In this document: one piece after another, positions 1-64,000 of the stretch
Layout: each line of letters begins with the position of its first letter
How positions within the stretch are numbered: the first letter of the stretch is position 1
Assembly: GCA_001777575.1 (NCBI GenBank)
Contig: MFEL01000018.1
Span: 8,264 to 72,263 of the forward strand
Direction of reading: 5' to 3'
Source: Candidatus Doudnabacteria bacterium RIFCSPHIGHO2_01_FULL_46_24
GTDB taxonomy: Bacteria > Patescibacteriota > Doudnabacteria > UBA920 > O2-02-FULL-48-8
Length of the DNA stretch: 64,000 nucleotides
Made by a program: the position numbers and the translations under genes
Notes under the pieces: generated by a model
Told to the model about the DNA's origin: nothing
The model's database searches: none
Seen by the model: the letters and a program-made list of their open reading frames with translations, nothing else

Positions 1-1
1 T

Positions 2-466
2 GACGTCAGCAAAAATATTTCCCCCGATAATATCTATTCGCTCTCACTGGAGCCGCAAGGGGACCTGATCTGTCAGGGGATCATAGAGGACTACGTCGCC
101 CGGGCCTACGTCATCCAGCCGTGCGAAGGCAAAACCTACCAAGACATCCACGCGTTTTTATCGGATGCGTTGGCGGCCGGCAGACTTAATAAAGAAAAAG
201 CCGCCATCGAAATCCAAAATTCGACCGGCAAGCCCTATGCCTTGGACAGCCTGCAAACCATCATTGATACCGCCTACAGCGCCAAAGTCACCAGCTTCAA
301 AAGTAAAACCCCTTATGAGCGCACGATTCTCTACGACAATTCCAACGGCAAATTTCCCCAAACTTTAGATTACTTGAAGAATAACTTCAATTTCACCCTC
401 GCCGACATCCCTTACGCCAATTCCAGCGCTGATTTCGTCATCATCCTCGGCAAAGACGCATTGTAA
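2..466 (+). CDS. hypothetical protein, 3' portion (reading frame open from window edge)
   Basis: Frame 2 has no stop from position 2 to 466, so the track's M170 ORF is the tail of a longer gene; no recognisable motif. Confidence 0.35.
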   Translation, partial: DVSKNISPDNIYSLSLEPQGDLICQGIIEDYVARAYVIQPCEGKTYQDIHAFLSDALAAGRLNKEKAAIEIQNSTGKPYALDSLQTIIDTAYSAKVTSFKSKTPYERTILYDNSNGKFPQTLDYLKNNFNFTLADIPYANSSADFVIILGKDAL

Positions 467-540
467 GAGTAAAACGTAAAGAGAAAAACGAAAAACAACA
501 GCTCAAAACTAAAAACGTTTTTACATTTCGCTTTGTTATT

Positions 541-573
541 TTAATCTTTTCTCTTTAATCTTTAATCTCCTCT
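541..573. repeat. CTTTAATCTT / AAGATTAAAG-type short repeat block upstream of der
   Basis: ttaatcttttctctttaatctttaatctcc read directly; same 10-12-mer recurs at 20375-20413, 46486-46556, 61571-61606, 61959-61989. Confidence 0.5.
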
Positions 574-1896
574 ATGAGAATTCCCATTATCGCCATCATC
601 GGCCTGCCTAATGTCGGCAAATCCACTTTTTTCAACAAAGTCTTGGGCCTGAAGAAGGCCTTGATTTATCCCGAGGCCGGCACGACCCGCGACCGGCATT
701 TTGGGCTGACGTCCTGGAACGATCTGGCTTTCTATTTGGTGGATACCGCCGGCCTAGCGCGCCCCGGCTCTGACCTGGAGCGGAACATCCAGAAACAAAC
801 GGCCATCGCAGTTGCAGAAGCTGATCTGATTTTATTCATGGTTGACGGCAAGACCTCGCCGGGAAACCAGGATTTTGCTGCGGCTAAAAATCTCATCCGT
901 ACAAAAAAACCCGCCGTGCTCGCGGCTAATAAAATTGACGCGCGCAATGCCAAAATCGAAAGTTTGGCTTCGGAATACGTCAAGCTGGGCTTGGGCCAGC
1001 CGTTTATGATTTCTTCAATCAACGGTTCCGGCATCGGCGACCTTTTGGACTCTATTGTGGAAAAACTTAATTCGCAATTCGCAATTCGCAATTCGAAAAT
1101 TACGGATTACGGATTACGGATTGCCTTTGTCGGCAAGCCCAATGTCGGCAAATCGTCGCTGGTCAATGCTTTGTTGAAACAAGATCGCCTGATTGTCCAC
1201 GAAACCGCCGGCACCACCCGCTCGGCCGTGGATATTCCGTTCGAATATGAAGGTCAAAAATTCATCCTGATTGACACGGCCGGCATCAAAAAAAAGTGGA
1301 AGCAGGACGCGGACGTGGCAGCGGCAGCCGCTTTCCAATCCATCCGCGTCATCAGCTCAACTGAAGTCGCCCTGTTCGTGCTGGATGCCGCAAGCGACAT
1401 GACGTTCCAGGATCAGGCCATTGCCGAAGAAATCCTGGAGCAAAAAAAACCGGCCGTGATTGTGCTCAATAAAATTGACCTTTTGGACCAAGCGCAGCAG
1501 GACAGGCTTTTGGATACCTTGCCTGATTACTTGCCGCAAATGTGGTTTGTGCCCGTGCTATTTTCGTCTGCCAAAACTTCCCGGGGCTTGGATCTTTTGT
1601 TAAAATTCGCCAAGAAGGCTTTCTCGTCCGCGAGTCGGGAAATTGACCAGACAGAATTAGACCATTTTTTGGATAAAATGACCGAAGAAAACATGCCGGG
1701 TAAAATGGAAGACCAGCGCGCGCCGAAATTTTATAATCTCAAGCAGATTGCCACTAACCCGCCGGTCTTCAAACTGACCGTCAACTTCCCAGCGGCAATA
1801 GCCACCGCGTGGAAAAAATGGTTCGAAAAGCAGTTCCGCTTAAAATTCGGATTCGAAGGCAGTCCGATAATGATCCGCTATATCAGGAAAGCTTGA
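574..1896 (+). CDS. der: ribosome-associated GTPase Der (EngA), two GTPase domains plus KH-like C-terminus
   Basis: Two P-loops [12 protein letters not shown] and GKPNVGKSSLVN, DTAG and NKID motifs, 440 aa. Confidence 0.92.
   Translation: MRIPIIAIIGLPNVGKSTFFNKVLGLKKALIYPEAGTTRDRHFGLTSWNDLAFYLVDTAGLARPGSDLERNIQKQTAIAVAEADLILFMVDGKTSPGNQDFAAAKNLIRTKKPAVLAANKIDARNAKIESLASEYVKLGLGQPFMISSINGSGIGDLLDSIVEKLNSQFAIRNSKITDYGLRIAFVGKPNVGKSSLVNALLKQDRLIVHETAGTTRSAVDIPFEYEGQKFILIDTAGIKKKWKQDADVAAAAAFQSIRVISSTEVALFVLDAASDMTFQDQAIAEEILEQKKPAVIVLNKIDLLDQAQQDRLLDTLPDYLPQMWFVPVLFSSAKTSRGLDLLLKFAKKAFSSASREIDQTELDHFLDKMTEENMPGKMEDQRAPKFYNLKQIATNPPVFKLTVNFPAAIATAWKKWFEKQFRLKFGFEGSPIMIRYIRKA
1069..1119. repeat. 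tandem heptamer array (AATTCGC)x4 then (ATTACGG)x3, in frame in the der inter-domain linker
   Basis: Read directly; encodes NSQFAIRNSKITDYGLR; same heptamers recur in uvrC, the glycerate kinase gene and intergenic 40178-40232. Confidence 0.7.
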
Positions 1897-1952
1897 CAGA
1901 CCAAAATAACTAAATGTATAATTAGAATAATTAAACTATAGAGTTCAAAAAT

Positions 1953-2222
1953 ATGCCTAATGTTATTTCTGCCCTTACGGCGCGCAACAAATTCGGCCAA
2001 ATCCTAAAACAGGTTGAAAAAGACCGCCGATCTTTTGTCGTGGAAAAACGCGGCTCACCCAAAGCTGTAATTTTAAGCATCATGGATTATCTCAAGTCCA
2101 GAGCTCCCGAACCTGAAATACTAAGAGTAATTGGAGAAGAATCAAAACGCAATAAGACCAGTCGCATAAGCATGAAGCGAATCAATGCCATAATCACAGA
2201 AGTCAGGAGATCCAAAAAATAG
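1953..2222 (+). CDS. Phd/YefM-family type II antitoxin
   Basis: ISALTARNKFGQILKQVEKDRRSFVVEKRGSPKAVILSIMDY matches the Phd/YefM N-terminal pattern; stop overlaps start of downstream PIN gene. Confidence 0.6.
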   Translation: MPNVISALTARNKFGQILKQVEKDRRSFVVEKRGSPKAVILSIMDYLKSRAPEPEILRVIGEESKRNKTSRISMKRINAIITEVRRSKK

Positions 2223-2224
2223 CC

Positions 2225-2650
2225 GTGTTGCCGCTGCGACTGGTAATTGACACGAATATTTTAATTTCCGGCTTGCTCAAACCTGAGGGTTTGGAACATG
2301 CTATTTTATTTTTTAGTCTCACTCCTCCGGCAACATGGTTTATTTCCTCGCAGGTTCTGGATGAGTACCAAGAGGTTTCAAGCCGGTCAGAATTAAGAAT
2401 CAAACCCAAAAGGCGCAGAGAACTCTTTGCGCTTATTCATTCTCGAACAATCACGATCGAGCCGGATATTAAAATCAATTTTCTTATTGATCCAAAAGAC
2501 GACAAATTCTTAGAATGCGCCGAAGCGGCCAGGGCTGATTATCTGATCTCCGGCAACCTCAAGCATTTCCCTAAATTTTGGAAAACCACCAAGATCATCT
2601 CCGCTCGCGAGTTTATTGAAGGCGTAGTCCTACATTTAGATACAAAATAA
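2225..2650 (+). CDS. PIN-domain (VapC-like) toxin
   Basis: N-terminal LVIDTNILISGLL PIN signature; GTG start 2 nt after antitoxin stop. Confidence 0.65.
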   Translation: MLPLRLVIDTNILISGLLKPEGLEHAILFFSLTPPATWFISSQVLDEYQEVSSRSELRIKPKRRRELFALIHSRTITIEPDIKINFLIDPKDDKFLECAEAARADYLISGNLKHFPKFWKTTKIISAREFIEGVVLHLDTK

Positions 2651-2671
2651 ATTATAGTATAGAGATAACTC

Positions 2672-2920
2672 ATGAGAATAAAATCTTCAAGCAAAATCCG
2701 CAAATTGACGCGCGCCGGCCAGACCGGATCGACCTCAGTCGTCATTCCGGCTGAGATTATCCGCGCACTGGGCTGGCGGCAGAAGCAAAGAGTTCTGGTC
2801 AAAAAAATTTCTCGCGCTATCATCATCCGCGACGCGATGACTAAGCATAAAAAAATAAAGCATAAAATTATGAACCAATACACTTTTTTGACGGAAAAGT
2901 CAAGGGTCAGTATAATTTAG
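2672..2920 (+). CDS. small AbrB/MazE/SpoVT-type (swapped-hairpin) DNA-binding protein
   Basis: SVVIPAEIIRALGW motif, 82 aa; no partner toxin seen. Confidence 0.4.
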   Translation: MRIKSSSKIRKLTRAGQTGSTSVVIPAEIIRALGWRQKQRVLVKKISRAIIIRDAMTKHKKIKHKIMNQYTFLTEKSRVSII

Positions 2921-2958
2921 GAATAAGTAAATAGTATTACTCCTTACTAATTACTACT

Positions 2959-3504
2959 ATGAGCTATCTCATCATAGGCCTTGGCAACCCGGGCAAGCAA
3001 TACAAAAACACGCGGCATAACCTCGGCTTCCGCGTATTGGATCTGCTCGCTGATGGAGAAAACTGGCAAGACAAACATGACTCGAAGTTTATCAAGCTTA
3101 ATGATATTATCCTGGCCAAACCGCAGACATTCATGAATAAATCCGGCGAGGCTGTGAAAGAAATATTGAAATATTACCCAGCCGCGGAAATGATTGTAAT
3201 TCATGATGACTTGGATTTGCCTTTTGGCTCAATTAAAGTCCAAAAAAATATATCGTCTGCAGGACATAACGGGGTACAATCAATCATTGATGAATTAGGA
3301 ACTCAAAACTTTGTTCGGGTCAGGCTAGGCATTGATATGCCTGAAGCAAGAGGGCGGATTCCTGGTGATGTCTATGTTTTACAAAATTTTTCCGGGCTAG
3401 AAGAGGAAATTATAAAACAACAACTTCTCCCGGCAGCGGTCAAAGCTATTGAGACTATCCAAACTCAAGATTTTGAAACGGCTCAGTCACGATTTAATGG
3501 ATAG
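2959..3504 (+). CDS. pth: peptidyl-tRNA hydrolase
   Basis: MSYLIIGLGNPGKQY...HNLGF signature, 181 aa. Confidence 0.92.
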   Translation: MSYLIIGLGNPGKQYKNTRHNLGFRVLDLLADGENWQDKHDSKFIKLNDIILAKPQTFMNKSGEAVKEILKYYPAAEMIVIHDDLDLPFGSIKVQKNISSAGHNGVQSIIDELGTQNFVRVRLGIDMPEARGRIPGDVYVLQNFSGLEEEIIKQQLLPAAVKAIETIQTQDFETAQSRFNG

Positions 3505-3537
3505 TTCGTATTTCGTAGAATTTCGTAGTTCGTAGAA
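3504..3537. repeat. tandem TTCGTAG-type heptamer array directly after the pth stop
   Basis: tagttcgtatttcgtagaatttcgtagttcgtag read directly. Confidence 0.6.
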
Positions 3538-3710
3538 GGACCGCTTTGCAAGAATCAGGATTCAGGGATCCTAAAAAAACTCGCCGGCGACTGCGACGAC
3601 GAGGGTTGGCCTTGCTGGGACAAGGCCATGAAAGCAGCTTGTTCGCGCGGGCGCGCGGACTATTCTGCTCTTGCCCGTGCTGGGTAACGGGCGGGGTGGG
3701 AACGGGGAAA

Positions 3711-3986
3711 TCAGTCCCCGCCGAACTCAAGGGCCAGCAGCGCAAAGCGGATATCCACTTCTTCAGGGCTCAACCCCGCGTGTTTGCAGGCCATGAGCTC
3801 TTTGAAGTAGAGGTCCAGCTCCTGCTCGGCCATGTGCAGCAGGTCGTGAATCCGACTTGCCCGCATGGCCAGCTGTTGCTGGCATCGTTCTTTGCTGCAC
3901 TGGCTACTCACGCGGCACAGAGCGCCGCGCGCGTTCACTTCCACTACATGGAGCGGAAGTGTTCGACCCAGACTACCGTGTGGCAT
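3711..3986 (-). CDS. hypothetical protein in GC-rich segment (start uncertain)
   Basis: Long minus ORF with GGAGGAG just upstream of the ATG at 3986; GC-rich DNA gives ORFs in all six frames so support is weak. Confidence 0.25.
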   Translation of the reverse strand: MPHGSLGRTLPLHVVEVNARGALCRVSSQCSKERCQQQLAMRASRIHDLLHMAEQELDLYFKELMACKHAGLSPEEVDIRFALLALEFGGD

Positions 3987-4053
3987 GGCTCCTCCGACGG
4001 CGACTGACGTTGACATGCCGCGAGCCCGCGGCAGGGTTGGCGCCAGAGCGCCC

Positions 4054-4236
4054 TTACGAATCTTCCCTCCTTTCGTGCGAGACCCGTTCTGAGGCTCGCA
4101 TAAAAACCATGGCGGCCACGGCACTTAGCCCGAGCAGTGCCGTAAAAAACGCGGCGATGCCGCCGGCCAAGCCATAGGCCACTCCAGCCAACATTACTAC
4201 GGCCAGAAGCAGCCAAACGCTTAGGCGCTTAGGCAT
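4054..4236 (-). CDS. small hydrophobic membrane protein (60 aa)
   Basis: AGGAGG 9 nt upstream of the ATG at 4236; MPKRLSVWLLLAVVMLAGVAYGLAGG hydrophobic core; the track's TTG start at 4272 is less likely. Confidence 0.45.
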   Translation of the reverse strand: MPKRLSVWLLLAVVMLAGVAYGLAGGIAAFFTALLGLSAVAAMVFMRASERVSHERREDS

Positions 4237-4453
4237 ATGGAACTTTCCTCCTTCCTCATGAGATGCGTTCAACCCTACTTACGAGCGCCAGGATCAAACG
4301 GAAAACCGTTTGGGCCTGAACTTATGGCTACTTGCACGCAATAGGAGGGATGCTGCATGCTTTCACCGCATCGCAAGTAGGATAGAAAACACCTGCTGTG
4401 CTATATTTTATAGGAAACAACATAGGATAGCAAAAATGCCAGAAAATGTCAAC

Positions 4454-4528
4454 CCCGTTAGAAACATGCTGTTTCAGGCGCTTTAAATTAAAAATTAAAC
4501 TGACATGTCGCACGAAGTTTCTAACGGG
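4454..4528. promoter_or_regulatory. inverted-repeat element copy A (CCCGTTAGAAAC ... GTTTCTAACGGG, 51-nt AT-rich spacer) spanning the dprA start
   Basis: Perfect 12-bp arms read directly; dprA ATG at 4505 lies in the spacer; related copies at 32627-32728 and 60101-60209. Confidence 0.6.
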
Positions 4529-5608
4529 ATCAATACCGAGAATAAAGTTTACGGCAATGCCCTCAATTCAATAGAAGAACTCGGGCCAGTCAGTTTGCTC
4601 AAACTGCTTAAGTTTTTCGGCAACTTCCAGAATGCCTGGCAAGCGGGCGTAACTGATCTGGCCAAAGCAGGCCTCGACCAAAAAAAGATTGATGCCATTC
4701 TAGCAAAACATCCAAGCCTGAAGCCGGAGCAATTGTGGCAGGAAACCCAAAGACTGGGCCTTGAGGCACTGCTTCTGGGAGAAAAAGATTATCCTAAACT
4801 TCTGGCCGAAATCCCCTCGCCGCCGCCGATCCTTTATGTCCGAGGAAACAAAAAGATTTTGAATGACAATCTGCTGGCGGTGGTGGGCAGCCGCAAAATG
4901 ACCGGCTACGGCCGGCGCACAGTAGAAGATCTCATTCCCCAGCTCCTAAACGCCGGCCTGGATGTGGTTTCGGGCCTGGCCTTCGGCGTAGATGCCTGCT
5001 CTTTGCAGACAACACTTTCTGCCGGCAGTGCACCCATTGCGGTACTTGCTTCCCCGCTTGACAACTCAAGCATTTCACCGAGAATCAATTACAATTTGGC
5101 CCAAAAAATCGTTCAGCAGGGTTGTATGATATCCGAATACGCTTTGGGATCTCAAGTCTACAAAACCAATTTTCCCCAGCGCAACCGGATCATTGCCGGC
5201 CTGAGCTTGGGAACGCTCGTAATTGAAGCCGACGAAAAAAGTGGCAGTCTGATTACCGCTAATTACGCGCTTGATTTCAACCGCGAGGTGTTTGCCGTTC
5301 CCGGCCCCATCTTTTCCGATGTCAGCCGCGGCACCAACGCCCTGATCAAAAAAGGAGCGGTTTTGGTGTCTTCAGCTGCGGACATTATCCAAGCGTTGAA
5401 CCTCGACGTGACCTTGCAGATGGAGCTGGATGAAAATTACCACGATGAAACCGGAATTCTGGATTTGCTTTCCGAGCCCAAACACATTGATGAGCTGATC
5501 CGGCAGCTAAAGCTGGACGCGCCCACGGTCAGCACGAACTTAACCATGCTGGAACTCAAAGGCCGGATCAAACATGTAGGCGGGGGCACTTATGCCAAGA
5601 TCCGTTAA
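4505..5608 (+). CDS. dprA: DNA processing protein DprA (Smf)
   Basis: Rossmann-like core LLAVVGSRKMTGYGRR...GLAFGVDACS, 367 aa. Confidence 0.88.
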   Translation: MSHEVSNGINTENKVYGNALNSIEELGPVSLLKLLKFFGNFQNAWQAGVTDLAKAGLDQKKIDAILAKHPSLKPEQLWQETQRLGLEALLLGEKDYPKLLAEIPSPPPILYVRGNKKILNDNLLAVVGSRKMTGYGRRTVEDLIPQLLNAGLDVVSGLAFGVDACSLQTTLSAGSAPIAVLASPLDNSSISPRINYNLAQKIVQQGCMISEYALGSQVYKTNFPQRNRIIAGLSLGTLVIEADEKSGSLITANYALDFNREVFAVPGPIFSDVSRGTNALIKKGAVLVSSAADIIQALNLDVTLQMELDENYHDETGILDLLSEPKHIDELIRQLKLDAPTVSTNLTMLELKGRIKHVGGGTYAKIR

Positions 5609-6656
5609 GCTTATTCTGCTTATTGTCGCCGCTATCCTTATTGTTATCGTCTTGCTAACAACAAAACGGGCGATAGAGCCAGGCGACTATCAACCATCAA
5701 CTATTAACTATCAACCACAAAGCGTCACCCTCTTCTTCGCCGGCGACATTATGCTCTCGCGCAACGTCCATGACCGGATGGCGAAAGCTGGTGATTTTGC
5801 GCTGCCGTTTAACCACGTGGTTAGGCAAGTGGTTTCCGCTAATCTAAGTTTTGCCAATCTGGAATCGCCGTTTAACGACCAAGGGCCGCACTTTGTGCCC
5901 AATAGTTTAGTCTTCAACGCTGACTCAAAAAGTGTCGCGGGTTTAGTCGCCGCGGGCTTTGACATCCTCTCCACGGCCAACAATCATGCTTTTGACCAGG
6001 GCCAAAGAGGCCTTGAGTTTACGCGGGACCTGCTTGAGGCTCATGACAAAGCTCATGACATCCTGGCGGTCGGAACCGGAGAGGGTTGCCATCAGGGGAA
6101 AATCATAGAAAAAAGCGGAATCAAATTCGGCTTTCTGGCCTACTCTTACGCGGCTTACAATGACGGCGGCAAACAGTCTGATCCTTTGGTCTGCAACTGG
6201 AATGATTCCGCCCAAACTGCCGAAGATATCAAACTGTTAAAAAACAAAGCCAACTTCGTGACCGTGTCTTTCCATGCCGGCACGGAATATAAGCGCCAGC
6301 CGGATGAAAAAAATGTCGCTTTAGCCCATGCCGCGACCGATGCCGGCGCCGATCTGCTCATCGGCCACCACCCCCATTGGATCCAAACCATCGAAGAATA
6401 CAAGGGCAAATATATTTTTTACTCACTCGGCAACTTTATCTTTGATCAGATGTGGAGCCAGGAGACAAGGGAAGGATTAACGATGACGATGACAATAACC
6501 ATGACCGACCAAAAACCCGAGATCAAAAAAATCGAGCTTATGCCTGTGGTTATTGACGATTACTGCTGTCCAAGATGGGCGAATTCGTCCGAAACTGCGT
6601 CGATTTTAAAAAAGATAAACTTGACAAGCAACATTTTAGTGGATAACAATGATTGA
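5592..6656 (+). CDS. CapA/PGA-biosynthesis-family metallophosphatase with N-terminal TM anchor
   Basis: FAGDIMLSRNV, GHHPHWIQ and GNFIFDQ motifs typical of the CapA family. Confidence 0.7.
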   Translation: MPRSVKLILLIVAAILIVIVLLTTKRAIEPGDYQPSTINYQPQSVTLFFAGDIMLSRNVHDRMAKAGDFALPFNHVVRQVVSANLSFANLESPFNDQGPHFVPNSLVFNADSKSVAGLVAAGFDILSTANNHAFDQGQRGLEFTRDLLEAHDKAHDILAVGTGEGCHQGKIIEKSGIKFGFLAYSYAAYNDGGKQSDPLVCNWNDSAQTAEDIKLLKNKANFVTVSFHAGTEYKRQPDEKNVALAHAATDAGADLLIGHHPHWIQTIEEYKGKYIFYSLGNFIFDQMWSQETREGLTMTMTITMTDQKPEIKKIELMPVVIDDYCCPRWANSSETASILKKINLTSNILVDNND

Positions 6657-6796
6657 GTTAAATCCTAAGCACGAAGCACTAAATTCTAAACAATATCTAA
6701 ATTCAAAGGCTTAAATGTTCAAAACTGTTTTGAATTTAAAATTTCTGTCATTTGAATTTGTTTCGGATTTCGATATTAGGATTTCGAATTTATTTT

Positions 6797-9076
6797 ATGA
6801 ATAAGTCCCTAGTAATCGTAGAAAGCCCTACCAAAGCTAAAACCATTTCACGCTTTCTAAACAACCAATACGAAGTGGCCGCGTCTTTTGGCCATATCCG
6901 CGATTTGCCGAGCAGTAAAATGGGCGTGGACATTGAGCATGATTTTGAGCCGACTTACGTCATTCCGCCCAAGGCCAAAAAGAAAGTCGCGGAACTGAAA
7001 AGCTTGGCCAAAAACGCGGACGAGATTATCCTCGCCACTGACGAGGACCGCGAAGGCGAAGCCATCGCCTGGCATCTCGTGCAAGCCCTTGGATTAAAAA
7101 ACAGTAAACAGAAAACAGTAAACAGAATTGCCTTTCACGAGATTACCAAAACGGCCATTGAGGAGGCGCTGAAAAATCCCCGCGAGCTAGATTTGCACCT
7201 GGTGGACGCGCAACAAGCCAGGCGCGTGCTGGACCGGCTGGTCGGCTACGAACTCTCGCCCTTCCTTTGGAAAAAAGTCAAACGCGGACTTTCCGCCGGC
7301 CGGGTTCAATCCGTGGCTGTGCGGCTGATTGTGGAACGCGAGCAAGAAATCCAAAAATTCAAGCCGCAGGAATACTGGAGCATTGTCGGGACTTTCAATA
7401 AAGATTCCAATTTTGCAGGCAAACTTGCCAAAATCGATGGCAAGACTTTGGACAAGCTGGCTATCAAAAACGAAGTCGGGGCAAAAAAAATCGTGGCGGA
7501 TTTGCGCAACCGCCCAGCCGAAGTCGTGGAAGTGGCCAAAAAAGAAGTCCGCCGCAACCCGGCCGCGCCCTTCACCACCTCCACTCTGCAGCAGGAAGCT
7601 GCCAGGAAACTCGGATTTTCCGCCAAGCAAACCATGATGTATGCCCAACAGCTTTATGAAGGCGTGGAAATCGGCGATCAGGAAGCCACCGGCTTGATTA
7701 CCTACATGCGCACGGATTCAGTCAACCTTTCGGAGTTCGCGCTCAATTCCGCCAAGGAAACCATTGCCGCCCGCTATGGCCAGGATTATGTCTTAGATAA
7801 TCCTCGTCGTTTTGCGACTAAGTCGAAAAATGCCCAGGAAGCCCACGAAGCCATCCGGCCCACGGATTTTTTGCGCGATCCAGATTCAATCAAAAATTAT
7901 TTGGACCGAAATCAACATCGACTTTACGATCTAATCTGGAAACGCGCTATCGCCACGCAAATGCCGGAAGCGGTTTTTGACGCCACCAGCGTTGACACGG
8001 AAATTATCGGAGCCCCCGACGCAAAGGTCGGGGCAGGCAAAAAATATATTTTCCGCTCCACCGGCCAGGTCATCAAATTCGACGGCTTTATGAAAGTTTA
8101 TCTCGAAGGCACGGACGAGGAGGAAACCAACGGCGAAGAGGAGGGGTTGTTGCCGGAACTGAAAAAAGGCGACCAGCCCAAAGTTATAAAAATTATTCCC
8201 AACCAGCACTTCACCCAACCGCCGCCGCGCTACACCGATGCCAGCCTGATCAAAGCGCTGGAAGAGCAAGGCATTGGCCGGCCTTCAACCTACGCGCCGA
8301 CCATTACCACCATTCAGGAACGCGACTACGTGAATAAAATCGACAAAAAATTCCATCCCACGGAAATGGGCTTCATCGTCAATGACATTCTGGTTGAGCA
8401 TTTTCCCAAAGTCGTGGATCTGCAGTTCACGGCCAAAATGGAAGAAAACTTAGACGAAATCGCCAGCGGCGGCAAAGACTGGGTGCCCGTGATCCGGGAA
8501 TTCTACGGCCCGTTCCACGAAAACTTGAAAGCCAAAGAAAAAGCCGTGGAAAAGCACGTGGAAAAATTAGGCGAGAAGTGCCCGGAATGTGGTAAAGATT
8601 TAGTGCTTAAATTCGGCCGGTTCGGCAAATTCATCGCCTGCAGCAATTATCCGGAATGCAAATACACGCGCCCCATGCCGGAAGATCAAAAGATGATTGA
8701 CGAAAACAAGGGTGAGATCTGCGAAAAGTGCGGCAAGCCCATGGCGGTGAGGTTCGGCAAGTTCGGCTCGTTTTTGGGCTGCACCGGCTATCCGGAATGC
8801 AAAAACATCAAAAAAATCCAAAAAGGCACGGGCGTGGCCTGCCCCAAATGCGGCGAAGGCGAACTTGTAGAGCGGCGCGGCAAGCGCGGCCCGTTCTATT
8901 CCTGCTCCAAATATCCCCAGTGCAAATTTTTGCTGCCGACCAAGCCCACGGGCGAAAAATGCCCCAAGTGCATGAGCCTGCTAATTTACGCCAAAGGCGG
9001 CACAGTCAAATGCTCGAGCAAGGAGTGTGATTTCACCAAAGAAGTTCAAGCAGAAAATCACCCTGAGCGAGCGTAG
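6797..9076 (+). CDS. topA: DNA topoisomerase I with four C-terminal zinc-ribbon modules
   Basis: Toprim start MNKSLVIVESPTKAKTI (track start 6752 is a spurious upstream extension); EITK box; repeated CPxCG...C ribbons. Confidence 0.92.
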   Translation: MNKSLVIVESPTKAKTISRFLNNQYEVAASFGHIRDLPSSKMGVDIEHDFEPTYVIPPKAKKKVAELKSLAKNADEIILATDEDREGEAIAWHLVQALGLKNSKQKTVNRIAFHEITKTAIEEALKNPRELDLHLVDAQQARRVLDRLVGYELSPFLWKKVKRGLSAGRVQSVAVRLIVEREQEIQKFKPQEYWSIVGTFNKDSNFAGKLAKIDGKTLDKLAIKNEVGAKKIVADLRNRPAEVVEVAKKEVRRNPAAPFTTSTLQQEAARKLGFSAKQTMMYAQQLYEGVEIGDQEATGLITYMRTDSVNLSEFALNSAKETIAARYGQDYVLDNPRRFATKSKNAQEAHEAIRPTDFLRDPDSIKNYLDRNQHRLYDLIWKRAIATQMPEAVFDATSVDTEIIGAPDAKVGAGKKYIFRSTGQVIKFDGFMKVYLEGTDEEETNGEEEGLLPELKKGDQPKVIKIIPNQHFTQPPPRYTDASLIKALEEQGIGRPSTYAPTITTIQERDYVNKIDKKFHPTEMGFIVNDILVEHFPKVVDLQFTAKMEENLDEIASGGKDWVPVIREFYGPFHENLKAKEKAVEKHVEKLGEKCPECGKDLVLKFGRFGKFIACSNYPECKYTRPMPEDQKMIDENKGEICEKCGKPMAVRFGKFGSFLGCTGYPECKNIKKIQKGTGVACPKCGEGELVERRGKRGPFYSCSKYPQCKFLLPTKPTGEKCPKCMSLLIYAKGGTVKCSSKECDFTKEVQAENHPERA
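7098..7127. repeat. tandem AACAGTA/AACAGAA heptamer array in frame in topA
   Basis: aaacagtaaacagaaaacagtaaacagaa; same heptamer on the coding strand of rluB at 13202-13232. Confidence 0.6.
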
Positions 9077-9126
9077 CGAGTCGAACAACGGGTAATTTCG
9101 AGAAAAAAGCCGCAGCCTCACCTCAA

Positions 9127-9160
9127 TAAAAAATGCGCCAGACACCTGGCGCATTTTTTT
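9127..9160. terminator. bidirectional rho-independent terminator between convergent topA and brnA
   Basis: A6-ATGCGCCAG-acac-CTGGCGCAT-T7 read directly. Confidence 0.65.
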
Positions 9161-9167
9161 GTGTTGC

Positions 9168-9437
9168 TTATTTCTTCGCAACTCCTTTGGCGATATACTG
9201 CTTCATCAAAGATTGATAAGGCACGTCTAATTCATTAGCTTTTATTTTCACACGGGCCACGATATGGGATGGAATGCGCAGAGAAATAGATTGGGAAGTG
9301 GGCTTAAGATTTGGAAACAAGGGACCAATCATGGCTTTGGATAAATCAAAATATTCGGTAGAATCATGGGTATCCCAAAACTCCCGTTCTTCGTCTTCGT
9401 TCTTAAATTTAGGCAGCTTTTTTATATGTCTCTTCAT
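9168..9437 (-). CDS. brnA: BrnA-family antitoxin (ribbon-helix-helix), copy 1
   Basis: KKLPKFKNEDEEREFWDTHDSTEY ... VPYQSLMKQYIAKG, the typical BrnA pattern. Confidence 0.7.
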   Translation of the reverse strand: MKRHIKKLPKFKNEDEEREFWDTHDSTEYFDLSKAMIGPLFPNLKPTSQSISLRIPSHIVARVKIKANELDVPYQSLMKQYIAKGVAKK

Positions 9438-9717
9438 AAGTTTTCCTCTCTTTTTTATTCGCCGGGCGCGCAGATATTATTCTGATTCGCCGGGTTCTAA
9501 TTGTAAAAGCTACAAATAATAGTTTGCCTGCTTGAGTCTGGCCATACATGCCAAATCGCTTTTCGGTTTGGCTATGCCTCTGGTCTGGGAAAACTATATA
9601 AAAATTGAAAAATGATTCCTCGGTTTCCAGCTGAGTAATTCCATGTTTCTCTAAACTTTTAGCCTGATTGCCTTCATCCCACTCAAACCCTTCTGATTGA
9701 CTTAAATCTAGCCACAT
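9409..9717 (-). CDS. brnT: BrnT-family toxin (DUF497), copy 1
   Basis: FEWDEGNQAKSLEKHGIT ... IRIISARPANKKERKTYEE; start placed at M of MWLDLSQ because the track ORF to 9909 runs through an implausible hydrophobic leader. Confidence 0.65.
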   Translation of the reverse strand: MWLDLSQSEGFEWDEGNQAKSLEKHGITQLETEESFFNFYIVFPDQRHSQTEKRFGMYGQTQAGKLLFVAFTIRTRRIRIISARPANKKERKTYEETYKKAA

Positions 9718-9862
9718 AGACACAGTGTATATGGGAAACTCTACACTGTCAAGAGTATAATTAATACGCCACCCACCTATCATGATGGTTGTCAAATTTA
9801 CGTCCACGCTTGCGTATACGCAAATTACATAATTAATTACGTAATTAACACAACTGCCACGG

Positions 9863-9891
9863 TTGCCATGTTTGAAACCCAAGGCTATAAT
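9863..9891 (+). promoter_or_regulatory. sigma70-type promoter TTGCCA-17-TATAAT upstream of the 9919 ORF and glycerate kinase
   Basis: Hexamers and 17-nt spacer read directly. Confidence 0.45.
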
Positions 9892-9918
9892 GACCTTAAT
9901 TAATCTCAAAAAAATTAT

Positions 9919-10101
9919 ATGGCTTTAGAAACCGGGTACGGCCGCGAAGAACTCAAGAGCAGGCTTCAGGCGTTGGAGCAGGAAATCGCAAGGATCGAGG
10001 CCGGCAATAATCCTGATAAAAAGGATTTGGATGCCCTGCACGCAGAGTACGAGCAGCTCCAAACTCAATTGAATCAAAACGACCTAAGGGAAGCCGCTTG
10101 A
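9919..10101 (+). CDS. small coiled-coil hypothetical protein
   Basis: 60 aa, charged and helical; followed by a weak hairpin. Confidence 0.35.
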   Translation: MALETGYGREELKSRLQALEQEIARIEAGNNPDKKDLDALHAEYEQLQTQLNQNDLREAA

Positions 10102-10119
10102 AAGGGCGGTTTTTTCCGT

Positions 10120-11382
10120 ATGCAATCAAAATGGTTCAAAAATTATGATCAGATTGCCACGAGCAAACAGCGGCAAGATTTGCTGGCCATTGCGGCGGCA
10201 GGTTTGGATGCGATCGATACGGAAAGCGTAATAAAAAATTATCTAAAAATTACGGATTACGAATTACGGATTAAAAATCAAACCTTTGACCTTAAAAAAT
10301 TCAAAAACATCAAAGTCATTGGGTTTGGCAAGGTTTCCTGCGCGGCGGCTGTGGCTTTGGAGCAAGCGCTTAAGGACAAAATCTCGGAAGGCATCGCGCT
10401 TGGTATTGAACCTATCTCCTGCGAAGTCATCCAGACTTACGGCGGCACCCATCCCCAGCCTTCCGAGCACAATGTTGAAATTTCCGGGCAAATTATGGAG
10501 TTGGCAAAAAATGCGACTGAAAACGACCTGGTCATCGTTGTGGTTTCCGGCGGCGGCTCGGCCCTGCTTTGCTACCCGCAAAACGAATGCGACCAGGGGC
10601 AAATTCTCTACCACCAATTTCTCAAGGGCGGAGGAACCATCGAGGAACTAAACACGGTTCGCAAGCATATTTCGCAACTCAAAGGCGGCGGATTGGCCAA
10701 ACTGCTTTATCCCGCCACAGTTATTGGCTTGATTTTTTCCGACATCCCGGGCGATGATTATTCGGAGGTCGCTTCTGGTCCGACTTTTTTTGACCCGACG
10801 ACAGTTGCCGATGCGGAACGGATCATCAAAAAATACGGTTTAAGCCGCTTTCAGCTTAACGAAACTCCCAAGGAGCAAAAATATTTCGAACAAGTCACCA
10901 ACATCCCTTTGGTGGCCAACAGCGACGCTTTGGAAGCCATGGCTGCCCAAAGCAAAGCTTTGGGCTATTCGCCTGCCATATTGTCCAATGAAATGTATGA
11001 CGAAGCGCCCATGCTGCTTACCAAAATGCGGGCAGCGCTGGCCAAAAATTCCCTGGTTTTGGCCGGGGGCGAGCCCAGGATGTTCGTCAGAGACGGATCC
11101 GCCTCTGGCGGGCGCAATCTTTATGTGAGCTTGCGCGCGGCCACGCAAATCCGAGCTGATGAATGCTTCCTGGCTCTGGCCTCGGATGGCTTGGACAATT
11201 CCGACGCCGCCGGCGCCATTGTGGACAAACAAACCCTAGACAAAATAAAAACCGCCAAGCTTGATGTCAAAGGGCATCTTCGCCACTTTGACGGCTATAA
11301 CTTTTTTAAGCAGCTTGACGAGCTCATCTTCACCGGACCCACACAAGCCAATGTCTCGGATTTATTTATTCTGCTGAAATAA
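10120..11382 (+). CDS. glycerate 2-kinase (MOFRL family)
   Basis: VVVSGGGSALL and LKGGGTIEELNTVRKHISQLKGGGL motifs. Confidence 0.8.
   Translation: MQSKWFKNYDQIATSKQRQDLLAIAAAGLDAIDTESVIKNYLKITDYELRIKNQTFDLKKFKNIKVIGFGKVSCAAAVALEQALKDKISEGIALGIEPISCEVIQTYGGTHPQPSEHNVEISGQIMELAKNATENDLVIVVVSGGGSALLCYPQNECDQGQILYHQFLKGGGTIEELNTVRKHISQLKGGGLAKLLYPATVIGLIFSDIPGDDYSEVASGPTFFDPTTVADAERIIKKYGLSRFQLNETPKEQKYFEQVTNIPLVANSDALEAMAAQSKALGYSPAILSNEMYDEAPMLLTKMRAALAKNSLVLAGGEPRMFVRDGSASGGRNLYVSLRAATQIRADECFLALASDGLDNSDAAGAIVDKQTLDKIKTAKLDVKGHLRHFDGYNFFKQLDELIFTGPTQANVSDLFILLK
10249..10272. repeat. tandem ATTACGG/ATTACGA heptamer array in frame in the glycerate kinase gene
   Basis: attacggattacgaattacggatt encodes KITDYELRI. 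Confidence 0.6.
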
Positions 11383-11435
11383 ATATCAGCGTGACAACCA
11401 TTGAGCGATCGCATAGTGTTTGTCAAAAAATCTGA

Positions 11436-12740
11436 TTAATCATTCTTCATAAAAATTTCGTTTTCGAAAAGCCAATAGCGCAGGGCGGTAAAAAAGGGCA
11501 GCACGGACAGAAAATACCGCAAGTCAGCGGTCTTGCGGATGAGCCAGCCAAACAGGCCGTGGATGATCAGGTTGGGCGTGTACAAAATCGCGTACTTGCC
11601 GGACACGGGAATAACAAACCTCACCGGTCCGGAATGATACGGCAACAAGGGGCGTCCCTGCACCAAGCGATAAATGTTTTTGGCCGCGTGCCTGCCTTGA
11701 TGAATCGCTTCCTGGGCGGTTTGCGGCAGCGGCTTTTTGGTTTGGGGATCCAGGATGCAGGCGTCGTCGCCGGCCACAAAGACGTTCGGAAATTTTTTCA
11801 AATTCAAAAATTCCGTCGCGGCAGTGCGGTCTTTTTTATCGCGCTCCAAATCTTCCAAAACCGGCAGGCGGCAGGACCGCACTCCGCCGGTCCAGATCAG
11901 TAAATCGCAGGCAACCTGCTCTTTGTTGTTGAGTGTCAAAAAATCTTTTTCGGCATGAGTCAGCAAAGTCGAAAACCGGCCTTCTATCCCCAACCCTGCC
12001 AGCCTGGCTGCCACCAACTTGGAAACTTTCTCGGACAATCCCGGCAGATAATTAATTGCGCCCTCCACAATCATAATTTTGAAATTCTCCGGCTTTTTCC
12101 CGTGAGCCTTGCACTCGTGCTTAATTAAATTGCGCAACTCGCCGGCGAATTCCACTCCGGCAAACCCTCCGCCGCCGATAATTATCTGCCCTGAATCTTT
12201 CTTGCTAATTATATCCTCAATCCGGTTTCTTATCATGACCGCGTCTTCCAAGCTCTTGAGCGTAAATCCATACTTGTCCAATCCCGGAATGCCGTAGAAA
12301 TCGGCGATGCTGCCCAGCGCAATCAACAGATAATCAAAATACACCACGCGCGAATCAGTCATGATCTGGCCGTTTCCAAGATCAACTTTCTCGACAAATG
12401 CCTTAAACACCTTGACTGATCGCTTGCGAAAAATGTCCCCAAGCGGGATAGTCACGGTTTTCTTAACTTTCCTGGCGGCAATCTGCCGATGCTCGGTGGT
12501 GGCCGCCTCATACAGCGCAGCATGGTAGAGATGATAGTCATGCCGGTCAATCAAGACAATTTCGTATTCTGGATTGTCCCCGATATATTCGCTCAATGCC
12601 AAACTCGCCGACACGCCGGCAAAGCCGCCGCCTAAAATTACCACTCGTTTTTTTTCCTGATTTTGTTTCAATTTTGCTTTTCCAATCTTATTTATTATAT
12701 CACAAAATCTGATTTTTTTCAAGGAAAATATGCTTGCCAA
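11436..12740 (-). CDS. type II NADH dehydrogenase-like FAD/NAD(P)-dependent oxidoreductase
   Basis: Two GxGxxG Rossmann motifs VVILGGGFAG and IIIGGGGFAGVEFAGEL; hydrophobic C-terminal tail. Confidence 0.7.
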   Translation of the reverse strand: MASIFSLKKIRFCDIINKIGKAKLKQNQEKKRVVILGGGFAGVSASLALSEYIGDNPEYEIVLIDRHDYHLYHAALYEAATTEHRQIAARKVKKTVTIPLGDIFRKRSVKVFKAFVEKVDLGNGQIMTDSRVVYFDYLLIALGSIADFYGIPGLDKYGFTLKSLEDAVMIRNRIEDIISKKDSGQIIIGGGGFAGVEFAGELRNLIKHECKAHGKKPENFKIMIVEGAINYLPGLSEKVSKLVAARLAGLGIEGRFSTLLTHAEKDFLTLNNKEQVACDLLIWTGGVRSCRLPVLEDLERDKKDRTAATEFLNLKKFPNVFVAGDDACILDPQTKKPLPQTAQEAIHQGRHAAKNIYRLVQGRPLLPYHSGPVRFVIPVSGKYAILYTPNLIIHGLFGWLIRKTADLRYFLSVLPFFTALRYWLFENEIFMKND

Positions 12741-13383
12741 GAGGTAAATTACCTAAGCGTAATTTGCCGATCCTGATACGCTTAAGATTCCGGACGGTGT
12801 AGCCGAAAACTGCAAACATTTTTCGTATCTGCCGCTTCCAGCCTTCGTGAATGGTTAAATAAACTGTCTGGCCATCAACTCGAGCCTTGGCCGGCGCGGT
12901 CCTGCGTCCATCAAGCACCACCCCGGTTTTGATTTTCTCTAATCTCGAATTACTAATCTCTTTATCCAGGATCACTTCATATTCTTTTTCGTGCTCAGCG
13001 GAGGGATGAGTCAGGCTTTGTGTCAACTCCCCATCATTGGTCAAAAGCAGCAAGCCTTCGGTGTTGAAATCCAGCCGGCCTATTGGCCAGACTTTGTTAC
13101 GCAATTCCGCGGGCAGCAAATCATAAACCGTCCGCCGTTTCTGCGGATCATGCCGCGTGGTCATGTATCGCTTGGGCTTGTTCAAGGCAAGATATATCAG
13201 ACTGCTTACTGTTATCTGTTTACTGTTTACTTCAACTCTGTCTCTTTCGGGATCAATCTTAGTCCCCAAGACACGAACGACCTGGCCATTGACTTTGACT
13301 TTCCCCGCCACAATCAACTCTTCCGCGTGTCGGCGTGACGCCGCACCTGCTCGGGAAATGTATTTTTGAAGTCGCTCAAGCAT
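12700..13383 (-). CDS. rluB: rRNA pseudouridine synthase, RluB/RsuA family
   Basis: S4 domain MLERLQKYISRAGAASRR plus catalytic GRLDFNTEGLLLLTNDG. Confidence 0.85.
   Translation of the reverse strand: MLERLQKYISRAGAASRRHAEELIVAGKVKVNGQVVRVLGTKIDPERDRVEVNSKQITVSSLIYLALNKPKRYMTTRHDPQKRRTVYDLLPAELRNKVWPIGRLDFNTEGLLLLTNDGELTQSLTHPSAEHEKEYEVILDKEISNSRLEKIKTGVVLDGRRTAPAKARVDGQTVYLTIHEGWKRQIRKMFAVFGYTVRNLKRIRIGKLRLGNLPLGKHIFLEKNQIL
13202..13232. repeat. tandem AACAGTA-type heptamer array on the coding (minus) strand of rluB
   Basis: Reverse complement of ctgcttactgttatctgtttactgtttactt. Confidence 0.55.
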
Positions 13384-13397
13384 GCTATGATTATACT

Positions 13398-13886
13398 ATG
13401 TTTCAACGATTTTGGGAGTGGTATCAACGCCACTACCTGCTCAACCTCTCCATCGCGACTTTCTTGTTCCTATTCCAACTATTCCATCTCTACTGGCTGT
13501 TTACTGACGTGGTCTTGATAAAAATAACCGGGCAGAGTTATTTTGCCTTCCCGAACATTTGGGGGATGATTTCAACTTTCCTTGATTATTCTGAAATCCC
13601 GGCCATAATTTCGACAAGTGTTCTGTACATACACTTGCTTCGACAAAAATGGGCCGCCAAAAATTTCCTTTACCTCTTATTCATCAACATCCAATGGATC
13701 CACATCCTTTGGATTACGGACGAGATAATCGTTGAACGGTTTGCCACTCACATCGAATTTTTTCATTGGCCGCTGGTTGCGGCCTGGCTGGCCATCGCGA
13801 TTGATTATTTCGAACTGCCGGTCATTTATGACACAGCCAAACGGCTTGTGAGGGAAATTAAAAAAAACAAAAAAATACCGAACTGA
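13398..13886 (+). CDS. hypothetical polytopic membrane protein
   Basis: Start at ATG 13398 (track start 13335 overlaps rluB); several hydrophobic helices. Confidence 0.4.
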   Translation: MFQRFWEWYQRHYLLNLSIATFLFLFQLFHLYWLFTDVVLIKITGQSYFAFPNIWGMISTFLDYSEIPAIISTSVLYIHLLRQKWAAKNFLYLLFINIQWIHILWITDEIIVERFATHIEFFHWPLVAAWLAIAIDYFELPVIYDTAKRLVREIKKNKKIPN

Positions 13887-13897
13887 CTGGCAGTCGG

Positions 13898-14375
13898 TCA
13901 ATAGTAGAACAGGTAGTAACGACGCAGGCCGCGTATGTGTGCCTGATGGAGGATTTTGCCACCCGCCCAGACGGTCACGCGCAGCGGGTAGTAGCGGTAC
14001 GGCAAGATCTTCCAGAGCCGCCGCGATTCGATCTCGCAGTTGGCTTCAACTACCTGCTGGAACCACCCGATACAGACGGGGATAACAAAGTAGTGCTCCC
14101 CGTTAAAGCGGTGGACGATTGGGCCGCAGACAAACTGCGATCCGAGCAGGCGCAGGAGCTCACTATAAATGAGCTCTAAGGCGAATCGGTCCTTGCGGGT
14201 AACAAGCCCTCGCAGAGCTTTCTCAAGCTCTTGGTCCAAGGGCCGAAATATGGCCTCCCACAGCCTCCGGAGCCTGTTGCCACGCGGGGTGTGCGTGTTG
14301 GCGGGCCCTGGCTACGGCGCTGATTACGCGGAATATTTCTGACGGCTGCCGTTCGGCGATGTCGTCAGTCATCAT
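13898..14375 (-). pseudogene. frameshifted gene of unknown function in a GC-rich segment next to tRNA-Lys
   Basis: ORF-A 14223-14375 (GAAGGAGG then ATGATG) stops 17 nt inside ORF-B 13898-14239, which stays open upstream in the +1 frame; about 63% GC. Confidence 0.4.
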
Positions 14376-14442
14376 TGTCAGGCCTCCTTCTCGTTCACTT
14401 ACAAGTTAAAAATACCAAAATCCCGAAACGCCGTCAAAGCTA

Positions 14443-14471
14443 TTGAAAAAAACACAAAAAATCTGTATAAT
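14443..14471 (+). promoter_or_regulatory. consensus sigma70 promoter TTGAAA-17-TATAAT for tRNA-Lys
   Basis: The -10 ends 13 nt before the tRNA 5' end. Confidence 0.6.
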
Positions 14472-14484
14472 GTCTGAGTTACGA

Positions 14485-14561
14485 GGGTCCGTAGCTCAGC
14501 CTGGTAGAGCACCTGCCTTTTAAGCAGAGGGTCGAGCGTTCGAATCGCTCCGGACCCACCA
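14485..14561 (+). tRNA. tRNA-Lys (anticodon UUU)
   Basis: Cloverleaf folded by hand: acceptor GGGTCCG/CGGACCC, T-loop TTCGAAT, anticodon loop CTTTTAA, encoded CCA. Confidence 0.9.
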
Positions 14562-14568
14562 AAGAATA

Positions 14569-14901
14569 ATGATAACTTACAGCGATTTTGAAAAAATTGA
14601 CATCCGAGTCGGCAAGATTCTCCAAGTGGATGACTTTCCAGAAGCTCATAATCCTTTATATAAGCTAATAATTGATTTCGGCTCGGAGATTGGCATCAAG
14701 AAATCCGCCGGGCAATTCGTGGCCAAATACTCCAAAAATTTTCTTTTGGGCAGGCGAGTGGCTTGCGTCCTCAACTTTCCGCCTAAACAAATCGGCCCGT
14801 TTGTTTCCGAAGTCCTGACTTTGGGCTTTCCTGATAAAGATGGCCAGGCCATAATTATTACGCCCACGGAAGAAGTTCCTCTGGGCGGCAAATTATTCTA
14901 A
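14569..14901 (+). CDS. tRNA-binding protein (CsaA/Myf/EMAP-type OB fold)
   Basis: DIRVGKILQV and GRRVACVLNFPPKQIG pattern, 110 aa. Confidence 0.7.
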   Translation: MITYSDFEKIDIRVGKILQVDDFPEAHNPLYKLIIDFGSEIGIKKSAGQFVAKYSKNFLLGRRVACVLNFPPKQIGPFVSEVLTLGFPDKDGQAIIITPTEEVPLGGKLF

Positions 14902-15013
14902 CATGCTTAACCTTCATCAAAACTCCTGCCAGGTACCGCTAAACTGGTACCTGGCGCCGAGCAAATCACCTTACCCTAACGGTAAGTGATTTGCGCTTGA
15001 GATCTTCAAACTC

Positions 15014-15050
15014 AAATCCCTGGCCATTAGGGCCAGGGATTTACTTTTTT
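15014..15050 (+). terminator. rho-independent terminator (12-bp GC stem then T8), last of three consecutive hairpins
   Basis: AAATCCCTGGCC-attag-GGCCAGGGATTT-acttttttt read directly. Confidence 0.65.
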
Positions 15051-15067
15051 TGAGGAGGAACAATCTG

Positions 15068-15859
15068 ATGGACAAGCTCTCGATCGCAGTTGTGGGAGCA
15101 GGCAAGCTCGGGCGGCTGATCATCCACCGCCTGCTCACTCATGTTGATCCGGCAAGCATCCACCTCTGCCGCAAAGATCCAAACCGGCTCGGCGAACTTG
15201 CACAGGAATTTCCAGGCTGCCGCGTGCATACAAACGCCCAAGCAGCCGTAGACCGATCCGGTGTGGCTATTCTGGCAGTCAAACCTCCTGATCTGGGCCC
15301 GCTTGCGGCAATGCTTGGTTTCAACGGCCAAGCCGTGCTGTCGCTGATCACGGGCAAATCGTTTGGGACACTGATTAGCACGCTTGGCACCACCAATCTG
15401 GTGCGAGCCTCCACCAGCATCCTGCTGGAAACCGGCTCGGCGCAAACAACCTGGATGGCGCATCCGCAAGTTGAAACGCATTCGCTTAGCGTTTGCTTGC
15501 GGATCATGAAAGAGTGGGGCGAGCTGACAGAAGCGCAAACCGAGCATGACTTAGCTGTGACTATTGTCAGCTCCGGTGCGCTGCCGGGCATCTTGGCAAC
15601 GGACTTGCTCGATTATGTATATGCGCTCCAAGCTCTGGGAGAACAGAACGCGGAACAAAAAACGCTGCGAACCCTCAAGGTTCTCTGTGAGCAATGCCTG
15701 GAAAAAAACTGCTCTCTGGAGTCCAAAGTCAGCCAGGTCAAAACTCCAGGCGGCATCACAATCGCGGCAACCGATGTGCTGGAGCAAGCCAACCACCAAA
15801 CCACGATTGCCGAGGCGCTCCAAGCTTCCTTAAGCCGCGTCTATGAGCTTGATGGGTAG
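15068..15859 (+). CDS. proC: pyrroline-5-carboxylate reductase
   Basis: VVGAGKLG Rossmann and LAVKP motifs; GAGGAGG 9 nt upstream of ATG 15068; GC-rich gene. Confidence 0.75.
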   Translation: MDKLSIAVVGAGKLGRLIIHRLLTHVDPASIHLCRKDPNRLGELAQEFPGCRVHTNAQAAVDRSGVAILAVKPPDLGPLAAMLGFNGQAVLSLITGKSFGTLISTLGTTNLVRASTSILLETGSAQTTWMAHPQVETHSLSVCLRIMKEWGELTEAQTEHDLAVTIVSSGALPGILATDLLDYVYALQALGEQNAEQKTLRTLKVLCEQCLEKNCSLESKVSQVKTPGGITIAATDVLEQANHQTTIAEALQASLSRVYELDG

Positions 15860-15873
15860 CTTGTTCCATCTTT

Positions 15874-15902
15874 AGAAGACCGCCCCCGTGGTCTTCTTTT
15901 TA
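15874..15902 (+). terminator. rho-independent terminator after proC
   Basis: AGAAGACC-gcccccgt-GGTCTTCT-ttttt. Confidence 0.5.
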
Positions 15903-15927
15903 TTTTGCGAAACAAAACAGAGCATGT

Positions 15928-15942
15928 GGAGGATGCCCCTCC
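15928..15942. repeat. solo arm GGAGGATGCCCCTCC of the in-frame palindromic element family, intergenic
   Basis: Identical to the right arm of the copies in uvrC and uvrA. Confidence 0.5.
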
Positions 15943-15948
15943 ACAATT

Positions 15949-17070
15949 TTACCAAAACCAATTGCTGGCGTCGACATTCTTGCCGGACTCTTCGGCGAGT
16001 TTTTTGAAGAGTTCTTTTTCTTTCTTGGACAATTTTGTGGGCGTAACCACGCGCACGGTGACCAGGTGGTCGCCGCGGCCGGATGATCGCAGATGCGGCA
16101 CACCTTTACTTTTGAGCCGAAAAATTTTGGCAGACTGGGTGCCGGCGGGAATCTTGAGCTCAACCTTGCCGTCCACAGTTTCAATTTCCGCAATAGCGCC
16201 CAACGCCGCCTGGTAGAAACTAATCGGAATTTCCGAAAGGATATTATCTCCTTCCCGCACGAAATTTGGGTGGGGTTTGACTTTGATGCGCAAATACAAA
16301 TCGCCAAAACCGGAGCCTTTGTAGCCTGCCTCGCCTTCGCCGGCAATCCGGATGCGCTGCCCATCATCAATGCCTGCCGGAATTTTTACCTTTAGCTTTT
16401 TGGTCCGGCGCATTATCCCTTGACCCTGGCACTTGGAACAAACCCGCTCCGGCACTTTGCCGCTGCCCTCGCATTCATCGCAGGCGGAAACTTGCGACAT
16501 TTGGCCAAAAATCGTGCTCCGCGAAATTCGAATTTGCCCCTGGCCGTGGCAGCGGGGACAGGTGGAAATTTTGCTGCCTGGTTCGGCGCCCGAGCCTTTG
16601 CAGTTGAGGCAGGTGTCTTTTTTGTCCAAAGAAATCTCCAGCTCCTTGCCAAATACTGCATCCTTGAAATCAATATTCAGCTCCATTTCCAAATCCACGC
16701 CGCGCTCGCGGCGGGCTTGAGTACGAGTGCTACCGCCAAAAATGTCGGAAAACATGTCAAAGGCATCCTCAAACTCGAAACCGCCGGTGTTGCCAAAGCC
16801 TCTGGTAAAATCGCTGAAATCGAAACCGCCAGCAAATCCGCCGCCGCCTCGCCGCGCCTGGTCAAAAGTCGTGCCAAACTGGTCGTATTGCTTGCGTTTC
16901 TCCGGGTCAGACAAAACCTGGTAAGCTTCGCTGACTTCTTTGAATTTCTGCTCATTGCCCTTGTGCTTGTCCGGATGGTGCTCGTGCGCCAAACGGCGAT
17001 ACGCCCGCTTGATGTCATCAGCCGACGCACTCTTGGGCAGGCCTAATGTTGAATAATAATCTTGCGCCAT
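15949..17070 (-). CDS. dnaJ: chaperone DnaJ
   Basis: J-domain HPD, G/F-rich region, four CxxCxGxG zinc repeats. Confidence 0.95.
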
Positions 17071-17176
17071 AAAAATTGTGATACGAATTTGCGAATCTTA
17101 TGCGAATACTGCAAATATGCTAATCTTGGTCTTTATCCGCATATCCGTAGATTCGCATTTCATTCGTTGATCCGCA
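17071..17176 (-). promoter_or_regulatory. conserved leader element A abutting the dnaJ start codon
   Basis: 57-nt core 17071-17126 is about 88% identical to 18407-18462; shared GATCCGCATCA at the distal end; several ATTCGCA heptamers; no SD. Confidence 0.5.
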
Positions 17177-18103
17177 TCATATCTCCAGTTTTTCCACCTC
17201 CACCTGGACCTTGGAAATTCTAAAAAAATTAACAGCTACCAGCACTTTAAACAACAGCCAGCCGACAAGCATTGCCAGCCAATGAAGCACAAACGTCAAT
17301 GTCCGCAATAATGCCAATACCGCTACGGTGAAAATCAAAGGGAAAAACTTCTGGAACCCAGCCAGGGCATCCTTGAGCTTGCCGACCACGGCGCGGGCGA
17401 AAATAACGCTCAGCTTCTCATCCCCTCGCCCCTCCAAATTGAACTGCTGGAAGAACTGGGTGCGGCCCACAGCCAGCAATTGTTCCTGTTGAGCCCTGGT
17501 GGCGCGGGCAAAATCCGGACTTTGCTCGCTGACCTGAGCGATCAAAAATTCGTCGAGGGTTTGCTCTAAATTCAAGTCACTCGGCAAGGTGTTGTCGAGG
17601 TAAGGCAGCGTATGCGCCACTGACGTTTCCAATCGACCATAAAATTCCTCCGGGTCCTGGTTAAACTGCGTGCTGGTGCTGTAATAGAGATTAAAGCCAA
17701 ACATCAGCAGCAGAGCGTAAATCGCGGGCATAATGCCGCTGCCCATAACGCGGCGGATGGAAAAACTGGCCCGGGCCTTTTCTTCGCTTTTGATATGCTG
17801 GAAAACCAAGGCTTGCAGAAGAAAAAACGCGAGCCCGCCCAGCCAGACAAATATACTGGCCGGCGCTATGATGAGATATCCAAGCAATCCCGCTACTGTG
17901 AAAATCGAGAAAATCCGCCAGCTGGCGCTGACCATATAAAAAAAGCTAAGCAGGCTGATACCTAAACTCCCGACAATGACGGGCAGAGCCCAAGCGGCCA
18001 ACGGCTTGCCTTGGTTGAGGTTTAAGATAATGAGCCAAAATTCCAACAGCAGTAACAAAAACGCCAGCGCTGCCAGGATTGCAAGTTTTGTTTTTTTCAT
18101 CAT
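17177..18103 (-). CDS. hypothetical polytopic membrane protein inserted between dnaK and dnaJ
   Basis: At least 6 predicted TM helices, 308 aa. Confidence 0.5.
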   Translation of the reverse strand: MMKKTKLAILAALAFLLLLLEFWLIILNLNQGKPLAAWALPVIVGSLGISLLSFFYMVSASWRIFSIFTVAGLLGYLIIAPASIFVWLGGLAFFLLQALVFQHIKSEEKARASFSIRRVMGSGIMPAIYALLLMFGFNLYYSTSTQFNQDPEEFYGRLETSVAHTLPYLDNTLPSDLNLEQTLDEFLIAQVSEQSPDFARATRAQQEQLLAVGRTQFFQQFNLEGRGDEKLSVIFARAVVGKLKDALAGFQKFFPLIFTVAVLALLRTLTFVLHWLAMLVGWLLFKVLVAVNFFRISKVQVEVEKLEI

Positions 18104-18115
18104 TTTTGAGATTAA

Positions 18116-18406
18116 CTACCCCTCAGTTCGGAAGCCGATTTCCTGAGCCGGCGCCGAAGCCTCTTTGACGGTTCCAAACTGCCCTTCGTACCGTTTCAAA
18201 TTCTCCGCCAGCGCGGCAATGATCCGCTTGATATGTCCGGGGCTCGTGATAACGCGACTGACGACTATCCCCTGTGGCGGCAGGACATTCATAAAGTCAA
18301 GCACGAACTCCTCTTGGGTGTGCGTGATCATCATCATGTTCGCATACTGCCCCTTCAGCACTTCGTCCGAGATTTTGATATTGATATTTTGTTGATTGTC
18401 TGGCAT
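18116..18406 (-). CDS. DUF3467-family small protein
   Basis: INIKISDEVLKGQYANMMMITHTQEEFVLDF pattern, 96 aa. Confidence 0.5.
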   Translation of the reverse strand: MPDNQQNINIKISDEVLKGQYANMMMITHTQEEFVLDFMNVLPPQGIVVSRVITSPGHIKRIIAALAENLKRYEGQFGTVKEASAPAQEIGFRTEG

Positions 18407-18502
18407 AAAATTTGTGATACGAATCTGCGGATATTATGCGAATCTGGCCAATATGCAAATCTCAAAGATTGACATTGATTCGCCGATCCGCATCACGCTT
18501 AA
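18407..18502 (-). promoter_or_regulatory. conserved leader element B abutting the start of the DUF3467 gene
   Basis: Paralogous to 17071-17176. Confidence 0.5.
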
Positions 18503-20362
18503 TTATTTCTTATCACTCACATCTTTGAACTCCGCATCCACCGGCCCTTTATCTGTTTCCTGTTTGCTGTTTTCTGCTTCCTGGCCAGAGGGTTGGGCCT
18601 GAGAATACATGGCCGTCCCGACCTTTTGGATGCTGGCGGAGAGTTCATCCATGGCTTTTTTGATCGCGGCAGAATCATCTTTGTCTTTCACGGCCTTCAA
18701 AGCTTCAATCTTATCATTGACCTCTTTCTTGTCAGCGTCACTAACCTTATCGCCGGCGTCTTTCAAAGTCCGCTCTGACACGGCAATCAAAGTGTCGGCC
18801 TGGTTGTGCGCATCAATCGTCTCCTTGCGTTTGCGGTCTTCCTCGGCATGCATTTCTGCTTCTTTCTTCATCTTTTCGATTTCATCTTTGGAGAGGTTGG
18901 ATGAGCCGGTAATGCTGATTTTTTGCGATTTGCCCGTGCCCTTATCCTTGGCCGTGACGTGCAAAATGCCGTTGACATCAATGTCAAACGTGACTTCAAT
19001 CTGCGGCACTCCTCTGGGTGCCGGCGGAAGGCCGTCCAAATGGAACCGGCCCAGCGACTTATTGTCCGCGGCCATTGGCCGCTCGCCCTGGACCACGTGG
19101 ATTTCCACGGAAGTCTGGCTGTCCGCGGCCGTGGAGAAGACTTGCGATTTGGAAGTTGGGATAGTGGTGTTGCGATCAATCAAAGGCGTGGCCACGCTGC
19201 CCAAAGTTTCTATGCCCAGAGTCAGGGGGGTGACGTCCAGGAGCAAAATTTCCTTGCCGGAAACGTCGCCGGAGAGCACGCCAGCTTGGATCGCCGCGCC
19301 CTTGGCCACGGCTTCCATGGGATCAATGCCGTGCTCGACTTGCTTGCCGATATAGCTTTCCACGAATTTGGCAACCACGGGCATGCGCGTCGGGCCGCCG
19401 ACCAGAATAATTTTGCCGATCCCGGAGGGAGTCAGTTTGGCGTCATTTAGCGCCTGCTCCACCGGGTGCTTCATGCGCTCCACAATCGGCTTGACCAGTT
19501 CCTCGAGCTTGGAGCGGGTAATTTTTAGATTCAAATGCTTGGGGCCGGAGCTGTCCGCAGAAATGAATGGCAGGTTCAAATCTGTTTCCAAAACAGTCGA
19601 AAGTTCGATCTTGGCTTTTTCCACGGCTTCCCGCACGCGGTTCATGGCCATCTTGTCGGCGTTTAAGTCTAGGCCGGTTTCCCGCTTGAATTCTTCGGCC
19701 ACATAATTAATCAGCGCCGCATCCATGTCCTTGCCGCCCAATTGCGTGTCGCCGGAAGTTGACAGCACTTCAAAAGTCGCCTGTCCGCCCTCTTCGCCGA
19801 AATCCATGATGGTCACGTCCAGGGTGCCACCGCCCAAATCAAAGACCAGGATTTTTTGTTCCTGATGTGACTTGTCAATGCCATAAGCAAACGCAGCCGC
19901 GGTCGGCTCATTGATGACCCGCGCCACTTCCAGGCCCGCGATTTCACCCGCGTTTTTGGTGGCCTGCCGCTGGCTGTCGTCAAAATAAGCCGGAACCGTG
20001 ATCACAGCCTTAGCCACTGGCTGGCCCAAAAACGCTTCCGCGTCTTTTTTTATTTTCTGCAGCAAAAATCCCGACAGCTGCTCAGGCGTGTAGTCTTTGC
20101 CATTGAGCGTAAATTTTTGTTTGGTGCCCATTTTGCGCTTAAACTCAAAAGCCGTGCCGTCCGGATTGGTCACTGCCTGCCTTCTGGCCGGCTCGCCAAC
20201 CAGAAGCTGGTTATCCTTAGTGAACGCCACATAAGACGGGAAAGCCTTGCCCGAAGCAGTCTGGCCTTCGGCCGACGGAATAATCACCGCTGAGCCCGCT
20301 TCCATAACCGAAGCCGCGCTGTTCGATGTTCCCAAATCGATCCCAATGATTTTATTTGCCAT
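18503..20362 (-). CDS. dnaK: chaperone DnaK (Hsp70)
   Basis: [19 protein letters not shown] and other Hsp70 signatures, 619 aa. Confidence 0.97.
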
Positions 20363-20374
20363 ATTTTTATCCTT

Positions 20375-20413
20375 TCTTTAATCTTTTAACTTTAATCTTT
20401 AATCTTTAATCTC
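20375..20413. repeat. AACTTTAATCTT-type repeat block at the dnaK start / grpE 3' end junction
   Basis: ctttaatcttttaactttaatctttaatctttaatctc; encodes the grpE C-terminal EIKD. Confidence 0.5.
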
Positions 20414-20869
20414 CCTTCCTACAACCACCTTAGCCGGGATGATTACTTTATCATGCAGCGTAAATCCTGGCTGGACTTCGCGAATTACTGTGTCGCCGTC
20501 ACCCTCTTGGTGCTCTACCGCTTCGTGCAAACTGTGGTCAAATTTCGCGCCAACCGTGGCGATCTTTTTTAAGCCCAGCTCTTCCATGGCTTTCTCCAGC
20601 TGCAAAATCGTGGCTTTCAAACCATCCAGCCAGTCCTTGTATTTCTCATCATTCGGCGCGAATTTCAAAACCTGTTCCAGGCTTTGCAGGGAAGGCAGTA
20701 ATCGAACCGCGGTCATCTCCTGGATCATGCTAAACAGCTCGGCTCGTTCCGCTTCCTTGCGCTTCTTGAAGTTATCCAAATCCGCCACTGCCCGCTTCCA
20801 GTTGTTGAGCAGCTCCTCGTTTTTGGCTTGCAATTCTTCTATTGTCGGTTGTACTTGTTCGTCTGGCAT
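20399..20869 (-). CDS. grpE: nucleotide exchange factor GrpE
   Basis: Coiled-coil N-terminus and conserved C-terminal beta domain, 156 aa. Confidence 0.85.
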   Translation of the reverse strand: MPDEQVQPTIEELQAKNEELLNNWKRAVADLDNFKKRKEAERAELFSMIQEMTAVRLLPSLQSLEQVLKFAPNDEKYKDWLDGLKATILQLEKAMEELGLKKIATVGAKFDHSLHEAVEHQEGDGDTVIREVQPGFTLHDKVIIPAKVVVGREIKD

Positions 20870-20955
20870 AAATTTCTACGTAGCCTGCCCGATTTATCGG
20901 GCTTCAAAGGGCTGACCCGCCTGCCTTCGCGAACGAAGTACGGCGGGCAGGTAAA

Positions 20956-21687
20956 TCAGCGGGCTACAATAAATAAAATTACCGCTGCCCCGCTTATCAA
21001 TTTCGACAAATATTCAAGCAAAGACTGGTTCTTGGCATAGCCCATCCTCTTCGGCCCGACAATGCCAATAATCCCTTTTTTGCCGCCTTTCATTTTGACC
21101 TTGGAAACCATCAGGCTTAAATTTTTTGGCACCGGCAAAGGAGATTCGCCGCCGATGAAGGTCTGGACTTTGGAGCCAGATTTCTTCATAAGCCTGCCCG
21201 CGTGCTCTTCAATATGGTCAAATAATTCTGCCACGGCTTTGGTGGTTTTGGAATCGCTAAGCTCTGGCTCTCCAACTAAGTGTGCCAGCCCGGCTGATGA
21301 AGCTTGATGCGGCATGAGCGCAAACGCGGCCTGGCCGGAGGTGTCGGCCAACAGATGCGAAAGCTTGCGGCCCAGCAATTCATGCTCGGCGCGAAGCTTG
21401 AGCAGTTCTTCCCGCAGCATCTTGCGCTCTTTTTCCGAAAGCTCAAACCGGAGCATGAGCTGGTTAACGAAAAACCGGTAGCCCTTGTCCGTGGGCACGC
21501 GGCCCGCGGACTTGTGCGGCTGAAAGATAAATCCGGCCTTTTCCAAATCCGCCATTTCGCTGCGGATCGTGGCTGAGGATTCCTGAAAGCGGTATTTGTC
21601 CACCAATTCCTTGGACCCCACCGGATTGGCCGTTTCCGAGTATTCCTTGACAATCGCCGCTAAAATTTTTTGCTGGCGCAGTTCCAT
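20956..21687 (-). CDS. hrcA: heat-inducible transcription repressor HrcA
   Basis: N-terminal wHTH QQKILAAIVKEYSETANPVGSKEL; position upstream of grpE-dnaK; CIRCE at its own promoter. Confidence 0.8.
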   Translation of the reverse strand: MELRQQKILAAIVKEYSETANPVGSKELVDKYRFQESSATIRSEMADLEKAGFIFQPHKSAGRVPTDKGYRFFVNQLMLRFELSEKERKMLREELLKLRAEHELLGRKLSHLLADTSGQAAFALMPHQASSAGLAHLVGEPELSDSKTTKAVAELFDHIEEHAGRLMKKSGSKVQTFIGGESPLPVPKNLSLMVSKVKMKGGKKGIIGIVGPKRMGYAKNQSLLEYLSKLISGAAVILFIVAR

Positions 21688-21703
21688 GGTCTATCAACTA
21701 ACC

Positions 21704-21730
21704 TTAGCACTTAAGCGTAAAGAGTGCCAA
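21704..21730. promoter_or_regulatory. CIRCE operator (TTAGCACTT-N9-GAGTGCCAA), the HrcA binding site
   Basis: Matches TTAGCACTC-N9-GAGTGCTAA with 3 mismatches; sits between the hrcA promoter and its start codon. Confidence 0.75.
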
Positions 21731-21760
21731 TATAATACCCCTGGCACTCGGTCTTGTCAA
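21731..21760 (-). promoter_or_regulatory. sigma70 promoter TTGACA-17-TATTAT for the hrcA-grpE-dnaK operon
   Basis: Read on the minus strand; CIRCE immediately downstream. Confidence 0.6.
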
Positions 21761-21952
21761 CCCAGTATATCAACGTCGATAATGGTTTTTGTATTTGCTT
21801 TTGCCTAAAATAAAAGATTATAAACAGAAGTCACGTCAATCTATAGATTATAGATTAATTATAAAAACCATTAAAAGTAACAACATCGACGTTGTATTAC
21901 TGGGTCAAGTGCCAAAAAAATCCGGCTTGCGCCGGATTCTAATTATAAAAAA

Positions 21953-22327
21953 CTATTCCGCAGCTTTGATATCAAGCAAGGTAAAGCCGTTAAGATCGCC
22001 GTCGATGGTCAGCTCAACTTCTTGGTCATACAGGCTGGAAAAATCGCGGGAGGACGTCAGGTAAATGACCCGGTCGGAATCATCTAGCTCCAGCATAAGG
22101 TTGCCGCGTTTTTTGTCATTGGACGCTCTTAAAACACCGCGCAGGGTTTTTCCCTCTTCGGGCTGGAGGGATTCCGAGCCATTCTCACCCGCTTGGTTTG
22201 ATGGCTGCTGCGCTTGTCCCGCCGGGCTTGCCGGCTCATTCTTTTTGCCCAAAAAACCGTCCTTGTTAGCATAAGCCAAAAAAGCCACAACCGCGATGAT
22301 AATAAGCCAAATCAATTTGTTTTTCAT
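21953..22327 (-). CDS. small secreted hypothetical protein (signal peptide)
   Basis: MKNKLIWLIIIAVVAFLAYA leader; low GC. Confidence 0.45.
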   Translation of the reverse strand: MKNKLIWLIIIAVVAFLAYANKDGFLGKKNEPASPAGQAQQPSNQAGENGSESLQPEEGKTLRGVLRASNDKKRGNLMLELDDSDRVIYLTSSRDFSSLYDQEVELTIDGDLNGFTLLDIKAAE

Positions 22328-22330
22328 GGT

Positions 22331-23848
22331 TTATTCACTAGAATTTGAGATATATTTTTTCAATTCAGATTGAGGAGGATTTGCAGCAAAAGGGCATGGA
22401 CAATCTGTTTTGTCTTTTTTATAAAATTTATACACACCATCCCAATCATAATAATAATACTTAGTCCAAAGTTGATCGGGCGCATTCAAGTAAGGGACCA
22501 AAAAATACGTGGCTACTTCAAGATTGTCGTCGGCCCCTAAATTCTTAAACTCGACTTTTTGATCTCTAAATGCAGGACTTATATCGCCATATTCACTTTC
22601 ATTGTATACAATGCGATAGCCGCTATATTCCCTTTTTAATAAATATTTAATTGAACCGTCAAAATATGGCCCAGAAATTATTATCTCACTTTGACCGTCA
22701 TTATCAATATCTAGGTAATTCACAGCAATGGTTTTATCCTTATCCAAAGCAAACCAATTTCCGGCATTATCATAATTTATGCCTAATTGTATTTTTTTAA
22801 ACCATAAGCCATCAAGCACAAGGGCATAAAATCTGTAATCTTTTGTGCTCTCAATATCCTCGAATGTAATATACGTTTTACCTTGATTGGCGGCTATCCA
22901 GCCAAAAACCAAACTGGGCATTACGAGCAAAAGAAAAATAATCATCCAAAGCTTGATCTTCTTCTTTTTTTCAAGCTTAAAACCATGAGTATAAATATCC
23001 CAAACACTATCAGTATACTGCTGCGTTCCAGGGCCGTATCCATGAACGGCTTGTTTCCAGCCGTTCCAATACCTTCTGCGGTCAGTGGTGATTCCTTGAG
23101 CTTTATGATAAAGCCATCTCACACCCCAATAAATGCTGTCTTTGGCTTTTTCGACTTTTGCGTCGTACTGTAAAAGTATCTGCTCGCCATCATGAATCCA
23201 ATATTCCGGCAGCTCGCCGCGCAATGTCTTCAAAGACGGATCGCCGGGGTTGCCAACCTGCATTATGTTAATCCCGGCGGTGGGATCGTTGCCAACCCGG
23301 CTTTCTTGATAAAGAATGGCTTTGACTAAATTCGGATCCAATAACTCCTTGGGCGGATCGGTATCTTTCGCAAACTCACCGTTCCAATAATTAACAACAT
23401 CCCGGATATCATTATCGTATTGATTGTAGTTTTCCTTGCCGTAATTCAAATATTGCATCAACCCATCATGTGCCTGGACTTGAAACGTCAAAGTAAATAT
23501 AGCTGTTGATTTTCGAAAAATTCTGTTCCATTCTCTAACCCTGACCTCGGTGGTGAATTCCTGAACAGTTTGATTTTGCGGATCAAACTGAATAAGGACG
23601 CTATTTTGCCCTGTGTCTTTGAACAAACGGTCTTTCTCAATGACTTTGACCTCTAGTTGAGCATTAAGGGGTTCGTTGACTGTAAAACCGGCTATTGCAT
23701 GGTTGATTTCTACTGTTGATCCGCGCGTGATAGTCTTATCAAAGGCAAAAAATCTACCCTGGATATCGGTTTCAATGCGAACGTCTCTGCCGATCGAGTC
23801 GCCTCCGTATTGGACTTTTTTCAATTTTATACTGATTGTTTTTGACAT
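22331..23848 (-). CDS. bitopic membrane protein with possible lytic-transglycosylase-like motif
   Basis: QESRVGNDPTAGINIMQV resembles the SLT ES...GxMQ motif only partially; central TM after a KKKK stretch; 505 aa, low GC. Confidence 0.5.
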   Translation of the reverse strand: MSKTISIKLKKVQYGGDSIGRDVRIETDIQGRFFAFDKTITRGSTVEINHAIAGFTVNEPLNAQLEVKVIEKDRLFKDTGQNSVLIQFDPQNQTVQEFTTEVRVREWNRIFRKSTAIFTLTFQVQAHDGLMQYLNYGKENYNQYDNDIRDVVNYWNGEFAKDTDPPKELLDPNLVKAILYQESRVGNDPTAGINIMQVGNPGDPSLKTLRGELPEYWIHDGEQILLQYDAKVEKAKDSIYWGVRWLYHKAQGITTDRRRYWNGWKQAVHGYGPGTQQYTDSVWDIYTHGFKLEKKKKIKLWMIIFLLLVMPSLVFGWIAANQGKTYITFEDIESTKDYRFYALVLDGLWFKKIQLGINYDNAGNWFALDKDKTIAVNYLDIDNDGQSEIIISGPYFDGSIKYLLKREYSGYRIVYNESEYGDISPAFRDQKVEFKNLGADDNLEVATYFLVPYLNAPDQLWTKYYYYDWDGVYKFYKKDKTDCPCPFAANPPQSELKKYISNSSE

Positions 23849-23851
23849 TTT

Positions 23852-24118
23852 TTATTTCTTCATCACGCCTTTGGCGATATACTGCTTCATCAAGGCCTGG
23901 TAAGGAACATCCAGCTTGTTGGCCTCGACTTTCACTTGACTGATGATGTATTCGGGCAACCGGATGGAAATCGAGCGGGAAGTGGGCTTGAGATTGGGGA
24001 AAATAACATTTCGGGCCTTTGACCAATCCAGATATTCAGTCGAGTCGTGAGTATTCCAAAACTCAGCCTCTTCGTTTTCGGATTTAAATTTTGGGATTTT
24101 TTTAAATTTTTTCGCCAT
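23852..24118 (-). CDS. brnA: BrnA-family antitoxin, copy 2
   Basis: KKIPKFKSENEEAEFWNTHDSTEY ... VPYQALMKQYIAKG. Confidence 0.7.
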   Translation of the reverse strand: MAKKFKKIPKFKSENEEAEFWNTHDSTEYLDWSKARNVIFPNLKPTSRSISIRLPEYIISQVKVEANKLDVPYQALMKQYIAKGVMKK

Positions 24119-24404
24119 AGTGATAGTTCCTTTCTTTTTTATTTGCGCTACGCGCAGAAATAATTCTAATTTTATTATTTCGTATTGTAAAAACTACAAG
24201 TAAAATTCTGCCTGCGTTAGTTGATCCCAATAACTTATAACGCTGTTCTGTCTTGCTGTGCGACTCATCAAAATTCACAATCTTTTCATTAAAAAACGGT
24301 TCCTCAGCTTCTTTCGGCGTCACTCCATGCTTAAATCTAATCTTGGTTTGATTATATTGATCCCATTCAAAATCTATTGGCTCTGAAATCTCGGGATCTT
24401 TCAT
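24102..24404 (-). CDS. brnT: BrnT-family toxin (DUF497), copy 2
   Basis: FEWDQYNQTKIRFKHGVT ... IRIISARSANKKERNYH. Confidence 0.7.
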   Translation of the reverse strand: MKDPEISEPIDFEWDQYNQTKIRFKHGVTPKEAEEPFFNEKIVNFDESHSKTEQRYKLLGSTNAGRILLVVFTIRNNKIRIISARSANKKERNYHYGEKI

Positions 24405-24472
24405 AAATCCATTGTATATGAGAAAAAATACATTGTCAAGATAGAAAAAAGGCCAGGCCTTGCGGTCTTGGC

Positions 24473-24709
24473 CTACTGGGCTTTGGCCACCCGGCGCAAA
24501 CGGATCAGGATATCCTGCAGCCGATCATAGCAGACCGGACAGCGGCCAAAATGCTTTTGCAGTTTGGCAGCCCGCTTGCCTTTAACGAGATAGCGGGCGT
24601 ATGCGACAAGTTCTTGGTCACACGGGTGGGCTCTCTTGGGCATAAATCCTCCTTTTGGTTTCTCGCCTGAATTGGCAACATCCGCCTTCGCTAAAGCTTC
24701 GGCGGACAA
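24473..24709 (-). CDS. small zf-HC2-like (anti-sigma-type zinc finger) protein
   Basis: HFGRCPVCYDRL (H-x3-C-x2-C) motif; no adjacent sigma factor; GC-rich. Confidence 0.4.
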   Translation of the reverse strand: MSAEALAKADVANSGEKPKGGFMPKRAHPCDQELVAYARYLVKGKRAAKLQKHFGRCPVCYDRLQDILIRLRRVAKAQ

Positions 24710-24899
24710 GAAAAACCCCTGCTAGCAGGGGCCGGAGAATTTTGGGTTTAAGCCAAACCTTACCAACCTCTGATAGCGAGAGGTTGGTTGTTGGAGTAAT
24801 TTTGAGCGATGAGTCTGCTTAACATAACTTCAGTTATTATACTTGCGAAAAAAAATCTGTCAAACTATCATGTACAAGTCACCCATCAAGGAGGAACTC

Positions 24900-25160
24900 A
24901 TGGTTTGCATCCCGCAGGCCAGCATGTGTCGGTGCCGAGAATCACCGCGAGATTGTGAACAATACTGCATGAAGTGTGGGGAGCCAAACCCAAACTTCAC
25001 CATGAAAGCTTACCGCAGGGAGCACCCCCACACCTCATTTGGCGCGGATTGCCGGAATCAACACTTTGGGTTGCTCGAAGCAATGAAGGACTTTCCTGAG
25101 AGCCCTTATTGCGCCGACTGCGGCTGGCAAGCCGAAGTTTCCAAGCCGCAAACTCCCTAG
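24900..25160 (+). CDS. small cysteine-rich (Zn-binding?) hypothetical protein
   Basis: AAGGAGG 6 nt upstream of ATG 24900 (track start 24843 lacks SD); 10 Cys in 86 aa. Confidence 0.4.
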   Translation: MVCIPQASMCRCRESPRDCEQYCMKCGEPNPNFTMKAYRREHPHTSFGADCRNQHFGLLEAMKDFPESPYCADCGWQAEVSKPQTP

Positions 25161-25246
25161 CCGACACCAACCGCGGCTTTTTTCTTTTCCAAAAAAATAA
25201 GGCTAAAGCTTTGTGTTAAAAGCCCCAGCCTACTCATGCTAACGTG

Positions 25247-25486
25247 CTAGCATGATGTACTAATCTTCCTCCTCATTTCGAATCTCAGGCACATATCCAT
25301 CAACTGGCCGGACTTTTCAGCCAAGAGACGCGAACCGCGCTGGCGAAGATCGTACCGCCCTTCCCGAATCAGGATACTGATCGTCTCCACCGCGAGTTGA
25401 AACGCCTCGGGATCATTCTTCCACCAGTCAAGCGGGCTTGTCTTCGCCAACTTCAGTATTGCAGCCTCATCTTCTGTGTACTTCAT
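25247..25486 (-). CDS. hypothetical protein, 79 aa, possibly translationally coupled to the upstream 424-aa gene
   Basis: Starts 9 nt after the upstream gene's stop; GGAGAGGAG before ATG. Confidence 0.35.
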   Translation of the reverse strand: MKYTEDEAAILKLAKTSPLDWWKNDPEAFQLAVETISILIREGRYDLRQRGSRLLAEKSGQLMDMCLRFEMRRKISTSC

Positions 25487-25495
25487 ACTCCTCTC

Positions 25496-26770
25496 CTAAC
25501 AAGTCCCGGGTGGGAACTGCATGAGCCAGCACATGTTGGCAAGCGGCAGTTCTGGCACGCCTTCGGAGTACAGCTCGAGCGCTCGGCTGTGAATCCGGTT
25601 GCAGAAATCGCTGACGACTTCTGCGGCATCCGTATCCGTGACGGCGTTGAGATCGCCCGGAAATGGCAAGAACGTCCTGACCAAATACGAGGTCGCTTCT
25701 TCCAAACCGGGATAGCGGCGGAACTTGTCCCAGACTTGTCCCGCAGTGTCAGAGAAGAACGGAAATCCGGAATAGGGAATATCCGCGGTCTTGGGACGAG
25801 TGTACATGAGTGTGGCATAGTACGGAGTACCGGTGAGACGGCTCATGACATCCACCGCGCTATTCCACGCCGCTTCTTCCACCGGTGCCAGGAACAGCCG
25901 GAACCCGCACTTGCTAGAAAGGAACGTTTGCTCTGCCACCACCAGCGGCGTCACCCACGGGCTATACATCATGTAACGCTCGTAAGTCACGGCGCGTTTG
26001 ACCCGCCACTGCCCGTTTTCGTAGGCGCAGAAATTGGCCAGGGCGACCGAGAGGAACGAAACGAAACCGGGATCGCGCCAGACATCCAGTACGGTAAACA
26101 CTTGCGGAACGACTTTCGCCGGAAACTGCTCGGCAATCGCCCGCATGTAAGCATTGCGCTGACCCGCGATCTCGTAAACTCCGGAATCGGGTCCTTTCTG
26201 TTCGACCAGTGACCGGAGAAATCCCAGAAGTTCTTCCGCCGCTTTATCCACGGAACGGGAAGTCAGACTGATTCCTTCTTCACCCAACAGATTCACTACC
26301 CAGTACAGCGAAGCGTCGAGCACCGCGGTCTGAATCGGCCGCTTGTGGCGAGAAGTTGAAGCGACCAGGCTGTGCATGAAGGCGAAGAAGTCGAGGAGCA
26401 GGACCCACTCTCGCCAGTTCTTGCCGGCTGGGTTGTAGCTCACTCCTTTGTAGAGCGGCGGAACCAGCGAGGTCTCACCGTGCTCAAAAGCTTCAAAGCG
26501 GGAGCACAGAGCTCCCACGAGCACTGCTAGGTCGTTGACTGTCAGATCGAGGCCCACCGAAACTGCCCGGCGGTGCATCTCGATCAGCTCCCCCGTCACG
26601 GTTCCGATGGACGCCACTGCTCTGTTTCGTTCGAACACGTTCCTGATCGTTTTTCTGCGCCGGTTTTTGGGAGTGACACCACCGAGTGGCTCAAAAGACT
26701 CGATTAGAGCCAGGATCTCACCTGGCCCGCAATCAAACACCGTTGACTGCCCTTGCCCGCTGATATTCAT
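25496..26770 (-). CDS. hypothetical protein, 424 aa, no recognised domain
   Basis: GGAGG 6 nt upstream of ATG; long ORF; GC-rich. Confidence 0.55.
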   Translation of the reverse strand: MNISGQGQSTVFDCGPGEILALIESFEPLGGVTPKNRRRKTIRNVFERNRAVASIGTVTGELIEMHRRAVSVGLDLTVNDLAVLVGALCSRFEAFEHGETSLVPPLYKGVSYNPAGKNWREWVLLLDFFAFMHSLVASTSRHKRPIQTAVLDASLYWVVNLLGEEGISLTSRSVDKAAEELLGFLRSLVEQKGPDSGVYEIAGQRNAYMRAIAEQFPAKVVPQVFTVLDVWRDPGFVSFLSVALANFCAYENGQWRVKRAVTYERYMMYSPWVTPLVVAEQTFLSSKCGFRLFLAPVEEAAWNSAVDVMSRLTGTPYYATLMYTRPKTADIPYSGFPFFSDTAGQVWDKFRRYPGLEEATSYLVRTFLPFPGDLNAVTDTDAAEVVSDFCNRIHSRALELYSEGVPELPLANMCWLMQFPPGTC

Positions 26771-27022
26771 TTTGCCTCCATTTGAAACAACCCCTGCGGG
26801 CTTGACCCGTCAGACGGGTCTTGCAGGGATTTGTGAGAATCAGGATTTAAATACTTATTTTAATATGTATCTAATGCCAAACCTAACCAACCCCTTCAAG
26901 CGAGGAGTTGGAATGATGGCTAAGTTTTGAGAAAATATTTTGCATGTGCTCCATCCAGCACTTAATGCGGGATCTTAGTAAGATCCCCGATTACTTATCC
27001 TAATCCCTGCCTCGGGGATGGG

Positions 27023-27325
27023 CTAGGATTTAATCCTATTCAAAATCAACCTATACCCTCCCATGCCGTGCTTCAGCCAATGGGCTACCCTTGTAACTGT
27101 GGCCGTGGTAGTTTTGGCATCCCTAGCAATTTGCAAGTAGGGCTTGCGCTTCTTTTCATCAAGCATCCGGGCGATTTTGAAGCGGTTGGCAAACTCTCGA
27201 ATCTCTGCCAAAGTCAGCAGGTCGCGGAAAAAATCCTCGCATTCTGCCACTGTTTTGAGCTTCAACACAGCCTCAAACAGCTTGTCCGTGTCTTTATTGG
27301 TCCAACTACCCTCTCGTGCTAACAT
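27023..27325 (-). CDS. YerC/YecD-family TrpR-like DNA-binding protein
   Basis: EDFFRDLLTLAEIREFANRFKIARML ... TATVTRVAHWLKHGMGGYRL matches the YerC/YecD pattern. Confidence 0.7.
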   Translation of the reverse strand: MLAREGSWTNKDTDKLFEAVLKLKTVAECEDFFRDLLTLAEIREFANRFKIARMLDEKKRKPYLQIARDAKTTTATVTRVAHWLKHGMGGYRLILNRIKS

Positions 27326-27431
27326 GCTAGCATGTTATACTTGATCGGAAATAATGTCAAGGGCAATCGTCACTTTCAAATTATTTCTCCCCCTTTGGGG
27401 GAGATGTCCCGCTTAGGCGGAACAGAGAGGG

Positions 27432-30317
<2,886 letters not shown>

Positions 30318-30719
30318 GATTTTTGGATAAACCTATGTGTCATCCCGACCGAACTCAAAAAAATTACGTTAAGAGCGAGCAGAGGGATCCCTCGACTTCG
30401 CTAATCGCTTCGTTCGAAATGACAGGTTATGTATAGTCACTCTTGACTTCTTAAATTTCCCAACAAACTTTAGCCGTTTGGAAAAAACGGCTATTTAGAA
30501 CCCACGTAGTATATATAAAAAAAATCCCCGGCGCAAGAGGGCGGGGCTATGTGCTTTCGTCTTCCAAGGCTGGCTGGGATTCTTGCGCAGGCGCCATCAG
30601 GAGACGCATCTCATCTACCACATCACCGGGCACGTTCCTCGCCTGAAGTTCATCAGCCATGTGGATTTATCCTCCTGTTAACTCTCCTCACAACGAGGAA
30701 TTTTAAGTATAATACTCTC

Positions 30720-32576
30720 ATGCAAAAAAGCTTAACAGATAAAATCAAAGAACTTCCCAACCAACCCGGGGTCTATATTTTCAAAGACGCCAAGGGTTTG
30801 ATTTTATATGTCGGCAAGGCGATTAACCTGCACAACCGCGTGCGGTCGTACTTTCGGGAGAGGCATCCTCCTGGCAGAGCGCCAATCTTGGAGGATGCCC
30901 CTCCACGCATCCAGCTCATGATTTCTCAAATCGCTGATCTAGATTACACAATCACGGACAATGAGCTGGAGAGCCTGCTTTTGGAAAACAACTTTATCAA
31001 GCAGCTTAAACCCAAATACAATATCTTGATGCGGGATGATAAAAATTATCTGTTCATCAAGATTAACATCAAGGACGAAATTCCCACGATCGGCTATGAC
31101 CGGAAACCAAGTGATAAGAATGCCAGATATTTCGGGCCTTATACTTCCAGCATTGCCATCAAAGACAATCTGCGTCTGGTGCGCAAAATCTTTCCTTACT
31201 GCGCCAACAAAAAAATCACAGGCAAGCCTTGTTTTTATTTCCACATCGGCAAATGCCCGGGCGTGTGCGTGGGTAAAATTTCGCTGGCAGAGTATCGCCA
31301 AAACTACATCGGAAAAATTATCCAATTTTTGCAGGGCAAGCAATTGGAAATTCTCAAAAATCTAAAACTCCAAATGCAGGGATATGCGCGGAGTAAAATG
31401 TTTGAAAAAGCCGCCAAAGTCCGCGACCAAATTTATGCGCTTAACCGGGTGTTAGAACGACAAAAACTGGTCTATCCCAAAAAAGTTGACCAGGATGTAT
31501 TCAGCATCCATGTCGAAGCATCAATCGCCTGCGTCAATTTGTTTATAATCCGCGAAGGCAAGCTGATCAGGAAAGAAAATTTTATTCTGGAAAACACCAA
31601 GGGCGCTCAAGTTGCAAAAATCCTCTCGGAATTTTTGCCTAGATATTATTTGGAGGCCACAGATTGGCCGAGGGAGATTCTGGTGCCGGCCTTGGAGGGG
31701 CATCCTCCCAGACTGGCGCGCGGCGAGGAGGATGCCCCTCCACCAAAAATTCTCGTCCCCACCCGCGGGCAGAAACTCAAGCTCATCAAACTCGGCGAAC
31801 TAAACGCCAAGCAATTCCTGGAAGCTCAATCAGACAAACATCTGTTGGAGGAGGCTCGGCTGATGAGTGCTCTGAAAGAGCTGCAACGAGTCTTAAATCT
31901 CAAAAAATTGCCTGGCCGGATCGAAGCTTACGATATCTCCAACATCCAAGGCAGGCACGCGGTAGGCTCTATGGTCGTGTTTGACTATGGACATCCGAAA
32001 AAAGAAGATTACCGGCGATTTAAGATTAAACGCCAGACCGTGTCCGCCGAAGGCTCGCCGAAGGCGGATGACTTCGCGATGATGCGGGAAGTTCTCACTA
32101 GGCGCTTTGGAAAAACAATAACTGTTAACAATAACGATAACCGCTCATGGCCGCTGCCTGACCTCATTCTCATCGACGGTGGACGCGGCCAACTCAATGC
32201 CGCCCAATCCGTAATTCGTAATTCGCAATTCGTAATTCCCGCAATTGGCCTCGCCAAGCGCCTGGAAGAAATCTTCGTTCCCGGACAATCCAAATCTTTA
32301 ATCCTACAACCGAACTCAATAGCGCTATTCTTGTTACAAAGGATCCGCGATGAGGCCCACCGCTTCGCCGTCACTTACCACCGCAAACTCCGCTCAAAAG
32401 CAGCCAAGGCTTCGGCCCTGGACCAAATTCCAGGCATCGGAAATGCAAAAAAACGAAAAATCCTGGCTTATTTCGGATCTGTGGCTAAAATCCGCCAAGC
32501 TCCCTTGGGAGAACTTGCCCAAATCGTCGGCAACGCGCTGGCCGAAAAAATCAAAGCCAGCCTGCCTGACCGGTAG
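30720..32576 (+). CDS. uvrC: excinuclease ABC subunit C
   Basis: GIY-YIG start PGVYIFKDAKGLILYVGKA, UvrBC-binding region, RNaseH-like and HhH C-terminus; real start is ATG 30720 (TATAAT 8 nt upstream), not the track start 30549. Confidence 0.92.
   Translation: MQKSLTDKIKELPNQPGVYIFKDAKGLILYVGKAINLHNRVRSYFRERHPPGRAPILEDAPPRIQLMISQIADLDYTITDNELESLLLENNFIKQLKPKYNILMRDDKNYLFIKINIKDEIPTIGYDRKPSDKNARYFGPYTSSIAIKDNLRLVRKIFPYCANKKITGKPCFYFHIGKCPGVCVGKISLAEYRQNYIGKIIQFLQGKQLEILKNLKLQMQGYARSKMFEKAAKVRDQIYALNRVLERQKLVYPKKVDQDVFSIHVEASIACVNLFIIREGKLIRKENFILENTKGAQVAKILSEFLPRYYLEATDWPREILVPALEGHPPRLARGEEDAPPPKILVPTRGQKLKLIKLGELNAKQFLEAQSDKHLLEEARLMSALKELQRVLNLKKLPGRIEAYDISNIQGRHAVGSMVVFDYGHPKKEDYRRFKIKRQTVSAEGSPKADDFAMMREVLTRRFGKTITVNNNDNRSWPLPDLILIDGGRGQLNAAQSVIRNSQFVIPAIGLAKRLEEIFVPGQSKSLILQPNSIALFLLQRIRDEAHRFAVTYHRKLRSKAAKASALDQIPGIGNAKKRKILAYFGSVAKIRQAPLGELAQIVGNALAEKIKASLPDR
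30858..30905. repeat. 48-bp palindromic element in frame in uvrC, copy 1 (encodes ERHPPGRAPILEDAPP)
   Basis: GGAGAGGCATCCTCC-tggcagagcgccaatctt-GGAGGATGCCCCTCC. Confidence 0.75.
31695..31742. repeat. 48-bp palindromic element in frame in uvrC, copy 2 (encodes EGHPPRLARGEEDAPP)
   Basis: GGAGGGGCATCCTCC-N18-GGAGGATGCCCCTCC. Confidence 0.75.
32206..32240. repeat. tandem AATCCGT/AATTCGT/AATTCGC heptamer array in frame in uvrC
   Basis: aatccgtaattcgtaattcgcaattcgtaattccc encodes SVIRNSQFVIP. Confidence 0.65.
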
Positions 32577-32626
32577 CAGGCCTTTGACATATTCCAATAC
32601 TTTTGGCAAAATATCAAGGCTTATTC

Positions 32627-32728
32627 ATCCCGTTAGAAATTGATATAGCCAGTATTAATCGTAACGCAATATCTGACGAGGATCGAGAAATGGCAAGATA
32701 GCATAATTAACCAGTTTCTAAACGGGAT
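32627..32728. promoter_or_regulatory. inverted-repeat element copy B (ATCCCGTTAGAAAT ... GTTTCTAAACGGGAT) with right arm ending on the secG ATG
   Basis: The downstream arm reads tttctaaacgggATGaatc, so the secG start codon is within the arm. Confidence 0.6.
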
Positions 32729-32951
32729 GAATCTTAAAGATATTTTCACTTTCAGCCTGATTGGTGTCTCGGTGCTGCTGGTCATCGTCATTCTCCTTCA
32801 GCAGAAAGAGGGCGGGTTATCCACCGTCTTTGGCGGGGAGGGCACGGTTTACCGCCAAAAGCGAGGCTTGGCCAAAGGTTTGCATTATTTCACCGTTGTC
32901 TTGGCGGTGCTGTTCATCGCCTTAAGCATTATGGTACTGTTCATGCAATAA
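32727..32951 (+). CDS. secG: preprotein translocase subunit SecG
   Basis: Two TM helices with ILLQQKEGGLSTVFGG between them, 74 aa. Confidence 0.6.
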   Translation: MNLKDIFTFSLIGVSVLLVIVILLQQKEGGLSTVFGGEGTVYRQKRGLAKGLHYFTVVLAVLFIALSIMVLFMQ

Positions 32952-34771
32952 TGCCAAAATTTTTCTCCAATTTCCCAAAGACCCCGCAAGGTCTTTTTTC
33001 ACAAATACGGGAAGCCGCTAAACACTCTGCCCGCTTCTTAGTCAAGCTGACAATCGAAGCGATTAAGGGCTTGGGCGCGGTTAAACATTCTCGGCCGCAT
33101 CACGCGCTTAAAATCTTCAAAGGCCTTACGCGGAAAGATCTGCTCACGCTGACTGGTTTTGTTTTGCTTATCGCCTTCGGCTCAATATTGGTCCGGGCCA
33201 GTGGCCGCATTCCAGATGGGCAGCCGGATTTCGGGGGGGAATACACGGAAGGGTTAGTCGGCCAGCCACAATTCTTAAACCCAGTGCTTTCTGCCGCCTC
33301 CGGCGTGGATTCTGACATTACGCGAATCATCTACGCCCAGCTTTTGAAATTCGACAAAGACCTCAAGCTCATTCCCGATCTCGCCGAAAACTTGCCGACA
33401 ATCTCTGCGGACCAAAAAACCTATACCATCAAACTCAAGCCCAATCTCAAATGGCAGGATGGCCGGGCAATCCTCTCTGATGACGTTGTTTACACGGTCC
33501 AGACCATCCAAAATTCGGCGTTCGAATCGCCGCTTCGCGCCAATTTCAGCCGCGTCAAAATCGAAAAAGTTGATGATCTGACCATCAACTTCGTGCTCCG
33601 GGAAGTTTCGGCTTCTTTCATCATCAATCTCACTTTAGCCCCCTTGCCCAGGCACATGTGGGAAAACCTACCTCCCACCAACTTCCGGCTGACTGACCTC
33701 AATCTCAAACCTATTGGCAGTGGCCCGTTTGTCGTCCGAGAACTCAAAAAAACTTCGGACGGGACGGTCAAATCCATCACTCTCAAAGCCAATGATAATT
33801 ATTATGCCGGCCGGCCTTTCCTCGACCGCATCATTTTCAAATTTTATCTGGATTATGACGGATTGATCAACGCCTACCAGTCCAAGGAGATTCAAGGGAT
33901 TGGGTACTTGCCTTTTGACAAAAAAATGTTTGTCGAAAGCTCCGATCGCCTCAATCAGCATCGCATCAACATCCCGCAATACCAGGCCGTTTTTTTCAAC
34001 CTCTCCAAAAATTCGGTGCTGATTGACAAGGCCGTAAGGCAAGGGTTGTGGCTGGCTACAAATAGGCAAACGGTCATCGATGAAGTTTACGGCGGGTTTG
34101 CCAGAGCGGCCTCCGGACCCATCCTGGAAGGAAATCTGGGCTATAATCCGCAAGTGGCAGAACGCACTCACACCGATCTAAATGAAGCGGCGGCAATTTT
34201 GGACAAAGCGGGATGGGTTCTGGACCCCGAGACTGGGGTGCGCGCCAAGTCCGTTTCTGGCGGAAAAAAACCGCTCGAGTTCACCTTAGCCACCAACAAC
34301 TTCGTGCTCAATGTCAAAACCGCGCAAATTCTACAGAAACAGTGGGAGCAGTTGGGTGTTAACGTGCGCCTAACCATCGTCTCGGCCAATGAATTGGAAC
34401 AACAGTACATCCGGCCGAGAAACTTCGATGCCCTGCTGTTTTCCGAAAATACCGGTGCCGATCCAGATCCATTCGCCTTCTGGCACTCTTCGCAGTCGCG
34501 CGATCCTGGCCTGAACCTTTCCGGATTCAGCAACGCCGAGGTTGACCGGCTCCTGACAACGGCCCGCCAGACTTTTGACACCAATGTTCGTGACCAGAAT
34601 TACAAGCAGTTCCAGATGATCGTCACAGACTCCATCCCGGCCATTTTCTTGGACAGCGCCGTATTTGTTTACAACCTGCCCAAAAAACTGCAGGGTGTTG
34701 AATTTTCGACCATCATCGCCCCGTCCGAACGCTTCTGGAACATCCACCAGTGGTATATTGAAACGAGGTGA
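32951..34771 (+). CDS. ABC transporter substrate-binding protein, family 5 (Opp/Dpp-like)
   Basis: 606 aa, N-terminal TM/signal anchor, typical SBP_bac_5 length and composition. Confidence 0.65.
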   Translation: MPKFFSNFPKTPQGLFSQIREAAKHSARFLVKLTIEAIKGLGAVKHSRPHHALKIFKGLTRKDLLTLTGFVLLIAFGSILVRASGRIPDGQPDFGGEYTEGLVGQPQFLNPVLSAASGVDSDITRIIYAQLLKFDKDLKLIPDLAENLPTISADQKTYTIKLKPNLKWQDGRAILSDDVVYTVQTIQNSAFESPLRANFSRVKIEKVDDLTINFVLREVSASFIINLTLAPLPRHMWENLPPTNFRLTDLNLKPIGSGPFVVRELKKTSDGTVKSITLKANDNYYAGRPFLDRIIFKFYLDYDGLINAYQSKEIQGIGYLPFDKKMFVESSDRLNQHRINIPQYQAVFFNLSKNSVLIDKAVRQGLWLATNRQTVIDEVYGGFARAASGPILEGNLGYNPQVAERTHTDLNEAAAILDKAGWVLDPETGVRAKSVSGGKKPLEFTLATNNFVLNVKTAQILQKQWEQLGVNVRLTIVSANELEQQYIRPRNFDALLFSENTGADPDPFAFWHSSQSRDPGLNLSGFSNAEVDRLLTTARQTFDTNVRDQNYKQFQMIVTDSIPAIFLDSAVFVYNLPKKLQGVEFSTIIAPSERFWNIHQWYIETR

Positions 34772-34921
34772 GGAATAAGATAAAATAAGTTGTTGAGAGC
34801 CGATGGGGCACGTGGCGGAACCCGCGCACCAAAGCATAGCTTGGTGCAGCGCAGGCTGACATATTTACCCCGTACTAATTTTGCTCGAGTGGTGAAATGG
34901 CATTGGTTGTGTGCAGTTGGC

Positions 34922-35008
34922 GGGCGTGTGGCGGAACTGGCATACGCGCACGCTTCAGGAGCGTGTGGGAGCAATCCCGTGAGAGTTCAAATCTCTCCAC
35001 GCCCACCA
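34922..35008 (+). tRNA. tRNA-Leu (anticodon CAG), type II with long variable arm
   Basis: Hand fold: acceptor GGGCGTG/CACGCCC, 3-bp D stem, anticodon loop TTCAGGA, variable hairpin GGGA-gcaa-TCCC, T-loop TTCAAAT, encoded CCA. Confidence 0.85.
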
Positions 35009-35116
35009 ACTGCTCATAACACGTCCCGCCAACGACGGGATGGGAGCAATCCCGTGAGAGTTCAAATCCTCTCGTGCCCACCAAAAAAACATAAAGCTGA
35101 AGCCTTATGTTTTTTT

Positions 35117-35152
35117 ATCCCCACACCAAAATTTGGTGTGGGGATTTATTTT
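35117..35152. terminator. rho-independent terminator(s) between the tRNA cluster and the convergent surface-protein gene
   Basis: ATCCCCACACC-aaaattt-GGTGTGGGGAT-ttatttt, preceded by a second imperfect hairpin with T7. Confidence 0.55.
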
Positions 35153-35184
35153 AATCAGTCAGTGCGTAAGCCCTTAGCTTTAAA

Positions 35185-36318
35185 TTATTCCGGCCCTTTG
35201 ATCCCAGATTTGAGCGCGGTTACAAACATTACGATTAGAACTATGGCGGCAAAACCGATTCCCAACCATGGCAGCCACGGCAGGCGCTCGGTTAGCCGGC
35301 TTTCTTCGTTGTCACAAGCATCACCAATTTTATCTGAATCAGTATCTTGCTGGCCGTTGTTGGGCTGGTCCGGGCAGTTATCCTGACTATTGATCAAGCC
35401 GTCGCGGTCAAAGTCATCGCAAGCGTCACCGCGGCCATTGGCGTTAATGTCCGCCTGGTCAGTATTGGCCTCGGACACGCAATTATCATTCACGTCCGGG
35501 ATATTGTCGCCATCAATATCCGCTCTGACAAAAAATTGATTGCGTTGTGAGAAGAGTGAGCCTATTTTCAAAACATCTTGGTCGCTTGTTAGATTTGCCG
35601 ATTCCCCGACTGTCATTGAAACCCACCTGTCGGAATCAAAGTAAATTTGATACTCGCGGTTGGGCTGAGCCAAAAATCTCAAGGCGTCTGCTTTGACTTG
35701 TACAGCGTTTTCTTGAGCCAACCGCAGTTCGGCGATTCGCAGAGGCTGGCTGTAGGTAAAATTAATAAACCACTGGCTCGCCGAGGTTTTCGGGAAGCGG
35801 ACGGTTTCCACCAGCATGGAAGTTTTAGCCAGGACTGTTTTGTACCCCGCGTTCGAGTCGAACGTCTGGATCTCGACAGTATTAGGCAAGGCCACATAGT
35901 TATCCAGCAAGGCCGACAAGGAAGAAGATGTGATCGGCGATTGGCTGTTAATCATAATTTGAGCGCTTCCCGGACCTTCTGCTGGCAATAAAAATTCGGT
36001 ATAAGTCTGGAAATTGCCATCAACCATGGATGAAGTATTGGAATTATTATCGGAGCTGACGGTGAAAACAATCTGGTTGGTCAGAGTCTTTTGCTTAAAA
36101 TAATACGGTTGAAAAGCATCAGTGCTCTTATCCAGCACGGCAAAATCAAAGCGCTCAACAAATTCCTGGTCAAACGGCACTTCCACTACAGTGGGCACGC
36201 TGATGGGAAGCTGGTCTACATCTTTAAATTGCCTAAACGCTGAAATTTCAGGGCTAGCGGCAGATGCCAATTGCCCAAAGACCAGGCTGGTTATTATGAC
36301 AAAAATTTTTGAAGGCAT
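35185..36318 (-). CDS. secreted/cell-surface protein with thrombospondin-type-3-like Ca-binding repeats and C-terminal TM anchor
   Basis: Signal peptide; DxDxDG-type repeats DIDGDNIPDVNDNC..DQADINANGRGDACDDFDRDGLINSQDNCP; C-terminal hydrophobic helix. Confidence 0.55.
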   Translation of the reverse strand: MPSKIFVIITSLVFGQLASAASPEISAFRQFKDVDQLPISVPTVVEVPFDQEFVERFDFAVLDKSTDAFQPYYFKQKTLTNQIVFTVSSDNNSNTSSMVDGNFQTYTEFLLPAEGPGSAQIMINSQSPITSSSLSALLDNYVALPNTVEIQTFDSNAGYKTVLAKTSMLVETVRFPKTSASQWFINFTYSQPLRIAELRLAQENAVQVKADALRFLAQPNREYQIYFDSDRWVSMTVGESANLTSDQDVLKIGSLFSQRNQFFVRADIDGDNIPDVNDNCVSEANTDQADINANGRGDACDDFDRDGLINSQDNCPDQPNNGQQDTDSDKIGDACDNEESRLTERLPWLPWLGIGFAAIVLIVMFVTALKSGIKGPE

Positions 36319-36321
36319 GAA

Positions 36322-38028
36322 TTATGATTTCTTGCGGCCGATGAAAGCCGTACTCATGAGCAGAGCGCCTATGAGGAAGAAAGTGATGATGCGTCCGGCA
36401 AGCTGCATTTTCCAGACATCCACAAACAACAATCTTAAGACCACAAATCCCAAAAGCAACCCGGCATAAACTCGCAGTTCCTTGCTTTCCTTTAATCCGG
36501 CGTAAATATAAATCGCCAAACCGATCAAAGTGTAGATAATCAAAGCGATCATCACCGCCAGGTCTTTATTCACAAGCCCTGCTTGCAAAGACAGCCAGAG
36601 TAGAAGGTAAAAATACATAGACCCAGCCACAAGCAAAATTACTTCCAACTGATCAGGCTTGGTCTTGATCAGCTTGGTTTCCAAAAAGAAAAACAACCCA
36701 AGGCCGAAAATCGCCAAACCTAAAATTAGTAGGACAAAAAAATCTTCATGGATAACGCCCACCGACCAAGCTCGGGAGGTGACACTCGAAAAAGACAGTA
36801 AAACTGGCCCAATTAAAAGCATGCTCAAACGCTTTGATATATCTAAATCCTTCAACAGTAGGTAAGCCACAAGGCAAATAATCGCGGCCTCAACCGTGTA
36901 AGCAATGGTTAGAGCCGCCCCTTGCAATTGGGCAGCAGTGGCAGCCGCAATCATGGCAACGCCCACGCCGGCATAAACGTAAAACGGCTCATTTCTCCGG
37001 GTCAATTTGAAAATCAAGAAAGCGCCTGACACAAATACGATCATCCAAGCACTTATGATCAGACTCTTCCATTGATCAGGGGCCGCAACCCAAATCCAAA
37101 TCAACAAAAACAAGCCGTTACCCCCGGCGGCGATGATATCAGGCAAAACATCTCCGACTTTCCTCTTCAGGATCCCCAACGTGTTGGTGAGAAAAAAAAT
37201 CGCGGCAAAGCCGTAAGCAAAAGGAAGTAGAAGACTTCTGTAAGTACTAATATATAAAAAATGCGGCGCGCTGTAAAACACAACAAGCAAAAGCGCCGCA
37301 ACAGTCAGGTCGCGCCAGCCTGTTATGGCTACAATCCAAATGGTGCCCAGTACGACCACGATCAGATATGAAAAAAGTTGGACAAAATCCGACTGGGGTG
37401 AATTAGTCAAAAACGGGGCAATGCCAGCCAAGATCAGACTGACTAAAGCCAGCGATTTGACCTTAAACTTAACGCTAGCTGTGGCCACGAAAGCAACCGA
37501 AATAAACATCACCGCCAGAGCCGTGACTGGAGTGAAGAATCCGTAAATTTCCCTGGCCGCAAAAATCGTCAACAAAATAACGGTTGAACCCAAAACCATA
37601 AACACTGAACCTTGATGGATCCAAGTCCTAATCCGCCACCAGCCCAAAATCAAAATCAACGCCCCTGCCACAATTCCGAGCGTGATCCTGCCCATGGGGC
37701 CAATCCAATTATTCAAAAACGCGTAAGTTGTCAACCAGCCAAATCCAATCAGCAACAACAGGGCTCCCAATTTCAAGAGCCAGTCTTCTTTTAGCCAATT
37801 AAAAAATAATGTCGGCCAGTTCGGCCCGAGTTGAATCGGAGCCGCGGCCGGTTGCGGTTGGGTTAAAGTAGGCGGCATCTGTCCTGGCACTTGAGCCTGG
37901 ATTTGAGATTGCTCAGCTGGGTTGTTTTGAGCTTTATGAAGCTCGCGTTCCAGCCTGCTTACCCGACCCTTAAGATTAAAAACCAGGACAAAAAGGATAA
38001 TTACACCGATAAATAGAAGGAGTTCCAT
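36322..38028 (-). CDS. large polytopic membrane protein (coiled-coil/Pro-Gln-rich N-terminus, then more than 15 TM helices)
   Basis: Hydrophobicity pattern over 568 aa. Confidence 0.55.
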   Translation of the reverse strand: MELLLFIGVIILFVLVFNLKGRVSRLERELHKAQNNPAEQSQIQAQVPGQMPPTLTQPQPAAAPIQLGPNWPTLFFNWLKEDWLLKLGALLLLIGFGWLTTYAFLNNWIGPMGRITLGIVAGALILILGWWRIRTWIHQGSVFMVLGSTVILLTIFAAREIYGFFTPVTALAVMFISVAFVATASVKFKVKSLALVSLILAGIAPFLTNSPQSDFVQLFSYLIVVVLGTIWIVAITGWRDLTVAALLLVVFYSAPHFLYISTYRSLLLPFAYGFAAIFFLTNTLGILKRKVGDVLPDIIAAGGNGLFLLIWIWVAAPDQWKSLIISAWMIVFVSGAFLIFKLTRRNEPFYVYAGVGVAMIAAATAAQLQGAALTIAYTVEAAIICLVAYLLLKDLDISKRLSMLLIGPVLLSFSSVTSRAWSVGVIHEDFFVLLILGLAIFGLGLFFFLETKLIKTKPDQLEVILLVAGSMYFYLLLWLSLQAGLVNKDLAVMIALIIYTLIGLAIYIYAGLKESKELRVYAGLLLGFVVLRLLFVDVWKMQLAGRIITFFLIGALLMSTAFIGRKKS

Positions 38029-38060
38029 ATGCCCGAATTATACCATACCAGGACGCCGGA

Positions 38061-38089
38061 TTGACTAAATCAAGAAAAGGGTGTATAAT
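38061..38089 (+). promoter_or_regulatory. consensus promoter TTGACT-17-TATAAT about 185 nt upstream of rnj
   Basis: Read directly; followed by the hairpin GCCGC-ttta-GGCGG-atttttc at 38101-38124. Confidence 0.45.
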
Positions 38090-38274
38090 ATATAAAAGAG
38101 TATTTCATGCCGCTTTAGGCGGATTTTTCGAAAGTTGACAAAAAACAGTTAATTACTGCTAATTGATTGTCTTGTGTTAACTTGAGTTTCCACAGGCCAG
38201 CGGTCCAGCCCTGCCTGAAACTCATAAACTATAATATAACCCCGCTGACACACGGGAGAAAGTGTTTTGTGCAT

Positions 38275-40059
38275 ATGATTATGCGTAGGCAAGCTGTGGT
38301 CATGCCTAGCGCCCCGCTTCGCCCGCGAAGCGAGGCGAGCAGGCAGGCTGAACGAGTTCAACAGCATACAGCCCAAAAACAGCCAGACTCCAAACTGACG
38401 CTCAAAGTAATTCCTTTGGGCGGCATTGAGGAAGTCGGGGAAAACATGACCGTACTGGAGTACGGCGACGATATCTTGGTCATTGACGCCGGCATCGGGT
38501 TTCCGGACGAAACCATGCCCGGGATTGATTACATCATCCCCAACACCAAGTACCTAGAGGATAACAAAAAGAAAATCAGGGGGATGATCATCACTCACGG
38601 CCACTTGGATCACATTGGCGCCATTCCTTACATCATGCCCAAAATCGGTGATCCGCCGATTTACACCATGAAATTAACGGGCGAATTCATCAAAAAGCGA
38701 CTGGAAGAATTCCACCTACTCGGCCGCTCCACCATCCACGAAGTCAACAAGGACGACGTACTGACGCTGGGCAATTTCCGCATCCGGTTTTTCCGCCTCA
38801 ATCACAACATTCCGGACAGCGTCGGGTTGGCCATCAACACTCCAGCCGGACTTCTGGTTTACGCCACGGACTGGAAATTTGACCACACGCCCGTAGACGG
38901 CAAGCCTACGGAATTCGGCAAACTCGCGCAATTCGGCGCGGAAGGGGTGGCGCTTCTCATGTCTGACTCGACCAACGCCGAAAAACCCGGCTATTCCATG
39001 TCCGAAAAAACATTGGGCGAAACCATTGACCGACTGCTTTTAGAAGCCAAAGGCCGCGTGATTTTTGCGACCTTCTCGACCCTTATCGGCCGGGTGCAGC
39101 AGCTTTTGGATGCTGCGCACAAAAGCAACCGCAAAGTGGTCATCACCGGCCGTTCCTTGGTCAACAGCGTAGAAATTTGCCTATCCACCAACTATCTCCA
39201 GCTGCCGGCCAAGGGCATGATCATCAAAATGGATCAAGCCAAACGGCTGCCTGACAACCAAGTTGTCATTCTCACCACGGGTTCACAAGGCGAAGAATTT
39301 TCGGCCCTGGCCAGAATCTCGCGCAGCGAGCACAAGACGATTCAGATCAAAAAGGGTGACACGGCCGTCGTGTCCGCTTCGCCCATTCCGGGCAACGAAC
39401 GCTCGATTTCCTCCACACTTTCGAACCTCGCTCGTCTCGGTGCAAAAGTCTTGTACATGAAAATTCTGGACATCCACACCTCAGGCCACGCTTACCAGGA
39501 AGATCTGAAGCTCATGGTAGCGCTGACCCGGCCAAAAAACTTCATGCCCATCCACGGTGAATACCACATGCTTGTGGCGCACGCCAATCTGGCCCGCGAC
39601 GTCGGCGTGCCGGAATCAAATATCTTCACACTCAACAATGGGCAGATGCTGGAATTAAGTTCAGCCGGAGTCGGCGTGAAAGAAGCCAGAATCCCGACCG
39701 GCTATGTTTTCGTGGACGGCTTGGGGGTTGGGGATGTCGGCGAAGTGGTGCTGCGAGATCGCCAGGTCATGAGCCAGGACGGCATGTTCGTGGTCATTAT
39801 GACCATCGACAAAAAAACGGGCAAACTGACGCAACAGCCAGACATAATTTCTCGCGGCTTCATCTACATGAAGGGTTCTGAGGATTTGCTCAAGGAAGTC
39901 AAACATGAAGTCCGTAAGGTCGTGGAGACCAAAAACAAAAAACCCTCTGAGGCCAACTGGGCCTATATCCGCTCTGAGGTCCGCGACCAAATCGGGGAAT
40001 TCCTCTATCAGCGAACCGAAAGACGCCCAATGATACTCCCAGTTGTGATTGAAGTATAA
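38275..40059 (+). CDS. rnj: ribonuclease J (metallo-beta-lactamase / beta-CASP)
   Basis: VIPLGGIEEVGENMT, HGHLDHIGA, beta-CASP and C-terminal domain; start placed at ATG 38275 (track start 38167 adds a non-homologous leader); start uncertain. Confidence 0.85.
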   Translation: MIMRRQAVVMPSAPLRPRSEASRQAERVQQHTAQKQPDSKLTLKVIPLGGIEEVGENMTVLEYGDDILVIDAGIGFPDETMPGIDYIIPNTKYLEDNKKKIRGMIITHGHLDHIGAIPYIMPKIGDPPIYTMKLTGEFIKKRLEEFHLLGRSTIHEVNKDDVLTLGNFRIRFFRLNHNIPDSVGLAINTPAGLLVYATDWKFDHTPVDGKPTEFGKLAQFGAEGVALLMSDSTNAEKPGYSMSEKTLGETIDRLLLEAKGRVIFATFSTLIGRVQQLLDAAHKSNRKVVITGRSLVNSVEICLSTNYLQLPAKGMIIKMDQAKRLPDNQVVILTTGSQGEEFSALARISRSEHKTIQIKKGDTAVVSASPIPGNERSISSTLSNLARLGAKVLYMKILDIHTSGHAYQEDLKLMVALTRPKNFMPIHGEYHMLVAHANLARDVGVPESNIFTLNNGQMLELSSAGVGVKEARIPTGYVFVDGLGVGDVGEVVLRDRQVMSQDGMFVVIMTIDKKTGKLTQQPDIISRGFIYMKGSEDLLKEVKHEVRKVVETKNKKPSEANWAYIRSEVRDQIGEFLYQRTERRPMILPVVIEV

Positions 40060-40177
40060 AGTCACTCAGCGTGAGTCTCGCCCCGCACCGGAGCGACAGC
40101 GACTGGTGCGGGGTATCAGCGCACCGAGCGCCGGCCGATGATTCTTCCTGTGGTAATTGAGGTATAATTAAAAAAAC

Positions 40178-40232
40178 AATTACGGATTGCGGATTAACGA
40201 ATTGCCAATTCGTAATTCGTTAATTCGTAATT
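40178..40232. repeat. intergenic tandem heptamer array (ATTACGG/ATTGCGG/AATTCGT family) upstream of the trpS promoter
   Basis: caattacggattgcggattaacgaattgccaattcgtaattcgttaattcgtaatt. Confidence 0.65.
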
Positions 40233-40264
40233 TTTTAATTTTAGAGTTATAATAAACTCACTCT

Positions 40265-41275
40265 ATGACAGAAAAGAAACAAACAATTCTTTCAGGAATC
40301 AGGGCGACGGGCAAGCTCCATATCGGCAACTATCTGGGGGCGTTGAAGCAGTTTGTAGATCTGCAGAATGGCAAGGGTAACTTGTCCGCCGAAGCTTCAG
40401 CGAAGGCGGACTGCTTCTTTTTTATAGCTGACCTCCACGCTTTGACCACGCCGTTTGAAGCTAAAGAGTTATCCCAAAATACTCTGGAAGTGGCTGCGGA
40501 TTACTTGGCCGCGGGCATTGACCCGAAAAAATCCACATTTTTTTTGCAGAGCCAGGTTTTGGAACACGCCGAGCTCGGATGGATTTTTAACTGCCTAACT
40601 CCATTGGGAGAGCTGAATCGGATGACGCAATTCAAAGAAAAATCAGAAGAACAGAAAGGCCAAATAAGCGGCGGCTTGCTGACGTATCCCACACTCATGG
40701 CCGCGGACATTTTGATATATAAGCCGACTGCCGTGCCAGTGGGTGAAGACCAGACCCAGCACGTGGAACTTGCGCGGGATACGGCCCGCAAGTTCAACAA
40801 CCGTTTTGGGCAAACCTTTCCTGAGCCGAAAACGTATTTGAGAAAACCGCTCCGCGTCATGAGCCTCACTGACCCAACTAAAAAAATGAGCAAGTCAGGA
40901 GACGAAGCTCTGATGCTCGACGATCCTCCTGCGGAAATCCTGCGCAAACTCAAAAAAGCGCCCACAGCCACCGATGCCACCAAAGAATCTCCCGGGGTCA
41001 AAAACCTGTTTTTGCTCCTCGAGCACTTCGGGAGTGAAGAGCAAATTACTGAGTATAGTCATGAACAAAAAAACAATACCATCAAGTACAGCGAACTGAA
41101 GGAAGCACTGGCAAAAGCAATCGCCGAACACTTCGCCGAATTTCGAGATCAGAAGCAGGAGCTGCTGGCCAATCCCAAAACAATCATGGACGCTCTGGAG
41201 CAAGGAGCAACCAAAGCCCGCAAGATTGCCAGCCAAACCCTGGCAGAGGTAAAAGAAAAAGTTGGCCTGTTATAA
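40265..41275 (+). CDS. trpS: tryptophanyl-tRNA synthetase
   Basis: Class I HIGN (GKLHIGNYLG) and KMSKS motifs. Confidence 0.92.
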   Translation: MTEKKQTILSGIRATGKLHIGNYLGALKQFVDLQNGKGNLSAEASAKADCFFFIADLHALTTPFEAKELSQNTLEVAADYLAAGIDPKKSTFFLQSQVLEHAELGWIFNCLTPLGELNRMTQFKEKSEEQKGQISGGLLTYPTLMAADILIYKPTAVPVGEDQTQHVELARDTARKFNNRFGQTFPEPKTYLRKPLRVMSLTDPTKKMSKSGDEALMLDDPPAEILRKLKKAPTATDATKESPGVKNLFLLLEHFGSEEQITEYSHEQKNNTIKYSELKEALAKAIAEHFAEFRDQKQELLANPKTIMDALEQGATKARKIASQTLAEVKEKVGLL

Positions 41276-41303
41276 AAAGTCGTGATAGACTAAAATATTA
41301 TTC

Positions 41304-42701
41304 CTAGGCCGATTCCCATTTGGTGGCCACTTCCGGAAACTTCGCCAGTTTTTGCTTAAAAATTTCCTGGATCTTGTCCAAATCTTCCTGAGTTTTTGCC
41401 TCAAAGCGCAAAACCAAGGCCGGCAAATTGGAAGAAGCGCGCACCAATCCCCAACCGCTCAACAGATACACCCGCGCGCCATTGATATCTATCACCCGAT
41501 GCCCTTCGGCCTTGAATTCTTCCGTGAGTTTTTTCACGATCTCATATTTGGCCTCATCCGGCACGTGCGCGTGCAAAGCCGGGGTAGAAATATAGTAAGG
41601 CGTCTTGGCAACCAATTCCGAGAGGAGTTCACTTTGCTGCGAAATATATTCCAGAAGTTTCAGCCCGGCGAAATTAGCATCGTCAAAACCGTAAAAATCA
41701 TCCACGAAAAAAGTATGCCCGGACTGCTCGCCGCCAAAACTGCCGTCTTCTGTCTTTAATCTTTCTTTGACATACATATAACCGGTCGGGCTCATAATAG
41801 GGACGCCGCCGTGAGCCTTAATATCCTCAGGAAGAGCTTCTGAAACTTTGACGTCAAACACGATTTTGGCTCCGGGTTTTTTGGCTAAAATCAAGCGCGA
41901 TAAAAGAATCAGCCATCGGTCCGGCCAGATAATTTGTCCCTTTTCATCCGTAACACCCAAACGATCGCCGTCTGCGTCAATGCCGATACCGAGGTCGGCT
42001 CCATGCTCAACCACTTGTTTCCCGGTATCTTCCATCATCTCAACATTCGCCGGGTTGGGCACATAATTAGGATAGCTCGAGTCGAGATTGGTATTATGCT
42101 CAATAACCTCACATCCGAATCGGCGGAAAATTTCCGGAGAAAAAATGCTGCTGGTGGCATTGGCGGTATTGAGCAATATTTTCAGCTTCCGGTGCAATTT
42201 GGCGCGAGAAAGCATATCGCTGATATACGCTTCTCTGATATTTTCTTTCCGTAAGCTGCCAGTGCCGCTAGCAAATTCTCCTGATTGCGCTATCTGCAGC
42301 ACTTCTCGGATTTGCGCCCCGTCCAGGGTCTTGGAATAATCAATTCCCAGCTTCAGGCCATTCCAGCCTGCCGGGTTATGGCTGGCAGTGACCATTAGCC
42401 CGCCTTTGACCTGAAAATGGTACGGCGCCCAATAAACCATGGGGGTGAGGCAAGTTCCAATGGCGATGACATCAATGCCGGTTGCCCGCAACGCTTCAAT
42501 GGAGGCTTGATAAAAGTCTTCCGAGCTTTGGCGGTTATCATGCCCGACAATTACTTGGCCGATATTCTTTTTGCGCAAAAAAGTACCGAAAGCTTTGACG
42601 ATTAAGCCGACAGATTCGGCGTTGAGTTCGTCACTAGACTCACGGCCGCGAATATCGTACTCGCGGAACATGTATTGATTTAACTTATTCATGACAAGCA
42701 A
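41304..42701 (-). CDS. phosphomannomutase/phosphoglucomutase family enzyme
   Basis: Active-site TASHNPAGWNG, metal loop GIDADGDR, sugar-binding GEQSGH. Confidence 0.8.
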   Translation of the reverse strand: MLVMNKLNQYMFREYDIRGRESSDELNAESVGLIVKAFGTFLRKKNIGQVIVGHDNRQSSEDFYQASIEALRATGIDVIAIGTCLTPMVYWAPYHFQVKGGLMVTASHNPAGWNGLKLGIDYSKTLDGAQIREVLQIAQSGEFASGTGSLRKENIREAYISDMLSRAKLHRKLKILLNTANATSSIFSPEIFRRFGCEVIEHNTNLDSSYPNYVPNPANVEMMEDTGKQVVEHGADLGIGIDADGDRLGVTDEKGQIIWPDRWLILLSRLILAKKPGAKIVFDVKVSEALPEDIKAHGGVPIMSPTGYMYVKERLKTEDGSFGGEQSGHTFFVDDFYGFDDANFAGLKLLEYISQQSELLSELVAKTPYYISTPALHAHVPDEAKYEIVKKLTEEFKAEGHRVIDINGARVYLLSGWGLVRASSNLPALVLRFEAKTQEDLDKIQEIFKQKLAKFPEVATKWESA

Positions 42702-42728
42702 AAAAAGGCTTAACCTTTTTTTATAAAA

Positions 42729-42875
42729 TTATGGCTGTTCTCGCCAACGTTCTGGTTCGTTAGTTAGATCGCCCGGTTTGGGCTGTTCCCAAGCTGGTGT
42801 AGGGCCCTTTGATTCCCTCTTTTCCTCCCTACGAGGAGGTTCCTGCATTGGAGAACGCCGTTCTTGGTCTGACAT
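42729..42875 (-). CDS. small highly charged hypothetical protein (48 aa), absent from the ORF track
   Basis: GGAGAAAGG 9 nt upstream of ATG at 42875; MSDQERRSPMQEPPRREEKRESKG... Confidence 0.3.
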   Translation of the reverse strand: MSDQERRSPMQEPPRREEKRESKGPTPAWEQPKPGDLTNEPERWREQP

Positions 42876-42989
42876 GATTTTATTCCTTTCTCCGCCACTG
42901 ATATTAATTTTTTGAAGCGGGATCCCGCCTTCGGCGGTGGCAAATAAAGTCTAGCAACGCTAAAATAGTTTGGCAATATGGCTGACCTA

Positions 42990-43018
42990 TTGACAGCCTT
43001 AAATCCATGTGATACACT
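42990..43018 (+). promoter_or_regulatory. promoter TTGACA-17-TACACT for the RHH-RelE operon
   Basis: Read directly. Confidence 0.4.
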
Positions 43019-43047
43019 TTTGGCACACTTAGAATTAACTTAAACTT

Positions 43048-43272
43048 ATGCCCACAGCCAAAACTCGAATCAACGTCAGTTTATCCGATGAATTAAACTC
43101 CGCTTTGAAAAAGTTGGCTTTGCGCGATCAAGTCCCCACCGCCACCAAAGCCGAACGGCTTTTGGAAATTGCTTTGGAAATCGAGGAAGACGAAGTCTGG
43201 GATAGAATCGCCAGGAATCGGCAAGATTCCAAAAGTACCCCTTATCTTACTCATAATCAAGCCTGGAAATGA
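43048..43272 (+). CDS. ribbon-helix-helix antitoxin (RelB/ParD-like)
   Basis: Small acidic protein; 4-bp overlap with downstream RelE/ParE gene. Confidence 0.5.
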   Translation: MPTAKTRINVSLSDELNSALKKLALRDQVPTATKAERLLEIALEIEEDEVWDRIARNRQDSKSTPYLTHNQAWK

Positions 43273-43544
43273 ACTTCGAGATTATTTATCATCCGTTGGT
43301 GGTGGGTGATGATATTCCTAAACTTTCGATTGGGTGGAAAACAAAAATTCAGAAAAAGATTGAAGAACGTTTAACTACTCACCCGGAAACTTACGGCAAG
43401 CCTTTGCGTAGATCGCTGAAAGGATATCGCAAACTGCGCGTCGGAGATTATCGCGTAATTTTTTTATTGGAAAAAAATATTGTCAAAATTCTCGTCATTC
43501 AGCACCGTTCAATCGTGTATGATAGAATTAACAAACGAATATAA
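43269..43544 (+). CDS. RelE/ParE-family toxin
   Basis: KLRVGDYRVIFLLEKNIVKILVIQHRSIVY C-terminal pattern. Confidence 0.65.
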   Translation: MNFEIIYHPLVVGDDIPKLSIGWKTKIQKKIEERLTTHPETYGKPLRRSLKGYRKLRVGDYRVIFLLEKNIVKILVIQHRSIVYDRINKRI

Positions 43545-44632
43545 TGTCATTTTCCATCGGCATTGTGGGTCTCCCCAACGTAGGCAAATCCACATTATTT
43601 AACGCACTCACGAAGCAGCAAGCCGCTGCTTCGAATTTTCCATTTACCACGATTGAGCCCAATGTCGGCGTGATTAATGTTCCAGATGAGAGACTGGCTA
43701 AACTGGCAGTACTTGAAAAATCCGAAAAAATTGTGCCAACCAGCATTGAATTCGTGGACATTGCCGGCTTGGTCAAAGGGGCGGCGGAAGGCGCGGGCTT
43801 AGGCAATAAATTCCTCTCTCATATCCGAGAAGTGGATGCCATTGTCCAGGTTGTGCGATTTTTTGAAAACAGCGACATTATCCATGTGGATGGTTCAGTC
43901 AACCCACAACGCGACATTGACGTCATCAACACGGAGTTGATGCTGGCGGATTTGGCTGCGGTTAGCAAACGGTTGGAAGGATTGCACCGAGATGTGAAAT
44001 CCGGGGACAAAGAGGCAATAGCGTTGAAAGATGCCTTGGAAAAAATCAAACAAGCTCTGGATTCAAGCCGGCCGGCCAAATCCGTGCAATTAACAGACGA
44101 ACCTTTGAGGCTGGTTAAGCAATTACAGCTTTTGACCATGAAGCCGGCGCTTTACGTGGCCAATGCCACGAACCAAGGGCCGAGCCAGGAGGGGCGCCCT
44201 CCCAGCAGAGCGCCAATCTTGGAGGGCGCCCCTCCAATCATAGCTCTCGACGTTAAGCTGGAATCAGAACTGGTGGAACTCAAGGACGAAGAACGGGCGG
44301 AATACATGAAAGAACTGGGCATCCAAGAATCAGGCTTAGACAGATTGGCAGCCGCAGCTTACAAGCTCCTGGATTTAATCACTTTTATCACGGCCGGACC
44401 GAAAGAATCCAAAGCCTGGACCATCAAGCGCGGCACCAAAGCGCCGCAGGCGGCAGGTATCATCCACACTGACTTTGAAAAAGGCTTTATCAAAGCCGAG
44501 GTCATTCAGTGGGACAAGCTTTTGGAAGCCGGCGGCTACGCGCAAGCAAGAGATAAGGGCTGGCTGCGGCTCGAAGGCAAAGAATATGTCATCACTGATG
44601 GCGACGTCTGCCATTTTAGATTTAATTTATAA
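43544..44632 (+). CDS. ychF: ribosome-binding ATPase YchF (Ola1)
   Basis: [22 protein letters not shown]-terminal domain. Confidence 0.92.
44188..44235. repeat. 48-bp palindromic element in frame in ychF (encodes [16 protein letters not shown]), variant with compensatory arm changes
   Basis: GGAGGGGCGCCCTCC-cagcagagcgccaatctt-GGAGGGCGCCCCTCC; spacer nearly identical to uvrC copy 1. Confidence 0.75.
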
Positions 44633-44753
44633 AAAATCGGCTGAAGATCTCCCTCAAATCTTCAGCCGTCGATCGATCGCTACAACCCTTGACCGTCAAG
44701 GCTTATTTTGATATATTTACTGGCCAGTTTCGGCAACAACCTGGGAGGAGGAA

Positions 44754-45857
44754 ATGGCGAACAAATCTCATCTCGAGACCGAGATTGACCGGCTTTTGGT
44801 TGCTCGGCAGACCGTGCGGCAAATCGCCAGCAGTCTGGGCATCCCGCGTCTGGTGGTGGAGGAAAGAAAAAAACAACATGTCGCGCGTATTCGCGCGAGG
44901 CGTAGTCTGGGATGGGCATTCCTGGGGCTGACTGCGATTGTGGTCGCACTGGCTATCGAGGTACCGCATCTCTATCGCAGTTTCGAACAAGATTCAATAA
45001 TCGAAGAGTTAAGAAAAACAGCCTTATCGGTCGAGCAAGACAAGCCGGCCGCCACTTCCACTTGGCTGGTCAGCGAGGAGTTCCAAGGTCCTCAATTGCT
45101 TGCAATCAGGGCCGGCCAGATTGATCAACTTGCAGACGAACTCGACCGCAGCGTGGCGCGTGTAGAAGAGATTCCTGAAATCCAGGCCATGATCGCAAAA
45201 TCAGGAAAAAAATTCCTGGTCAGCATCTTTAGCCCGCCCAACGGGATCATGCATATCGCAAAAGAGTCCGAAGCGTTTGATCCTGCCGGAAAGATCGAGG
45301 TCACATTCTTCGGCCCGGCCGGATTCAACACCCCCATAGTCCAAGGCCTTTACCTGTCTTACCAAAGCGGCTTTGGGTCGGTGTTCGTGGCAGCGCTTCG
45401 TTACCCCGACCCCCGCTGGTTCGACGCGTTTCTCTGGCATGAACTGCTACATCGCCAGAAGCATCTCGACCACGCCGCTTCGGCCACCGCGCCTTTCCTG
45501 TCAGACGTTTGGGCCAGTGAAGAAGTGCAGGGCCATGAATTGGCTCGTAAAATCCTCGACCACCACACCCGACAAGCCTATAGCCGCACACTTGCAGAAA
45601 TCGCCCGGAATAAGTGGGCGTGGAGCCTGAAAAACTTCCTACGGCAATTACGCGCGCGCGACCTCGAATCCCTGGAGGACTTGTTCGTCCCGGGATCTAA
45701 GGATGAGTCTCGCTTCCGCAGCTCGCAATACCTGCTAGATTTGTCCTTCGTCTGGCTGAAACAGCGCCAGCAGGGACAGAAGCTGATCCAAGCCAAGATA
45801 GAGGCCTACCGACTGCTTGCCACCAAACTTGGCAGGATATCCCCCTCGACCAGATAG
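44754..45857 (+). CDS. hypothetical protein with N-terminal HTH-like segment and one TM helix, in a GC-rich segment
   Basis: RQIASSLGIPRLVV then LGWAFLGLTAIVVALAI; about 57% GC. Confidence 0.45.
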   Translation: MANKSHLETEIDRLLVARQTVRQIASSLGIPRLVVEERKKQHVARIRARRSLGWAFLGLTAIVVALAIEVPHLYRSFEQDSIIEELRKTALSVEQDKPAATSTWLVSEEFQGPQLLAIRAGQIDQLADELDRSVARVEEIPEIQAMIAKSGKKFLVSIFSPPNGIMHIAKESEAFDPAGKIEVTFFGPAGFNTPIVQGLYLSYQSGFGSVFVAALRYPDPRWFDAFLWHELLHRQKHLDHAASATAPFLSDVWASEEVQGHELARKILDHHTRQAYSRTLAEIARNKWAWSLKNFLRQLRARDLESLEDLFVPGSKDESRFRSSQYLLDLSFVWLKQRQQGQKLIQAKIEAYRLLATKLGRISPSTR

Positions 45858-46028
45858 GAAGCACTTGACTCCTATCTGTTTTTTTGCTAGGCTATTCAGG
45901 CTAATCCGCCTTCGCCAACCTCCTTCGCTCTTTGAGCTTCGGTGGACAGGTCGGCGGACAAGACAATTTAAGCTTTATATTCGGCCCCTGAAAATACGGC
46001 GGCTGATAACAAAAGGATTATCCTTGTT

Positions 46029-46481
46029 ATGCCAAAATATGAGCTGATGTATATTTTATCTTCAGCCGTTTCCGATAACGACGTGCCAGGCATCGCCTCT
46101 GAACTAGATAAATTCCTCCAGGAACAGGGTGGGGTGATTTTGACCCAGGAAATGCTGGGCAAGAAAAAACTGGCCTACCCGATCAAGAAAACCCGGAACG
46201 GTTTTTATGTTTTGCAAACTTTCAACCTCGACGCCGGCAAGGTCGCCGCTTTCGACGCCAAAATCCGTAGCCTCGATTCCATTATCCGCTATATTATCGT
46301 CAATTTGGAACAACTGGAACAGCGCAGAGCCAAAGACGTCAGAGAACGCGAAAAAATGAAGCCTTTAAGGAAACCAAGGCCGATGGAAACCATACCTCAG
46401 GCTCCGGAGATTAAGTTGACGGAAACCGAATTGGAGAGCAAAATTGAAGCAGCGTTAGGCTCCGAGGATTTGGCAAAGTAA
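46029..46481 (+). CDS. rpsF: 30S ribosomal protein S6 with C-terminal extension
   Basis: MPKYELMYIL...FYVLQTFNLDAGK. Confidence 0.8.
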   Translation: MPKYELMYILSSAVSDNDVPGIASELDKFLQEQGGVILTQEMLGKKKLAYPIKKTRNGFYVLQTFNLDAGKVAAFDAKIRSLDSIIRYIIVNLEQLEQRRAKDVREREKMKPLRKPRPMETIPQAPEIKLTETELESKIEAALGSEDLAK

Positions 46482-46556
46482 TTGTAAGTTGCCAGATTAA
46501 AGTTGAAAGTGCTACAGTAAATTGTAACTTAAATCTTTAATCTTAAATCTAATTTT

Positions 46557-47003
46557 ATGGACCTCAATAAAGCCATGATTATCGGGCGCCTAACCCGCGA
46601 CCCGGAAATAAGAACCACTCCCAGCGGCGCCAAGGTCACCTCATTCGGCGTGGCCACTAATTTCCGCTGGACCGACCAACAGGGGCAAAAAAAGGAACAA
46701 GTGGAATTTCACAACGTCGTGCTATGGCGCGGACTGGCTGACGTGGCCGAGCGGTTTCTAAAAAAAGGTTCGATCGTGTACGTCGAAGGGCGGCTGCAGA
46801 CCAGGTCTTGGGACGGCCAGGACGGCAAAAAAAACTACCGCACGGAAATCATTGCGGAAAAAATGCAGCTCGGACCCAAGACGTCTGGAGGCTCTACGGC
46901 TTCTGGAGGCTCTGCGGCAACCGAACAAGTGTCGGCAGAACAACCAGCGGCGACAGAAGAAATCCCGACTATTCAAATCAGTAACGACGATATTCCATTC
47001 TAA
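46557..47003 (+). CDS. ssb: single-stranded DNA-binding protein
   Basis: OB fold MIIGRLTRDPEIRTT; acidic C-terminal tail DDIPF. Confidence 0.88.
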   Translation: MDLNKAMIIGRLTRDPEIRTTPSGAKVTSFGVATNFRWTDQQGQKKEQVEFHNVVLWRGLADVAERFLKKGSIVYVEGRLQTRSWDGQDGKKNYRTEIIAEKMQLGPKTSGGSTASGGSAATEQVSAEQPAATEEIPTIQISNDDIPF

Positions 47004-47005
47004 AT

Positions 47006-47227
47006 ATGGCTATCCCCCAACAGATCAAAAAAAATTGCATCTTCTGTCAGGAAAAAATTTCCTGCGTTGATTACAAGGACATCCAGTTTCTGCGCCGGTT
47101 CATGAGCCCTCACGCCAAAATTTTGTCCTCGGTTAAAACCGGAAACTGCAACAAGCACCAGCGCGTGGTATCCCAGGCCCTCAAGCGGGCGCGTCATATG
47201 GCACTATTACCTTTTGTTAGCACTTAA
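47006..47227 (+). CDS. rpsR: 30S ribosomal protein S18
   Basis: CIFCQEKISCVDYKDIQFLRRFMSPHAKI. Confidence 0.88.
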   Translation: MAIPQQIKKNCIFCQEKISCVDYKDIQFLRRFMSPHAKILSSVKTGNCNKHQRVVSQALKRARHMALLPFVST

Positions 47228-47347
47228 CAGTTAAGCGTTTAACGGCAGCGCAGCGCGTATCGGTAAGCGTCTTACGTTAAGCGTCAGGAAAACCGCCAGA
47301 CGCTGCCGTAAGACGATACGCGCAGCTCCGACGAATAACGAATTACC

Positions 47348-47914
47348 ATGAGTGTCCTCGACTTCTCCGACCTCAAATCCACCGGCGTCATCATCAAATA
47401 CCAAGACCAGCCTTATCAAATAATCTGGTCTAATTTTATGCGCACGGCGCAAAGAAAGCCGGTGATCCAGACCAAACTGCGCAACCTCATCACCGGCAAG
47501 GTAATGGAGTACTCGTTCAAGTACGGCGAAAAGGTGGAGGGCGCGGACGTGGTTAAAAAAAAGATGCAGTATCTTTACTCTGACGAATCAGGCGGATCTT
47601 TCATGGACCCGGAAAACTTTGAAACCATAGTGCTATCCAAAAGCCTGATTGCCGACCAGTTGGGATACTTGAAAGAAGGCACGGAAACAGTCGTGATTTT
47701 GTTTGAGGACAAGCCGATTGGCCTTGACCTGCCCGTAAAAATCGATCTCAAGGTTGTGGAAGCGGCACCCGGCATCAAAGGCGACACGGCCACTGGCGGA
47801 TCAAAACCGGCCAAACTGGAAACAGGAATCACGGTAAATGTTCCTCTGTTCATCAAAGAAGGCGACAGTATCCGGGTAGACACCCGCGACGGCTCATATG
47901 TCGAACGAGCCTAG
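47348..47914 (+). CDS. efp: elongation factor P
   Basis: KOW/OB architecture; MEYSFKYGEKVEGADV; 188 aa. Confidence 0.92.
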   Translation: MSVLDFSDLKSTGVIIKYQDQPYQIIWSNFMRTAQRKPVIQTKLRNLITGKVMEYSFKYGEKVEGADVVKKKMQYLYSDESGGSFMDPENFETIVLSKSLIADQLGYLKEGTETVVILFEDKPIGLDLPVKIDLKVVEAAPGIKGDTATGGSKPAKLETGITVNVPLFIKEGDSIRVDTRDGSYVERA

Positions 47915-47982
47915 GTTGACACTGAAATTTCTAGGAGCCAAGATTAAATTTCCAAGATTAACTGGCGGCAGAAAGGCATAAT

Positions 47983-48207
47983 ATGGCAAAAGAGGTTACC
48001 AATGAAGATCTGGCCGTGATGATCAAGAACCGCTTTGACGCGGCAGCCGGCGACTTAAGCGATCTAAAGGACGAACTTAAAACCGACATTAGCCGAATAG
48101 AAGCCAAGGTTGACAAGGCTTTACATGTGGAATATGTCAGCCTGGAAGTCCGGGTTAAGAGATTGGAACAAAAAGTCGGCCTGAAGCCATTGAACAATCC
48201 GGCCTAG
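47983..48207 (+). CDS. small coiled-coil hypothetical protein
   Basis: 74 aa; terminator follows. Confidence 0.35.
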   Translation: MAKEVTNEDLAVMIKNRFDAAAGDLSDLKDELKTDISRIEAKVDKALHVEYVSLEVRVKRLEQKVGLKPLNNPA

Positions 48208-48212
48208 AAACC

Positions 48213-48241
48213 AAAACCGCCCTCTCGGGCGGCTTTTTTTA
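48213..48241 (+). terminator. rho-independent terminator
   Basis: AAAACCGCCC-tctc-GGGCGG-cttttttt. Confidence 0.65.
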
Positions 48242-48336
48242 TGGCCTTAGCGTATACTTATTTCTCTAATTGCGGCAACCAGCGTCCTCATAATACCCAA
48301 CATTTTTACTTACTTCGTGCATATTTCTCTGCTTAA

Positions 48337-49602
48337 TTATTGCTTCATTTCGGTTATTGGGCCCAGAGGCAATCGGAGGTCATGCTCGTTGGCTGGGACG
48401 ACTTGAGCAAAGCTGTGGCCCCAGGAGAAGAAAACTTCAGCCGAGGGGAAGGCGTAGCGCAGATCCGCGCCTAGGAAATAAATAGTGCCTTTATCATTAA
48501 CCACGCTGCCTCTCGCGTGGCGCTGCGAACCGGTAAATATGCCGGAGCCCAAGGGAAGATTCTGCGTTTGCCCGAGGATGGCATTTTTTGTCTTATATCC
48601 AAATTCAGCAAACACCGGCATGGAAACAAACGGCCGCTTCTTCCCATATTCTATAACATATATCGTGCCAGAGTCCAAAACCAGAACGCCGTCAAGGTAC
48701 GCCGGGGCAGGCGCGGGGGTTGGTGTCGGCGCGGGCTGAGGCGTTGGAACAGGCACTGGGGTCGGGCTACCGCCTCCTCCGCCAGGCGGACTTGGCGAAG
48801 GAGCCGGGGCAGGTGATGGCGCAGGAACCGGTGTTGGTGTTGGTGAAGGAGTCGGGGTAGGCGCGGGACTTGGTGCCGGAGTTGGACTTGGCGCCGGACT
48901 CGGAGCAGGAACTGGTGTGGGCGCTGGAGCCGGTGTCGGAGAAGGAGAAGGCGCCGGATCTGGTGTAGGAACAGGCGCTGGAGAAGGCGCCGGACTCGGT
49001 GCTGGAGTCGGAGAAGGAGCGGGGACAGGCGCCGGAGAAGGCACGACCGCTGCCGTAACCGAAGCGTTAATAACCTCGGACAAAATATCGCTGCCCGAAA
49101 CCGCGACGTTGGAATCATTGGTTTGGCCCGGCGTAAAATCAAAACTTATCGCCCCGGCGCCTGCCTTGAGAGCCTTAAACCGAATTTCCGCCAACGTCTG
49201 GGTGGATATTCCCGTGCCGGACGCAAACAAGGAGAGCTGGACAAAACCCGCCTGATTATCGAAATGATTGGCAAAAATAGTCAGCAGCGGGTCTGCCTTG
49301 ACCTCTTTTACTTCCAGCAATTCCGGATTGAACCTTAAAGAATAGACATCTACGGCATCAGCCGCGACCGTTGTTTCCAAATTGACGTTAAGCCAGAACT
49401 CGTCATTGACCAAAACTTCCTTGCTTGCCGGACTGACGGCGAGTATGGCCTGCCCCACATCGGCGTTGCCAAAATTAAACGAGGTTTTTTTCGCCCGGTT
49501 CGAAAGATTATTCAGGGCAAAAAATGCGGCAACAAAAAATCCAGCCACCAGCATGACCGCGATTAAATTTTTGTATTTCCAAAGCAGGGGTCTCATCATC
49601 AA
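48337..49602 (-). CDS. membrane-anchored surface protein with PT-rich linker and conserved C-terminal domain
   Basis: N-terminal TM; (PSPAPVPT)n linker; C-terminal ~120 aa shared with the 1517-aa protein. Confidence 0.6.
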
Positions 49603-52556
49603 TCGCCGGTTGAATTCCAGTTTGTTCGAAGCAGGGAGTAATCCAGGCTGTTGACGATGCCGTCGCCCGTCAAGTCAGCGCCGGAATCCGCTTGGAACCA
49701 TTTCTGCGCCAATCTTGCGACGTCCAAAGCGTCTATGCGGTTGTCGTTGTTCAAATCCCCGGCTTTCAGGCTGCCAAAATCAACGGTTAACCCCGGTTCC
49801 AAATCGATCCTGACCGCGCGCGACAAGTAGCCGTCGGGTTTAATCACCGCGCGGATCGGCTGGGCCAAAAGATTTATATTCAAGGACTGCCTGCCGGTTT
49901 CAGGGGCTGACAGCTCAAATTCGCCCAGGCTGTTTCCGGATAAGTCGTAAAAAGTGATGGTCCCGGAAGCGCGATGCTGCTGCCGGCCTTGCAAAGTCAG
50001 TCTGACGGCAACCGAGTTCACGATTGGCGGCGGCGGAGGTGGAGGCGGAACAGGTGCCGGCGCTGGAGTCGGAGCCGGTGTTGGAACCGGGGACGGAGAA
50101 GGAATAGGGATGGGAACAGGCGCTGGCGAGGGTTGGGGACTGGGAACTGGCACAGGCTGTGGCGCAGGAACGGGAGCGGGAGTAGGCGTTGGTTGCGGTG
50201 TCGGCTGCGGCACGGGTGTTGGCGCGGGAATAGGAACCGGAACGGGTTGAGGTGTCGGAACCGGGAGTTGCGGAGCGTTGCCGTTAATCTGGCGGAGCGC
50301 CGCCTTGAAACTTTCATCCGGTATGAAATTTTCCGTTGCCCACGGCCAGATTTCAAAGCCAACACTGGCATCCCGGGGATTGATAGTCGGCCCCCACCAG
50401 GCAATCCCCTGTAAGCCGTTTTGCCAGGTCAGATCCGCAAAATATTGCAACTCGTCTGGGTTCGGGGAAGAATCGCCGGAGAGGACAATGCCCTGATGGA
50501 CAAACCAGGCGTCCCGTCCGGCGGCTACCTCCTTGACAATGTTCATTGAAGCAGTCATGGCGCCGGACCAGGCAGAAGTGTTGTGGTCCGGAAAGAAAAA
50601 GTAAGGATAAAAATCCATACTAAAGATGTCGGTCCAATCCCAGCCCCTGATTTTTTCCGCGCTGTCTTGAGATTCATTTTGCCAAACCAACTTGCTCGGA
50701 TAAATTTCCTTAAACAAATTATATCCTTCCTGCATACTTTGCTGATCCCAATCAGTATGACCTAAAGAAACATTTCCACTTACCTCATCAATATTATGAA
50801 TACCCAAAACCCACGGCGAATCAAAGCAAGGCCGAAGTTGATTCAAGGCCTGGCGTTTGTAATCAGCGGAATATTTTTTTTCAAAGGGAACAACAATCTG
50901 CCAAAAAAGATAAGTGTTGGCCGCCGGCGCCTCGGCGATTCTGGCTCGGCAAAACTCGTTGTAAACCTCGAGATCAAAAGCACGGGGCGTGGAATTCCAG
51001 TTGCCAAAAAGAGAGTCTACGCTGTACATCACGACTTTGGCGCCGAAATCATTCCTCAATTCTCCTAATGTTTGAGTATTGTTTCTACGAAACCACGGCC
51101 CCAGCCAAAGCACGGACATTTTTTCCGGAAGTTCATTGCGCACTTTCACGAACACCCGCTTACTGATCTGGGCCCCGCCGGGAGCCTGAGCGGTAATGTT
51201 AAACAAGGTGCTGCTCTGAACCGCCGCGCCGAAACTCGTTCTTCTGGTCACATCAATATTGCCGGGGTTGAGTGTCAGCTTGCTGTAGCCCTGGGCAGCC
51301 CAGGAAAAAGTCACGGTCTCGCCTTTAGCTATCTCTGTTCTGTCCGCAGTCAAAGATTCTATGTCCAAAGGCGGAACGCCGAATTCCGAGATCGTAACCG
51401 TCATGCCTTTCGGTAAAACCAAGCTTCGATACGAAAAATCCCCTGATCCGTCCGCGATTGCCGTAACCGCGGCACCGGTCTGCGGATTATAAAGCAGCAG
51501 GTCAGTTAGGCGGTCTGAATTGATATCAGTGGTGGACACCTGCCAGTTCGCGTCCCAGCGGCCGCGGTGATAATCAAAATCGGCCCTGGATCGGTCAAAA
51601 AGCAAGGTAAACCACGAACCGTTTTGCTTATTGTGCAAAATTAAATCAGCCGCGTTATCGGCGTTAAACTGTCCGGTTATGACAGTCCAACCGGCCGACC
51701 ATTTGCCCGAAATGGCATCAGTGGCAAACCCTTGATCCGTGGAAGTTAGCGCAAACCAATTAGAGGTATCGGACGCCGCTCCGTCCACTTCCGGATTATA
51801 AACCAAGAGATCGGAAAGTCCGTCTTGGGAAAAATCCGCGACAGTCACCTCCCAGCCCGGAGACATTTGCCCGCTTTGGCTGTAATCAAAATCGCTGCCG
51901 CCGGAATCAATGACTTTGTACCAACTGCCGGAAGCTTTGTTGTATAAAAAGAAATCCGTCAGCGAATCGCGGCTGAACCGGCCGGGAAAAATTTCCCAAC
52001 CCGGGGACCAGGCCCCTTGCTTTGGACAACTGAATTCCGACTCGCTGGTCGTAAAACATTCATACCAGGCTCCCGAGCTTTCGTTATATAAAAACAAATC
52101 GGTTTTTTGGTCGCCGTTAAGATCCTGAACATGAGATTGCCAGCCGGGGCTGAAACTGCCCCGATGATAAACAAAACCTTCGGGGGTGCCGATAACTTTG
52201 TACCAGCTGCCCTGTTCAAAACTGTAAATGTACAAATCAGCCAATCCGTCATTATTAAAATTGGCCGCCGAGACCTCCCAACCGCTGTCCCAACGACCGC
52301 TGCTGCGGCCCTGCGGCTCCGCAGATCCTGTGCCATAATTGATGAGCCAATCACCCGTTGATTTATCGTATAAAAAAATATCCAGGGCGTCTCCGAATGC
52401 CGCATTAGACGTGGTGAAGTCCACCGTGATGGCGCGCTGTCGTAAAAATTTAACCCCTAATATTGCCCCCGATCCGGCCAAAATCAAAACAATAGCGCCC
52501 AACGCCATCCGCCCTGCTGGTCCAAGTACGGCAAGCCTGCTCGATATTCTCATCAT
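49599..52556 (-). CDS. large surface protein: FG-GAP/VCBS-like repeats, TIM-barrel glycoside-hydrolase-like region, PT linker, dockerin-like C-terminus
   Basis: Repeated GxWYKV/GSWFTL blades; PVPTPQPVP... linker; C-terminal [16 protein letters not shown]...[16 protein letters not shown] dockerin-type duplicated Ca-binding segment. Confidence 0.65.
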
Positions 52557-52578
52557 ATTTTTTTTGTTTTTTTTGGGC

Positions 52579-55500
52579 TTATTGCTTCATTCCCAACACC
52601 GGGCCGATGGGCAGAGCCAAATCATGCTCGTTGGCTGGGACGACTTGAACAAAGCTGTGGCCCCAGGAGAAGAAAACTTCAGCCGAGGGGAAGGCGTAGC
52701 GCAGATCCGCGCCTAGGAAATAAATAGTGCCGTTGGACTCTACCAGCACGCCGCGGGTATGCCGGGCATCTGATGTGAACAGTCCCTCGCCCGCGGACAA
52801 AACGCTGACGTCAGCTTCGATGACGTTGCGAAGCTTAAAACCCAAGCCCGTGAATACGGCTAAGCTTGCAAACGGCCGCTTTTTGCCGAACTCAATGATG
52901 TAGATGGTGCTGTGGTCCAAAACCAGAGTCCCATCTTTCAGCGCCAAGGTATTGACCGTAACTGTGATATTTTGCGTCACTTGCTGGCCCTGGCTGTTTT
53001 GGGCAGTAAGCGTGTAAGTTGCGGTTGCCGCAGGAGAAATATCCTTAAAACCGGTTAGTACCACGGCCCCGACCCCCTGATTCAACGACACAGATGAGGC
53101 GTTGGCCGTCTGCCAGGTCAGCCTGACTGATTCGCCCTTGTTGATCGAAACGCTTGAGGCGGTAAACTGATTAATTAACGGCTGCGGCACGGAAGTGACG
53201 ACAATCGTGACATTGGCCGAAACAGAAGTTACTGAATTAATAGCTGTCAAAGTGTACGTGGCGGTTTGGCTTGGGGTAACGATAGCCGGGCTTGTACCAT
53301 TGCCGACAATAGTGCTGCCTTGCTTCAAGGTCACAGTTGTGGCATTGGACGTATTCCAAGAAAGCGTAGACGATTGCCCGCTAGTAATCGTCGCCGGAGT
53401 TGCAATAAACGAACTGATAACCGGCGCTTGCGGCTGCGGGTTCACGGTTACCGTAACTGAGCCTGTGACCGACTCGCCGGTGGATGAGGAGGCAGTCAGG
53501 ACATATGTCGAAGTTTGGGTCGGAGAGACTACCACGGATGTACCGCTGCTCGCGATATTGGTTGAACCAAGCTTCAGGACAATATTATTGGCATTGGTCG
53601 TGGTCCAGGAAATCGTGGAGTTTTGACCGGCGGTAATACTGCTTGGATTGGCACTAAGCGAAGTGATAACCGGCTGACCAACATTAACCGTAACGGTAAC
53701 GCTTGACGAAACTTCCTTACTGCCGTTGTTGGCGGTTAAGGTATAAGTCGTGGTCTGAAAGGGACTGACATTCAGGGAATTGGATGGGGCAGTCGAGATG
53801 ATGGCACTGCCGGCTTTCAAGGTCACGGTCGTGGCATTGGAGGTAGACCAGGAAAGAGTAGTACTTTGGCCAAAATTAATGCTTGCAGGCAGGGCGGCAA
53901 AGGAGCTGATGACCGGATTGCCAGGCTGAGGCGCGCTGATGCTGAAATAATTGTCGCTCAAGTCTTCCGCAATTTTGTTACCTCCGTCATAGAGGACGAC
54001 CCGGATGCGGTAATCGGCAGCCGGCGACACTTCGATCAGGCCAGTCTTGCCGCTGTCATAATAATAAGTCTGACCCCAGCCCAAACTCCAAGTGTAGGAA
54101 GCCGCGGTAACGCTCATAGGAGAAGGCACCAAAGCGCCAAGAGTGCTGCTGCCTTTCACCAGTTCAAAATCCAGTCTGGGGTTGCTTAGGCTTGAAATGT
54201 TGGTGATACCAGCAAGAATTGAGAAGGCGGTTTGGGTGCCATCCTCGGTGGCCATGACCAACTGCTCGCCGCCGTTGGGGGAAGTCAGGGTAATGCTGGG
54301 AGTCAGAACATTATTGACGGTTATGGTGTAAGATTTGTTTCCGGAGAGTGATCCGTTACTGGCGCTTAAGGCAAACGTATAGGTTCCGGCCGTAGTCGGA
54401 GTGCCGGTGATATGACAAAAACTCGTGCCCCCGGCACAATCAGTGGTCTGAAGCCCCGGAGGAAGGCTGCCGGAAAGCGTCCAGGAAAATGCGCTGGAGT
54501 ATCCAAGCGGCACAATGCCCATGATCGTTCCGGTATAATAAGTACCCACAGTGCCGTTTGACAAACTGTCTGGCGAGAAGCTGATAACTGGTATGCTCAC
54601 GGTCATGACATTGCCTGGGCCGCCGAAATTCAGAATGGTGCCGCTGGGGTGGCCTGCGGAATAAAACTGCAAAGCAAAAGTGCTGCCCGACTGGGCCGAT
54701 TGGGCCAGGTCAACCTTTATCGCCACGGTTTTGCTGGAATCAGACGGGATGACAAGGCTGAAGTTATTAAAGTCGAGGTAGCAGGTTTTATCGTAATCTA
54801 AGAAAGTCGCCGAACCCAGCACCACTCCCGAGGTGACGTCAGTCAGTGTGGCTTTGCTAAATGCGCAAAATCCCGGTGTGCCTAGGCTAGTGTTGGTGGC
54901 CGCGCCCAAACTAGTCAGGACAAAATCGCCGCCGATTGACGACAGTTTGGTGCGCAGCACTTCCACTCCTGTCATGCCCGGTTGGATGGTTTTGGCAATC
55001 GGCGTGTCCGCAGCAAGCTTAAGGTCAAGCTGAGGGTAAGCGCTGACAATGCTAAACGGCGCGTCGGATTGGTCATAATTGCCGCCGCCATATTGCTTGA
55101 CCACTTGAATATAATAATCCGATCCTGGCGGCACCGTGCTGCCATCTCCCAACGTGCCTACAGATTGCCAAGCTAGAGACGTGTCATAAACCAACGAAGA
55201 CCCAATCCAGCCGTAGGAACTGCCGTTGGCCGCAGTTAAGTGAACTGTATATGCATCTCCGGTTTTATAATTCGAATCCTCCCAGTCAATCATCGCCGCT
55301 GACCCCTTGGTCCAAATCTCGCCGCCGTTTGGCGAGATGATTCGGATTGCCGCTGGCGGCGAGGTCAGGACAGATAATCTAAAATCACGATATGCTATTT
55401 GCGAACCGGATTTGACCTGGACGGTAAAGTTATAATTTCCAGTCGCGGTCGGCGTGCCGGCCAAAACCAGTTGGGTCTGGCAATAAAAATCATCATAGCC

Positions 55501-57132
55501 TAACCCCGAAGGGCACGCCGGATACCAGCCCAAGCCCGGCGGCAGACTGCCGCTTGTGATATTCCATTCATAATAGTAGGCGCCGCCGGTGGCTGCGATG
55601 CTGGCAGAATAAGGCGTGTTGGTGTAAGCCAGGGGCATACTTTGAGTGTAAATCTCCAGCTGAGGAACTTCGAGAATGAATATGCTCGCCGGCAGGAAAA
55701 TCCGCTGTCGCCCGCTTTCCAAGGTCAAAGTGAAGTAGAATGAGCCGGCCTGGGTGGGCTTGCCGTAAAACACGGCCGGTAATTGGTCACATTTGATGCC
55801 GGCGACCAGGTAGCAGTCGATTGAGCGCACAGCCGATGACGGGATGCTTAAATTGGCTGATGACTTTTCGCCCAGCTGCTCAAACACCGGGCAAGGCCAC
55901 TGGATACACTGGACCTGTTCATTGGCCAGATAAATTCCCGGCGGCAACTGGCCTTTGATTCCCCAGCGGTAACTTCCTGAGCCGCCGCGGGCAAACACGG
56001 CGCCTAAATACTGTTCGCCCTCATACCCTAACGGCACATAAATATCCGTGAATTCCAAATTTTCTTCCTGAATCGGAATGACCTTGACGTCCAGGCTTTG
56101 GGAAATCGGCTTTTTATCAGAGGCAAAAACCGTGAGCATAAATAAGCCGGATTCTTCCGGCGCGTACCCAACCAAGCCGGAGCCGGATTCCGTAGCATAA
56201 ATAATCTCAACCGCCGGGTCAGCTTTTTTTTGATAAGACAATTCCGAAGCCGAACCGTTGGATGACCACTTGAAGCCAACTTCATCGCCTTGGCTGATTT
56301 CCCTGGCCGTGGCCGTAAATGAATATATTTGCAATTTGTCTTCTGTCCGCAAAAAATCCGCGGTGCCGCAAAAGACGTTTTGATAAACGTCATTGCTTAA
56401 ATAAACATGGACATTGATCGGGCCGATGCCGGGATGCTTGGCTAAATCCAATTTCGCGAACCAGCCCTGCTCTTTTTCGCCGCGTTGGCCCTGGTACCAG
56501 ACAATGTCATCCTGGCCGTTCTCGGAAGACCAGGTTGGGAAAAAAACAGAAGTCGCGTCTGTGACCCCGTTGGCATAGACCAAAAACTCGCCGGAGGTCT
56601 TGGAAGTTTCCGGAGCTTCGGGTGAGGTGTTTAAGCATGACGGCCACACTGCAGGCGGCGGGCAGCTGCTGGTGTCCAAAAATTGTCGATTAGTAAATAA
56701 AGTATTGCTGCCCGTGGCCGTGTCCTGGGCATAAACCCAGATCTCGTGCGTGGCCCCGTCCTTGAGGTCATCGGGAATTCTGAAGCTAAAGCCGTGCTGT
56801 TCGCTGGCCGGCCTACCCATAAATTCATTGACATCCGGCCGCGCCATGGCCGTGACATCCGCGGCAATCAGGCGACCGATGCCTTCCGGCCCGTCGGCAA
56901 ACACGGCCACGCGCACGGCAGCTTCGGGCGTGTCAGTATCCAAAACCCAACCACTGATCGAGTCACAAGTGGCCAGCTCAAAATTGCCCTCAACGCCATT
57001 GGCCCCGCTGCTCGCTGAGCCGAAATTAAAATCTACAATCCCCTTTTGATCCAAAACGTAAACCAAGCCAACCACATTGGCCATAATCGATATGGCAAAC
57101 CCCATTGCCATAACTTTGGCAAATTTATCCAT
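52579..57132 (-). CDS. giant surface protein (1517 aa) with tandem ~80-aa Ig-like repeats and the shared C-terminal domain
   Basis: N-terminal TM; at least 4 near-identical repeats (PVISSF...[15 protein letters not shown]...YTLTA); C-terminus about 80% identical to the 421-aa protein. Confidence 0.65.
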
Positions 57133-57206
57133 ATATTAAGTTGTTTTTTGTGTTTATTTCTTAGAGAAACGACTTTTATTACATATATTATAGCACACTT
57201 TTCAAT

Positions 57207-57845
57207 TTAGGTCAAGCGAAGAATCAAAAGAAAAGCGATGACGAAGCCGACGATGGTAAACATAATACTGGTGATAAACCACAGCCTGGTATTGCGTTTA
57301 CTGACAACCACAAATTGGTGTTCGAAATCTTCGATAAAATTATCTATTTGTTTGTCGATCTCGCGCGTTTTGAAATTGGTGCGCAAATTGACGCCGTAAA
57401 GTTTTGTTAAGTCTGAGAGCGAAAGAATGCCGACCAATTTGTTCTGCCCGTCCACCACGGGGATGGGATTGACTTTCGGGTCGGCGAACAGGATCGCGGC
57501 GTTCTCGACGTAAGCTTGGGGGCTGATGGTGGTCGGGTGCGGATCCAAGACATCGGAAACTTTCATGGACAGAATTTTTTCCAAATCCTTGCGGATGGGA
57601 TGGTTGCGGTCTTTTTTGTAAAAATTAACTTCTGAAAACAAACGCAGCAAAGTTTTGAGGTGCATGTAGGAACCTTCCGCAATCATGCTCCGCTCAGTCA
57701 GCAATCCTTTGAGTCTTCCAATGTCGTCAATGACTGGCAAACCGGAAAAGCTATACTTGGTTAAAATATTAACAGCATCAATCAAGGCAGTTTCGGGATG
57801 GACCGAAACTACCTTTTGCGTCATGAGATCTTCAACTGTGGTCAT
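57207..57845 (-). CDS. CBS-domain pair protein with C-terminal TM helix
   Basis: Two CBS motifs (VVSVHPETALIDAVNIL, PIPVVDGQNKLVGILSLSDL). Confidence 0.65.
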   Translation of the reverse strand: MTTVEDLMTQKVVSVHPETALIDAVNILTKYSFSGLPVIDDIGRLKGLLTERSMIAEGSYMHLKTLLRLFSEVNFYKKDRNHPIRKDLEKILSMKVSDVLDPHPTTISPQAYVENAAILFADPKVNPIPVVDGQNKLVGILSLSDLTKLYGVNLRTNFKTREIDKQIDNFIEDFEHQFVVVSKRNTRLWFITSIMFTIVGFVIAFLLILRLT

Positions 57846-57855
57846 TATTCACAAT

Positions 57856-58320
57856 TTACTCAACTGTGATCGCGCCTCGACGGGCCGGATTTAGGTGATC
57901 ATGGAATTTCCAAGTGCCTGTTTTGTCGAACGTGAATGCCCAGCTGCCACCGGCGGCGATTCCCTGTTTGGGATCAAACTCGGAATAATCAGTGTGCGTC
58001 GGATGTGGCGCGGACGCCGGCCAATGCAGTCTGTTGTCGTTGTTGACGAATTTCACGCTGTCGCCTTTATTGATGGTCAGCTCAGAAGGTGAGTAGCCAT
58101 CGGCTGTGATGGCGACTGTGACAATTTTGGGCTGAGGAGTTTGAGTAGGCGCCGGCGCTGGAGTGGGCGCCGGTGATGGAGCTGGGGTTGGGGGCGGCGC
58201 AGGAGTTACCGATTGCTCGCTGCCTGGAGTATCTTCTGCCGGGGCTTGCGGTTGCTTATTGCATGCCGCCGCCAGAAAAACTAAGGCGAACAAAGGCACA
58301 AGGATTTTTAATTTACGCAT
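57856..58320 (-). CDS. lipoprotein with PT-rich linker and cupredoxin-like C-terminal domain
   Basis: Lipobox LAAAC; HxH and single Cys pattern suggests a cupredoxin/EfeO-like fold (weak). Confidence 0.5.
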   Translation of the reverse strand: MRKLKILVPLFALVFLAAACNKQPQAPAEDTPGSEQSVTPAPPPTPAPSPAPTPAPAPTQTPQPKIVTVAITADGYSPSELTINKGDSVKFVNNDNRLHWPASAPHPTHTDYSEFDPKQGIAAGGSWAFTFDKTGTWKFHDHLNPARRGAITVE

Positions 58321-58344
58321 AAATTTAGGGCTTGAGATTTTTTA

Positions 58345-59586
58345 TTATAACCCCCTCGCTTTCATGGCCTCCATGATCCTGGACACAGCCAGAATGAATG
58401 CGCCGGTGCGGAGATCCTTCAGTTTGTATTCTTCTGAAGTATTCACGACTGCGGCGGTGGCGTCAATCATATATTTTTCCAATTTCTTCAAAACTTCTTC
58501 TTTTGACCAATAATAGCCGCTGAGATTCTGCGTCCATTCCAGATAGGAAGTCGCCACACCGCCGGAATTGGCCAGCACGTCCGGCACCACCGTAATCCCG
58601 CGCCGGTTCAAGATCGGGTCTGCTTCCGCGGCAGTGGGGCCATTGGCCATCTCCACGATAATTGAGGCTTTGATTTTTTTGGCGTTGCGCGCATGAATTT
58701 GGTTTTCCAGCGCGGCGGGCACTAAAATGTCAACAGGCAATTCGAGCAATTTTTCATTGGTGACTTCCGCCGTGCCCGGATAACCCTTGAGCTGGCCCAT
58801 CTGTTTTTTCCATTCCATGACTTTCTTGACATCCATTCCTTTGGGCGAATAAATGCCGCCTTTGGAATCAGACAATCCCACAACTTTCAAGCCTGCCTTC
58901 TGGGCAAACAACGCAAAGAAGTGGCCGACATTGCCAAATCCCTGAATGGCTATGCTCTGGGATTTCTTTCGGCCTCTCCTTTTCAGGATTTCTCTCAAAA
59001 CTACCATGCCGCCAAAGCCTGTGGCTTCTTCCCGGCCTTGCGAGCCGCCCATGCTCAACGGCTTGCCCGTAATTACCGCCGGCGTAAACTTGCCGACCAG
59101 CTGGGAATATTCATCCACCATCCAGGCCATAATTTCCGGCGTGGTGTTGACGTCGGGTGCTGGCACATCCACATACTCGCCAATATTTTTATAAATCAAA
59201 TCAATGAATTTCCGGCTCAAGCGCTCCAGCTCGCCTTTGGACAATTGTTTGGGGTCAACAATAATGCCTCCTTTGCCGCCGCCATAGGGTACTCCGACCA
59301 CGGCGTTTTTGATGCTCATCCAAAACGCTAAGGCCTTGACTTCATCCATGTCCACCTGGGGATGGAAGCGCAAGCCACCTTTGTACGGGCCGCGGGCGTT
59401 GTTGTACTGCACGCGGAAACCATCAAACACTTTCTTTGCCCCATCATCCATGCGGACCGGAATACTGACATGCAGAATTCGGTCAGGCTTTTTGAGTTGA
59501 GATAAAATTTCAGGGGCTAACTTCATTTTTTCCGCAGCATGGGACAGCTGTTCCATGGCGGTTTTGAACGGATTGATTTTTAGCAT
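58345..59586 (-). CDS. gdhA: glutamate dehydrogenase (Glu/Leu/Phe/Val dehydrogenase family)
   Basis: GGGKGG active-site lysine box and GFGNVG NAD(P) motif. Confidence 0.85.
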   Translation of the reverse strand: MLKINPFKTAMEQLSHAAEKMKLAPEILSQLKKPDRILHVSIPVRMDDGAKKVFDGFRVQYNNARGPYKGGLRFHPQVDMDEVKALAFWMSIKNAVVGVPYGGGKGGIIVDPKQLSKGELERLSRKFIDLIYKNIGEYVDVPAPDVNTTPEIMAWMVDEYSQLVGKFTPAVITGKPLSMGGSQGREEATGFGGMVVLREILKRRGRKKSQSIAIQGFGNVGHFFALFAQKAGLKVVGLSDSKGGIYSPKGMDVKKVMEWKKQMGQLKGYPGTAEVTNEKLLELPVDILVPAALENQIHARNAKKIKASIIVEMANGPTAAEADPILNRRGITVVPDVLANSGGVATSYLEWTQNLSGYYWSKEEVLKKLEKYMIDATAAVVNTSEEYKLKDLRTGAFILAVSRIMEAMKARGL

Positions 59587-59592
59587 AATTTT

Positions 59593-60102
59593 TTAATCCA
59601 CCCTTTCCGGCCCCTTGTCATAATAGGCCTCGATAAATTTAATCATAGCCAGTTCGTCAAACTGCGCAAAGGTCTGTAGACGCGTCCAGGCGCAAAAGGC
59701 AATCGGCGCTTCGTTGGTCTCTCTTGGCTCAATAATCACCTTGCGATACCGTTTGGTAAAATCTTGAAGCTTGTCAATCGTAGTTTGATCGACTGTCCCC
59801 GGCTTATAAGAAATCCAAATCCCGCCGTGCTCCAAGTTATGGATCAGCTGCTCGTCAGGTAGTGTCGATGAATACACGCCCCAAGCTGCCGGCTGCGGCC
59901 AGTGCCAACCCGAGGTCGGCGGGTTGGAATTATAGGCCGGATGATCGGTGGAGCCTTCAGTCAAATGCTCATTGCCCTGGTTTTCAAATGTCTGCCCAGG
60001 TAAATTCTCAGGCGCCTGCGCCTGCTTGGAAGCTTGGAACAACCAGAATCCGATGCCCAGAACTATAACAATGACGATAACGATAATAATAATATTTTTC
60101 AT
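59593..60102 (-). CDS. DUF3105-family membrane-anchored protein
   Basis: N-terminal TM and HNLEHG motif. Confidence 0.55.
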   Translation of the reverse strand: MKNIIIIVIVIVIVLGIGFWLFQASKQAQAPENLPGQTFENQGNEHLTEGSTDHPAYNSNPPTSGWHWPQPAAWGVYSSTLPDEQLIHNLEHGGIWISYKPGTVDQTTIDKLQDFTKRYRKVIIEPRETNEAPIAFCAWTRLQTFAQFDELAMIKFIEAYYDKGPERVD

Positions 60103-60209
60103 CCCGTTAGAAATAGTGATAGTTAATTAATAAGCTATTTTTATTATAATCATCTCGTTTTAGTATAATTTTGGCCATAAACTCAACTACGTAAAATTTC
60201 TAACGGGAT
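60101..60209. promoter_or_regulatory. inverted-repeat element copy C (ATCCCGTTAGAAAT ... ATTTCTAACGGGAT) whose left arm covers the DUF3105 start codon
   Basis: Minus-strand reading atttctaacgggATGaaaaat; 14-bp perfect arms, 81-nt AT-rich spacer. Confidence 0.6.
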
Positions 60210-60227
60210 TCATAGCTTGGGTATTAT

Positions 60228-60259
60228 AAACTATCAACTATCAACTATCAACTATTGAC
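60228..60259. repeat. tandem (CAACTAT)x4 heptamer array immediately upstream of, and overlapping, the -35 of a promoter
   Basis: aaactatcaactatcaactatcaactattgac. Confidence 0.65.
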
Positions 60260-60283
60260 TCGAAGAATCCGAAAGGCTATAAT
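60255..60283 (+). promoter_or_regulatory. consensus promoter TTGACT-17-TATAAT ending 7 nt before the ATG (leaderless-type transcript)
   Basis: Read directly. Confidence 0.55.
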
Positions 60284-60289
60284 TTTTTT

Positions 60290-60484
60290 ATGAGCGAACC
60301 GATTACGAAACAAGAACTAGTCAAAACTTTGGGCGAGTTTACGGAAGAAACCCTGCTGCCGGCTCTTTCTGCCATGATGGATGAAAAATTCAAAAATTTC
60401 AGTCTCAAAAGAGATCTTAAACAAGTCATTTCCGAAACCGACGCCAAGCAAATTCTCTCGCTGGAACCGTTCCCAAAATCATAA
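60290..60484 (+). CDS. small hypothetical protein
   Basis: 64 aa downstream of a consensus promoter; terminator follows. Confidence 0.35.
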   Translation: MSEPITKQELVKTLGEFTEETLLPALSAMMDEKFKNFSLKRDLKQVISETDAKQILSLEPFPKS

Positions 60485-60492
60485 AAATAAAA

Positions 60493-60526
60493 TAAAAAAA
60501 CCGCCTGGCATCTCCAGGCGGTTTTT
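60493..60526. terminator. bidirectional rho-independent terminator
   Basis: A7-CCGCCTGG-catct-CCAGGCGG-T5. Confidence 0.6.
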
Positions 60527-60646
60527 AGTTCTCTTATCCCTTACTTCTTAATTCTAACTCCTTTATTCTAATTTCCTCCCGCAACTGCCGGGGAGCTTGC
60601 CCGCCGAAGGGCGTCTTTCTAATTACTTATTACTATTTACTAATTA

Positions 60647-61570
60647 CTACCCCTGGTCCATCCCCAGATATTTTTCCGCGTCCAACGCGGCCATGCAGCC
60701 CATGCCGGCCGCGGTCACGGCCTGGCGATAGCGGTGGTCGTGGACATCGCCGGCCACAAAAACTCCAGTCACGCTCGTCTTGGTCTGATCAAAAACTTTT
60801 ACAAACCCTTTTTCATCCAGATCAACCTGGCCGACAAATGCATCGGTTGCCGGCTTGTGGCCGATGGCGATAAATGCGCCGCCGATTTTTCGCTCTTCCA
60901 CTTGATTGGTTTTGACATCGCGGATTTTAACGCCGGTCAATTTATCATCGCCCAAAAATTCTTCCACAGTCTTATTGTATTCAACCGTTATCTTGGGGTT
61001 TTGTCTGGCTCTGTCCTGCATAATCTTGGAAGCGCGCAAAATTTCGGTTCGATTCAAAATATTAACTTTCAGCGCGAACTTGGTCAAATAAGTCGCCTCC
61101 TCCATGGCTGCGTCGCCGCCGCCGACCACCACGATCTCTTGGTCTTTGAAAAAAAATCCATCGCATGTTGCGCAGGCGGAAATACCGTGGCCGCGAAGTT
61201 TCTGTTCAGAAGGAATGTCCAGCCATTTATAGCTCGCTCCGGTGGCAATGATGACACAATCAGCCGAATATTGATTCTGGCCCGTATCCAAGAAAAATGG
61301 CTTTTTTTTGAAATCGACTTTGCTCACGTCTTCATAGACGATCTGCGCGCCGAACCGTTCGGCTTGCTCGATCATTTTCTGCATCAACTCCGGGCCCTGC
61401 ACCCCTTTGGGAAAGCCGGGATAGTTTTCCACTTCTGTCGTGGTCATCAGCTGCCCGCCAAAAGTCAGGCCAGCTAAAACTAAAGGCTTAAGTTCCGCTC
61501 TGGCGGCATACAGCGCGGCAGTGAGTCCCGCCGGACCGGAGCCGATTATGATTAACTTATGATGATTCAT
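60647..61570 (-). CDS. trxB: thioredoxin-disulfide reductase
   Basis: FAD motif IIIGSGPAGLTAALYAARA, redox CATCDG, NADPH motif VVGGGDAAMEEA. Confidence 0.88.
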   Translation of the reverse strand: MNHHKLIIIGSGPAGLTAALYAARAELKPLVLAGLTFGGQLMTTTEVENYPGFPKGVQGPELMQKMIEQAERFGAQIVYEDVSKVDFKKKPFFLDTGQNQYSADCVIIATGASYKWLDIPSEQKLRGHGISACATCDGFFFKDQEIVVVGGGDAAMEEATYLTKFALKVNILNRTEILRASKIMQDRARQNPKITVEYNKTVEEFLGDDKLTGVKIRDVKTNQVEERKIGGAFIAIGHKPATDAFVGQVDLDEKGFVKVFDQTKTSVTGVFVAGDVHDHRYRQAVTAAGMGCMAALDAEKYLGMDQG

Positions 61571-61598
61571 ATTTAAGATTAAAGTTGAAGGTTGTAAG

Positions 61599-61958
61599 TT
61601 AATTACTTTTATTAACTAGGGATTTTTCAAGACCAAATAACATTTTCGAGCATTCAGTGTAAGCGTTAATGAAGTAGTGAAAAATTTCTTGACTCATGTA
61701 TTGCTTTTTATAAGCCATGCGCAAATGATGCAGTGTTTCTCTTAATTCGCCTTGCGCCCGGCTGATAGCTTCTGTGTAAATATTCGTATGCTTATTGCCA
61801 AAACCTTCGGCTAAAATCGCTGAAATCGCATTGGATGATCTTCTTACTTGAGAACCTATCTCGTAAAGCTCAAATTTTGGAAATTTCATGGTTAGTTCAT
61901 GAACCTCAAATGCCAACTTAACTAATTTTTGATATACATCAAGATCTTCTACCAGCAT
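61599..61958 (-). CDS. four-helix-bundle protein of the 23S-rRNA-IVS-encoded family (TIGR02436-like)
   Basis: 119 aa all-helical with ...NAISAILAEGFG... core typical of IVS four-helix-bundle proteins; bracketed by repeat blocks. Confidence 0.6.
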   Translation of the reverse strand: MLVEDLDVYQKLVKLAFEVHELTMKFPKFELYEIGSQVRRSSNAISAILAEGFGNKHTNIYTEAISRAQGELRETLHHLRMAYKKQYMSQEIFHYFINAYTECSKMLFGLEKSLVNKSN

Positions 61959-61988
61959 AACTTTAATCTTAAATCTTTCAACTTACAA

Positions 61989-62945
61989 CTATTTGATCTT
62001 TTTAATTTCCGTCCAATCCGAGGTTAGGCCTTCCCCGCTTTTTTGCCGCATCAAATAGTCAAACGCGGCCAGGGCTGCGGCTGCGCCTTCGCCGGCTGAT
62101 ATGACAGCCTGCTTATATGGGCGGTTAGTGGCATCGCCGGCCGCAAACACGCCCCTGCGGGAAGTAGCTTGATCAGGTCCAATCATAATTTGCCCCGATT
62201 CATCGAGTTTAACCAAGTCCTTCACAAAGTCCGATTTAACCACGTATCCTAATTCTACAAAAATTCCGGCAATTGGCAAAGACATCCGCTTATTGGTTTT
62301 TAAATCGAGCAACTTCAACTCTTCCACAGATTGACGCCCCTTAATTTCCTCAATCCGGACAAACGGCACGATCTGGACATTTTTTCTGCGCAACAGGGCC
62401 TTGACCAAGCTTGTGTGGCCGATTAGTTTGTCGGTTTTGGAAAGAACATAAACTTTTTTGGCAAATTTGCCGCACAGCAAAGCGGCCTCAATTGACAAAT
62501 CGCCCACGCCAACCACAGCCACACTTTTACCTTTGTAAAACGGCGCATCGCAAGTGGCGCAATAAGACACCCCCTTGCCTTTGAACTCCTGCTCACCCGG
62601 CACATCCAAATCTCTCGGTGTTTTGCCAAAAGCCAAAATAACTGCTGACCCCTTATACTGCTTGCCATAAGCGTAAACAATGAAACTCCCGGCCGCAGAC
62701 TTTATTTTTTCCACTTCCGCCATTTCCACTTGGGCGCCAAAATTGATCGCCTGCGCGCGGACGCTGTTTACCAGATTGTATCCGCCGGTTTCACTGACTC
62801 CGGGATAATTTTCAATCAAATCCGTGGAATTGGCTTGGCCCCCGATATCCTTGGCCAAAACCAAAATCGACAAGCCTCGCCGGGCGGCATAAATCGCCGC
62901 CGAAAACGCCGCCATGCCTCCGCCGATAATAATTACGTTAAACAT
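61989..62945 (-). CDS. second thioredoxin-reductase-like flavoprotein (paralog)
   Basis: VIIIGGGMAAFSAAIYAARRG, CATCDAPF redox motif, VVGVGDLSIEAA. Confidence 0.8.
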   Translation of the reverse strand: MFNVIIIGGGMAAFSAAIYAARRGLSILVLAKDIGGQANSTDLIENYPGVSETGGYNLVNSVRAQAINFGAQVEMAEVEKIKSAAGSFIVYAYGKQYKGSAVILAFGKTPRDLDVPGEQEFKGKGVSYCATCDAPFYKGKSVAVVGVGDLSIEAALLCGKFAKKVYVLSKTDKLIGHTSLVKALLRRKNVQIVPFVRIEEIKGRQSVEELKLLDLKTNKRMSLPIAGIFVELGYVVKSDFVKDLVKLDESGQIMIGPDQATSRRGVFAAGDATNRPYKQAVISAGEGAAAALAAFDYLMRQKSGEGLTSDWTEIKKIK

Positions 62946-62949
62946 AAAT

Positions 62950-63726
62950 TTATAACTTGGCCTGTTTGATGAAATCGGGAAACAGCCTGACCTTCTTGCT
63001 GTCGTTGGGTTCGAACAAGAACGGGGCGACGTCCCGCGCTAATTCTGCAAAATCAAATTCTTTGATTAATTCAAGCAATCTCGCTCTTAATTGCTCAACG
63101 TTGTCAATATCCATCTTTTGCTTCAGATATTCGTAGTTGGGCTTGGTAAATGACAGCAAAAATACAATATCATAAAAATCGCGTCCCTTTGCTCGCTTGC
63201 GGCCAACCGCGGCGTTGATTTTTTGCGATAACAATAAATCCGGCGGGGTTACAAAAATTTCCGTAAAGACATCAAACTTATTCAGTATTTTCCTTTCCGG
63301 CTTATAGGAAACTCCATGGGCCAAACTGTCAATCTGGATCAGGATTTTTTCAGTTTGGTGAGCTGAAAGTCCGCTGCCAAAAAGAAGATCAGGCAAGCGG
63401 ACATTGCAGCGATAGGCCTCTTGGCCCACAATATCTATTTCAACCTTAAATCCGTCCGCTTCCAATCCTGCCTTAATCTTTTGGGCAACAGTCTCGAACG
63501 CTTGTTCTGATAAACCAAAATTATCAAAATCAATATCTTCCGAAAAGCGATTATTATCATAAACAATTCTCAATGCCGTGCCGCCTAAAAATGAAAGCTT
63601 CCCGGCATATTCTGAAGCGAAAATTATTTCTAAAATTTTATACTGCAAATATTCCCGAAGGAGAGAGCGCTTAAACGCTCTTAAGTTTTGCGGATATTGC
63701 TGTTGTATTTGTTCTATGGTTAGCAT
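62950..63726 (-). CDS. AbiEii/AbiGii-family nucleotidyltransferase toxin (DUF1814)
   Basis: LSFLGGTALRIVYDNNRFSEDIDFD motif. Confidence 0.7.
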   Translation of the reverse strand: MLTIEQIQQQYPQNLRAFKRSLLREYLQYKILEIIFASEYAGKLSFLGGTALRIVYDNNRFSEDIDFDNFGLSEQAFETVAQKIKAGLEADGFKVEIDIVGQEAYRCNVRLPDLLFGSGLSAHQTEKILIQIDSLAHGVSYKPERKILNKFDVFTEIFVTPPDLLLSQKINAAVGRKRAKGRDFYDIVFLLSFTKPNYEYLKQKMDIDNVEQLRARLLELIKEFDFAELARDVAPFLFEPNDSKKVRLFPDFIKQAKL

Positions 63727-64000
63727 TAGTGCTGTTGCTTAACAAAATTCATAAACTGTTTAGCCCGCTTTTCCAGAACAGGGCTGTTGAATGCCTTGAC
63801 ATACCGATTAAACTTGGATAGATCAGCTCGCGCCAGAAAATCCCGGCCGTTAAATCGCCATTCCTGCAAATCCGCCGGTCTCGCGCTCTTGGAGTTAAGA
63901 TACAAGTAATCCAAAACCGCTTTTTCCATTTCGGCCAGCTTGAGTGGCTGCTGGCCTATCTTCCGTAAGGCATAGCCGAAGAAAAGTTGCGGCTTTAGGT
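63726..64000 (-). CDS. putative AbiEi-like antitoxin, C-terminal part (gene continues beyond window)
   Basis: ORF open upstream to the window end; adjacent to and overlapping the AbiEii gene. Confidence 0.4.
   Translation of the reverse strand, partial: LKPQLFFGYALRKIGQQPLKLAEMEKAVLDYLYLNSKSARPADLQEWRFNGRDFLARADLSKFNRYVKAFNSPVLEKRAKQFMNFVKQQH

Follow-up and report, generated by a model that had tools for sequence, protein, structure and literature searches.

Short heptanucleotide arrays in the genes and spacers of a Candidatus Doudnabacteria genome

Arrays with a period of seven

The window is a stretch of 64,000 nt from Candidatus Doudnabacteria, a member of the candidate phyla radiation (CPR) represented by a MAG from groundwater of the Rifle aquifer. 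It contains about 19 short arrays of heptanucleotides, as judged by TRF, exact-run and self-match scans, mostly of 3-5 units each and falling into about five unit families (Table 1). Eleven are intergenic, within about 6.2 kb of non-coding DNA, and eight lie in about 57.8 kb of coding sequence, a density per kb some 13-fold higher outside genes than inside them. The coding arrays (in der, PGA_cap, topA, the DUF4147/MOFRL kinase, rluB, dnaK and uvrC) are all in frame. AATYCGN units occur at six loci, AAACAGN and TTTAATC at three each, and TATCAAC at two. ATTACGG is nearly the reverse complement of AATYCGT, so AATTCGC and ATTACGG are treated here as a single family (family 1) in two orientations.

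Table 1. Heptanucleotide arrays in the window, with the arrays that the original prediction had overlooked marked as new
Position	Strand	Location	Units and remarks
465-516		lytR-der spacer (new)	degenerate A-rich AAAAACG/AAAAACT arrays filling the spacer; TRF
540-568		upstream of der (new)	TTTAATC x4; ends 5 nt before der ATG (574)
1069-1095	+	der GD1-GD2 linker, left hairpin arm	AATTCGC x3.9, perfect; in frame, NSQFAIRNS
1099-1122	+	der linker, right hairpin arm	ATTACGG x3.4, perfect; in frame, ITDYGLRI
3502-3537	+	after pth	TTCGTAG-type; starts on pth stop codon (TAG); stops in all three frames
4485-4499		upstream of dprA ATG (4505)	weak AAATTAA x2.1
5689-5717	+	PGA_cap, aa 33-42, before Pfam domain (new)	ATCAACC/CTATCAA; in frame
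7098-7127	+	topA Toprim loop	AAACAGT/AAACAGA; in frame, KNSKQKTVNR
10249-10273	+	DUF4147/MOFRL gene (glycerate-kinase-like), aa 44-51	ATTACGG/ATTACGA; in frame, ITDYELRI
13201-13231	-	rluB S4/pseudouridine-synthase linker	AAACAGT family on sense strand (ACTGTTT on +); VNSKQITV
18553-18583	-	DnaK C-terminal tail (new)	GAAACAG family (AAACAG family) on sense strand
20377-20412	-	grpE-dnaK (new)	GATTAAA (sense; TTTAATC family) x5
21842-21857		intergenic (new)	TATAGAT x2.3
32206-32238	+	uvrC variable loop	AATCCGT/AATTCGT/AATTCGC; in frame, QSVIRNSQFVI
40178-40240	+	after RNase J, before trpS/tyrS	inverted family-1 pair: ATTRCGG arm, GCC loop, AATTCGT arm; T tract
46528-46550		rpsF-ssb spacer (new)	CTTAAAT/CTTTAAT; ends 6 nt before ssb ATG
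60225-60255	-	upstream of DUF3105 gene	GTTGATA x4 (TATCAAC x4.4 on +)
60619-60649	-	after trxB (new)	TAATTAG-type; begins at trxB stop codon

A scan for 14-nt self-matches with at most two mismatches finds 13 period-7 arrays in the window, where Markov-3 sequences lead one to expect 0.23, an excess of about 50-fold, and none at periods 4, 5, 8, 10, 11 or 13. Exact runs of at least three copies, sought at periods 4-15, are found at period 7 only (four against none). The question raised in the original prediction, whether the arrays occur at random frequency, is therefore answered: they are far above chance. Its picture of a few heptamer families scattered over coding and intergenic DNA is borne out, and every array that it listed is real and lies in the same place or within 1-3 nt, but its list was incomplete. 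Period 7 is over-represented in the DNA of relatives as well, and the TAATTAG-type family occurs also in two of them (L011 and L137).

The arrays are not artefacts of assembly, since six independent assemblies (from ENA, JGI and NCBI) are 99.98-100% identical over positions 1-11896 of the window. Rfam at gathering score has no family at any array, two tRNAs being its sole matches in the window. The idea that family 1 is a DNA uptake sequence was dropped because enrichment of the monomer is too weak: its hexamer core is enriched about twofold (57 copies in 64 kb against about 31 expected), with most copies inside arrays.

Five arrays end 5-25 nt ahead of start codons, and two start at a stop codon. 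The grpE-dnaK array spans the last codons of grpE and the entire spacer, up to the ribosome-binding region of dnaK. An array had been claimed to lie at a promoter, and one does appear to: read from the sequence, 60225-60255 provides the -35 box (TTGATA) of a putative sigma-70 promoter, 17 nt from TATAAT, with the gene start about 120 nt downstream. The inverted pair at 40178-40240, 119 nt past the RNase J stop codon, has a predicted fold of -30.6 kcal/mol (z -6.9) with 27 pairs, 22 of them in the main stem. A terminator scan finds there at least 20 pairs, 5 of them G-C, in an AT-rich stem and then TTTTTTAATTTT, and the site is a predicted, terminator-like element of the intrinsic kind.

Two loci in the window are palindromic, this one and the inverted pair in der (1069-1122; predicted hairpin of -20.9 kcal/mol, z -5.0), and both fold better than shuffled controls. 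The arrays of glxK, uvrC, pth and topA, four of the six tested, show no structure beyond such controls. Hairpin function was dropped as a general explanation, the two inverted pairs alone exceeding the shuffles. In the dnaJ leader, family-1-like units form a long hairpin whose 3' half is common to the leader of the DUF3467 gene.

Arrays within genes and the linker of der

It had been supposed that the coding copies lie in linkers or loops, and Pfam boundaries together with alignments of orthologues place them in linkers, loops or tails: the permissive sites are the GD1-GD2 linker of der, the S4/PSU linker of rluB, the DnaK tail, the stretch before the PGA_cap domain, the Toprim loop of topA and the loop of uvrC. 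The peptides that they encode are not, as had been thought, unrelated. IRNSQF recurs in der and uvrC, ITDY[G/E]LRI in der and the DUF4147 gene, and NSKQxT in topA, rluB and DnaK. Three units of 7 nt make 21 nt, so an array runs through all three frames, and unit and orientation fix one cyclic heptapeptide. The combinations found in genes are exclusively stop-free and hydrophilic, and all three coding arrays of the AAACAG family have the sense orientation that encodes NSKQxT. In uvrC the third AATTCGY unit has the C variant, which averts an in-frame TAA, the other AATTCGT units being in TAA-free registers; the stop-containing AATTCGT unit is uninterrupted solely in the intergenic copy at 40207-40240.

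The arithmetic by which three repeats keep the reading frame is true, but the arrays measure 24-33 nt and take the place of native sequence. Relative to orthologues the net change in length is 0, +3, +9 or about +24 nt, which is replacement, not insertion of 21 nt. Thus the topA array replaces a 21-nt native segment and leaves the gene three codons (9 nt) longer than in three relatives, and the DnaK tail is 8 codons (about 24 nt) longer than in L137. In most of 120 orthologues Der has 438-441 aa, array present or not.

Related Doudnabacteria have heptamer arrays at the same protein sites, and the units there are often different. The linker of der has AATTCGC plus ATTACGG in the window and in L007 and L008, CTCAAAC in L009, ACCTATC in L011 and no array in L010. 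The N-terminus of PGA_cap has three different units in three genomes, CTCAAAC in L009 and AACCTAT in L011 besides that of the window, and in both L009 and L011 the der unit matches the PGA_cap unit of the same genome. The array-filled spacer between lytR and der has no counterpart in L009-L011, because lytR overlaps der there. Heptamer-type peptides occupy the uvrC loop in many orthologues, with the same incongruence between patch and gene as in der.

In der, the 57-nt cassette is 84-96% identical across non-sister lineages, whereas the rest of der is 61-65% identical. Between the window and L007, the patch matches at 55 of 57 nt against 64% over the rest of the gene, and at 18 of 19 third positions against 44% (P = 4.5e-6). 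The converse holds for L008 and L133: outside the linker their Der proteins show 96% identity, yet L133 lacks the cassette, and the patch is 35% identical where the genes are 87% identical elsewhere. Ancestral retention of the cassette was rejected on these grounds, as its carriers are not nearest relatives and the 96%-identical relatives of the protein P0033 do without it. Conservation of the peptide in distant homologs had been offered as grounds for refuting an origin at the nucleotide level. Distant orthologues of der do share the peptide, but conservation is at the level of DNA and phylogenetically patchy, so that der does not refute such an origin, and the nucleotide-level nature of the phenomenon as a whole stands.

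Growth of the cassette in place from native seeds is plausible in the der of the window, where the final units of the ATTACGG array provide the codons of the conserved G-L-R-I: GGA TTA CGN ATT (GLRI) and CAA TTC G are codons in the register of the array. It fails for L008. The native sequence in the relatives of L008 is GGG CTC AAA ATA ACT, which holds no seed for the right-hand, ATTNCGG arm, and slippage from local seeds therefore cannot account for the cassette of that lineage. A scan of metagenomes for the centre of the der hairpin gave a single match, in an unrelated GC-rich organism with an intergenic heptamer hairpin of its own; the match says nothing on mobility.

The original prediction also envisaged variation between strains by slipped-strand mispairing. 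None appears at the level of consensus sequences, though with low power: six assemblies with identical Der protein are identical at all 7 arrays over 11.9 kb, but they differ by 0-2 SNPs over that length and so amount to one strain. In clusters of proteins at least 90% identical, the members that cover an array keep its peptide and its length despite point substitutions elsewhere. Apparent differences in gene length between assemblies, upstream of the window, proved to be scaffold gaps and start-codon calls.

Origin of the arrays

I propose that the arrays are most likely mutation-driven DNA that has been filtered by selection. On balance they are best regarded as simple-sequence arrays of heptanucleotides and of the STRR type. 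This class, defined at the level of DNA, is probably made at high rate in this lineage, as it is in heterocystous cyanobacteria and several other phyla, and permissive sites have been struck recurrently in different lineages, with the same or different units. Arrays would arise and turn over through errors of replication or repair in steps of 7 nt. The errors would be slippage, or else template switching that is primed by microhomology and uses another existing array of that family in the genome. All copies but those in spacers, linkers, loops and tails would then be cleared by purifying selection. Of the intergenic copies, a minority may have acquired a function, or may provide one by chance; candidates are the inverted pair with its U tract after RNase J (a terminator), the -35 box, the three-frame stops after pth and trxB, and the spacers just upstream of the starts of der, dnaK, ssb and dprA.

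Stepwise slippage by plus or minus 7 nt would shift the frame of essential genes such as der, topA and uvrC. The model would therefore need events completed in one step, or patches copied from a template. The sharing of units among unlinked loci needs a step of transfer between loci, and the presence of the 57-nt cassette in non-sister lineages needs one between lineages, both of which I only infer. The lack of length polymorphism, in assemblies that represent about one strain, is unexpected for very slippage-prone DNA.

An alternative view, which seems to me rather unlikely, is that the arrays, notably the 57-nt hairpin (AATYCGN)4-AA-(ATTNCGG)3, are mobile or are written by a trans-acting templated mechanism. 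A reverse transcriptase, a telomerase-like enzyme or a primase-polymerase might reiterate a 7-nt template at breaks, or an HUH enzyme might be specific for the hairpin; or else short-patch gene conversion, following natural transformation between co-resident Doudnabacteria, might overwrite permissive sites. The incongruent phylogenies of patch and gene in der and uvrC speak for it, as do a cassette whose architecture and register are the same in three lineages that are not sisters, the replacement of native sequence in a recipient that had no seed, the I-A (ATT GCT) of the L008 patch where relatives have I-T, and the recurrence of a single unit at unlinked loci within a genome. Moreover, the window contains the transformation gene dprA, and its organism, L008 and L133 come from one metagenome assembly set (sample prefix ANAN16-1).

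Against this, the window ORFs that were scanned contain no domain of a transposase, reverse transcriptase or integrase, and the arrays have neither terminal inverted repeats nor target duplications nor shared flanks beyond the heptamers. The raised identity stops at the edge of the array, conserved motifs excepted, and RecA-type exchange is mechanistically unlikely with der flanks as divergent as they are. Many unit families exist side by side, most arrays have a single orientation and no hairpin, the one metagenomic match to the cassette centre is intergenic and unrelated, and the sole Y1 transposase seen, that of L136, has unrelated palindromes, rich in GC, on its flanks. The chances look slim that the arrays are traces left by a dedicated process that copies a sequence template, whether a tiny mobile cassette compatible with proteins or a repair enzyme that reiterates 7 nt. 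If they are, that process would repeatedly overwrite permissive loops of essential genes and intergenic spacers throughout Doudnabacteria, with the cassette in der as its clearest trace, and it may operate likewise in further phyla with AATTCGY-type units, among them cyanobacteria and Bacteroidota.

It is more doubtful still that the arrays exist for a function in DNA or RNA, whether as terminators, promoter elements, spacers for translation initiation, stop barriers in three frames, binding sites for proteins (e.g., cold-shock/OB-fold proteins) or hairpins in mRNA that pause ribosomes between domains. The hairpin and T tract of 40178-40240, the putative -35 box and the hairpin of the dnaJ leader fit such roles, and the position of arrays at starts and stops recalls TAACTGA in Beggiatoaceae (PMC4679880). 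Both L007 and L008 still have the der hairpin, the two arms having changed in L008, and this could reflect selection on structure. However, the same families run both with and against transcription, in contexts that differ greatly, and most of the arrays tested do not fold better than shuffled sequence. Close lineages have no array, or other units, at the same sites, as with the lytR-der spacer, and no conserved requirement is seen.

The arrays are not phase-variation switches: heptanucleotide SSRs do make Haemophilus hmw promoters phase-variable (PMC8262952, PMC12721329), and several arrays in the window lie in putative promoters or 5'UTRs, but that these are contingency loci, hypermutable SSRs that tune or switch expression through changes in copy number, is scarcely credible and for the coding copies largely refuted, given the invariance of arrays among assemblies and protein clusters and the lethality that frameshifts would have in the essential genes der, topA, dnaK and uvrC. 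With rluB, PGA_cap and the DUF4147 kinase these make up the genes with coding arrays, and no coding array is placed so that a change of unit would switch a non-essential surface or R-M gene.

The many related metagenomic lineages that are available make for an unusually clean evolutionary read-out: the same permissive loops are overwritten repeatedly while length is conserved, and units follow the genome or a shared family, not the gene tree. The read-out also constrains mechanisms, since simple slippage by plus or minus 7 nt is insufficient, and the der linker, the uvrC loop and the PGA_cap N-terminus are concrete loci at which to probe a templated or recombinational origin. Heptamer arrays mark sites in essential proteins that tolerate insertion, and they can mislead analyses of gene trees, recombination and positive selection in CPR core genes.

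Relation to known heptanucleotide repeats

Knowledge of dispersed heptanucleotide arrays goes back to 1990. Those of the window belong to the class of genome-specific heptanucleotide repeats that includes the cyanobacterial STRR and those of Geobacter, Beggiatoaceae and Xanthomonas, and they extend it to a small-genome CPR bacterium, a new host. They have the head-to-tail 7-nt unit, the excess of period 7, the recurrence of units at unlinked loci and the mainly intergenic placement of the STRR type, albeit with 8 of 19 in coding sequence. A whole-word search of the literature for the units of the window returned nothing relevant, and a search on heptamer repeats in Patescibacteria found no paper linking the two.

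The classical STRR units, from heterocystous cyanobacteria, are CCCCAGT, TTGGTCA and CAACAGT (STRR3), and AAACAGT of the window is one base from the last of these. As in Calothrix, Anabaena and Nostoc, the arrays are short, dispersed and mostly intergenic, with few families per genome. They are not STRR in the strict sense, the host being Candidatus Doudnabacteria and the units not the canonical ones; the units are AT-rich and number 3-5 per array, and those arrays within genes are in frame in housekeeping genes.

A search with AATTCGY x3 matched more than 120 stretches in many phyla, including many genomes of Nostoc, Anabaena and Calothrix as well as Bacteroidota, Acidobacteria, Planctomycetes, Chloroflexi and other CPR, and these genomes are array-rich too. 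At period 7 the stretches, 876 kb in all, contain 354 arrays; the counts at other tested periods range from 3 to 40, apart from period 14, whose 281 re-detect period-7 arrays. The number of different units is 119, and of 135 arrays 25 fall within long open frames. According to the summaries in two papers, no long SSR is commoner in bacteria than the heptanucleotide repeat, and polymerase slippage has been proposed as its source (PMC4679880, PMC4692102).

Geobacter metallireducens has 49 elements of four heptamers (GGACCGG), within and between genes, and sites of MTYCTGA x5 (PMC2700814). The window resembles it in having genome-specific heptamers in arrays of about four units whose function is a matter of guesswork. 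In Geobacter, by contrast, the units are rich in GC and their annotation is as putative regulatory RNA or binding sites; that paper gives no comparative evidence on recurrent replacement at orthologous sites (PMC2700814). TAACTGA is found in marine Beggiatoaceae, some cyanobacteria and Bacteroidetes, translational regulation has been proposed for it, and because the unit contains stop codons its forward orientation is excluded from genes (PMC4679880). There, too, arrays (of 2-6 copies) cluster just upstream of starts and one unit is phylogenetically scattered, but a single unit, with 169 sets, dominates, whereas the window has several families and a more prominent occupancy of coding sequence. 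GGGAATC and GGGGAYT of Xanthomonas and Nostoc, described in a paper that also cites three Calothrix heptanucleotides (PMC4692102), are likewise enriched over other unit sizes, favour about four units, lie no more than 50 bp from starts or stops, form inverted pairs and, at a given locus, differ in unit from one related species to another. Unlike them, the units of the window are unable to form G4.

The inverted pairs at der and at 40178-40240, with their long hairpins, recall REP/REPIN elements and their RAYT (Y1/HUH) enzymes, although REP are extragenic palindromes (PMC3116915) and the arrays of the window are tandem heptamers, mostly non-palindromic. No Y1_Tnp or RAYT is encoded among the window ORFs scanned. 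The RAYT of L136, syntenic with 40178-40240, was dropped as a source, the palindromes at its flanks being unrelated. The DUS of Neisseria and the USS of Pasteurellaceae spread by recombination, and their inverted pairs act as terminators. Like these, the motifs of the window are short, common to related lineages, present in both orientations and, in genes, confined to permissive sites; but DUS and USS are single 9-12-mers at about one per kb, and the window has tandem arrays of several unrelated families.

Period-7 arrays in the window

Among periods 4-15, period 7 alone gives exact runs of at least three copies in the window (GC 49%), and period 7 or 14 accounts for about a third of the 55 rows from Tandem Repeats Finder. 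A self-match scan (14 nt, at most 2 mismatches allowed) finds 13 period-7 arrays, as against 0.23 expected from Markov-3 sequence, and none at periods 4, 5, 8, 10, 11 or 13. All the arrays named in the original prediction were recovered at their positions by repeat scans of the window, and there are eight more that it overlooked. The sequence, from Candidatus Doudnabacteria, belongs to two MAGs of the Rifle aquifer, RIFCSPHIGHO2_01_FULL_46_24 and _12_FULL_48_11, with further matches to GCA_001779995.1 and to a JGI contig of 123 kb.

Arrays and other features (window positions unless an L-numbered stretch, mostly from related Doudnabacteria, is named)
Feature	Position	Remark
Family AATYCGN/ATTRCGG	1069, 1099, 3502-like, 10249, 32206, 40178/40207	
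Family AAACAGN	7098, 13201, 18553	
Family TTTAATC	540, 20377, 46528	
Family TATCAAC	5689, 60225	
Family TAATTAG	60619	
der coding array	aa 166-183	inter-GTPase linker; in frame
PGA_cap protein coding array		pre-domain segment
topA coding array		Toprim loop
DUF4147/MOFRL kinase coding array	aa 44-51	
rluB coding array		S4/pseudouridine-synthase linker
DnaK coding array		C-terminal tail
uvrC coding array		variable loop
Second uvrC hot spot	L136 11346-11378	GAATCGG x4
Second uvrC hot spot	L137 11400-11430	TTCCCCC x3.5 and 16-codon insertion
dnaJ leader	17068-17185 (-)	
DUF3467-gene leader	18404-18505 (-)	
11-mer pair	4454-4464(+)/4518-4528(-)	
11-mer pair	60103-60113(+)/60197-60207(-)	
11-mer	32629-32639(+)	degenerate partner ~32716-32727
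RAYT-like gene	L136 16200-17030	208 aa
Split topA	L010 14205-16552	308 and 474 aa
Retroelement-like module	L011 11345-14624	
Toxin-antitoxin modules	1953-2920, 9409-9909, 23852-24404, 43048-43544, 62950-63726	BrnT with CopG-type antitoxin at 23852-24404
Three consecutive large ORFs	48337-57132 (-)	421, 985, 1517 aa
Gly-rich coding repeats	48793-49041	18/24/30 nt; in 421-aa ORF
23S_rRNA_IVP/bAvd-like gene	61599-61958 (-)	119 aa; four-helix bundle
Thioredoxin-reductase-like paralogues	60647-61570, 61989-62945	flank the preceding gene

Coding arrays and the der cassette

Since three units of 7 nt make 21 nt, an array is read in each of the three frames, and its cyclic heptapeptide is fixed by unit and orientation. 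The coding copies had been said to encode unrelated peptides. This is wrong: IRNSQF is common to the der and uvrC arrays, ITDY[G/E]LRI to those of der and the kinase, and NSKQxT to those of topA, rluB and DnaK. Their placement in linkers or loops, also predicted, is borne out in der, topA, rluB and uvrC, and the PGA_cap and DnaK copies lie in a pre-domain segment and a C-terminal tail. Selection on array content is visible in AAACAG orientation and in the avoidance of stops in AATTCGT. The three AAACAG coding arrays all have the sense orientation that encodes a hydrophilic peptide. AATTCGT, a unit with a stop in it, runs unbroken only where it is intergenic, and in uvrC a C variant abolishes an in-frame TAA.

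The same sites can be followed by comparing 64 kb of the window genome with relatives' stretches of at most 21 kb each, the nearest different lineage being about 70% identical in Der protein. Most of the 120 best Der orthologues measure 438-441 aa; their linkers differ in sequence and keep the same length. L007 and L008 carry the window's double array in the der linker, L009 a CTCAAAC array, L011 an ACCTATC array, and L010 none. Three genomes have three different units at the PGA_cap N-terminus, and within L009 and within L011 the der unit is also the PGA_cap unit. In topA, 21 native nt are replaced by a 30-nt array, and the DnaK tail has eight more codons than in L137. The uvrC loop is a further hot spot, with heptamer-type peptides in many orthologues; TCC GTA ATT CGY AAT TCG CAA is common to the window, L136 and L137. 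At a second hot spot, about 90 nt 5' of this array, L136 and L137 carry other arrays (GAATCGG and TTCCCCC), and the window has an irregular N-rich segment (aa 521-533).

Lineages with the 57-nt der cassette are not nearest relatives of one another (the der tree being a neighbour-joining one without support values). P0081, the Der of L007, ranks 118 of 119 by identity to the window Der outside the linker, and P0033, that of L008, shares 96% identity beyond the linker with six cassette-free proteins. Window and L007 der agree at 55 of 57 nt in the patch versus 64% in the remaining gene, and at 18 of 19 third positions versus 44% (P = 4.5e-6); L008 and its relative L133 agree at 35% in the patch and 87% elsewhere. 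The uvrC gene tends to the same incongruence. It follows that the cassette either moved or was gained more than once, and that it is not conserved as protein. Its right edge is in register with native GGA TTA CGN ATT (G-L-R-I) codons and its left edge with native [C/A]AA TTC G, which suggests microhomology anchoring. Purely local growth is ruled out in L008, since its relatives lack the right-hand seed.

Simple slippage does not explain how a single unit spreads between loci and between lineages. One candidate for this step would be a template switch to an array already present. Gene conversion over short patches and a dedicated, templated process, taken jointly, are an unlikely means of spread; the window ORFs scanned contain no transposase, reverse transcriptase or integrase domains.

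Arrays between genes and neighboring features

Crude gene calling assigns about 90% of the window to coding sequence and leaves 6.2 kb non-coding. Of the arrays, eleven fall in the non-coding part and eight in coding sequence, a density per kb about 13-fold higher in spacers. The intergenic arrays are concentrated at gene ends: five terminate 5-25 nt 5' of start codons (der, dprA, dnaK, ssb and the trpS/tyrS region), two, those of pth and trxB, have TAG in them and begin on the stop codon, and one provides a TTGATA -35 box 17 nt from TATAAT. The inverted pair at 40178-40240, 3' of RNase J, gives a 27-pair hairpin (-30.6 kcal/mol, z -6.9) and then a T tract, and the der inverted pair a hairpin of -20.9 kcal/mol (z -5.0). 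These two pairs alone exceed shuffled controls in folding, unlike the arrays of glxK, uvrC, pth and topA. The der hairpin is retained in L007 and, with both arms altered, in L008; in L009, L010 and L011 its site is unstructured. A general regulatory function of the arrays is improbable, less likely than a mutation-driven origin.

At the position of the RNase J hairpin, between RNase J and trpS/tyrS, L136 has a RAYT-like Y1_Tnp gene with a GC-rich palindrome (CAAGGGGAGTCCTTG..CAAGGACTCCCCTTG) on both sides, unrelated to that hairpin. In their 5' leaders, dnaJ and the DUF3467 gene beside dnaK have in common a 3' half of about 60 nt (ATTCGCATAA.AT.CGCA.ATTCGTATCACAA.TTTTATG) made up of irregularly spaced AATYCGN-like units. 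The dnaJ leader forms a long hairpin (-37.6 kcal/mol, z -5.4), the other being less clear (z -2.5); the element, without a match in Rfam, is a candidate heat-shock 5'UTR element. The 11-mer CCCGTTAGAAA has five exact copies in the window, versus about one expected even with one mismatch. Its inverted pairs, 50-90 nt apart, flank the start regions of dprA, a DUF3105 gene and secG, with TTTCTAA(A)CGGG adjoining ATG in two cases, and may represent stems in 5'UTRs or else a dispersed, small element of inverted repeats.

The density of toxin-antitoxin modules (PhdYeFM/PIN, MazE-like antitoxin, BrnT with CopG-type antitoxin, ParE, AbiEii) is high for a small genome, and gene calls on L001-L003 point to a second BrnT/CopG pair at ~9170-9880. 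The three large ORFs are probably surface or adhesion proteins; the two longer have FG-GAP, dockerin, He_PIG and GBS_Bsp-like domains, and the shortest has no Pfam match. L011 (a RIFCSPLOWO2_01_FULL_44-like genome) carries, inserted between der and pth, a diversity-generating-retroelement-like module of RVT_1 reverse transcriptase, 348-aa ORF and bAvd/IVP protein. In L010 (RIFCSPLOWO2_02_FULL_49) topA is called as two ORFs, which could reflect a frameshift or an assembly error.

Origin and breadth of the arrays

The unit AATTCGY is not special to Doudnabacteria. Three tandem copies match more than 120 stretches of species-representative genomes, where about 2 would be expected by chance (an estimate from collection size), including Nostoc, Anabaena, Calothrix, Chitinophaga and other Bacteroidota, Ignavibacteria, Acidobacteria, Planctomycetes, Chloroflexi, Microgenomates and Shapirobacteria. 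In the 876 kb of these stretches there are 354 period-7 arrays of 119 distinct units; other periods tested give 3-40 each, apart from period 14, whose 281 re-detect period-7 arrays. Open frames of at least 150 codons contain 25 of 135 AATTCGY arrays. Given this breadth and the period-7 excess, the window is part of a widespread phenomenon.

We propose, as the best-supported reading and a fairly probable one, that the arrays are a mutation-driven, selection-filtered repeat class. Arrays would be generated frequently, with a 7-nt step, and would survive only in unconstrained DNA. Within genes the survivors would be only stop-free, hydrophilic, in-frame patches of near-native length, and occasional arrays would happen to be placed to act as terminator, promoter element or 5'UTR spacer.

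Phase variation is far less likely than this mutation-driven reading, and arrays within the coding sequence of essential genes cannot work as on/off switches. The comparison of repeat number among strains, proposed as a check, showed no slipped-strand variation: six assemblies do not differ at seven arrays, and array length is unchanged in members of protein clusters at ≥90% that differ by point substitutions. Such stability argues only weakly against hypermutability, since the assemblies are essentially one strain.

A literature search found no account of heptamer arrays in Patescibacteria. Familiar terms of comparison are the unit sequences of cyanobacterial short tandemly repeated repetitive sequences (STRR) and DUS/USS.

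Heptanucleotide repeats are, as summarised in PMC4679880 and PMC4692102, the most abundant long simple-sequence repeats in most bacterial genomes, and the same summaries give slippage over the polymerase footprint as an idea of their origin. PMC4692102 cites three heptanucleotides from Calothrix. In Beggiatoaceae, some cyanobacteria and Bacteroidetes, start codons are preceded by TAACTGA arrays (PMC4679880). Xanthomonas and Nostoc have GGGAATC/GGGGAYT arrays, each with about four units (PMC4692102), and Geobacter metallireducens has 49 four-heptamer elements, within genes and between them (PMC2700814).

Follow-up and report, generated by a model that had tools for sequence, protein, structure and literature searches.

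An inverted repeat at the dprA start of a Doudnabacteria genome is probably a copy of a MITE-like hairpin element with ends shared among bacterial phyla

The inverted repeat at the dprA start

The window analysed here is a 64-kb stretch of a Candidatus Doudnabacteria genome, and coordinates are window positions. The DprA that it encodes shows 100% identity to a protein of a RIFCSPHIGHO2_01_FULL_46 MAG. At dprA, CCCGTTAGAAAC at 4454-4465 is repeated in perfect inverted form, as GTTTCTAACGGG, at 4517-4528, and the two 12-nt arms lie on either side of a 51-nt, A+T-rich spacer that holds the annotated dprA ATG (4505-4507). A sequence-only reading of this DNA had described the repeat and its spacer around the ATG at 4505, and had placed the downstream arm over dprA codons 5-8; the sequence bears out both statements. 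The limits of this copy, called copy A, follow from a family rule, Y-CCCG...CGGG-R with a 4-bp duplication immediately outside, and the features of the locus are as follows.

4424-4427, plus strand: ancestral dprA Shine-Dalgarno (SD) sequence AGGA, 8 nt upstream of the ancestral ATG
4424-4452, minus strand: divergent promoter TTGACA-17-TATCCT serving a 60-aa ORF at 4057-4236; its -35 box adjoins the left end of copy A
4436-4486, plus strand: ancestral dprA start (ATG 4436-4438), now a 16-codon ORF running into copy A, stop TAA 4484-4486
4449-4452: left copy of the TCAA target-site duplication, which is the TTGA of the -35 box TTGACA on the minus strand
4453-4529: copy A, 77 nt, consisting of terminal C, left arm, 51-nt interior, right arm and terminal A
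4454-4465, plus strand: left arm of copy A, CCCGTTAGAAAC
4505-5608, plus strand: annotated dprA, 367 aa; copy A supplies the start codon and the first 8 codons
4517-4528, plus strand: right arm of copy A, GTTTCTAACGGG, coding for V-S-N-G of the annotated DprA
4530-4533: right copy of the TCAA target-site duplication

Removing 4453-4533 in silico, that is, copy A and one TCAA, restores MPENVNTENKVYGNAL, with the junction ATG CCA GAA AAT GTC AA + T ACC GAG AAT AAA GTT TAC GGC. The N-termini of the closest DprA homologues (MPEINTKIYGNAL, MPETKNKIYGNAL and MELETKIYGNAL) resemble that of the restored protein, and copy A was therefore placed after codon 5 of the ancestral dprA, at G/TCAA/T. The 81-nt insertion keeps the frame yet carries the TAA at 4484-4486, and the DprA frame is open only from the ATG at 4505 within copy A, with MPENV replaced by MSHEVSNGI; the annotated N-terminal peptide is MSHEVSNGINTENK, as against MPENV... 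in the ancestral protein. No SD sequence precedes the ATG at 4505. This ATG is a secondary start within the insertion, and the ancestral SD sequence and ATG lie upstream of copy A. On the other strand, the left duplication rebuilds the -35 hexamer TTGACA of a strong promoter-like divergent site.

The empty site predicted for copy A reads ...AAAATGTCAA/TACCGAG... at its junction. The neighbouring PGA_cap gene is carried by 22 contigs, and the 10 places returned have identical gene calls; judged by these calls, those that reach the dprA start show the 367-aa dprA.

Further copies in the window and across phyla

Two further copies with the same arms, also announced by the earlier reading, were found at 32.6 kb (copy B) and 60.1 kb (copy C).

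32584-32612, plus strand: TTGACA-17-CAAAAT, a native promoter-like site that precedes copy B and secG
32628-32727: copy B, with inverted flanks (ATTCAT / ATGAAT); the secG ATG takes its A from the terminal base of this copy
32727-32951, plus strand: secG, whose start codon begins on the last base of copy B
59593-60102, minus strand: DUF3105 gene, with the terminal base of copy C as the A of its ATG (60102)
60098-60101: left TTCA duplication of copy C, read on the minus strand as TGAA within the rebuilt ATGAAA (DUF3105 gene)
60102-60208: copy C, 107 nt, with arms at 60103-60114 and 60196-60207
60209-60212: right TTCA duplication of copy C; with 60213 it forms the ancestral minus-strand ATG, which now begins an 8-codon ORF
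60223-60251, minus strand: native promoter TTGATA-17-TATAAT of the DUF3105 gene; copy C now lies between promoter and gene

The arms of copy B are at 32629-32640 and 32714-32726, the right one with one extra A, and since its flanks are inverted this copy has no target duplication. The ancestral ATG of the DUF3105 gene (A at 60213) is only 9 nt downstream of TTGATA-17-TATAAT, and the gene was thus formerly nearly leaderless. The suggestion that the downstream arm lies at or near a start codon in every copy stands as to proximity, whereas overlap is confined to copy A: in copies B and C the arm ends one base before the T of the ATG (secG ATG 32727; DUF3105 gene ATG 60102-60100, minus strand). 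The interiors of the three window copies have no mutual similarity. An exact match to the predicted empty sites of copies A and C was sought in JGI metagenomes, and none was found.

Beyond these six arms, which make up the three inverted pairs, the 64 kb contain no good match. Taken alone, the 12-mer with at most 2 mismatches is not enriched (7 found, 4.8 expected in 64 kb). A collection with one genome per species (596 Gb) was scanned for CCCGTTAGAAA-N(53-83)-TTTCTAACGGG, an exact pattern of 11+11 nt, and more than 120 stretches were found among the matches listed, against about 2 that we estimate to be expected by chance. The paired arrangement of the arms is far beyond chance. Species genomes with these arms number more than 120 and come from many phyla: many lineages of Patescibacteria; Planctomycetota, including anammox bacteria and Phycisphaerae; and Desulfobacterota / Thermodesulfobacteriota, Omnitrophota, Nitrospirota and KSB1. 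The matches include two complete genomes and contigs of up to 1.2 Mb. No match to the arms was found in the plasmid collection, and only 9 hits were obtained in the viral collection IMG/VR.

Comparison of these copies gives the general form Y-CCCGTTAGA-NNN...NNN-TCTAACGGG-R. The terminal inverted repeats are 13 bp long, with a core, (Y)CCCGTTAGA, that is conserved in sequence and three further positions that are variable but complementary, and the same ends, at 9-13 bp, recur in many bacterial phyla. The logo of the 236 listed arms reads aTTTCTAACGGG-R-T-n-a-A-y, and conservation extends neither further out nor further in. Elements are non-coding and 27-280 nt in size, and their interiors vary between a 3-nt loop and over 250 nt; the smallest copies are simple hairpins closed by 3-5-nt loops (for example, locus L083, 2661-2687). 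Nested and tandem (head-to-tail) copies occur, and some genomes have several per 8 kb. Interiors are unrelated between most copies, and related interiors were found at separate sites of one genome (L028 and L082; L080 and L120).

RNA folding recovers the predicted long-range stem in the minimum-free-energy fold of all three window copies, with z-scores of -1.6, -3.2 and -3.6. Across the family the arms co-vary, so that the earlier reading withstands its own refutation test on this point: the covariation score is 0.258, shuffles give 0.119, and 0 of 500 of them attain the observed value. Compensatory changes are located at arm positions 10-12 and at the terminal Y-R pair, sliding the partner columns destroys the pairing, and complementarity drops to background past arm position 12. 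A degenerate third arm (nCGGGR) was seen in start-codon copies, mostly (13 of 16) 19-28 nt from the far end. Sixteen such third arms share the strand of the gene and 2 are on the opposite one, so that the interior is oriented with respect to the gene.

Target duplications and placement at gene signals

An exact 4-bp direct repeat stands immediately outside the terminal Y and R in 82 of the 129 listed elements, whereas in a control with flanks shifted by 10 nt such a repeat was found in 0 of 128. Compared by their central dinucleotides, the flanking hexamers are direct repeats in 81 elements and inverted in 3, and the duplicated target is mostly TNNA. About a fifth of the listed elements (28 of 129) have no duplication whatever. 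Six start codons are ATG in their upstream copy and GTG in the rebuilt downstream one, which shows that the terminal base belongs to the element.

The earlier reading had expected a bias of position toward start codons, and across genomes this expectation held. An ORF of at least 100 codons begins at offset 0 from the arm (CGGG/RTG) in 40 of 113 listed elements, whereas each other offset from 1 to 60 accounts for 0-4 cases. A null model in which insertion occurs at RTNNAY or TNNA sites and insertions within ORFs are forbidden predicts 2-3% at start codons, so that the observed excess is more than 10-fold and the target motif was rejected as the cause of the bias. The duplication TGAA/TTCA was found 19 times at start codons and once elsewhere, and therefore does not reflect an intrinsic sequence preference of insertion. 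The 40 genes belong to 36 unrelated families and include dnaA, rplA, rplM, rpsH, hpf, clpP and hrcA, several of them essential. In five of seven cases examined (dnaA, rplM, rpsH, hpf and clpP) the Pfam domain starts at residues 3-14, which indicates that the start codons of those five genes are genuine.

Start codons are one of three kinds of site. In a second class of 12 cases the arm adjoins a -35 box, G/TTGA/C(A); a TAnnnT hexamer follows 16-18 nt downstream in 8 of the 12, or in 7 of 10 if only those counted as TCAA/TTGA duplications away from start codons are taken, so that these sites look like real -35 boxes. In a third class, a few arms adjoin the 5' edge of an SD sequence. In each class the terminal purine together with the duplication rebuilds the signal on one side of the element.

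Start-codon copies, with essential genes among them, leave a rebuilt AUG that has no adjacent SD sequence, and several ways in which it could be served were considered and rejected. A promoter in the arm that gives a leaderless mRNA would need a -10 box where the sequence at -12 to -7 from the rebuilt A is ATTTCT, a poor one. An interior promoter facing the gene finds no counterpart in strand bias, with -10-like hexamers (at least 5/6 match) in 23 and 24 of 40 per strand. A start codon within the element is no general solution, as an in-frame ATG is present in only 7 of the 40 start-codon cases. Copy A at dprA does use such an in-element start, though the arrangement is not general. For translational coupling, a stop of the upstream ORF at -7 or +1 was seen in only 6 cases, and 4 show read-through; ORFs from the upstream start copy otherwise stop 15-90 nt upstream, with no consistent stop position. 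The pile-up at start codons, more than 10-fold, is not explained by target motif and purifying selection.

Elements also lie inside coding sequences. The ExoIII-like protein of locus L012 aligns with PDB 2voa as residues 1-95 and 123-284, and the 27 residues encoded by the element therefore have no counterpart in 2voa. Other in-frame, stop-free insertions interrupt genes for Memo-like, IorA-like and FKBP proteins, and a further one lies in an ORF resembling a nucleotidyltransferase, an assignment made by eye. In the ExoIII-, Memo- and IorA-like proteins the predicted element-encoded segment has the form NPVRN...ISNGV. All five within-gene insertions are thus open and in frame (four confirmed by Pfam, one by eye), which argues for translation through the element and against its removal at the RNA level.

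Nature of the element and meaning for its hosts

We conclude, with a probability of about 0.8, that the repeat at dprA is a copy of a non-autonomous, MITE-like hairpin transposable element. The family has structural attributes by which MITEs are recognized, namely terminal inverted repeats, a duplication of fixed length, small size, no coding capacity and copies at unrelated loci. At the protein level, homologues of the ExoIII-like protein and of the DprA N-terminus lack the insertion. We propose that an enzyme acting in trans would make a 4-bp staggered cut and insert the element. At dprA, copy A entered the ancestral gene after codon 5 and left the old SD sequence and ATG to translate a 16-codon dead-end ORF. 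Only those copies would persist whose duplication restores a signal or which leave the reading frame open. In a transcript begun upstream, the two arms would pair as a helix of 13-14 bp, its 3' foot touching the start codon.

Several observations stand against the MITE reading. No empty site was found for the window copies at the DNA level, about a fifth of the listed elements lack a duplication, and the flanks of copy B are inverted. Nor do the window copies share an interior, as copies from a MITE burst usually would. About 1 Mb of fetched loci yielded neither an autonomous copy nor a transposase with these ends, and a partner search that covered arm pairs more than 200 nt apart, lone arms and an all-against-all clustering of 1145 neighbouring ORFs gave no recurring neighbour protein family, the best being present at no more than 5 of 128 loci. 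Arms that are perfect and co-vary at inner positions around unrelated interiors point to selection on the hairpin itself. Perfect arms with unrelated interiors are not predicted by plain DDE transposition. The more than 10-fold excess at start codons counts against the MITE reading as well.

Among known elements, Correia elements of Neisseria have 26-bp ends and a TA duplication, lie near gene 5' ends, are co-transcribed as hairpins and can alter promoters and leaders. The present element resembles them in being short and non-coding, in its terminal inverted repeats, in its target duplication and in its position near gene 5' ends. Its 13-bp ends, with a core of 9-10 bp, are of another sequence (CCCGTTAGA...), and its duplication is a 4-bp TNNA, in contrast to the 26 bp and TA of Correia elements, among which it was therefore not placed; unlike the latter, which belong to one genus, it is distributed over many phyla with unrelated interiors, and about 35% of its copies sit exactly at a start codon. 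Rickettsia palindromic elements (RPE) are palindromic and mobile, and lie in frame within genes, where they are translated as an extra peptide. The insertions in the ExoIII-like, Memo-like, IorA-like, FKBP and (by eye) nucleotidyltransferase-like genes recall them, whereas the present element is unrelated in sequence, smaller, spread over many phyla and mostly at gene starts or promoters and not within genes.

The 13-bp end of piggyBac is CCCTAGAAAGATA, with a TTAA duplication. ISEcp1, of the IS1380 family, has the left inverted repeat CCTAGATTCTACGT and 5-bp direct repeats (PMC6061673). Like these, the ends described here start with CC(C), contain TAGA and are accompanied by a duplication of 4-5 bp, although the duplication is TNNA and not TTAA or 5 bp, the likeness extends over a few bases only, and no IS1380-type transposase was found. 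On these sequence grounds we regard the resemblance to IS1380 and piggyBac as a loose one, a lead and not a classification.

The element is apparently undescribed. Literature searches by sequence and keyword returned primers and unrelated items only, with no description of it, and the '77-bp inverted repeat' of P. gingivalis (PMC3969353) is a different repeat, with a 77-bp stem. Rfam searches, at the gathering score for the window and 18 loci and at an E-value of up to 10 for 4240-4600, gave only tRNAs and one chance snoRNA hit. The link to dprA also brought DNA uptake sequences into consideration. The Neisseria-type DNA uptake sequence (DUS) is ATGCCGTCTGAA, which ATCCCGTTAGAA matches at 9 of 12 positions; it was rejected because there are only 6 arms in 64 kb, always paired and accompanied by target duplications. 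A transcription-factor operator, a CRISPR repeat, parS and dif do not fit in spacing or sequence, the gap between arms ranging from 3 to more than 250 nt.

The sequence-only reading had taken the repeat for a dedicated mRNA stem that controls dprA initiation, and this claim is not supported: target duplications, unrelated interiors, occurrence in many phyla and copies within genes were found instead. The more general form of the idea is a translational operator acting in cis, in which a long-range mRNA stem evolved locally to regulate translation, and we consider it unlikely. Such an operator would agree with the stem in the minimum-free-energy fold of all three copies and the covariation of the inner arm positions, with the fixed position relative to the start codon (40 of 113, many of the genes essential) and with the orientation of the third arm (16 against 2), which would permit an alternative pairing. 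It does not account for duplications that copy the gene's own first bases, for elements within coding regions and at -35 boxes, or for an ancestral dprA start upstream of copy A, and the same arms in unrelated phyla and 36 unrelated gene families speak against a regulon conserved by vertical descent. Later co-option of an inserted element as a regulator is possible. On the predicted structure, the element may influence initiation while being primarily a selfish insertion, and not a dedicated regulator of dprA.

Movement as a single-stranded hairpin, in the manner of REP/REPIN sequences and by a single-copy, domesticated HUH (RAYT-type) transposase encoded elsewhere in each genome, seems distinctly improbable. 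Movement of IS200/IS605 and REPIN sequences is not known to leave a target duplication, and each REP is itself a palindrome with a 5' GTAG-type motif. Dispersed hairpin units whose stem is kept by selection or conversion and which hold no transposase are a likeness to REP/REPIN, and such a mechanism would fit the conserved hairpin with covariation at its inner positions and terminal pair, the plain hairpins of the minimal copies and the lack of a transposase-bearing copy in the fetched loci. Set against it are the exact 4-bp duplications (82 of 129 listed elements), single arms that are not palindromes, a logo that contains no GTAG-type tetranucleotide and the fact that no RAYT-like gene recurs nearby; for the duplication, motif and gene alike, the element was not assigned to REP/REPIN.

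We hold it very unlikely that the arms are recombination sites, either of an invertible promoter switch or of an attC-like folded site for a tyrosine recombinase. In integron attC sites the boxes are ordered 5'-RYYYAAC ... GTTRRRY-3', and the sites occur in cassette arrays with an integrase. The arms do flank A+T-rich segments with -10-like hexamers, and GTTAGAA / TTCTAAC is close to the integron core GTTRRRY / RYYYAAC; as in attC, a box of nearly this sequence forms the conserved base of the stem, the upper stem co-varies, and the loop varies widely, between a few and over 100 nt. With respect to the loop, the boxes nevertheless have the reverse polarity, 5'-GTTAGA...TCTAAC-3' as opposed to attC, the order 5'-GTTAGAA...TTCTAAC-3' reads the same on both strands, and the arms form isolated pairs with a 4-bp duplication, with neither cassette arrays nor an integrase nor a recurring recombinase nearby; membership in attC was rejected on these grounds. 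An inverton was likewise rejected, as direct 4-bp flanks are unexpected for inversion, no recombinase recurs nearby, the orientation of the interior is 16 against 2 and not mixed, and loops of 3-5 nt are too small for a promoter.

Removal or skipping of the element at the RNA level, either intron-like or by ribosome bypassing between the duplicated take-off and landing sequences, would render insertions at start codons and within genes harmless. It could draw on the identical 4-nt sequences that flank a stable helix and on the essential-gene starts with no SD sequence beside the rebuilt AUG, and is nonetheless scarcely credible, given that all five within-gene insertions are in frame and stop-free and that start-codon copies have no consistent element-length frame or upstream-ORF end.

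Within the reading of the repeat as a transposable element, the pile-up at gene signals admits a more tentative proposal, one that we think possible though on balance improbable. The first base of a start codon, a -35 hexamer or an SD edge would be the site to which insertion is directed, or at which it is strongly favoured by selection, and the helix would be co-opted as a portable leader that allows initiation at AUG or GUG with no adjacent SD sequence. Looping out of the helix could, for instance, place the rebuilt start codon beside the old ribosome-binding site or the 5' end, an arrangement for which the split ribosome-binding sites of phage T4 offer a parallel.

For annotation, the finding means that DprA of this Doudnabacteria genome starts within an insertion, and that in many uncultured lineages a start codon beside ...TCTAACGGG is the rebuilt form of the original one, at least six of these being GTG where the original was ATG. 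We found no description of a 13-bp end that recurs from Patescibacteria to Planctomycetota, Desulfobacterota and Omnitrophota, and its distribution implies that bacteria of groundwater and sediment have exchanged it extensively by horizontal spread, or else that a mobilising enzyme as yet undiscovered is widely shared. As one third of the copies sit on start codons, some of them of essential genes, initiation must be efficient beside a stable helix and away from the original ribosome-binding site. SD-independent or structure-assisted initiation in uncultured bacteria thereby becomes directly testable. If the portable-leader proposal is true, a selfish element would have found a new means of occupying the start codons of essential genes, dnaA, rplA, rplM, rpsH and clpP among them, without harm or even with benefit.

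Sequences beside copies A and C and a repeated tRNA 3' end

On the minus strand near copy A of the hairpin element, a divergent open reading frame (ORF) with a strong AAGGAGG is preceded by a long leader:

Window 4237-4423, minus strand: untranslated leader of approximately 180 nt, between the promoter-like site (4452 to 4424) and the 60-aa ORF
Window 4057-4236, minus strand: 60-aa ORF, with a strong AAGGAGG

The segment 4237-4423 has no Rfam match; it may represent a leader or a small RNA of a kind not yet described.

Near copy C, two divergent strong promoter-like sites are found together with a short tandem repeat that sits between and over both of them:

Window 60225-60290: tandem repeat, TATCAAC x4.4

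This repeat could be an operator or an iteron. On the plus strand, only 6 nt separate the end of the -10 box from ATG 60290, the start of a 64-aa ORF, which is therefore probably leaderless; the ORF itself has no Pfam match.

A further repeat in the window involves a tRNA gene:

Window 34922-35008: tRNA-Leu(CAG) gene

The 3' 44 nt of this gene (34966-35009) recur 75 nt downstream at 35041-35084 with 86% identity. The arrangement resembles the att-type footprint left where an integrative element has used a tRNA gene. Separately, the contig's public annotation places a BrnT/CopG-type toxin-antitoxin pair and a PIN_3 gene in the window, at 9168-9909 and 2225-2650.

Elements at the starts of genes in other genomes

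Among the element-carrying loci of other genomes, the gene for a ribosome hibernation factor carries an element on its start codon in three different lineages of Patescibacteria. The protein is Ribosomal_S30AE at one locus (L053) and a homologue, 25-41% identical, at the other two (L112 and L117), with elements of 101, 78 and 76 nt, respectively. Either insertion at this gene has recurred, or one old insertion has been kept. Another element (locus L091, 7263-7377) occupies the start codon of the gene for ribosomal protein S8, right after an upstream in-frame TAA (TAAC-ATG). This TAA looks like the stop codon of the preceding gene, and the original layout like stop-start coupling; 115 nt now part that arrangement from the rebuilt ATG of S8.

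At the gene for a prepilin-like protein (L115, element at 1020-1115), the conserved Gly that precedes FTLIEVL appears to come from the GGG of the arm, and the leader peptide would therefore be element-encoded. At locus L058 (659-757), a second, degenerate arm, CTAACGGG, stands immediately before the ATG of an ORF judged by eye to be GrpE-like.

Nested and tandem elements

In two MAGs, the hairpin element lies in the middle of a longer repeat, approximately 330 nt in size, which has ends of its own (TAACCCGAAAAATGC... and ...GCATTTTTCGGGTTA). The coordinates listed for this case, by locus, are:

L008: 2-93
L009: 2167-2258 and 4942-5033
L034: 1390-1481
L019: 1231-1306

At L009, two inverted copies of the larger repeat flank the gene for a 686-aa secreted protein. 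Elements are also joined directly: at locus L014 (7674-7895), a head-to-tail pair has one hexamer, ATTCAT, common to both members (TTCA-E1-TTCA-E2-TTCA), so an element's own flank is among the targets that the family prefers.

Follow-up and report, generated by a model that had tools for sequence, protein, structure and literature searches.

The inverted repeat that ends on the start codon of secG (copy B) is best explained as one insertion of a small, non-coding, MITE-like foldback element, which would influence secG through the hairpin that its arms can form in the transcript; the probability of this reading is put at about 0.75. MITEs are short non-coding transposable elements with inverted ends. 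The family to which copy B belongs likewise comprises short non-coding sequences with terminal inverted repeats, has direct target-site duplications and is present or absent at orthologous sites, and the duplications together with the filled and empty sites suggest that the element is mobile. It is apparently undescribed, and as a family it shows a strong and unusual property, namely that it abuts start codons exactly.

Structure of the copy at the secG start

In the window, which here means the whole 64-kb stretch of DNA analysed, part of a Candidatus Doudnabacteria (Patescibacteria) genome recovered from groundwater at Rifle, the arms ATCCCGTTAGAAAT (32627-32640) and GTTTCTAAACGGGAT (32714-32728, with one extra A) were found where the earlier note had placed them, and the downstream arm ends, as reported there, on the secG ATG at 32727. 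These arms are separated by 73 nt (32641-32713) and not by the 81 nt given previously. The palindrome is real, but its extent had been understated: the stem comprises 20/21 nt with one bulged A and pairs 32623-32642 with 32712-32732. Pairing is perfect between ATTCATCCCGTT (32623-32634) and AACGGGATGAAT (32721-32732) and amounts to 90% for TTAGAAATTG against CAGTTTCTAA. Owing to this extended pairing, the entire secG ATG and codon 2 lie inside the stem. Folding also predicts a stable stem: as RNA, the segment 32620-32740 reaches -31 kcal/mol, compared with -18.7 +/- 3.4 for shuffled sequences (z = -3.7).

All parts of copy B are described on the plus strand. The gene-distal arm (32623..32642) contains the conserved terminus T-CCCGTTAGAAAT (32628-32640), the core of which recurs unchanged in the other two window copies (A and C) and in at least 120 loci elsewhere, and the outer flank ATTCA (32623-32627), which lengthens the palindrome. 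The interior, or foldback loop (32643..32711), is AT-rich and 69 nt long, and carries a degenerate, weak version of the inner box of the family, TAACGCAAT, at ~32662-32670 in the orientation of the gene. The gene-proximal arm (32712..32732) consists of CAGTTTCTAAACGGGA plus TGAAT and includes the bulged A. The last base of the copy is the A at 32727, which is also the first base of the secG ATG, while the TG is supplied by the flanking DNA. The secG gene itself (32727..32951, plus strand) is an ORF of 74 aa that matches Pfam PF03840 (E=8e-13). Its start, a possible weak point of the original observation, is correctly assigned, since there is an in-frame TGA at 32673-32675 and no in-frame ATG, GTG or TTG ahead of 32727; the start also aligns with that of SecG in four related genomes.

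The flanks of copy B, TTCA and TGAA, form an inverted rather than a direct duplication, as do those of 8 of the 122 copies analysed among the matches listed. The insertion footprint is therefore atypical, and for the same reason no decoy ATG is found upstream and the stem is six bases longer than usual, extending over AUGAAU. Copy B is a member of a Doudnabacteria subfamily: the hpf copies of loci L136 and L138 likewise have the extra-A variant TTTCTAAACGGG as their gene-proximal arm, and parts of the interior of copy B align with Doudnabacteria hpf copies and with copy C. Five independent assemblies (L001, L002, L003, L005 and L006) carry a copy B identical to that of the window and in one orientation. 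A sixth (L004) differs by a single C-to-T change in the distal arm, with the same orientation and with a G.U pair kept.

A sigma-70-like promoter of secG was predicted at 32584..32612 on the plus strand, with TTGACA, a 17-nt spacer and a TG-extended CAAAAT (TTGACA-17-TGGCAAAAT; 10/12 matches). The predicted transcription start, ~32619-32621, is immediately 5' of the element, and the promoter is upstream of both arms, not between them. Four related Doudnabacteria (L127-L130) have the same uvrA/uvrC/secG/SBP_bac_5 gene order and a promoter block TTGACA-N17-ctGGCAAtATA upstream of secG, with no arms; the secG leader in these relatives is 20-25 nt long and has no Shine-Dalgarno sequence. The secG site is thus occupied in the window and empty in L127-L130. 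Excising 32628-32727 in silico regenerates ...ttcATGAATCTT, and the excision product ...cttattcATGAATCTT is a plausible ancestral short secG leader. The metagenome collection gave no match to an empty-site allele of this species, but likewise none to the filled allele, represented by a 28-mer of the interior, so that the negative result is uninformative.

Copies in the window and in other genomes

The existence of a repeated family with copies A, B and C, proposed in the earlier note, is borne out by three inverted pairs that share a core. The 14-mer with up to three mismatches occurs 9 times in the window against 6.3 expected, which alone is not significant. The 11-nt core CCCGTTAGAAA with up to one mismatch was found 5 times, compared with 1.06 expected (1/100 shuffles), and CCGTTAGA 5 times, compared with 1.17 expected (0/100 shuffles). 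Together with the extra-A arm, the core matches make up exactly three inverted pairs in the 64 kb (4454/4518, 32629/32715 and 60103/60197), and no solo arm copies were detected in the window.

Copy A (4449..4533, plus strand, or 4452-4530 by narrower limits; arms 4453-4464 and 4518-4529) is flanked by a perfect duplication of TCAA (4449-4452 and 4530-4533), and its RNA fold has z = -3.2. The dprA ORF, identified as DprA by Pfam, has its ATG (4505) within this copy and reads through the arm as VSNG. This ATG is the first in-frame start, the ORF runs as ...EVSNG-I... across the arm (4505-4533), and an in-frame ATC stands at the exact place of the ATG in other copies. The N-terminus of DprA may be derived from the element, or the dprA start may be mis-called. 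Copy C (60098..60212, or 60101-60209 by narrower limits; arms 60102-60113 and 60197-60208; z = -4.6) has a perfect duplication of TTCA (60098-60101 and 60209-60212), and the minus-strand DUF3105 gene at 59593..60102 (Pfam match) has its ATG (60102) at the end of the arm. The interiors of the three window copies are largely different and only partly alignable, an uncommon state for a MITE family that has amplified recently.

When one genome per species was scanned for CCCGTTAGAAA-N53-83-TTTCTAACGGG, that is, with a gap of 53-83 nt, at least 120 loci matched, whereas chance alone would give about one (596 Gb x 31 gap lengths / 4^22). They span many lineages of Patescibacteria as well as Planctomycetota, Deltaproteobacteria/Thermodesulfobacteriota, Omnitrophota, Nitrospirota, KSB1 and others. 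The termini have the form R-Y-CCCGTTAGA(AA)...(TT)TCTAACGGG-R-Y, with inverted repeats of at least 12 bp. The size of the element ranges from 27 to ~400 bp and is typically ~100 bp, with no conserved ORF. Extra copies inside the matched loci have loops of 5 nt to more than 300 nt, the minimal versions being 27-31 bp long, and some copies carry compensatory arm variants (AGAAGT/ACTTCT and TTACAAAT/ATTTGTAA). More than two arms were found in 40 of the matches listed, and also in the window, which holds 3 copies in its 64 kb. The inner box, [AG]CGGG[AG], is a degenerate end of the proximal arm situated 5-20 nt inside the distal arm; among the matches listed, it is gene-oriented in 22 elements and reversed in 2, and its pairing with the distal arm could give an alternative helix.

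The Rfam search gave no match to the element, either at the gathering score or at E <= 10. Phage carriage was considered as a vehicle, and only 3 stretches of viral contigs carry the arm pair. No description of the element was found by sequence or keyword in the literature, coverage of which is incomplete, so that an earlier description is possible.

The flanks were compared in 122 copies from among the matches listed and follow the consensus R-[TNNA]-Y CCCG...CGGG R-[TNNA]-Y. In 86 of these 122 copies, the hexamers on the two sides share their middle dinucleotide in direct orientation, and in 8 it is inverted; shuffling the pairing of flanks gives 16.5 direct identities on average and 31 at most. 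The bases adjoining CCCG and CGGG (terminal Y:R) are complementary in 114 of the 122. Non-palindromic flanks such as CTCA/CTCA, TGGG/TGGG, CCCG/CCCG and TATG/TATG indicate that the duplication is direct and 4 bp long, and that it is not an extension of the inverted repeat. The target duplication is accordingly the 4 bp TNNA, and the preferred site is R-TNNA-Y.

Filled and empty sites were also found at hpf. The empty sites of L134, L135 and L137 read ATGAAT, while the filled sites of L136 and L138 read ATGAAT[CCCG...CGGG]ATGAAY; L059 is filled as well. The hpf/raiA gene, which encodes a ribosome hibernation factor and begins with ATGAAT, has the element at its start in L059, L118, L123, L136 and L138. 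Occupied hpf starts are thus seen across several distant Patescibacteria, and in 2 of 5 Doudnabacteria hpf loci picked irrespective of the element; the hpf start seems to be either a hot spot or the site of an old polymorphism. In L136 (1385-1420), the final 35 nt of the element (ttaactaatcattaTTTCTAAACGGGATGAAT) are present a second time, as a solo copy that directly abuts the distal arm upstream of the hpf element; this is probably a tandem duplication or the result of a second hit at the ATGAAT target that had been regenerated.

Neither a transposase nor an autonomous element with these termini was found in ~1 Mb of sequence flanking the matches listed. A transposase-encoding parent element with matching ends was likewise not encountered among the 746 ORFs of the 120 loci listed or between distant arm pairs, where the DNA encodes a sigma factor (L103) and a secreted protein in a 320-bp inverted duplication (L015). 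An all-against-all BLAST of the 746 ORFs revealed no family in more than 5 of the 120 loci, the top families being housekeeping ones. With no recurrent protein family and no transposase-like gene near its copies, the element is regarded as non-autonomous. In the metagenome-assembled genome DX4.bin27 (L015 2046-2369 and 4832-5155), the element lies within the 320-bp inverted duplication, which brackets the gene of a 686-aa secreted protein, and the "identical copies" there are therefore parts of a larger repeat, not independent insertions. A gene of an IS200-like Y1 transposase (PF01797) was also noticed in L128 (16303-16929), between rnj and a tRNA synthetase gene, with no arms beside it.

Association with start codons and alternative readings

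Among the matches listed, an ORF of at least 100 aa starts at offset 0, immediately after CGGG, in 42 of 233 element ends, compared with never more than 8 ends at any other offset from -45 to +60. Elements abutting a start account for 48 of 135 (36%), and 39 of the 44 ATG-flanked ends are starts of long ORFs, again among the matches listed. A null model comprising every R-TNNA-Y site in the same loci, with coding-sequence sites removed because of purifying selection and with crude ORF calls, predicts that ~4.6% of sites fall at starts, or 13% for ATGAAY; the excess at start codons could be due in part to selection rather than to targeting. In the matches listed, the end of the element opposite the gene nearly always has the duplicated ATGAA, and this upstream ATG is often preceded, at 6-7 nt, by a strong -10 hexamer, an arrangement like that of leaderless genes. 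At seven loci with C...G-ended elements, the upstream duplicate contains ATG and the gene-proximal codon is GTG, so it is the element that contributes the initial base of the start codon in use.

The abutted genes have no common function: 78 Pfam families were found among 55 proteins (matches listed), and the genes include clpP, ssb, pgk, fmt, rplA, rplM, dnaA, hrcA, hpf and epimerases. Elements also occur at gene ends and between convergent genes, and ORF stop codons cluster at element ends at distances of +1, +2 and -8, which fits TGAA and TAAA targets. In many window genes, among them those at 13383 (minus strand), 38028 (minus), 40265 (plus) and 58320 (minus), the ATG follows a TATAAT-like hexamer at a distance of 6-11 nt, and a Shine-Dalgarno sequence is lacking; by sequence they look leaderless or short-leadered, and a minority of genes has a clear GGAGG.

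No specific mechanism that would rescue expression of the gene behind the element could be supported. An internal promoter is not apparent, as sigma-70-like sites in the interiors number 15 in sense and 12 in antisense, and TAnnnT occurs at the junction of interior and arm in 33% of proximal and 33% of distal arms. Uniform coupling through an upstream ORF that begins at the upstream ATG does not fit either: the stops are scattered, with UAA in the arm in 7 of 43 cases, an ATGA overlap in 3 and an in-frame fusion in 4.

The alternative that survives best, though it is improbable, is that copy B is a purpose-built cis-regulatory RNA at secG, such as a thermosensor, a protein or ligand switch or an RNase III site, and that the similarity between loci reflects a shared trans-acting RNA-binding factor. 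The stable fold that sequesters the AUG and codon 2, the position of the promoter, which lets both arms be transcribed, the nearly constant orientation of the inner box with its possible pairing to the distal arm, and the retention of a G.U pair by the C-to-T variant in the distal arm would all agree with it. However, the same secG leader lacks the element in the four related genomes, target-site duplications flank other copies, and copies are also situated at gene ends and between convergent genes, beside genes without a shared function. No curated RNA family in Rfam matches the element, even at E <= 10. The isolated sense-strand mismatches, few in number, comprise 2 of the G.U type versus 4 of the A.C type and give no clear sign of selection on the stem as RNA.

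Less likely still is that the arms are paired operator half-sites at which a DNA-binding regulator would loop or bracket the promoter of secG, a reading that includes the promoter-embedded operator suggested in the earlier note. Identical arms do occur at three promoter-proximal places in the window, and their centre-to-centre distances of 64, 86.5 and 94 bp are close to whole helical turns. Yet the conserved promoter is outside the arm pair and is kept by relatives that have no such sites, and the interior of copy B offers only one minus-strand promoter-like site and, on the plus strand, a weak -10-like CATAAT (32702-32707) without a -35. Members of the family differ widely in the spacing of their arms (5 to more than 300 nt) and show no fixed geometry, no regulator gene recurs near the copies in the 120 loci listed, and direct target duplications are unexpected for operators. 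Operators of the LexA or CIRCE type were considered and set aside along with this reading, the arms being the ends of an insertion element that makes target-site duplications and is found beside unrelated genes in many phyla.

The least credible alternative is an inverton, with recombination at the arms inverting the spacer and so switching secG between on and off, since the AT-rich segment between inverted repeats beside a gene start and the minus-strand promoter-like site in it are outweighed by a 69-73-bp spacer (5 nt elsewhere) too short for recombinase synapsis, the single orientation in all six compared assemblies (L001-L006), the constant orientation of the inner box to the gene in 22 of 24 cases among the matches listed, and the lack of a recurrent invertase gene in the 120 loci listed.

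In the preferred reading, an insertion of a foldback element, the element entered a short secG leader without a Shine-Dalgarno sequence, right at the start codon. The consequences for secG would be as follows. Transcripts from the conserved upstream promoter would start a few bases ahead of the distal arm, include both arms and fold into a 20-bp hairpin of -31 kcal/mol that buries the AUG and codon 2. Translation of secG would then be damped, or would depend on opening or cleavage of the stem (e.g. by RNase III) or on starts inside the element. From this model we infer lowered or conditional translation of secG through the hairpin of copy B. It is most likely that the element is selfish DNA that is tolerated at secG and possibly exploited.

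Comparison with known systems and implications

The element resembles the Correia/NEMIS elements of Neisseria, RUP, ERIC and MITEAba12, which are also short and non-coding, with terminal inverted repeats, target-site duplications, many dispersed copies, filled/empty polymorphism and hairpins co-transcribed with neighbouring genes. The hairpins of Correia elements can be substrates of RNase III or carry promoters. Unlike in these MITEs, no parent insertion sequence or transposase was found for the element, its termini recur unchanged in several phyla although the interiors diverge even within one genome, its size varies from 27 to ~400 bp, and it is tied exactly to start codons, donating the first base of the codon. 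To our knowledge, no MITE family has been reported to abut start codons and to supply their first base.

The piggyBac end CCCTAGAAAG resembles the element core CCCGTTAGAAA, and the seamless loss of piggyBac is compatible with the clean empty hpf sites. The target duplication of piggyBac is TTAA (PMC7351741), and piggyBac and IS1380 ends begin CCC/GGG (PMC5381638); the ends of the element (CCC...) and its 4-bp TNNA duplication are compatible with these features, as a lead only. Unlike piggyBac, the element has targets beyond TTAA, and no piggyBac/IS1380 transposase was found near the copies listed.

A likeness to REPs and REPINs is also visible, these being small palindromic hairpins that are dispersed, mostly intergenic, often located at gene ends, widespread and old (PMC3733652). 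REPs have an unpaired GTAG/CGTC tag at one end, no target duplication and an association with RAYTs (PMC3733652). The assignment to REPs was rejected, because the fully paired termini of the element, which have no GTAG/CGTC tag, and its 4-bp direct repeats do not agree with it. Integron attC sites are imperfect palindromes of similar length, with GTTAGA/TCTAAC-like cores, sometimes an extrahelical base, and a position at gene boundaries. The polarity of attC is 5'-RYYYAAC...GTTRRRY-3', while the element reads 5'-GTTAGAA...TTCTAAC-3' on both strands, and this reversed polarity means that the element is not an attC site; cassette arrays and an integrase are also lacking.

Two further repeats were noticed in the window. 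A second, unrelated palindromic repeat of ~50 nt, TGGAGGGGCATCCTCC-loop-GGAGGATGCCCCTCCA, occurs at 29553-29602, 30856-30905 and 31693-31742, in frame inside uvrA (once) and uvrC (twice), where it adds peptides such as GRAPILEDAPPR. It resembles intragenic insertions of the REP/RPE type, which reportedly favour replication and repair genes (PMC3733652). Two occurrences of ATCCCGTGAGAGTT (at 34974 and 35049, separated by 75 nt) lie within 34922-35090, in tRNA-Leu (34922-35008) and just past it, and suggest a partial duplication of the 3' half of the tRNA gene.

A wider reading, held tentatively and with slightly less than an even chance, is that the copies represent an undescribed, cross-phylum family of mobile foldback elements that homes to first codons and may move by a hairpin- or single-strand-based mechanism rather than through a looped transpososome. 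The 27-31-bp versions seem too short for a classical transpososome of looped double-stranded DNA, and a mechanism working on hairpins or single strands is a possible substitute. Such an element would prefer leaderless and short-leader genes and insert after base 5 of the coding sequence; its terminal purine would rebuild the start codon, changing ATG to GTG if the element ends in G, and a decoy start codon would be left upstream. The element would then amount to a portable 5' leader with a hairpin that rewires translation initiation of essential genes.

For secG alone, the finding is a modest, lineage-specific insertion that probably lowers or conditions translation, and the larger interest lies in the family. 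The conserved 12-14-nt termini provide a simple marker for annotating the insertions. They can help to mend start-codon calls, as several ORF callers would extend or shift starts (e.g. dprA), and they mark true gene starts in uncultured lineages. If the association with starts is due to targeting, the family would be a case of a bacterial mobile element that chooses transcription or translation starts and repairs the codon that it splits. This would give selfish DNA a way to persist in compact genomes, such as those of Patescibacteria (~1 Mb), while sparing essential genes, and would offer a natural experiment on Shine-Dalgarno-less and leaderless translation behind a 100-nt hairpin and a decoy AUG.

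Follow-up and report, generated by a model that had tools for sequence, protein, structure and literature searches.

What is kept at a perfect inverted repeat that is translated in the middle of a conserved gene, the hairpin that its DNA or RNA can form or the peptide that it encodes, and by which route does such a sequence enter the gene? This question is raised by the ychF gene of Candidatus Doudnabacteria bacterium RIFCSPHIGHO2_01_FULL_46_24, which was analysed within a window of 64,000 nucleotides of contig MFEL01000018.1. In-frame palindromic repeats in essential genes have been described mainly for Rickettsia, and CPR bacteria are known for odd insertions in conserved genes. A literature search for in-frame palindromic elements of this kind in CPR bacteria found nothing.

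The ychF copy and its relatives in the window

The host gene ychF (43544..44632, plus strand) encodes a protein of 362 aa with the Pfam domains MMR_HSR1 and YchF-GTPase_C, in which the element makes up residues 216-231, predicted to form a coil that lies between strands G4 and G5. Arm 1 (44188..44202, plus strand; GGAGGGGCGCCCTCC) is 15 nt long and contains a 6-bp mini-palindrome of its own with a GCG loop. It is followed by an 18-nt spacer (44203..44220, plus strand; CAGCAGAGCGCCAATCTT) and by arm 2 (44221..44235, plus strand; GGAGGGCGCCCCTCC), the exact reverse complement of arm 1. Compared with the arms common to the other copies in the window, GGAGGGGCATCCTCC and GGAGGATGCCCCTCC, arm 1 carries A9->G and T10->C and arm 2 carries A6->G and T7->C, and the changed positions (9/10 in arm 1, 6/7 in arm 2) are exactly the ones that pair with each other. 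The initial annotation had reported a mirrored AT to GC change in both arms that leaves complementarity perfect, and this is borne out by 15 of 15 paired positions across 44188-44235; equally accurate was its description of the spacer as nearly identical to that of the first uvrC copy (TGGCAGAGCGCCAATCTT), with which it shares 16 of 18 positions. The predicted fold of the ychF hairpin reaches -36.5 kcal/mol as RNA and -20.4 kcal/mol as DNA, with z = -5.6 in both cases. An assembly artefact is ruled out, as the same sequence is found in the JGI, ENA, NCBI and Logan assemblies.

A search of the window for GGAGGGNNNCCCTCC with at most one mismatch returned seven matches against 0.18 expected in shuffles, which excludes a chance origin of the arm matches. 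The window contains four full 48-nt copies, one in uvrA, two in uvrC and one in ychF, and a solitary arm after dnaJ. The uvrC gene (30720..32576, plus strand; 618 aa counted from MQKS...) holds copy 1 (uvrC-1) at 30857..30904 (plus strand; ERHPPGRAPILEDAPP), in which an uncompensated G5->A turns the start of arm 1 into GGAGA and leaves an A-C pair, and copy 2 (uvrC-2) at 31694..31741 (plus strand; EGHPPRLARGEEDAPP), which is paired at 15 of 15 positions and has AT/AT arms. The copy in uvrA (gene 27432..30317, minus strand, 961 aa) lies at 29554..29601, is coding on the minus strand and carries a single uncompensated change, a G->A in arm 2 (GGAAG) that leaves a U-G pair in the sense RNA. Three of the four full copies lie within 2.2 kb in the uvrA/uvrC locus, a clustering that could point to function instead of local hopping.

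The solitary unit (15925..15945, minus strand, with the arm at 15928-15942) forms an 8-bp hairpin, TGTGGAGG..CCTCCACA, is intergenic, starts 4 nt downstream of the end of the dnaJ ORF and fits a terminator-like pattern. It is the only copy that does so; for the ychF copy an intrinsic terminator is rejected, as this copy is located mid-ORF and is followed by AATCATAGC with no U tract.

The common unit is a 15-nt imperfect mini-palindrome, GGAGG-N5-CCTCC, a single arm of which folds as a mini-hairpin of 5-6 bp, and the full element is a pair of these units, inverted relative to each other and separated by an 18-nt spacer, 48 nt or 16 codons in all. Among the nine distinct copies now at hand, those of related genomes described below included, the spacer is always 18 nt long, the arms are complementary at 12-15 of 15 positions, and the centre of the spacer reads GCGC in eight copies and GCCC in the ninth (L089). 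All copies have the 15-bp stem, with predicted RNA folds of -26 to -37 kcal/mol (z from -3 to -7); the DNA folds of the two copies tested came to -18.6 and -20.4 kcal/mol.

Orthologous sites and conservation of the stem

A YchF identical to that of the window is encoded both by contigs from the Rifle aquifer and by MAGs that NCBI lists as Candidatus Doudnabacteria. The initial annotation had proposed to look for presence/absence polymorphism among strains; no element-free variant was found among the near-identical strains. Beyond these, most YchF and UvrC orthologues of Doudnabacteria are without the element, and most Doudnabacteria YchF proteins, 350-351 aa long, possess a short loop with 11 residues fewer at the element site. 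At the same ychF site the element is present in P0002 (82 % identical) and P0006 (77 %). In the DNA of the former (L088) it reads GGAGGGGCACCCTCC...GGAGGGTGCCCCTCC, with 15 of 15 positions paired and AC/GT arms, and in the DNA of the latter (L089) GGAGGGGCATCCTCC...GGAGGGCGCTCCTCC, with 12 of 15 positions paired and three uncompensated changes. The uvrC-2 site is likewise shared with the UvrC orthologues P0123 (L090) and P0124 (L091), both of which are paired at 15 of 15 positions and have AC/GT arms. Judged from these alignments, the ychF and uvrC-2 copies are old sites, vertically inherited and common to related species.

The two other coding copies have a different distribution. Copy uvrC-1, which stands in for a native loop of about 8-9 residues, is found in none of 95 aligned orthologues apart from a fragment, 100 % identical, of this protein itself, and since the orthologues are without it, it is a lineage-specific gain. 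The uvrA copy is absent in the UvrA of L091, L102 and L103, proteins of 86-88 % identity. Both copies are recent, lineage-specific gains, and the family has therefore spread.

Over the nine copies, 130 of 135 stem cells are Watson-Crick pairs, or 133 of 135 with G-U pairs included, and two stem pairs have been switched on both sides, pair 9:40 being A-U or G-C and pair 10:39 being C-G, U-A or U-G, which confirms the co-variation of the arms that had been claimed from the window copies. Read on the sense strand, the five remaining cells are three G-U and two A-C, with no strand preference; as any transition in a pair results in G-U or A-C, the 3:2 split is uninformative on RNA versus DNA.

Conservation of the stem goes along with extensive divergence of the host genes. 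The orthologous proteins are 71-84 % identical, and their genes agree at only 37-43 % of 4-fold third positions, which is near saturation. At the four 4-fold sites of the stem a single change is seen in 24 site-lineages against about 9-10 expected (P about 5e-5 to 1.5e-4), in a small sample of nine copies, four sites and at least four genomes. Codon preference does not explain this conservation, since the stem codons are rare ones, with GGG making up 15 % of Gly codons and CCT 17 % of Pro codons. Between L090 and L091, the UvrC of which are 71 % identical as proteins and 68 % as genes, the element is identical at 47 of 48 positions and is the best-conserved 48-nt segment of the whole uvrC gene (mean 33/48). 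In other orthologue pairs conspicuous conservation is limited to the arms, and the spacer has diverged as the gene has. These comparisons show a real constraint on the arms at the nucleotide level. Wherever the stem has a synonymous position, its partner in the opposite arm is a second-codon position and, because of this arrangement, hairpin (RNA or DNA) and protein constraints are not cleanly separable; for the same reason the orthologous copies represent a natural experiment on the co-evolution of a hairpin with a coding frame.

Stem nucleotides conserved across species can be read as the mark of a cis element that benefits the host, with the 48-nt dyad, arms and central GCGC together, as a conserved signal embedded in coding sequence. 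The signal would be either an RNA hairpin that sets the rate of mRNA decay or translation, as an RNase III-type substrate or a ribosome pause, or a DNA site for a dyad-binding protein, and either variant would link uvrA, uvrC and ychF. The element is near-identical, spacer included, in L090 and L091 despite their protein identity of 71 %, it retains the central GCGC in all copies except one, its copies are clustered in nucleotide-excision-repair genes and it is fixed in all sampled strains, all of which is in line with such a signal. We nevertheless regard a host-beneficial signal as distinctly unlikely, as most Doudnabacteria orthologues are entirely devoid of it, an unrelated palindrome occupies the same loops in a sister genome, the uvrC-2 spacer differs at 9 of 18 positions between the window and L090/L091, the non-Watson-Crick pairs favour neither strand and no Rfam family corresponds to it. 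In the Rfam 15 search only two tRNAs passed the gathering threshold in the window, and the element matched generic hairpins far below threshold.

The paired changes would say nothing on selection for the hairpin if the compensation was itself mutational, with intrastrand template switching or gene conversion among copies carrying a change from one arm over to the other without selection. Both double changes are adjacent (9/10 with 6'/7'), such that one short templated patch could suffice, and the uvrA spacer resembles a partial flip of the consensus spacer. In addition, the arm variant tracks the genome more than the locus, a pattern that resembles homogenisation or a common master copy: AT/AT arms are found in the window copies of uvrA, uvrC-1 and uvrC-2 and in the solitary unit, AC/GT arms in ychF and uvrC-2 of the SRR2238... 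assemblies and also in L087, and GC/GC arms in the window ychF copy only. On these sequence patterns, the tendency of the arm variant to follow genome more than locus is consistent with a local master copy from which new copies descend, and may reflect some homogenisation.

Uncompensated arm changes, which the initial annotation had named as the finding that would speak against its reading, do in the strict sense occur in uvrA, uvrC-1 and L089. They bear on the mutational explanation as well, since a process that leaves three uncorrected changes in L089 and one each in uvrA and uvrC-1 is not an efficient correction. Moreover, the GC/GC copy of ychF has escaped homogenisation with the AT/AT copies of the same window, and the frozen 4-fold stem sites need either constraint or very frequent correction. 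Compensation of purely mutational origin is a minority explanation to which we give some, limited, weight.

Reading frame, peptide and loop position

All four coding copies, the uvrA copy on the other strand included, are translated in the same frame (+1) and give rise to a 16-residue loop of the form E-G-H/R-P-P...E-D/G-A-P-P. The shared frame is not forced by stop codons, of which the window copies have none in any of the six frames, and the chance that four independent sites share one frame is about 1/27 (P about 0.04). Residues E1, P5, A8, E12, A14, P15 and P16 are invariant, and among the uvrC-2 orthologues the PPRLA part of the spacer differs synonymously only. By composition the peptide is a 16-residue coil of proline, glycine and charged residues.

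The common frame at four independent coding sites, the invariant residues and the synonymous-only differences in PPRLA are the features on which a protein-level module could be argued for, with EGHPP...EDAPP under selection, perhaps in the role of a proline-rich interaction loop, and the palindrome being a by-product of the origin of the peptide. Such a module is very improbable: the rare stem codons are unchanged and the 4-fold stem sites frozen, intergenic copies exist (the solitary unit and L087), disorder is predicted for the peptide (pLDDT < 50), the hosts UvrA, UvrC and YchF are functionally unrelated and most orthologues lack the peptide. The proposal of the initial annotation that selection acts on the hairpin rather than on the encoded peptide holds in its first half, in that pairing is conserved beyond coding; its second half is weakened by the conservation of the peptide frame.

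In the AlphaFold model of YchF residues 208-232 are coil, with pLDDT < 50 for 213-224, flanked by strands 202-207 and 233-235. Alignment to Thermus thermophilus YchF (2DBY) puts the site after the G4 motif and before the G5 strand, where the T. thermophilus protein possesses a segment of similar length; this is an indirect check on the remark of the initial annotation that E. coli YchF has another sequence of equal length at this point. Orthologue alignments identify the UvrC and UvrA sites as length-hypervariable loops. Loop-length variation, the 2DBY alignment and the AlphaFold coil all agree with the variable surface loop to which the element had been assigned beforehand. At every site the native loop residues are largely gone, so that the element replaces rather than simply adds.

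Distribution and affinity to known palindromic repeats

A metagenome scan provided one further true copy (L087:1652-1699), which is intergenic and paired at 15 of 15 positions, together with two GC-rich tandem repeats, and missed Rifle contigs known to carry the element. Species-representative genomes, searched for one arm plus GCGC, gave 68 loci, all of them chance matches without a partner arm. Neither of these scans returned the window's own lineage, and their negatives mean that the element is not widespread elsewhere. Among viral contigs a specific scan returned no match and a loose scan six unrelated palindromes. When 1.84 billion representative proteins were searched with a profile, the one true match was P0242, from the same Rifle population; P0241 and P0243 are false profile matches, the latter being a marine 33-nt tandem repeat. 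Local tests indicated that phmmer is blind to single peptide copies at the size of the database searched. An extra 20 kb of the same genome contains no further copies, which leaves the count for about 84 kb at four full copies plus a solitary arm. Among the sequences searched the element family is small and narrow.

A sister contig (L102), the YchF of which is 79 % identical to the window protein, carries at uvrC site 2 and in the ychF G4-G5 loop identical copies of a different palindromic repeat (CCCCCTCTTAAATTAAGAGGGGG, also given as AACTCCCCCCAACCCCCTCTTAAATTAAGAGGGGGTG; translated NSPQPPLKLRGG), and similar repeat-derived peptides occupy these loops in other relatives. The same contig encodes a 208-aa PF01797 Y1 transposase, which is RAYT-like and has a HUH-like PNHFHFVI motif and a YIHNNP motif. 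REP-like hairpins, GGGGAGTCCTTG..CAAGGACTCCCC, are located on both sides of this gene, unlike the GGAGGGGCAYCCTCC units of the window element. A transposase of any kind was not detected in 84 kb of the window genome (PF01797, tblastn).

REPINs are inverted REP doublets that form hairpins, with less conserved spacers, common compensatory changes, singlets and an association with RAYTs (Bertels & Rainey 2011, PMC3116915). The element shares with them the architecture of paired, mutually inverted imperfect-palindrome units on either side of a less conserved spacer, the predicted hairpin in ssDNA or mRNA, the compensatory stem changes (pairs 9:40 and 10:39), the solitary units and the long vertical persistence at orthologous sites, and a RAYT-like Y1 transposase with flanking REP-like hairpins is present in the sister genome (L102). 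It departs from them in size, REPINs usually being 70-110 nt long, whereas the element has 48 nt. REPINs are present in tens to hundreds of copies; few copies of the element were seen in the about 84 kb covered. In REPIN systems the RAYT is flanked by the same REPs; none was seen linked to the window element in the sequence covered. To our knowledge REPINs are regarded as strictly extragenic. In the window, four copies out of five sit within ORFs; L087 and the solitary unit are the only intergenic examples.

In this respect the element is closer to the RPEs, which according to the summary of Ogata et al. (2000) given in PMC10969869 are inserted in frame in Rickettsia genes and encode a conserved peptide. 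As in RPEs, a palindromic sequence is found in frame in unrelated conserved genes (uvrA, uvrC twice and ychF) with the ORF unbroken, and encodes a conserved peptide in one frame at fold-compatible loop positions. Length and host set the two apart: RPEs as described in that summary are about 100-150 bp long, occur in Rickettsia and add a segment, whereas the element comprises 48 nt in a CPR bacterium, has self-palindromic arms and took the place of native loop residues. The element by itself shows no new mechanism and, as far as can be judged from sequence, appears to be a variant of known palindromic repeats, REPIN-like in architecture and RPE-like in behaviour. What it adds is a REPIN-shaped doublet that a CPR bacterium translates as part of UvrA, UvrC and YchF, together with the use of a different palindrome for these very loops by sister genomes. 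Should this hold generally, loop insertions in CPR proteins would have a concrete source in short hairpin repeats.

We consider it probable, with moderate confidence, that the element is a REPIN/RPE-like selfish palindromic repeat that is tolerated as a translated flexible surface loop. A selfish, non-autonomous repeat of this type would have its hairpin, most plausibly in ssDNA, recognised by a trans-acting enzyme, for which a RAYT/IS200-type HUH Y1 transposase would be the obvious candidate, and mobilisation would presumably proceed through the ssDNA hairpin by such an HUH-type enzyme. Copies would survive only where a flexible loop of 16 residues is tolerated. The AT->GC double change of the ychF copy would then represent stem maintenance, either by hairpin selection or by hairpin-templated correction, and does not indicate a separate function for this copy.

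Several observations count against the selfish repeat. The window genome is without a transposase in the 84 kb covered, and the RAYT-like gene of L102 is flanked by other hairpins; furthermore, copy number is low, the public scans are near-empty and neither strain polymorphism nor target-site duplications are seen. The replacement of native loops counts against simple transposition, because simple transposition does not predict it.

A recognition site can also be envisaged in a different role. The dyad would be conserved as the target of a hairpin- or dyad-binding factor that ties together the expression or maintenance of uvrA, uvrC and ychF within this lineage, and CPR bacteria would rebuild whole loops from palindromic repeats, with different families in sister species; as this factor one can imagine a RAYT-type HUH enzyme that has been domesticated, or else an RNase III-like nuclease with mRNA as its substrate. 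We mention this as a speculative proposal of low probability and retain the selfish repeat as the preferred explanation.

Other identities were considered and rejected. A bulge-helix-bulge intron is ruled out by the perfect stem without bulges, and translational bypass of the T4 gene-60 type by the open ORF, which has no stop codon, and the conserved peptide. The geometry is wrong for a CRISPR repeat, and the copies are far too few for a DNA-uptake sequence. Like a MITE, the element is short and non-autonomous, is bounded by terminal inverted repeats of 15 bp and lacks a coding capacity of its own. A classical MITE is rejected on the grounds that no target-site duplication and no related insertion sequence was seen, the flanks of every copy being without a direct repeat; the 18 bp between the ends would, besides, probably be too short for the usual paired-end DDE complex. 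As a separate observation, the only duplication nearby is in L090, where 12 nt are repeated in tandem at the left edge of the element.

A second palindromic repeat and a RAYT-like gene in a sister contig

In L102, a sister Doudnabacteria contig, the uvrC and ychF loops in which the window carries the GGAGG element (a 48-nt palindromic repeat of two 15-nt arms and an 18-nt spacer) are occupied by another palindromic repeat, AACTCCCCCCAACCCCCTCTTAAATTAAGAGGGGGTG, which is unrelated to the GGAGG element, is present in two identical copies (L102:10943-10965 and L102:20782-20804) and is in-frame, being translated as NSPQPPLKLRGG. Peptides akin to NSPQPPLKLRGG also occupy the uvrC and ychF loops in several other Doudnabacteria (proteins P0003, P0122, P0125, P0133, P0184 and P0189).

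In the same contig, the genes for RNase J and TrpRS enclose one for a RAYT-like Y1 transposase (PF01797; L102:16303-16929), which has REP-like hairpins GGGGAGTCCTTG..CAAGGACTCCCC on either side (L102:16277-16302 and 16942-16979). In the window, the spacer syntenic to this one (40060-40264) is without a RAYT-like gene, its sole feature being an AT-rich inverted repeat at 40186-40231.

Junctions and spacers of individual copies

In L090, a relative carrying the orthologue of the second uvrC copy (uvrC-2), a 12-nt tandem duplication, AGCCTGGAGGGA / AGCCTGGAGGGG (SLEG-SLEG; L090:1219-1250), lies across the left junction of that copy. Compared with the ychF spacer (44203-44220), the outer bases of the spacer of the uvrA copy (29554-29601) resemble the consensus spacer in reverse orientation, while its core, GAGCGCCA, retains the forward orientation, which suggests that part of the loop of the uvrA copy was flipped in situ.

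The 1-kb Rifle contig L100 (L100:1-1037) is a mosaic, in which a fragment of infC (IF3 C-terminal) is followed by the reverse-complemented uvrC-2 copy with approximately 650-700 nt of uvrC and then by unrelated sequence, the infC/uvrC-2 junction coinciding exactly with the arm start. This arrangement could be an assembly chimera, an inter-copy recombinant or a sign that infC carries a fifth copy. Microhomology of 12 nt could also come from a native FLGEGH sequence in infC.

Solitary unit, collection scans and neighbouring genes

The solitary unit (15925-15945), built on a single arm of the GGAGG element, forms an 8-bp hairpin starting 4 nt 3' of the end of the dnaJ ORF and, read on the minus strand, has a terminator-like pattern. 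The convergent proC-like gene has a terminator-like hairpin of its own at 15874-15897.

In the genome-collection and metagenome-collection scans, the window's own lineage was absent from the matches, although the window itself matches both patterns exactly. The collections scanned appear either to lack the source species or to have it masked.

The window is also rich in toxin-antitoxin and abortive-infection genes (43269-43544, 23852-24404, 9168-9909, 1953-2650 and 62950-63726); these are a ParE-like gene, which abuts the start of ychF, two BrnT/CopG pairs, PhdYeFM/PIN and AbiEii.
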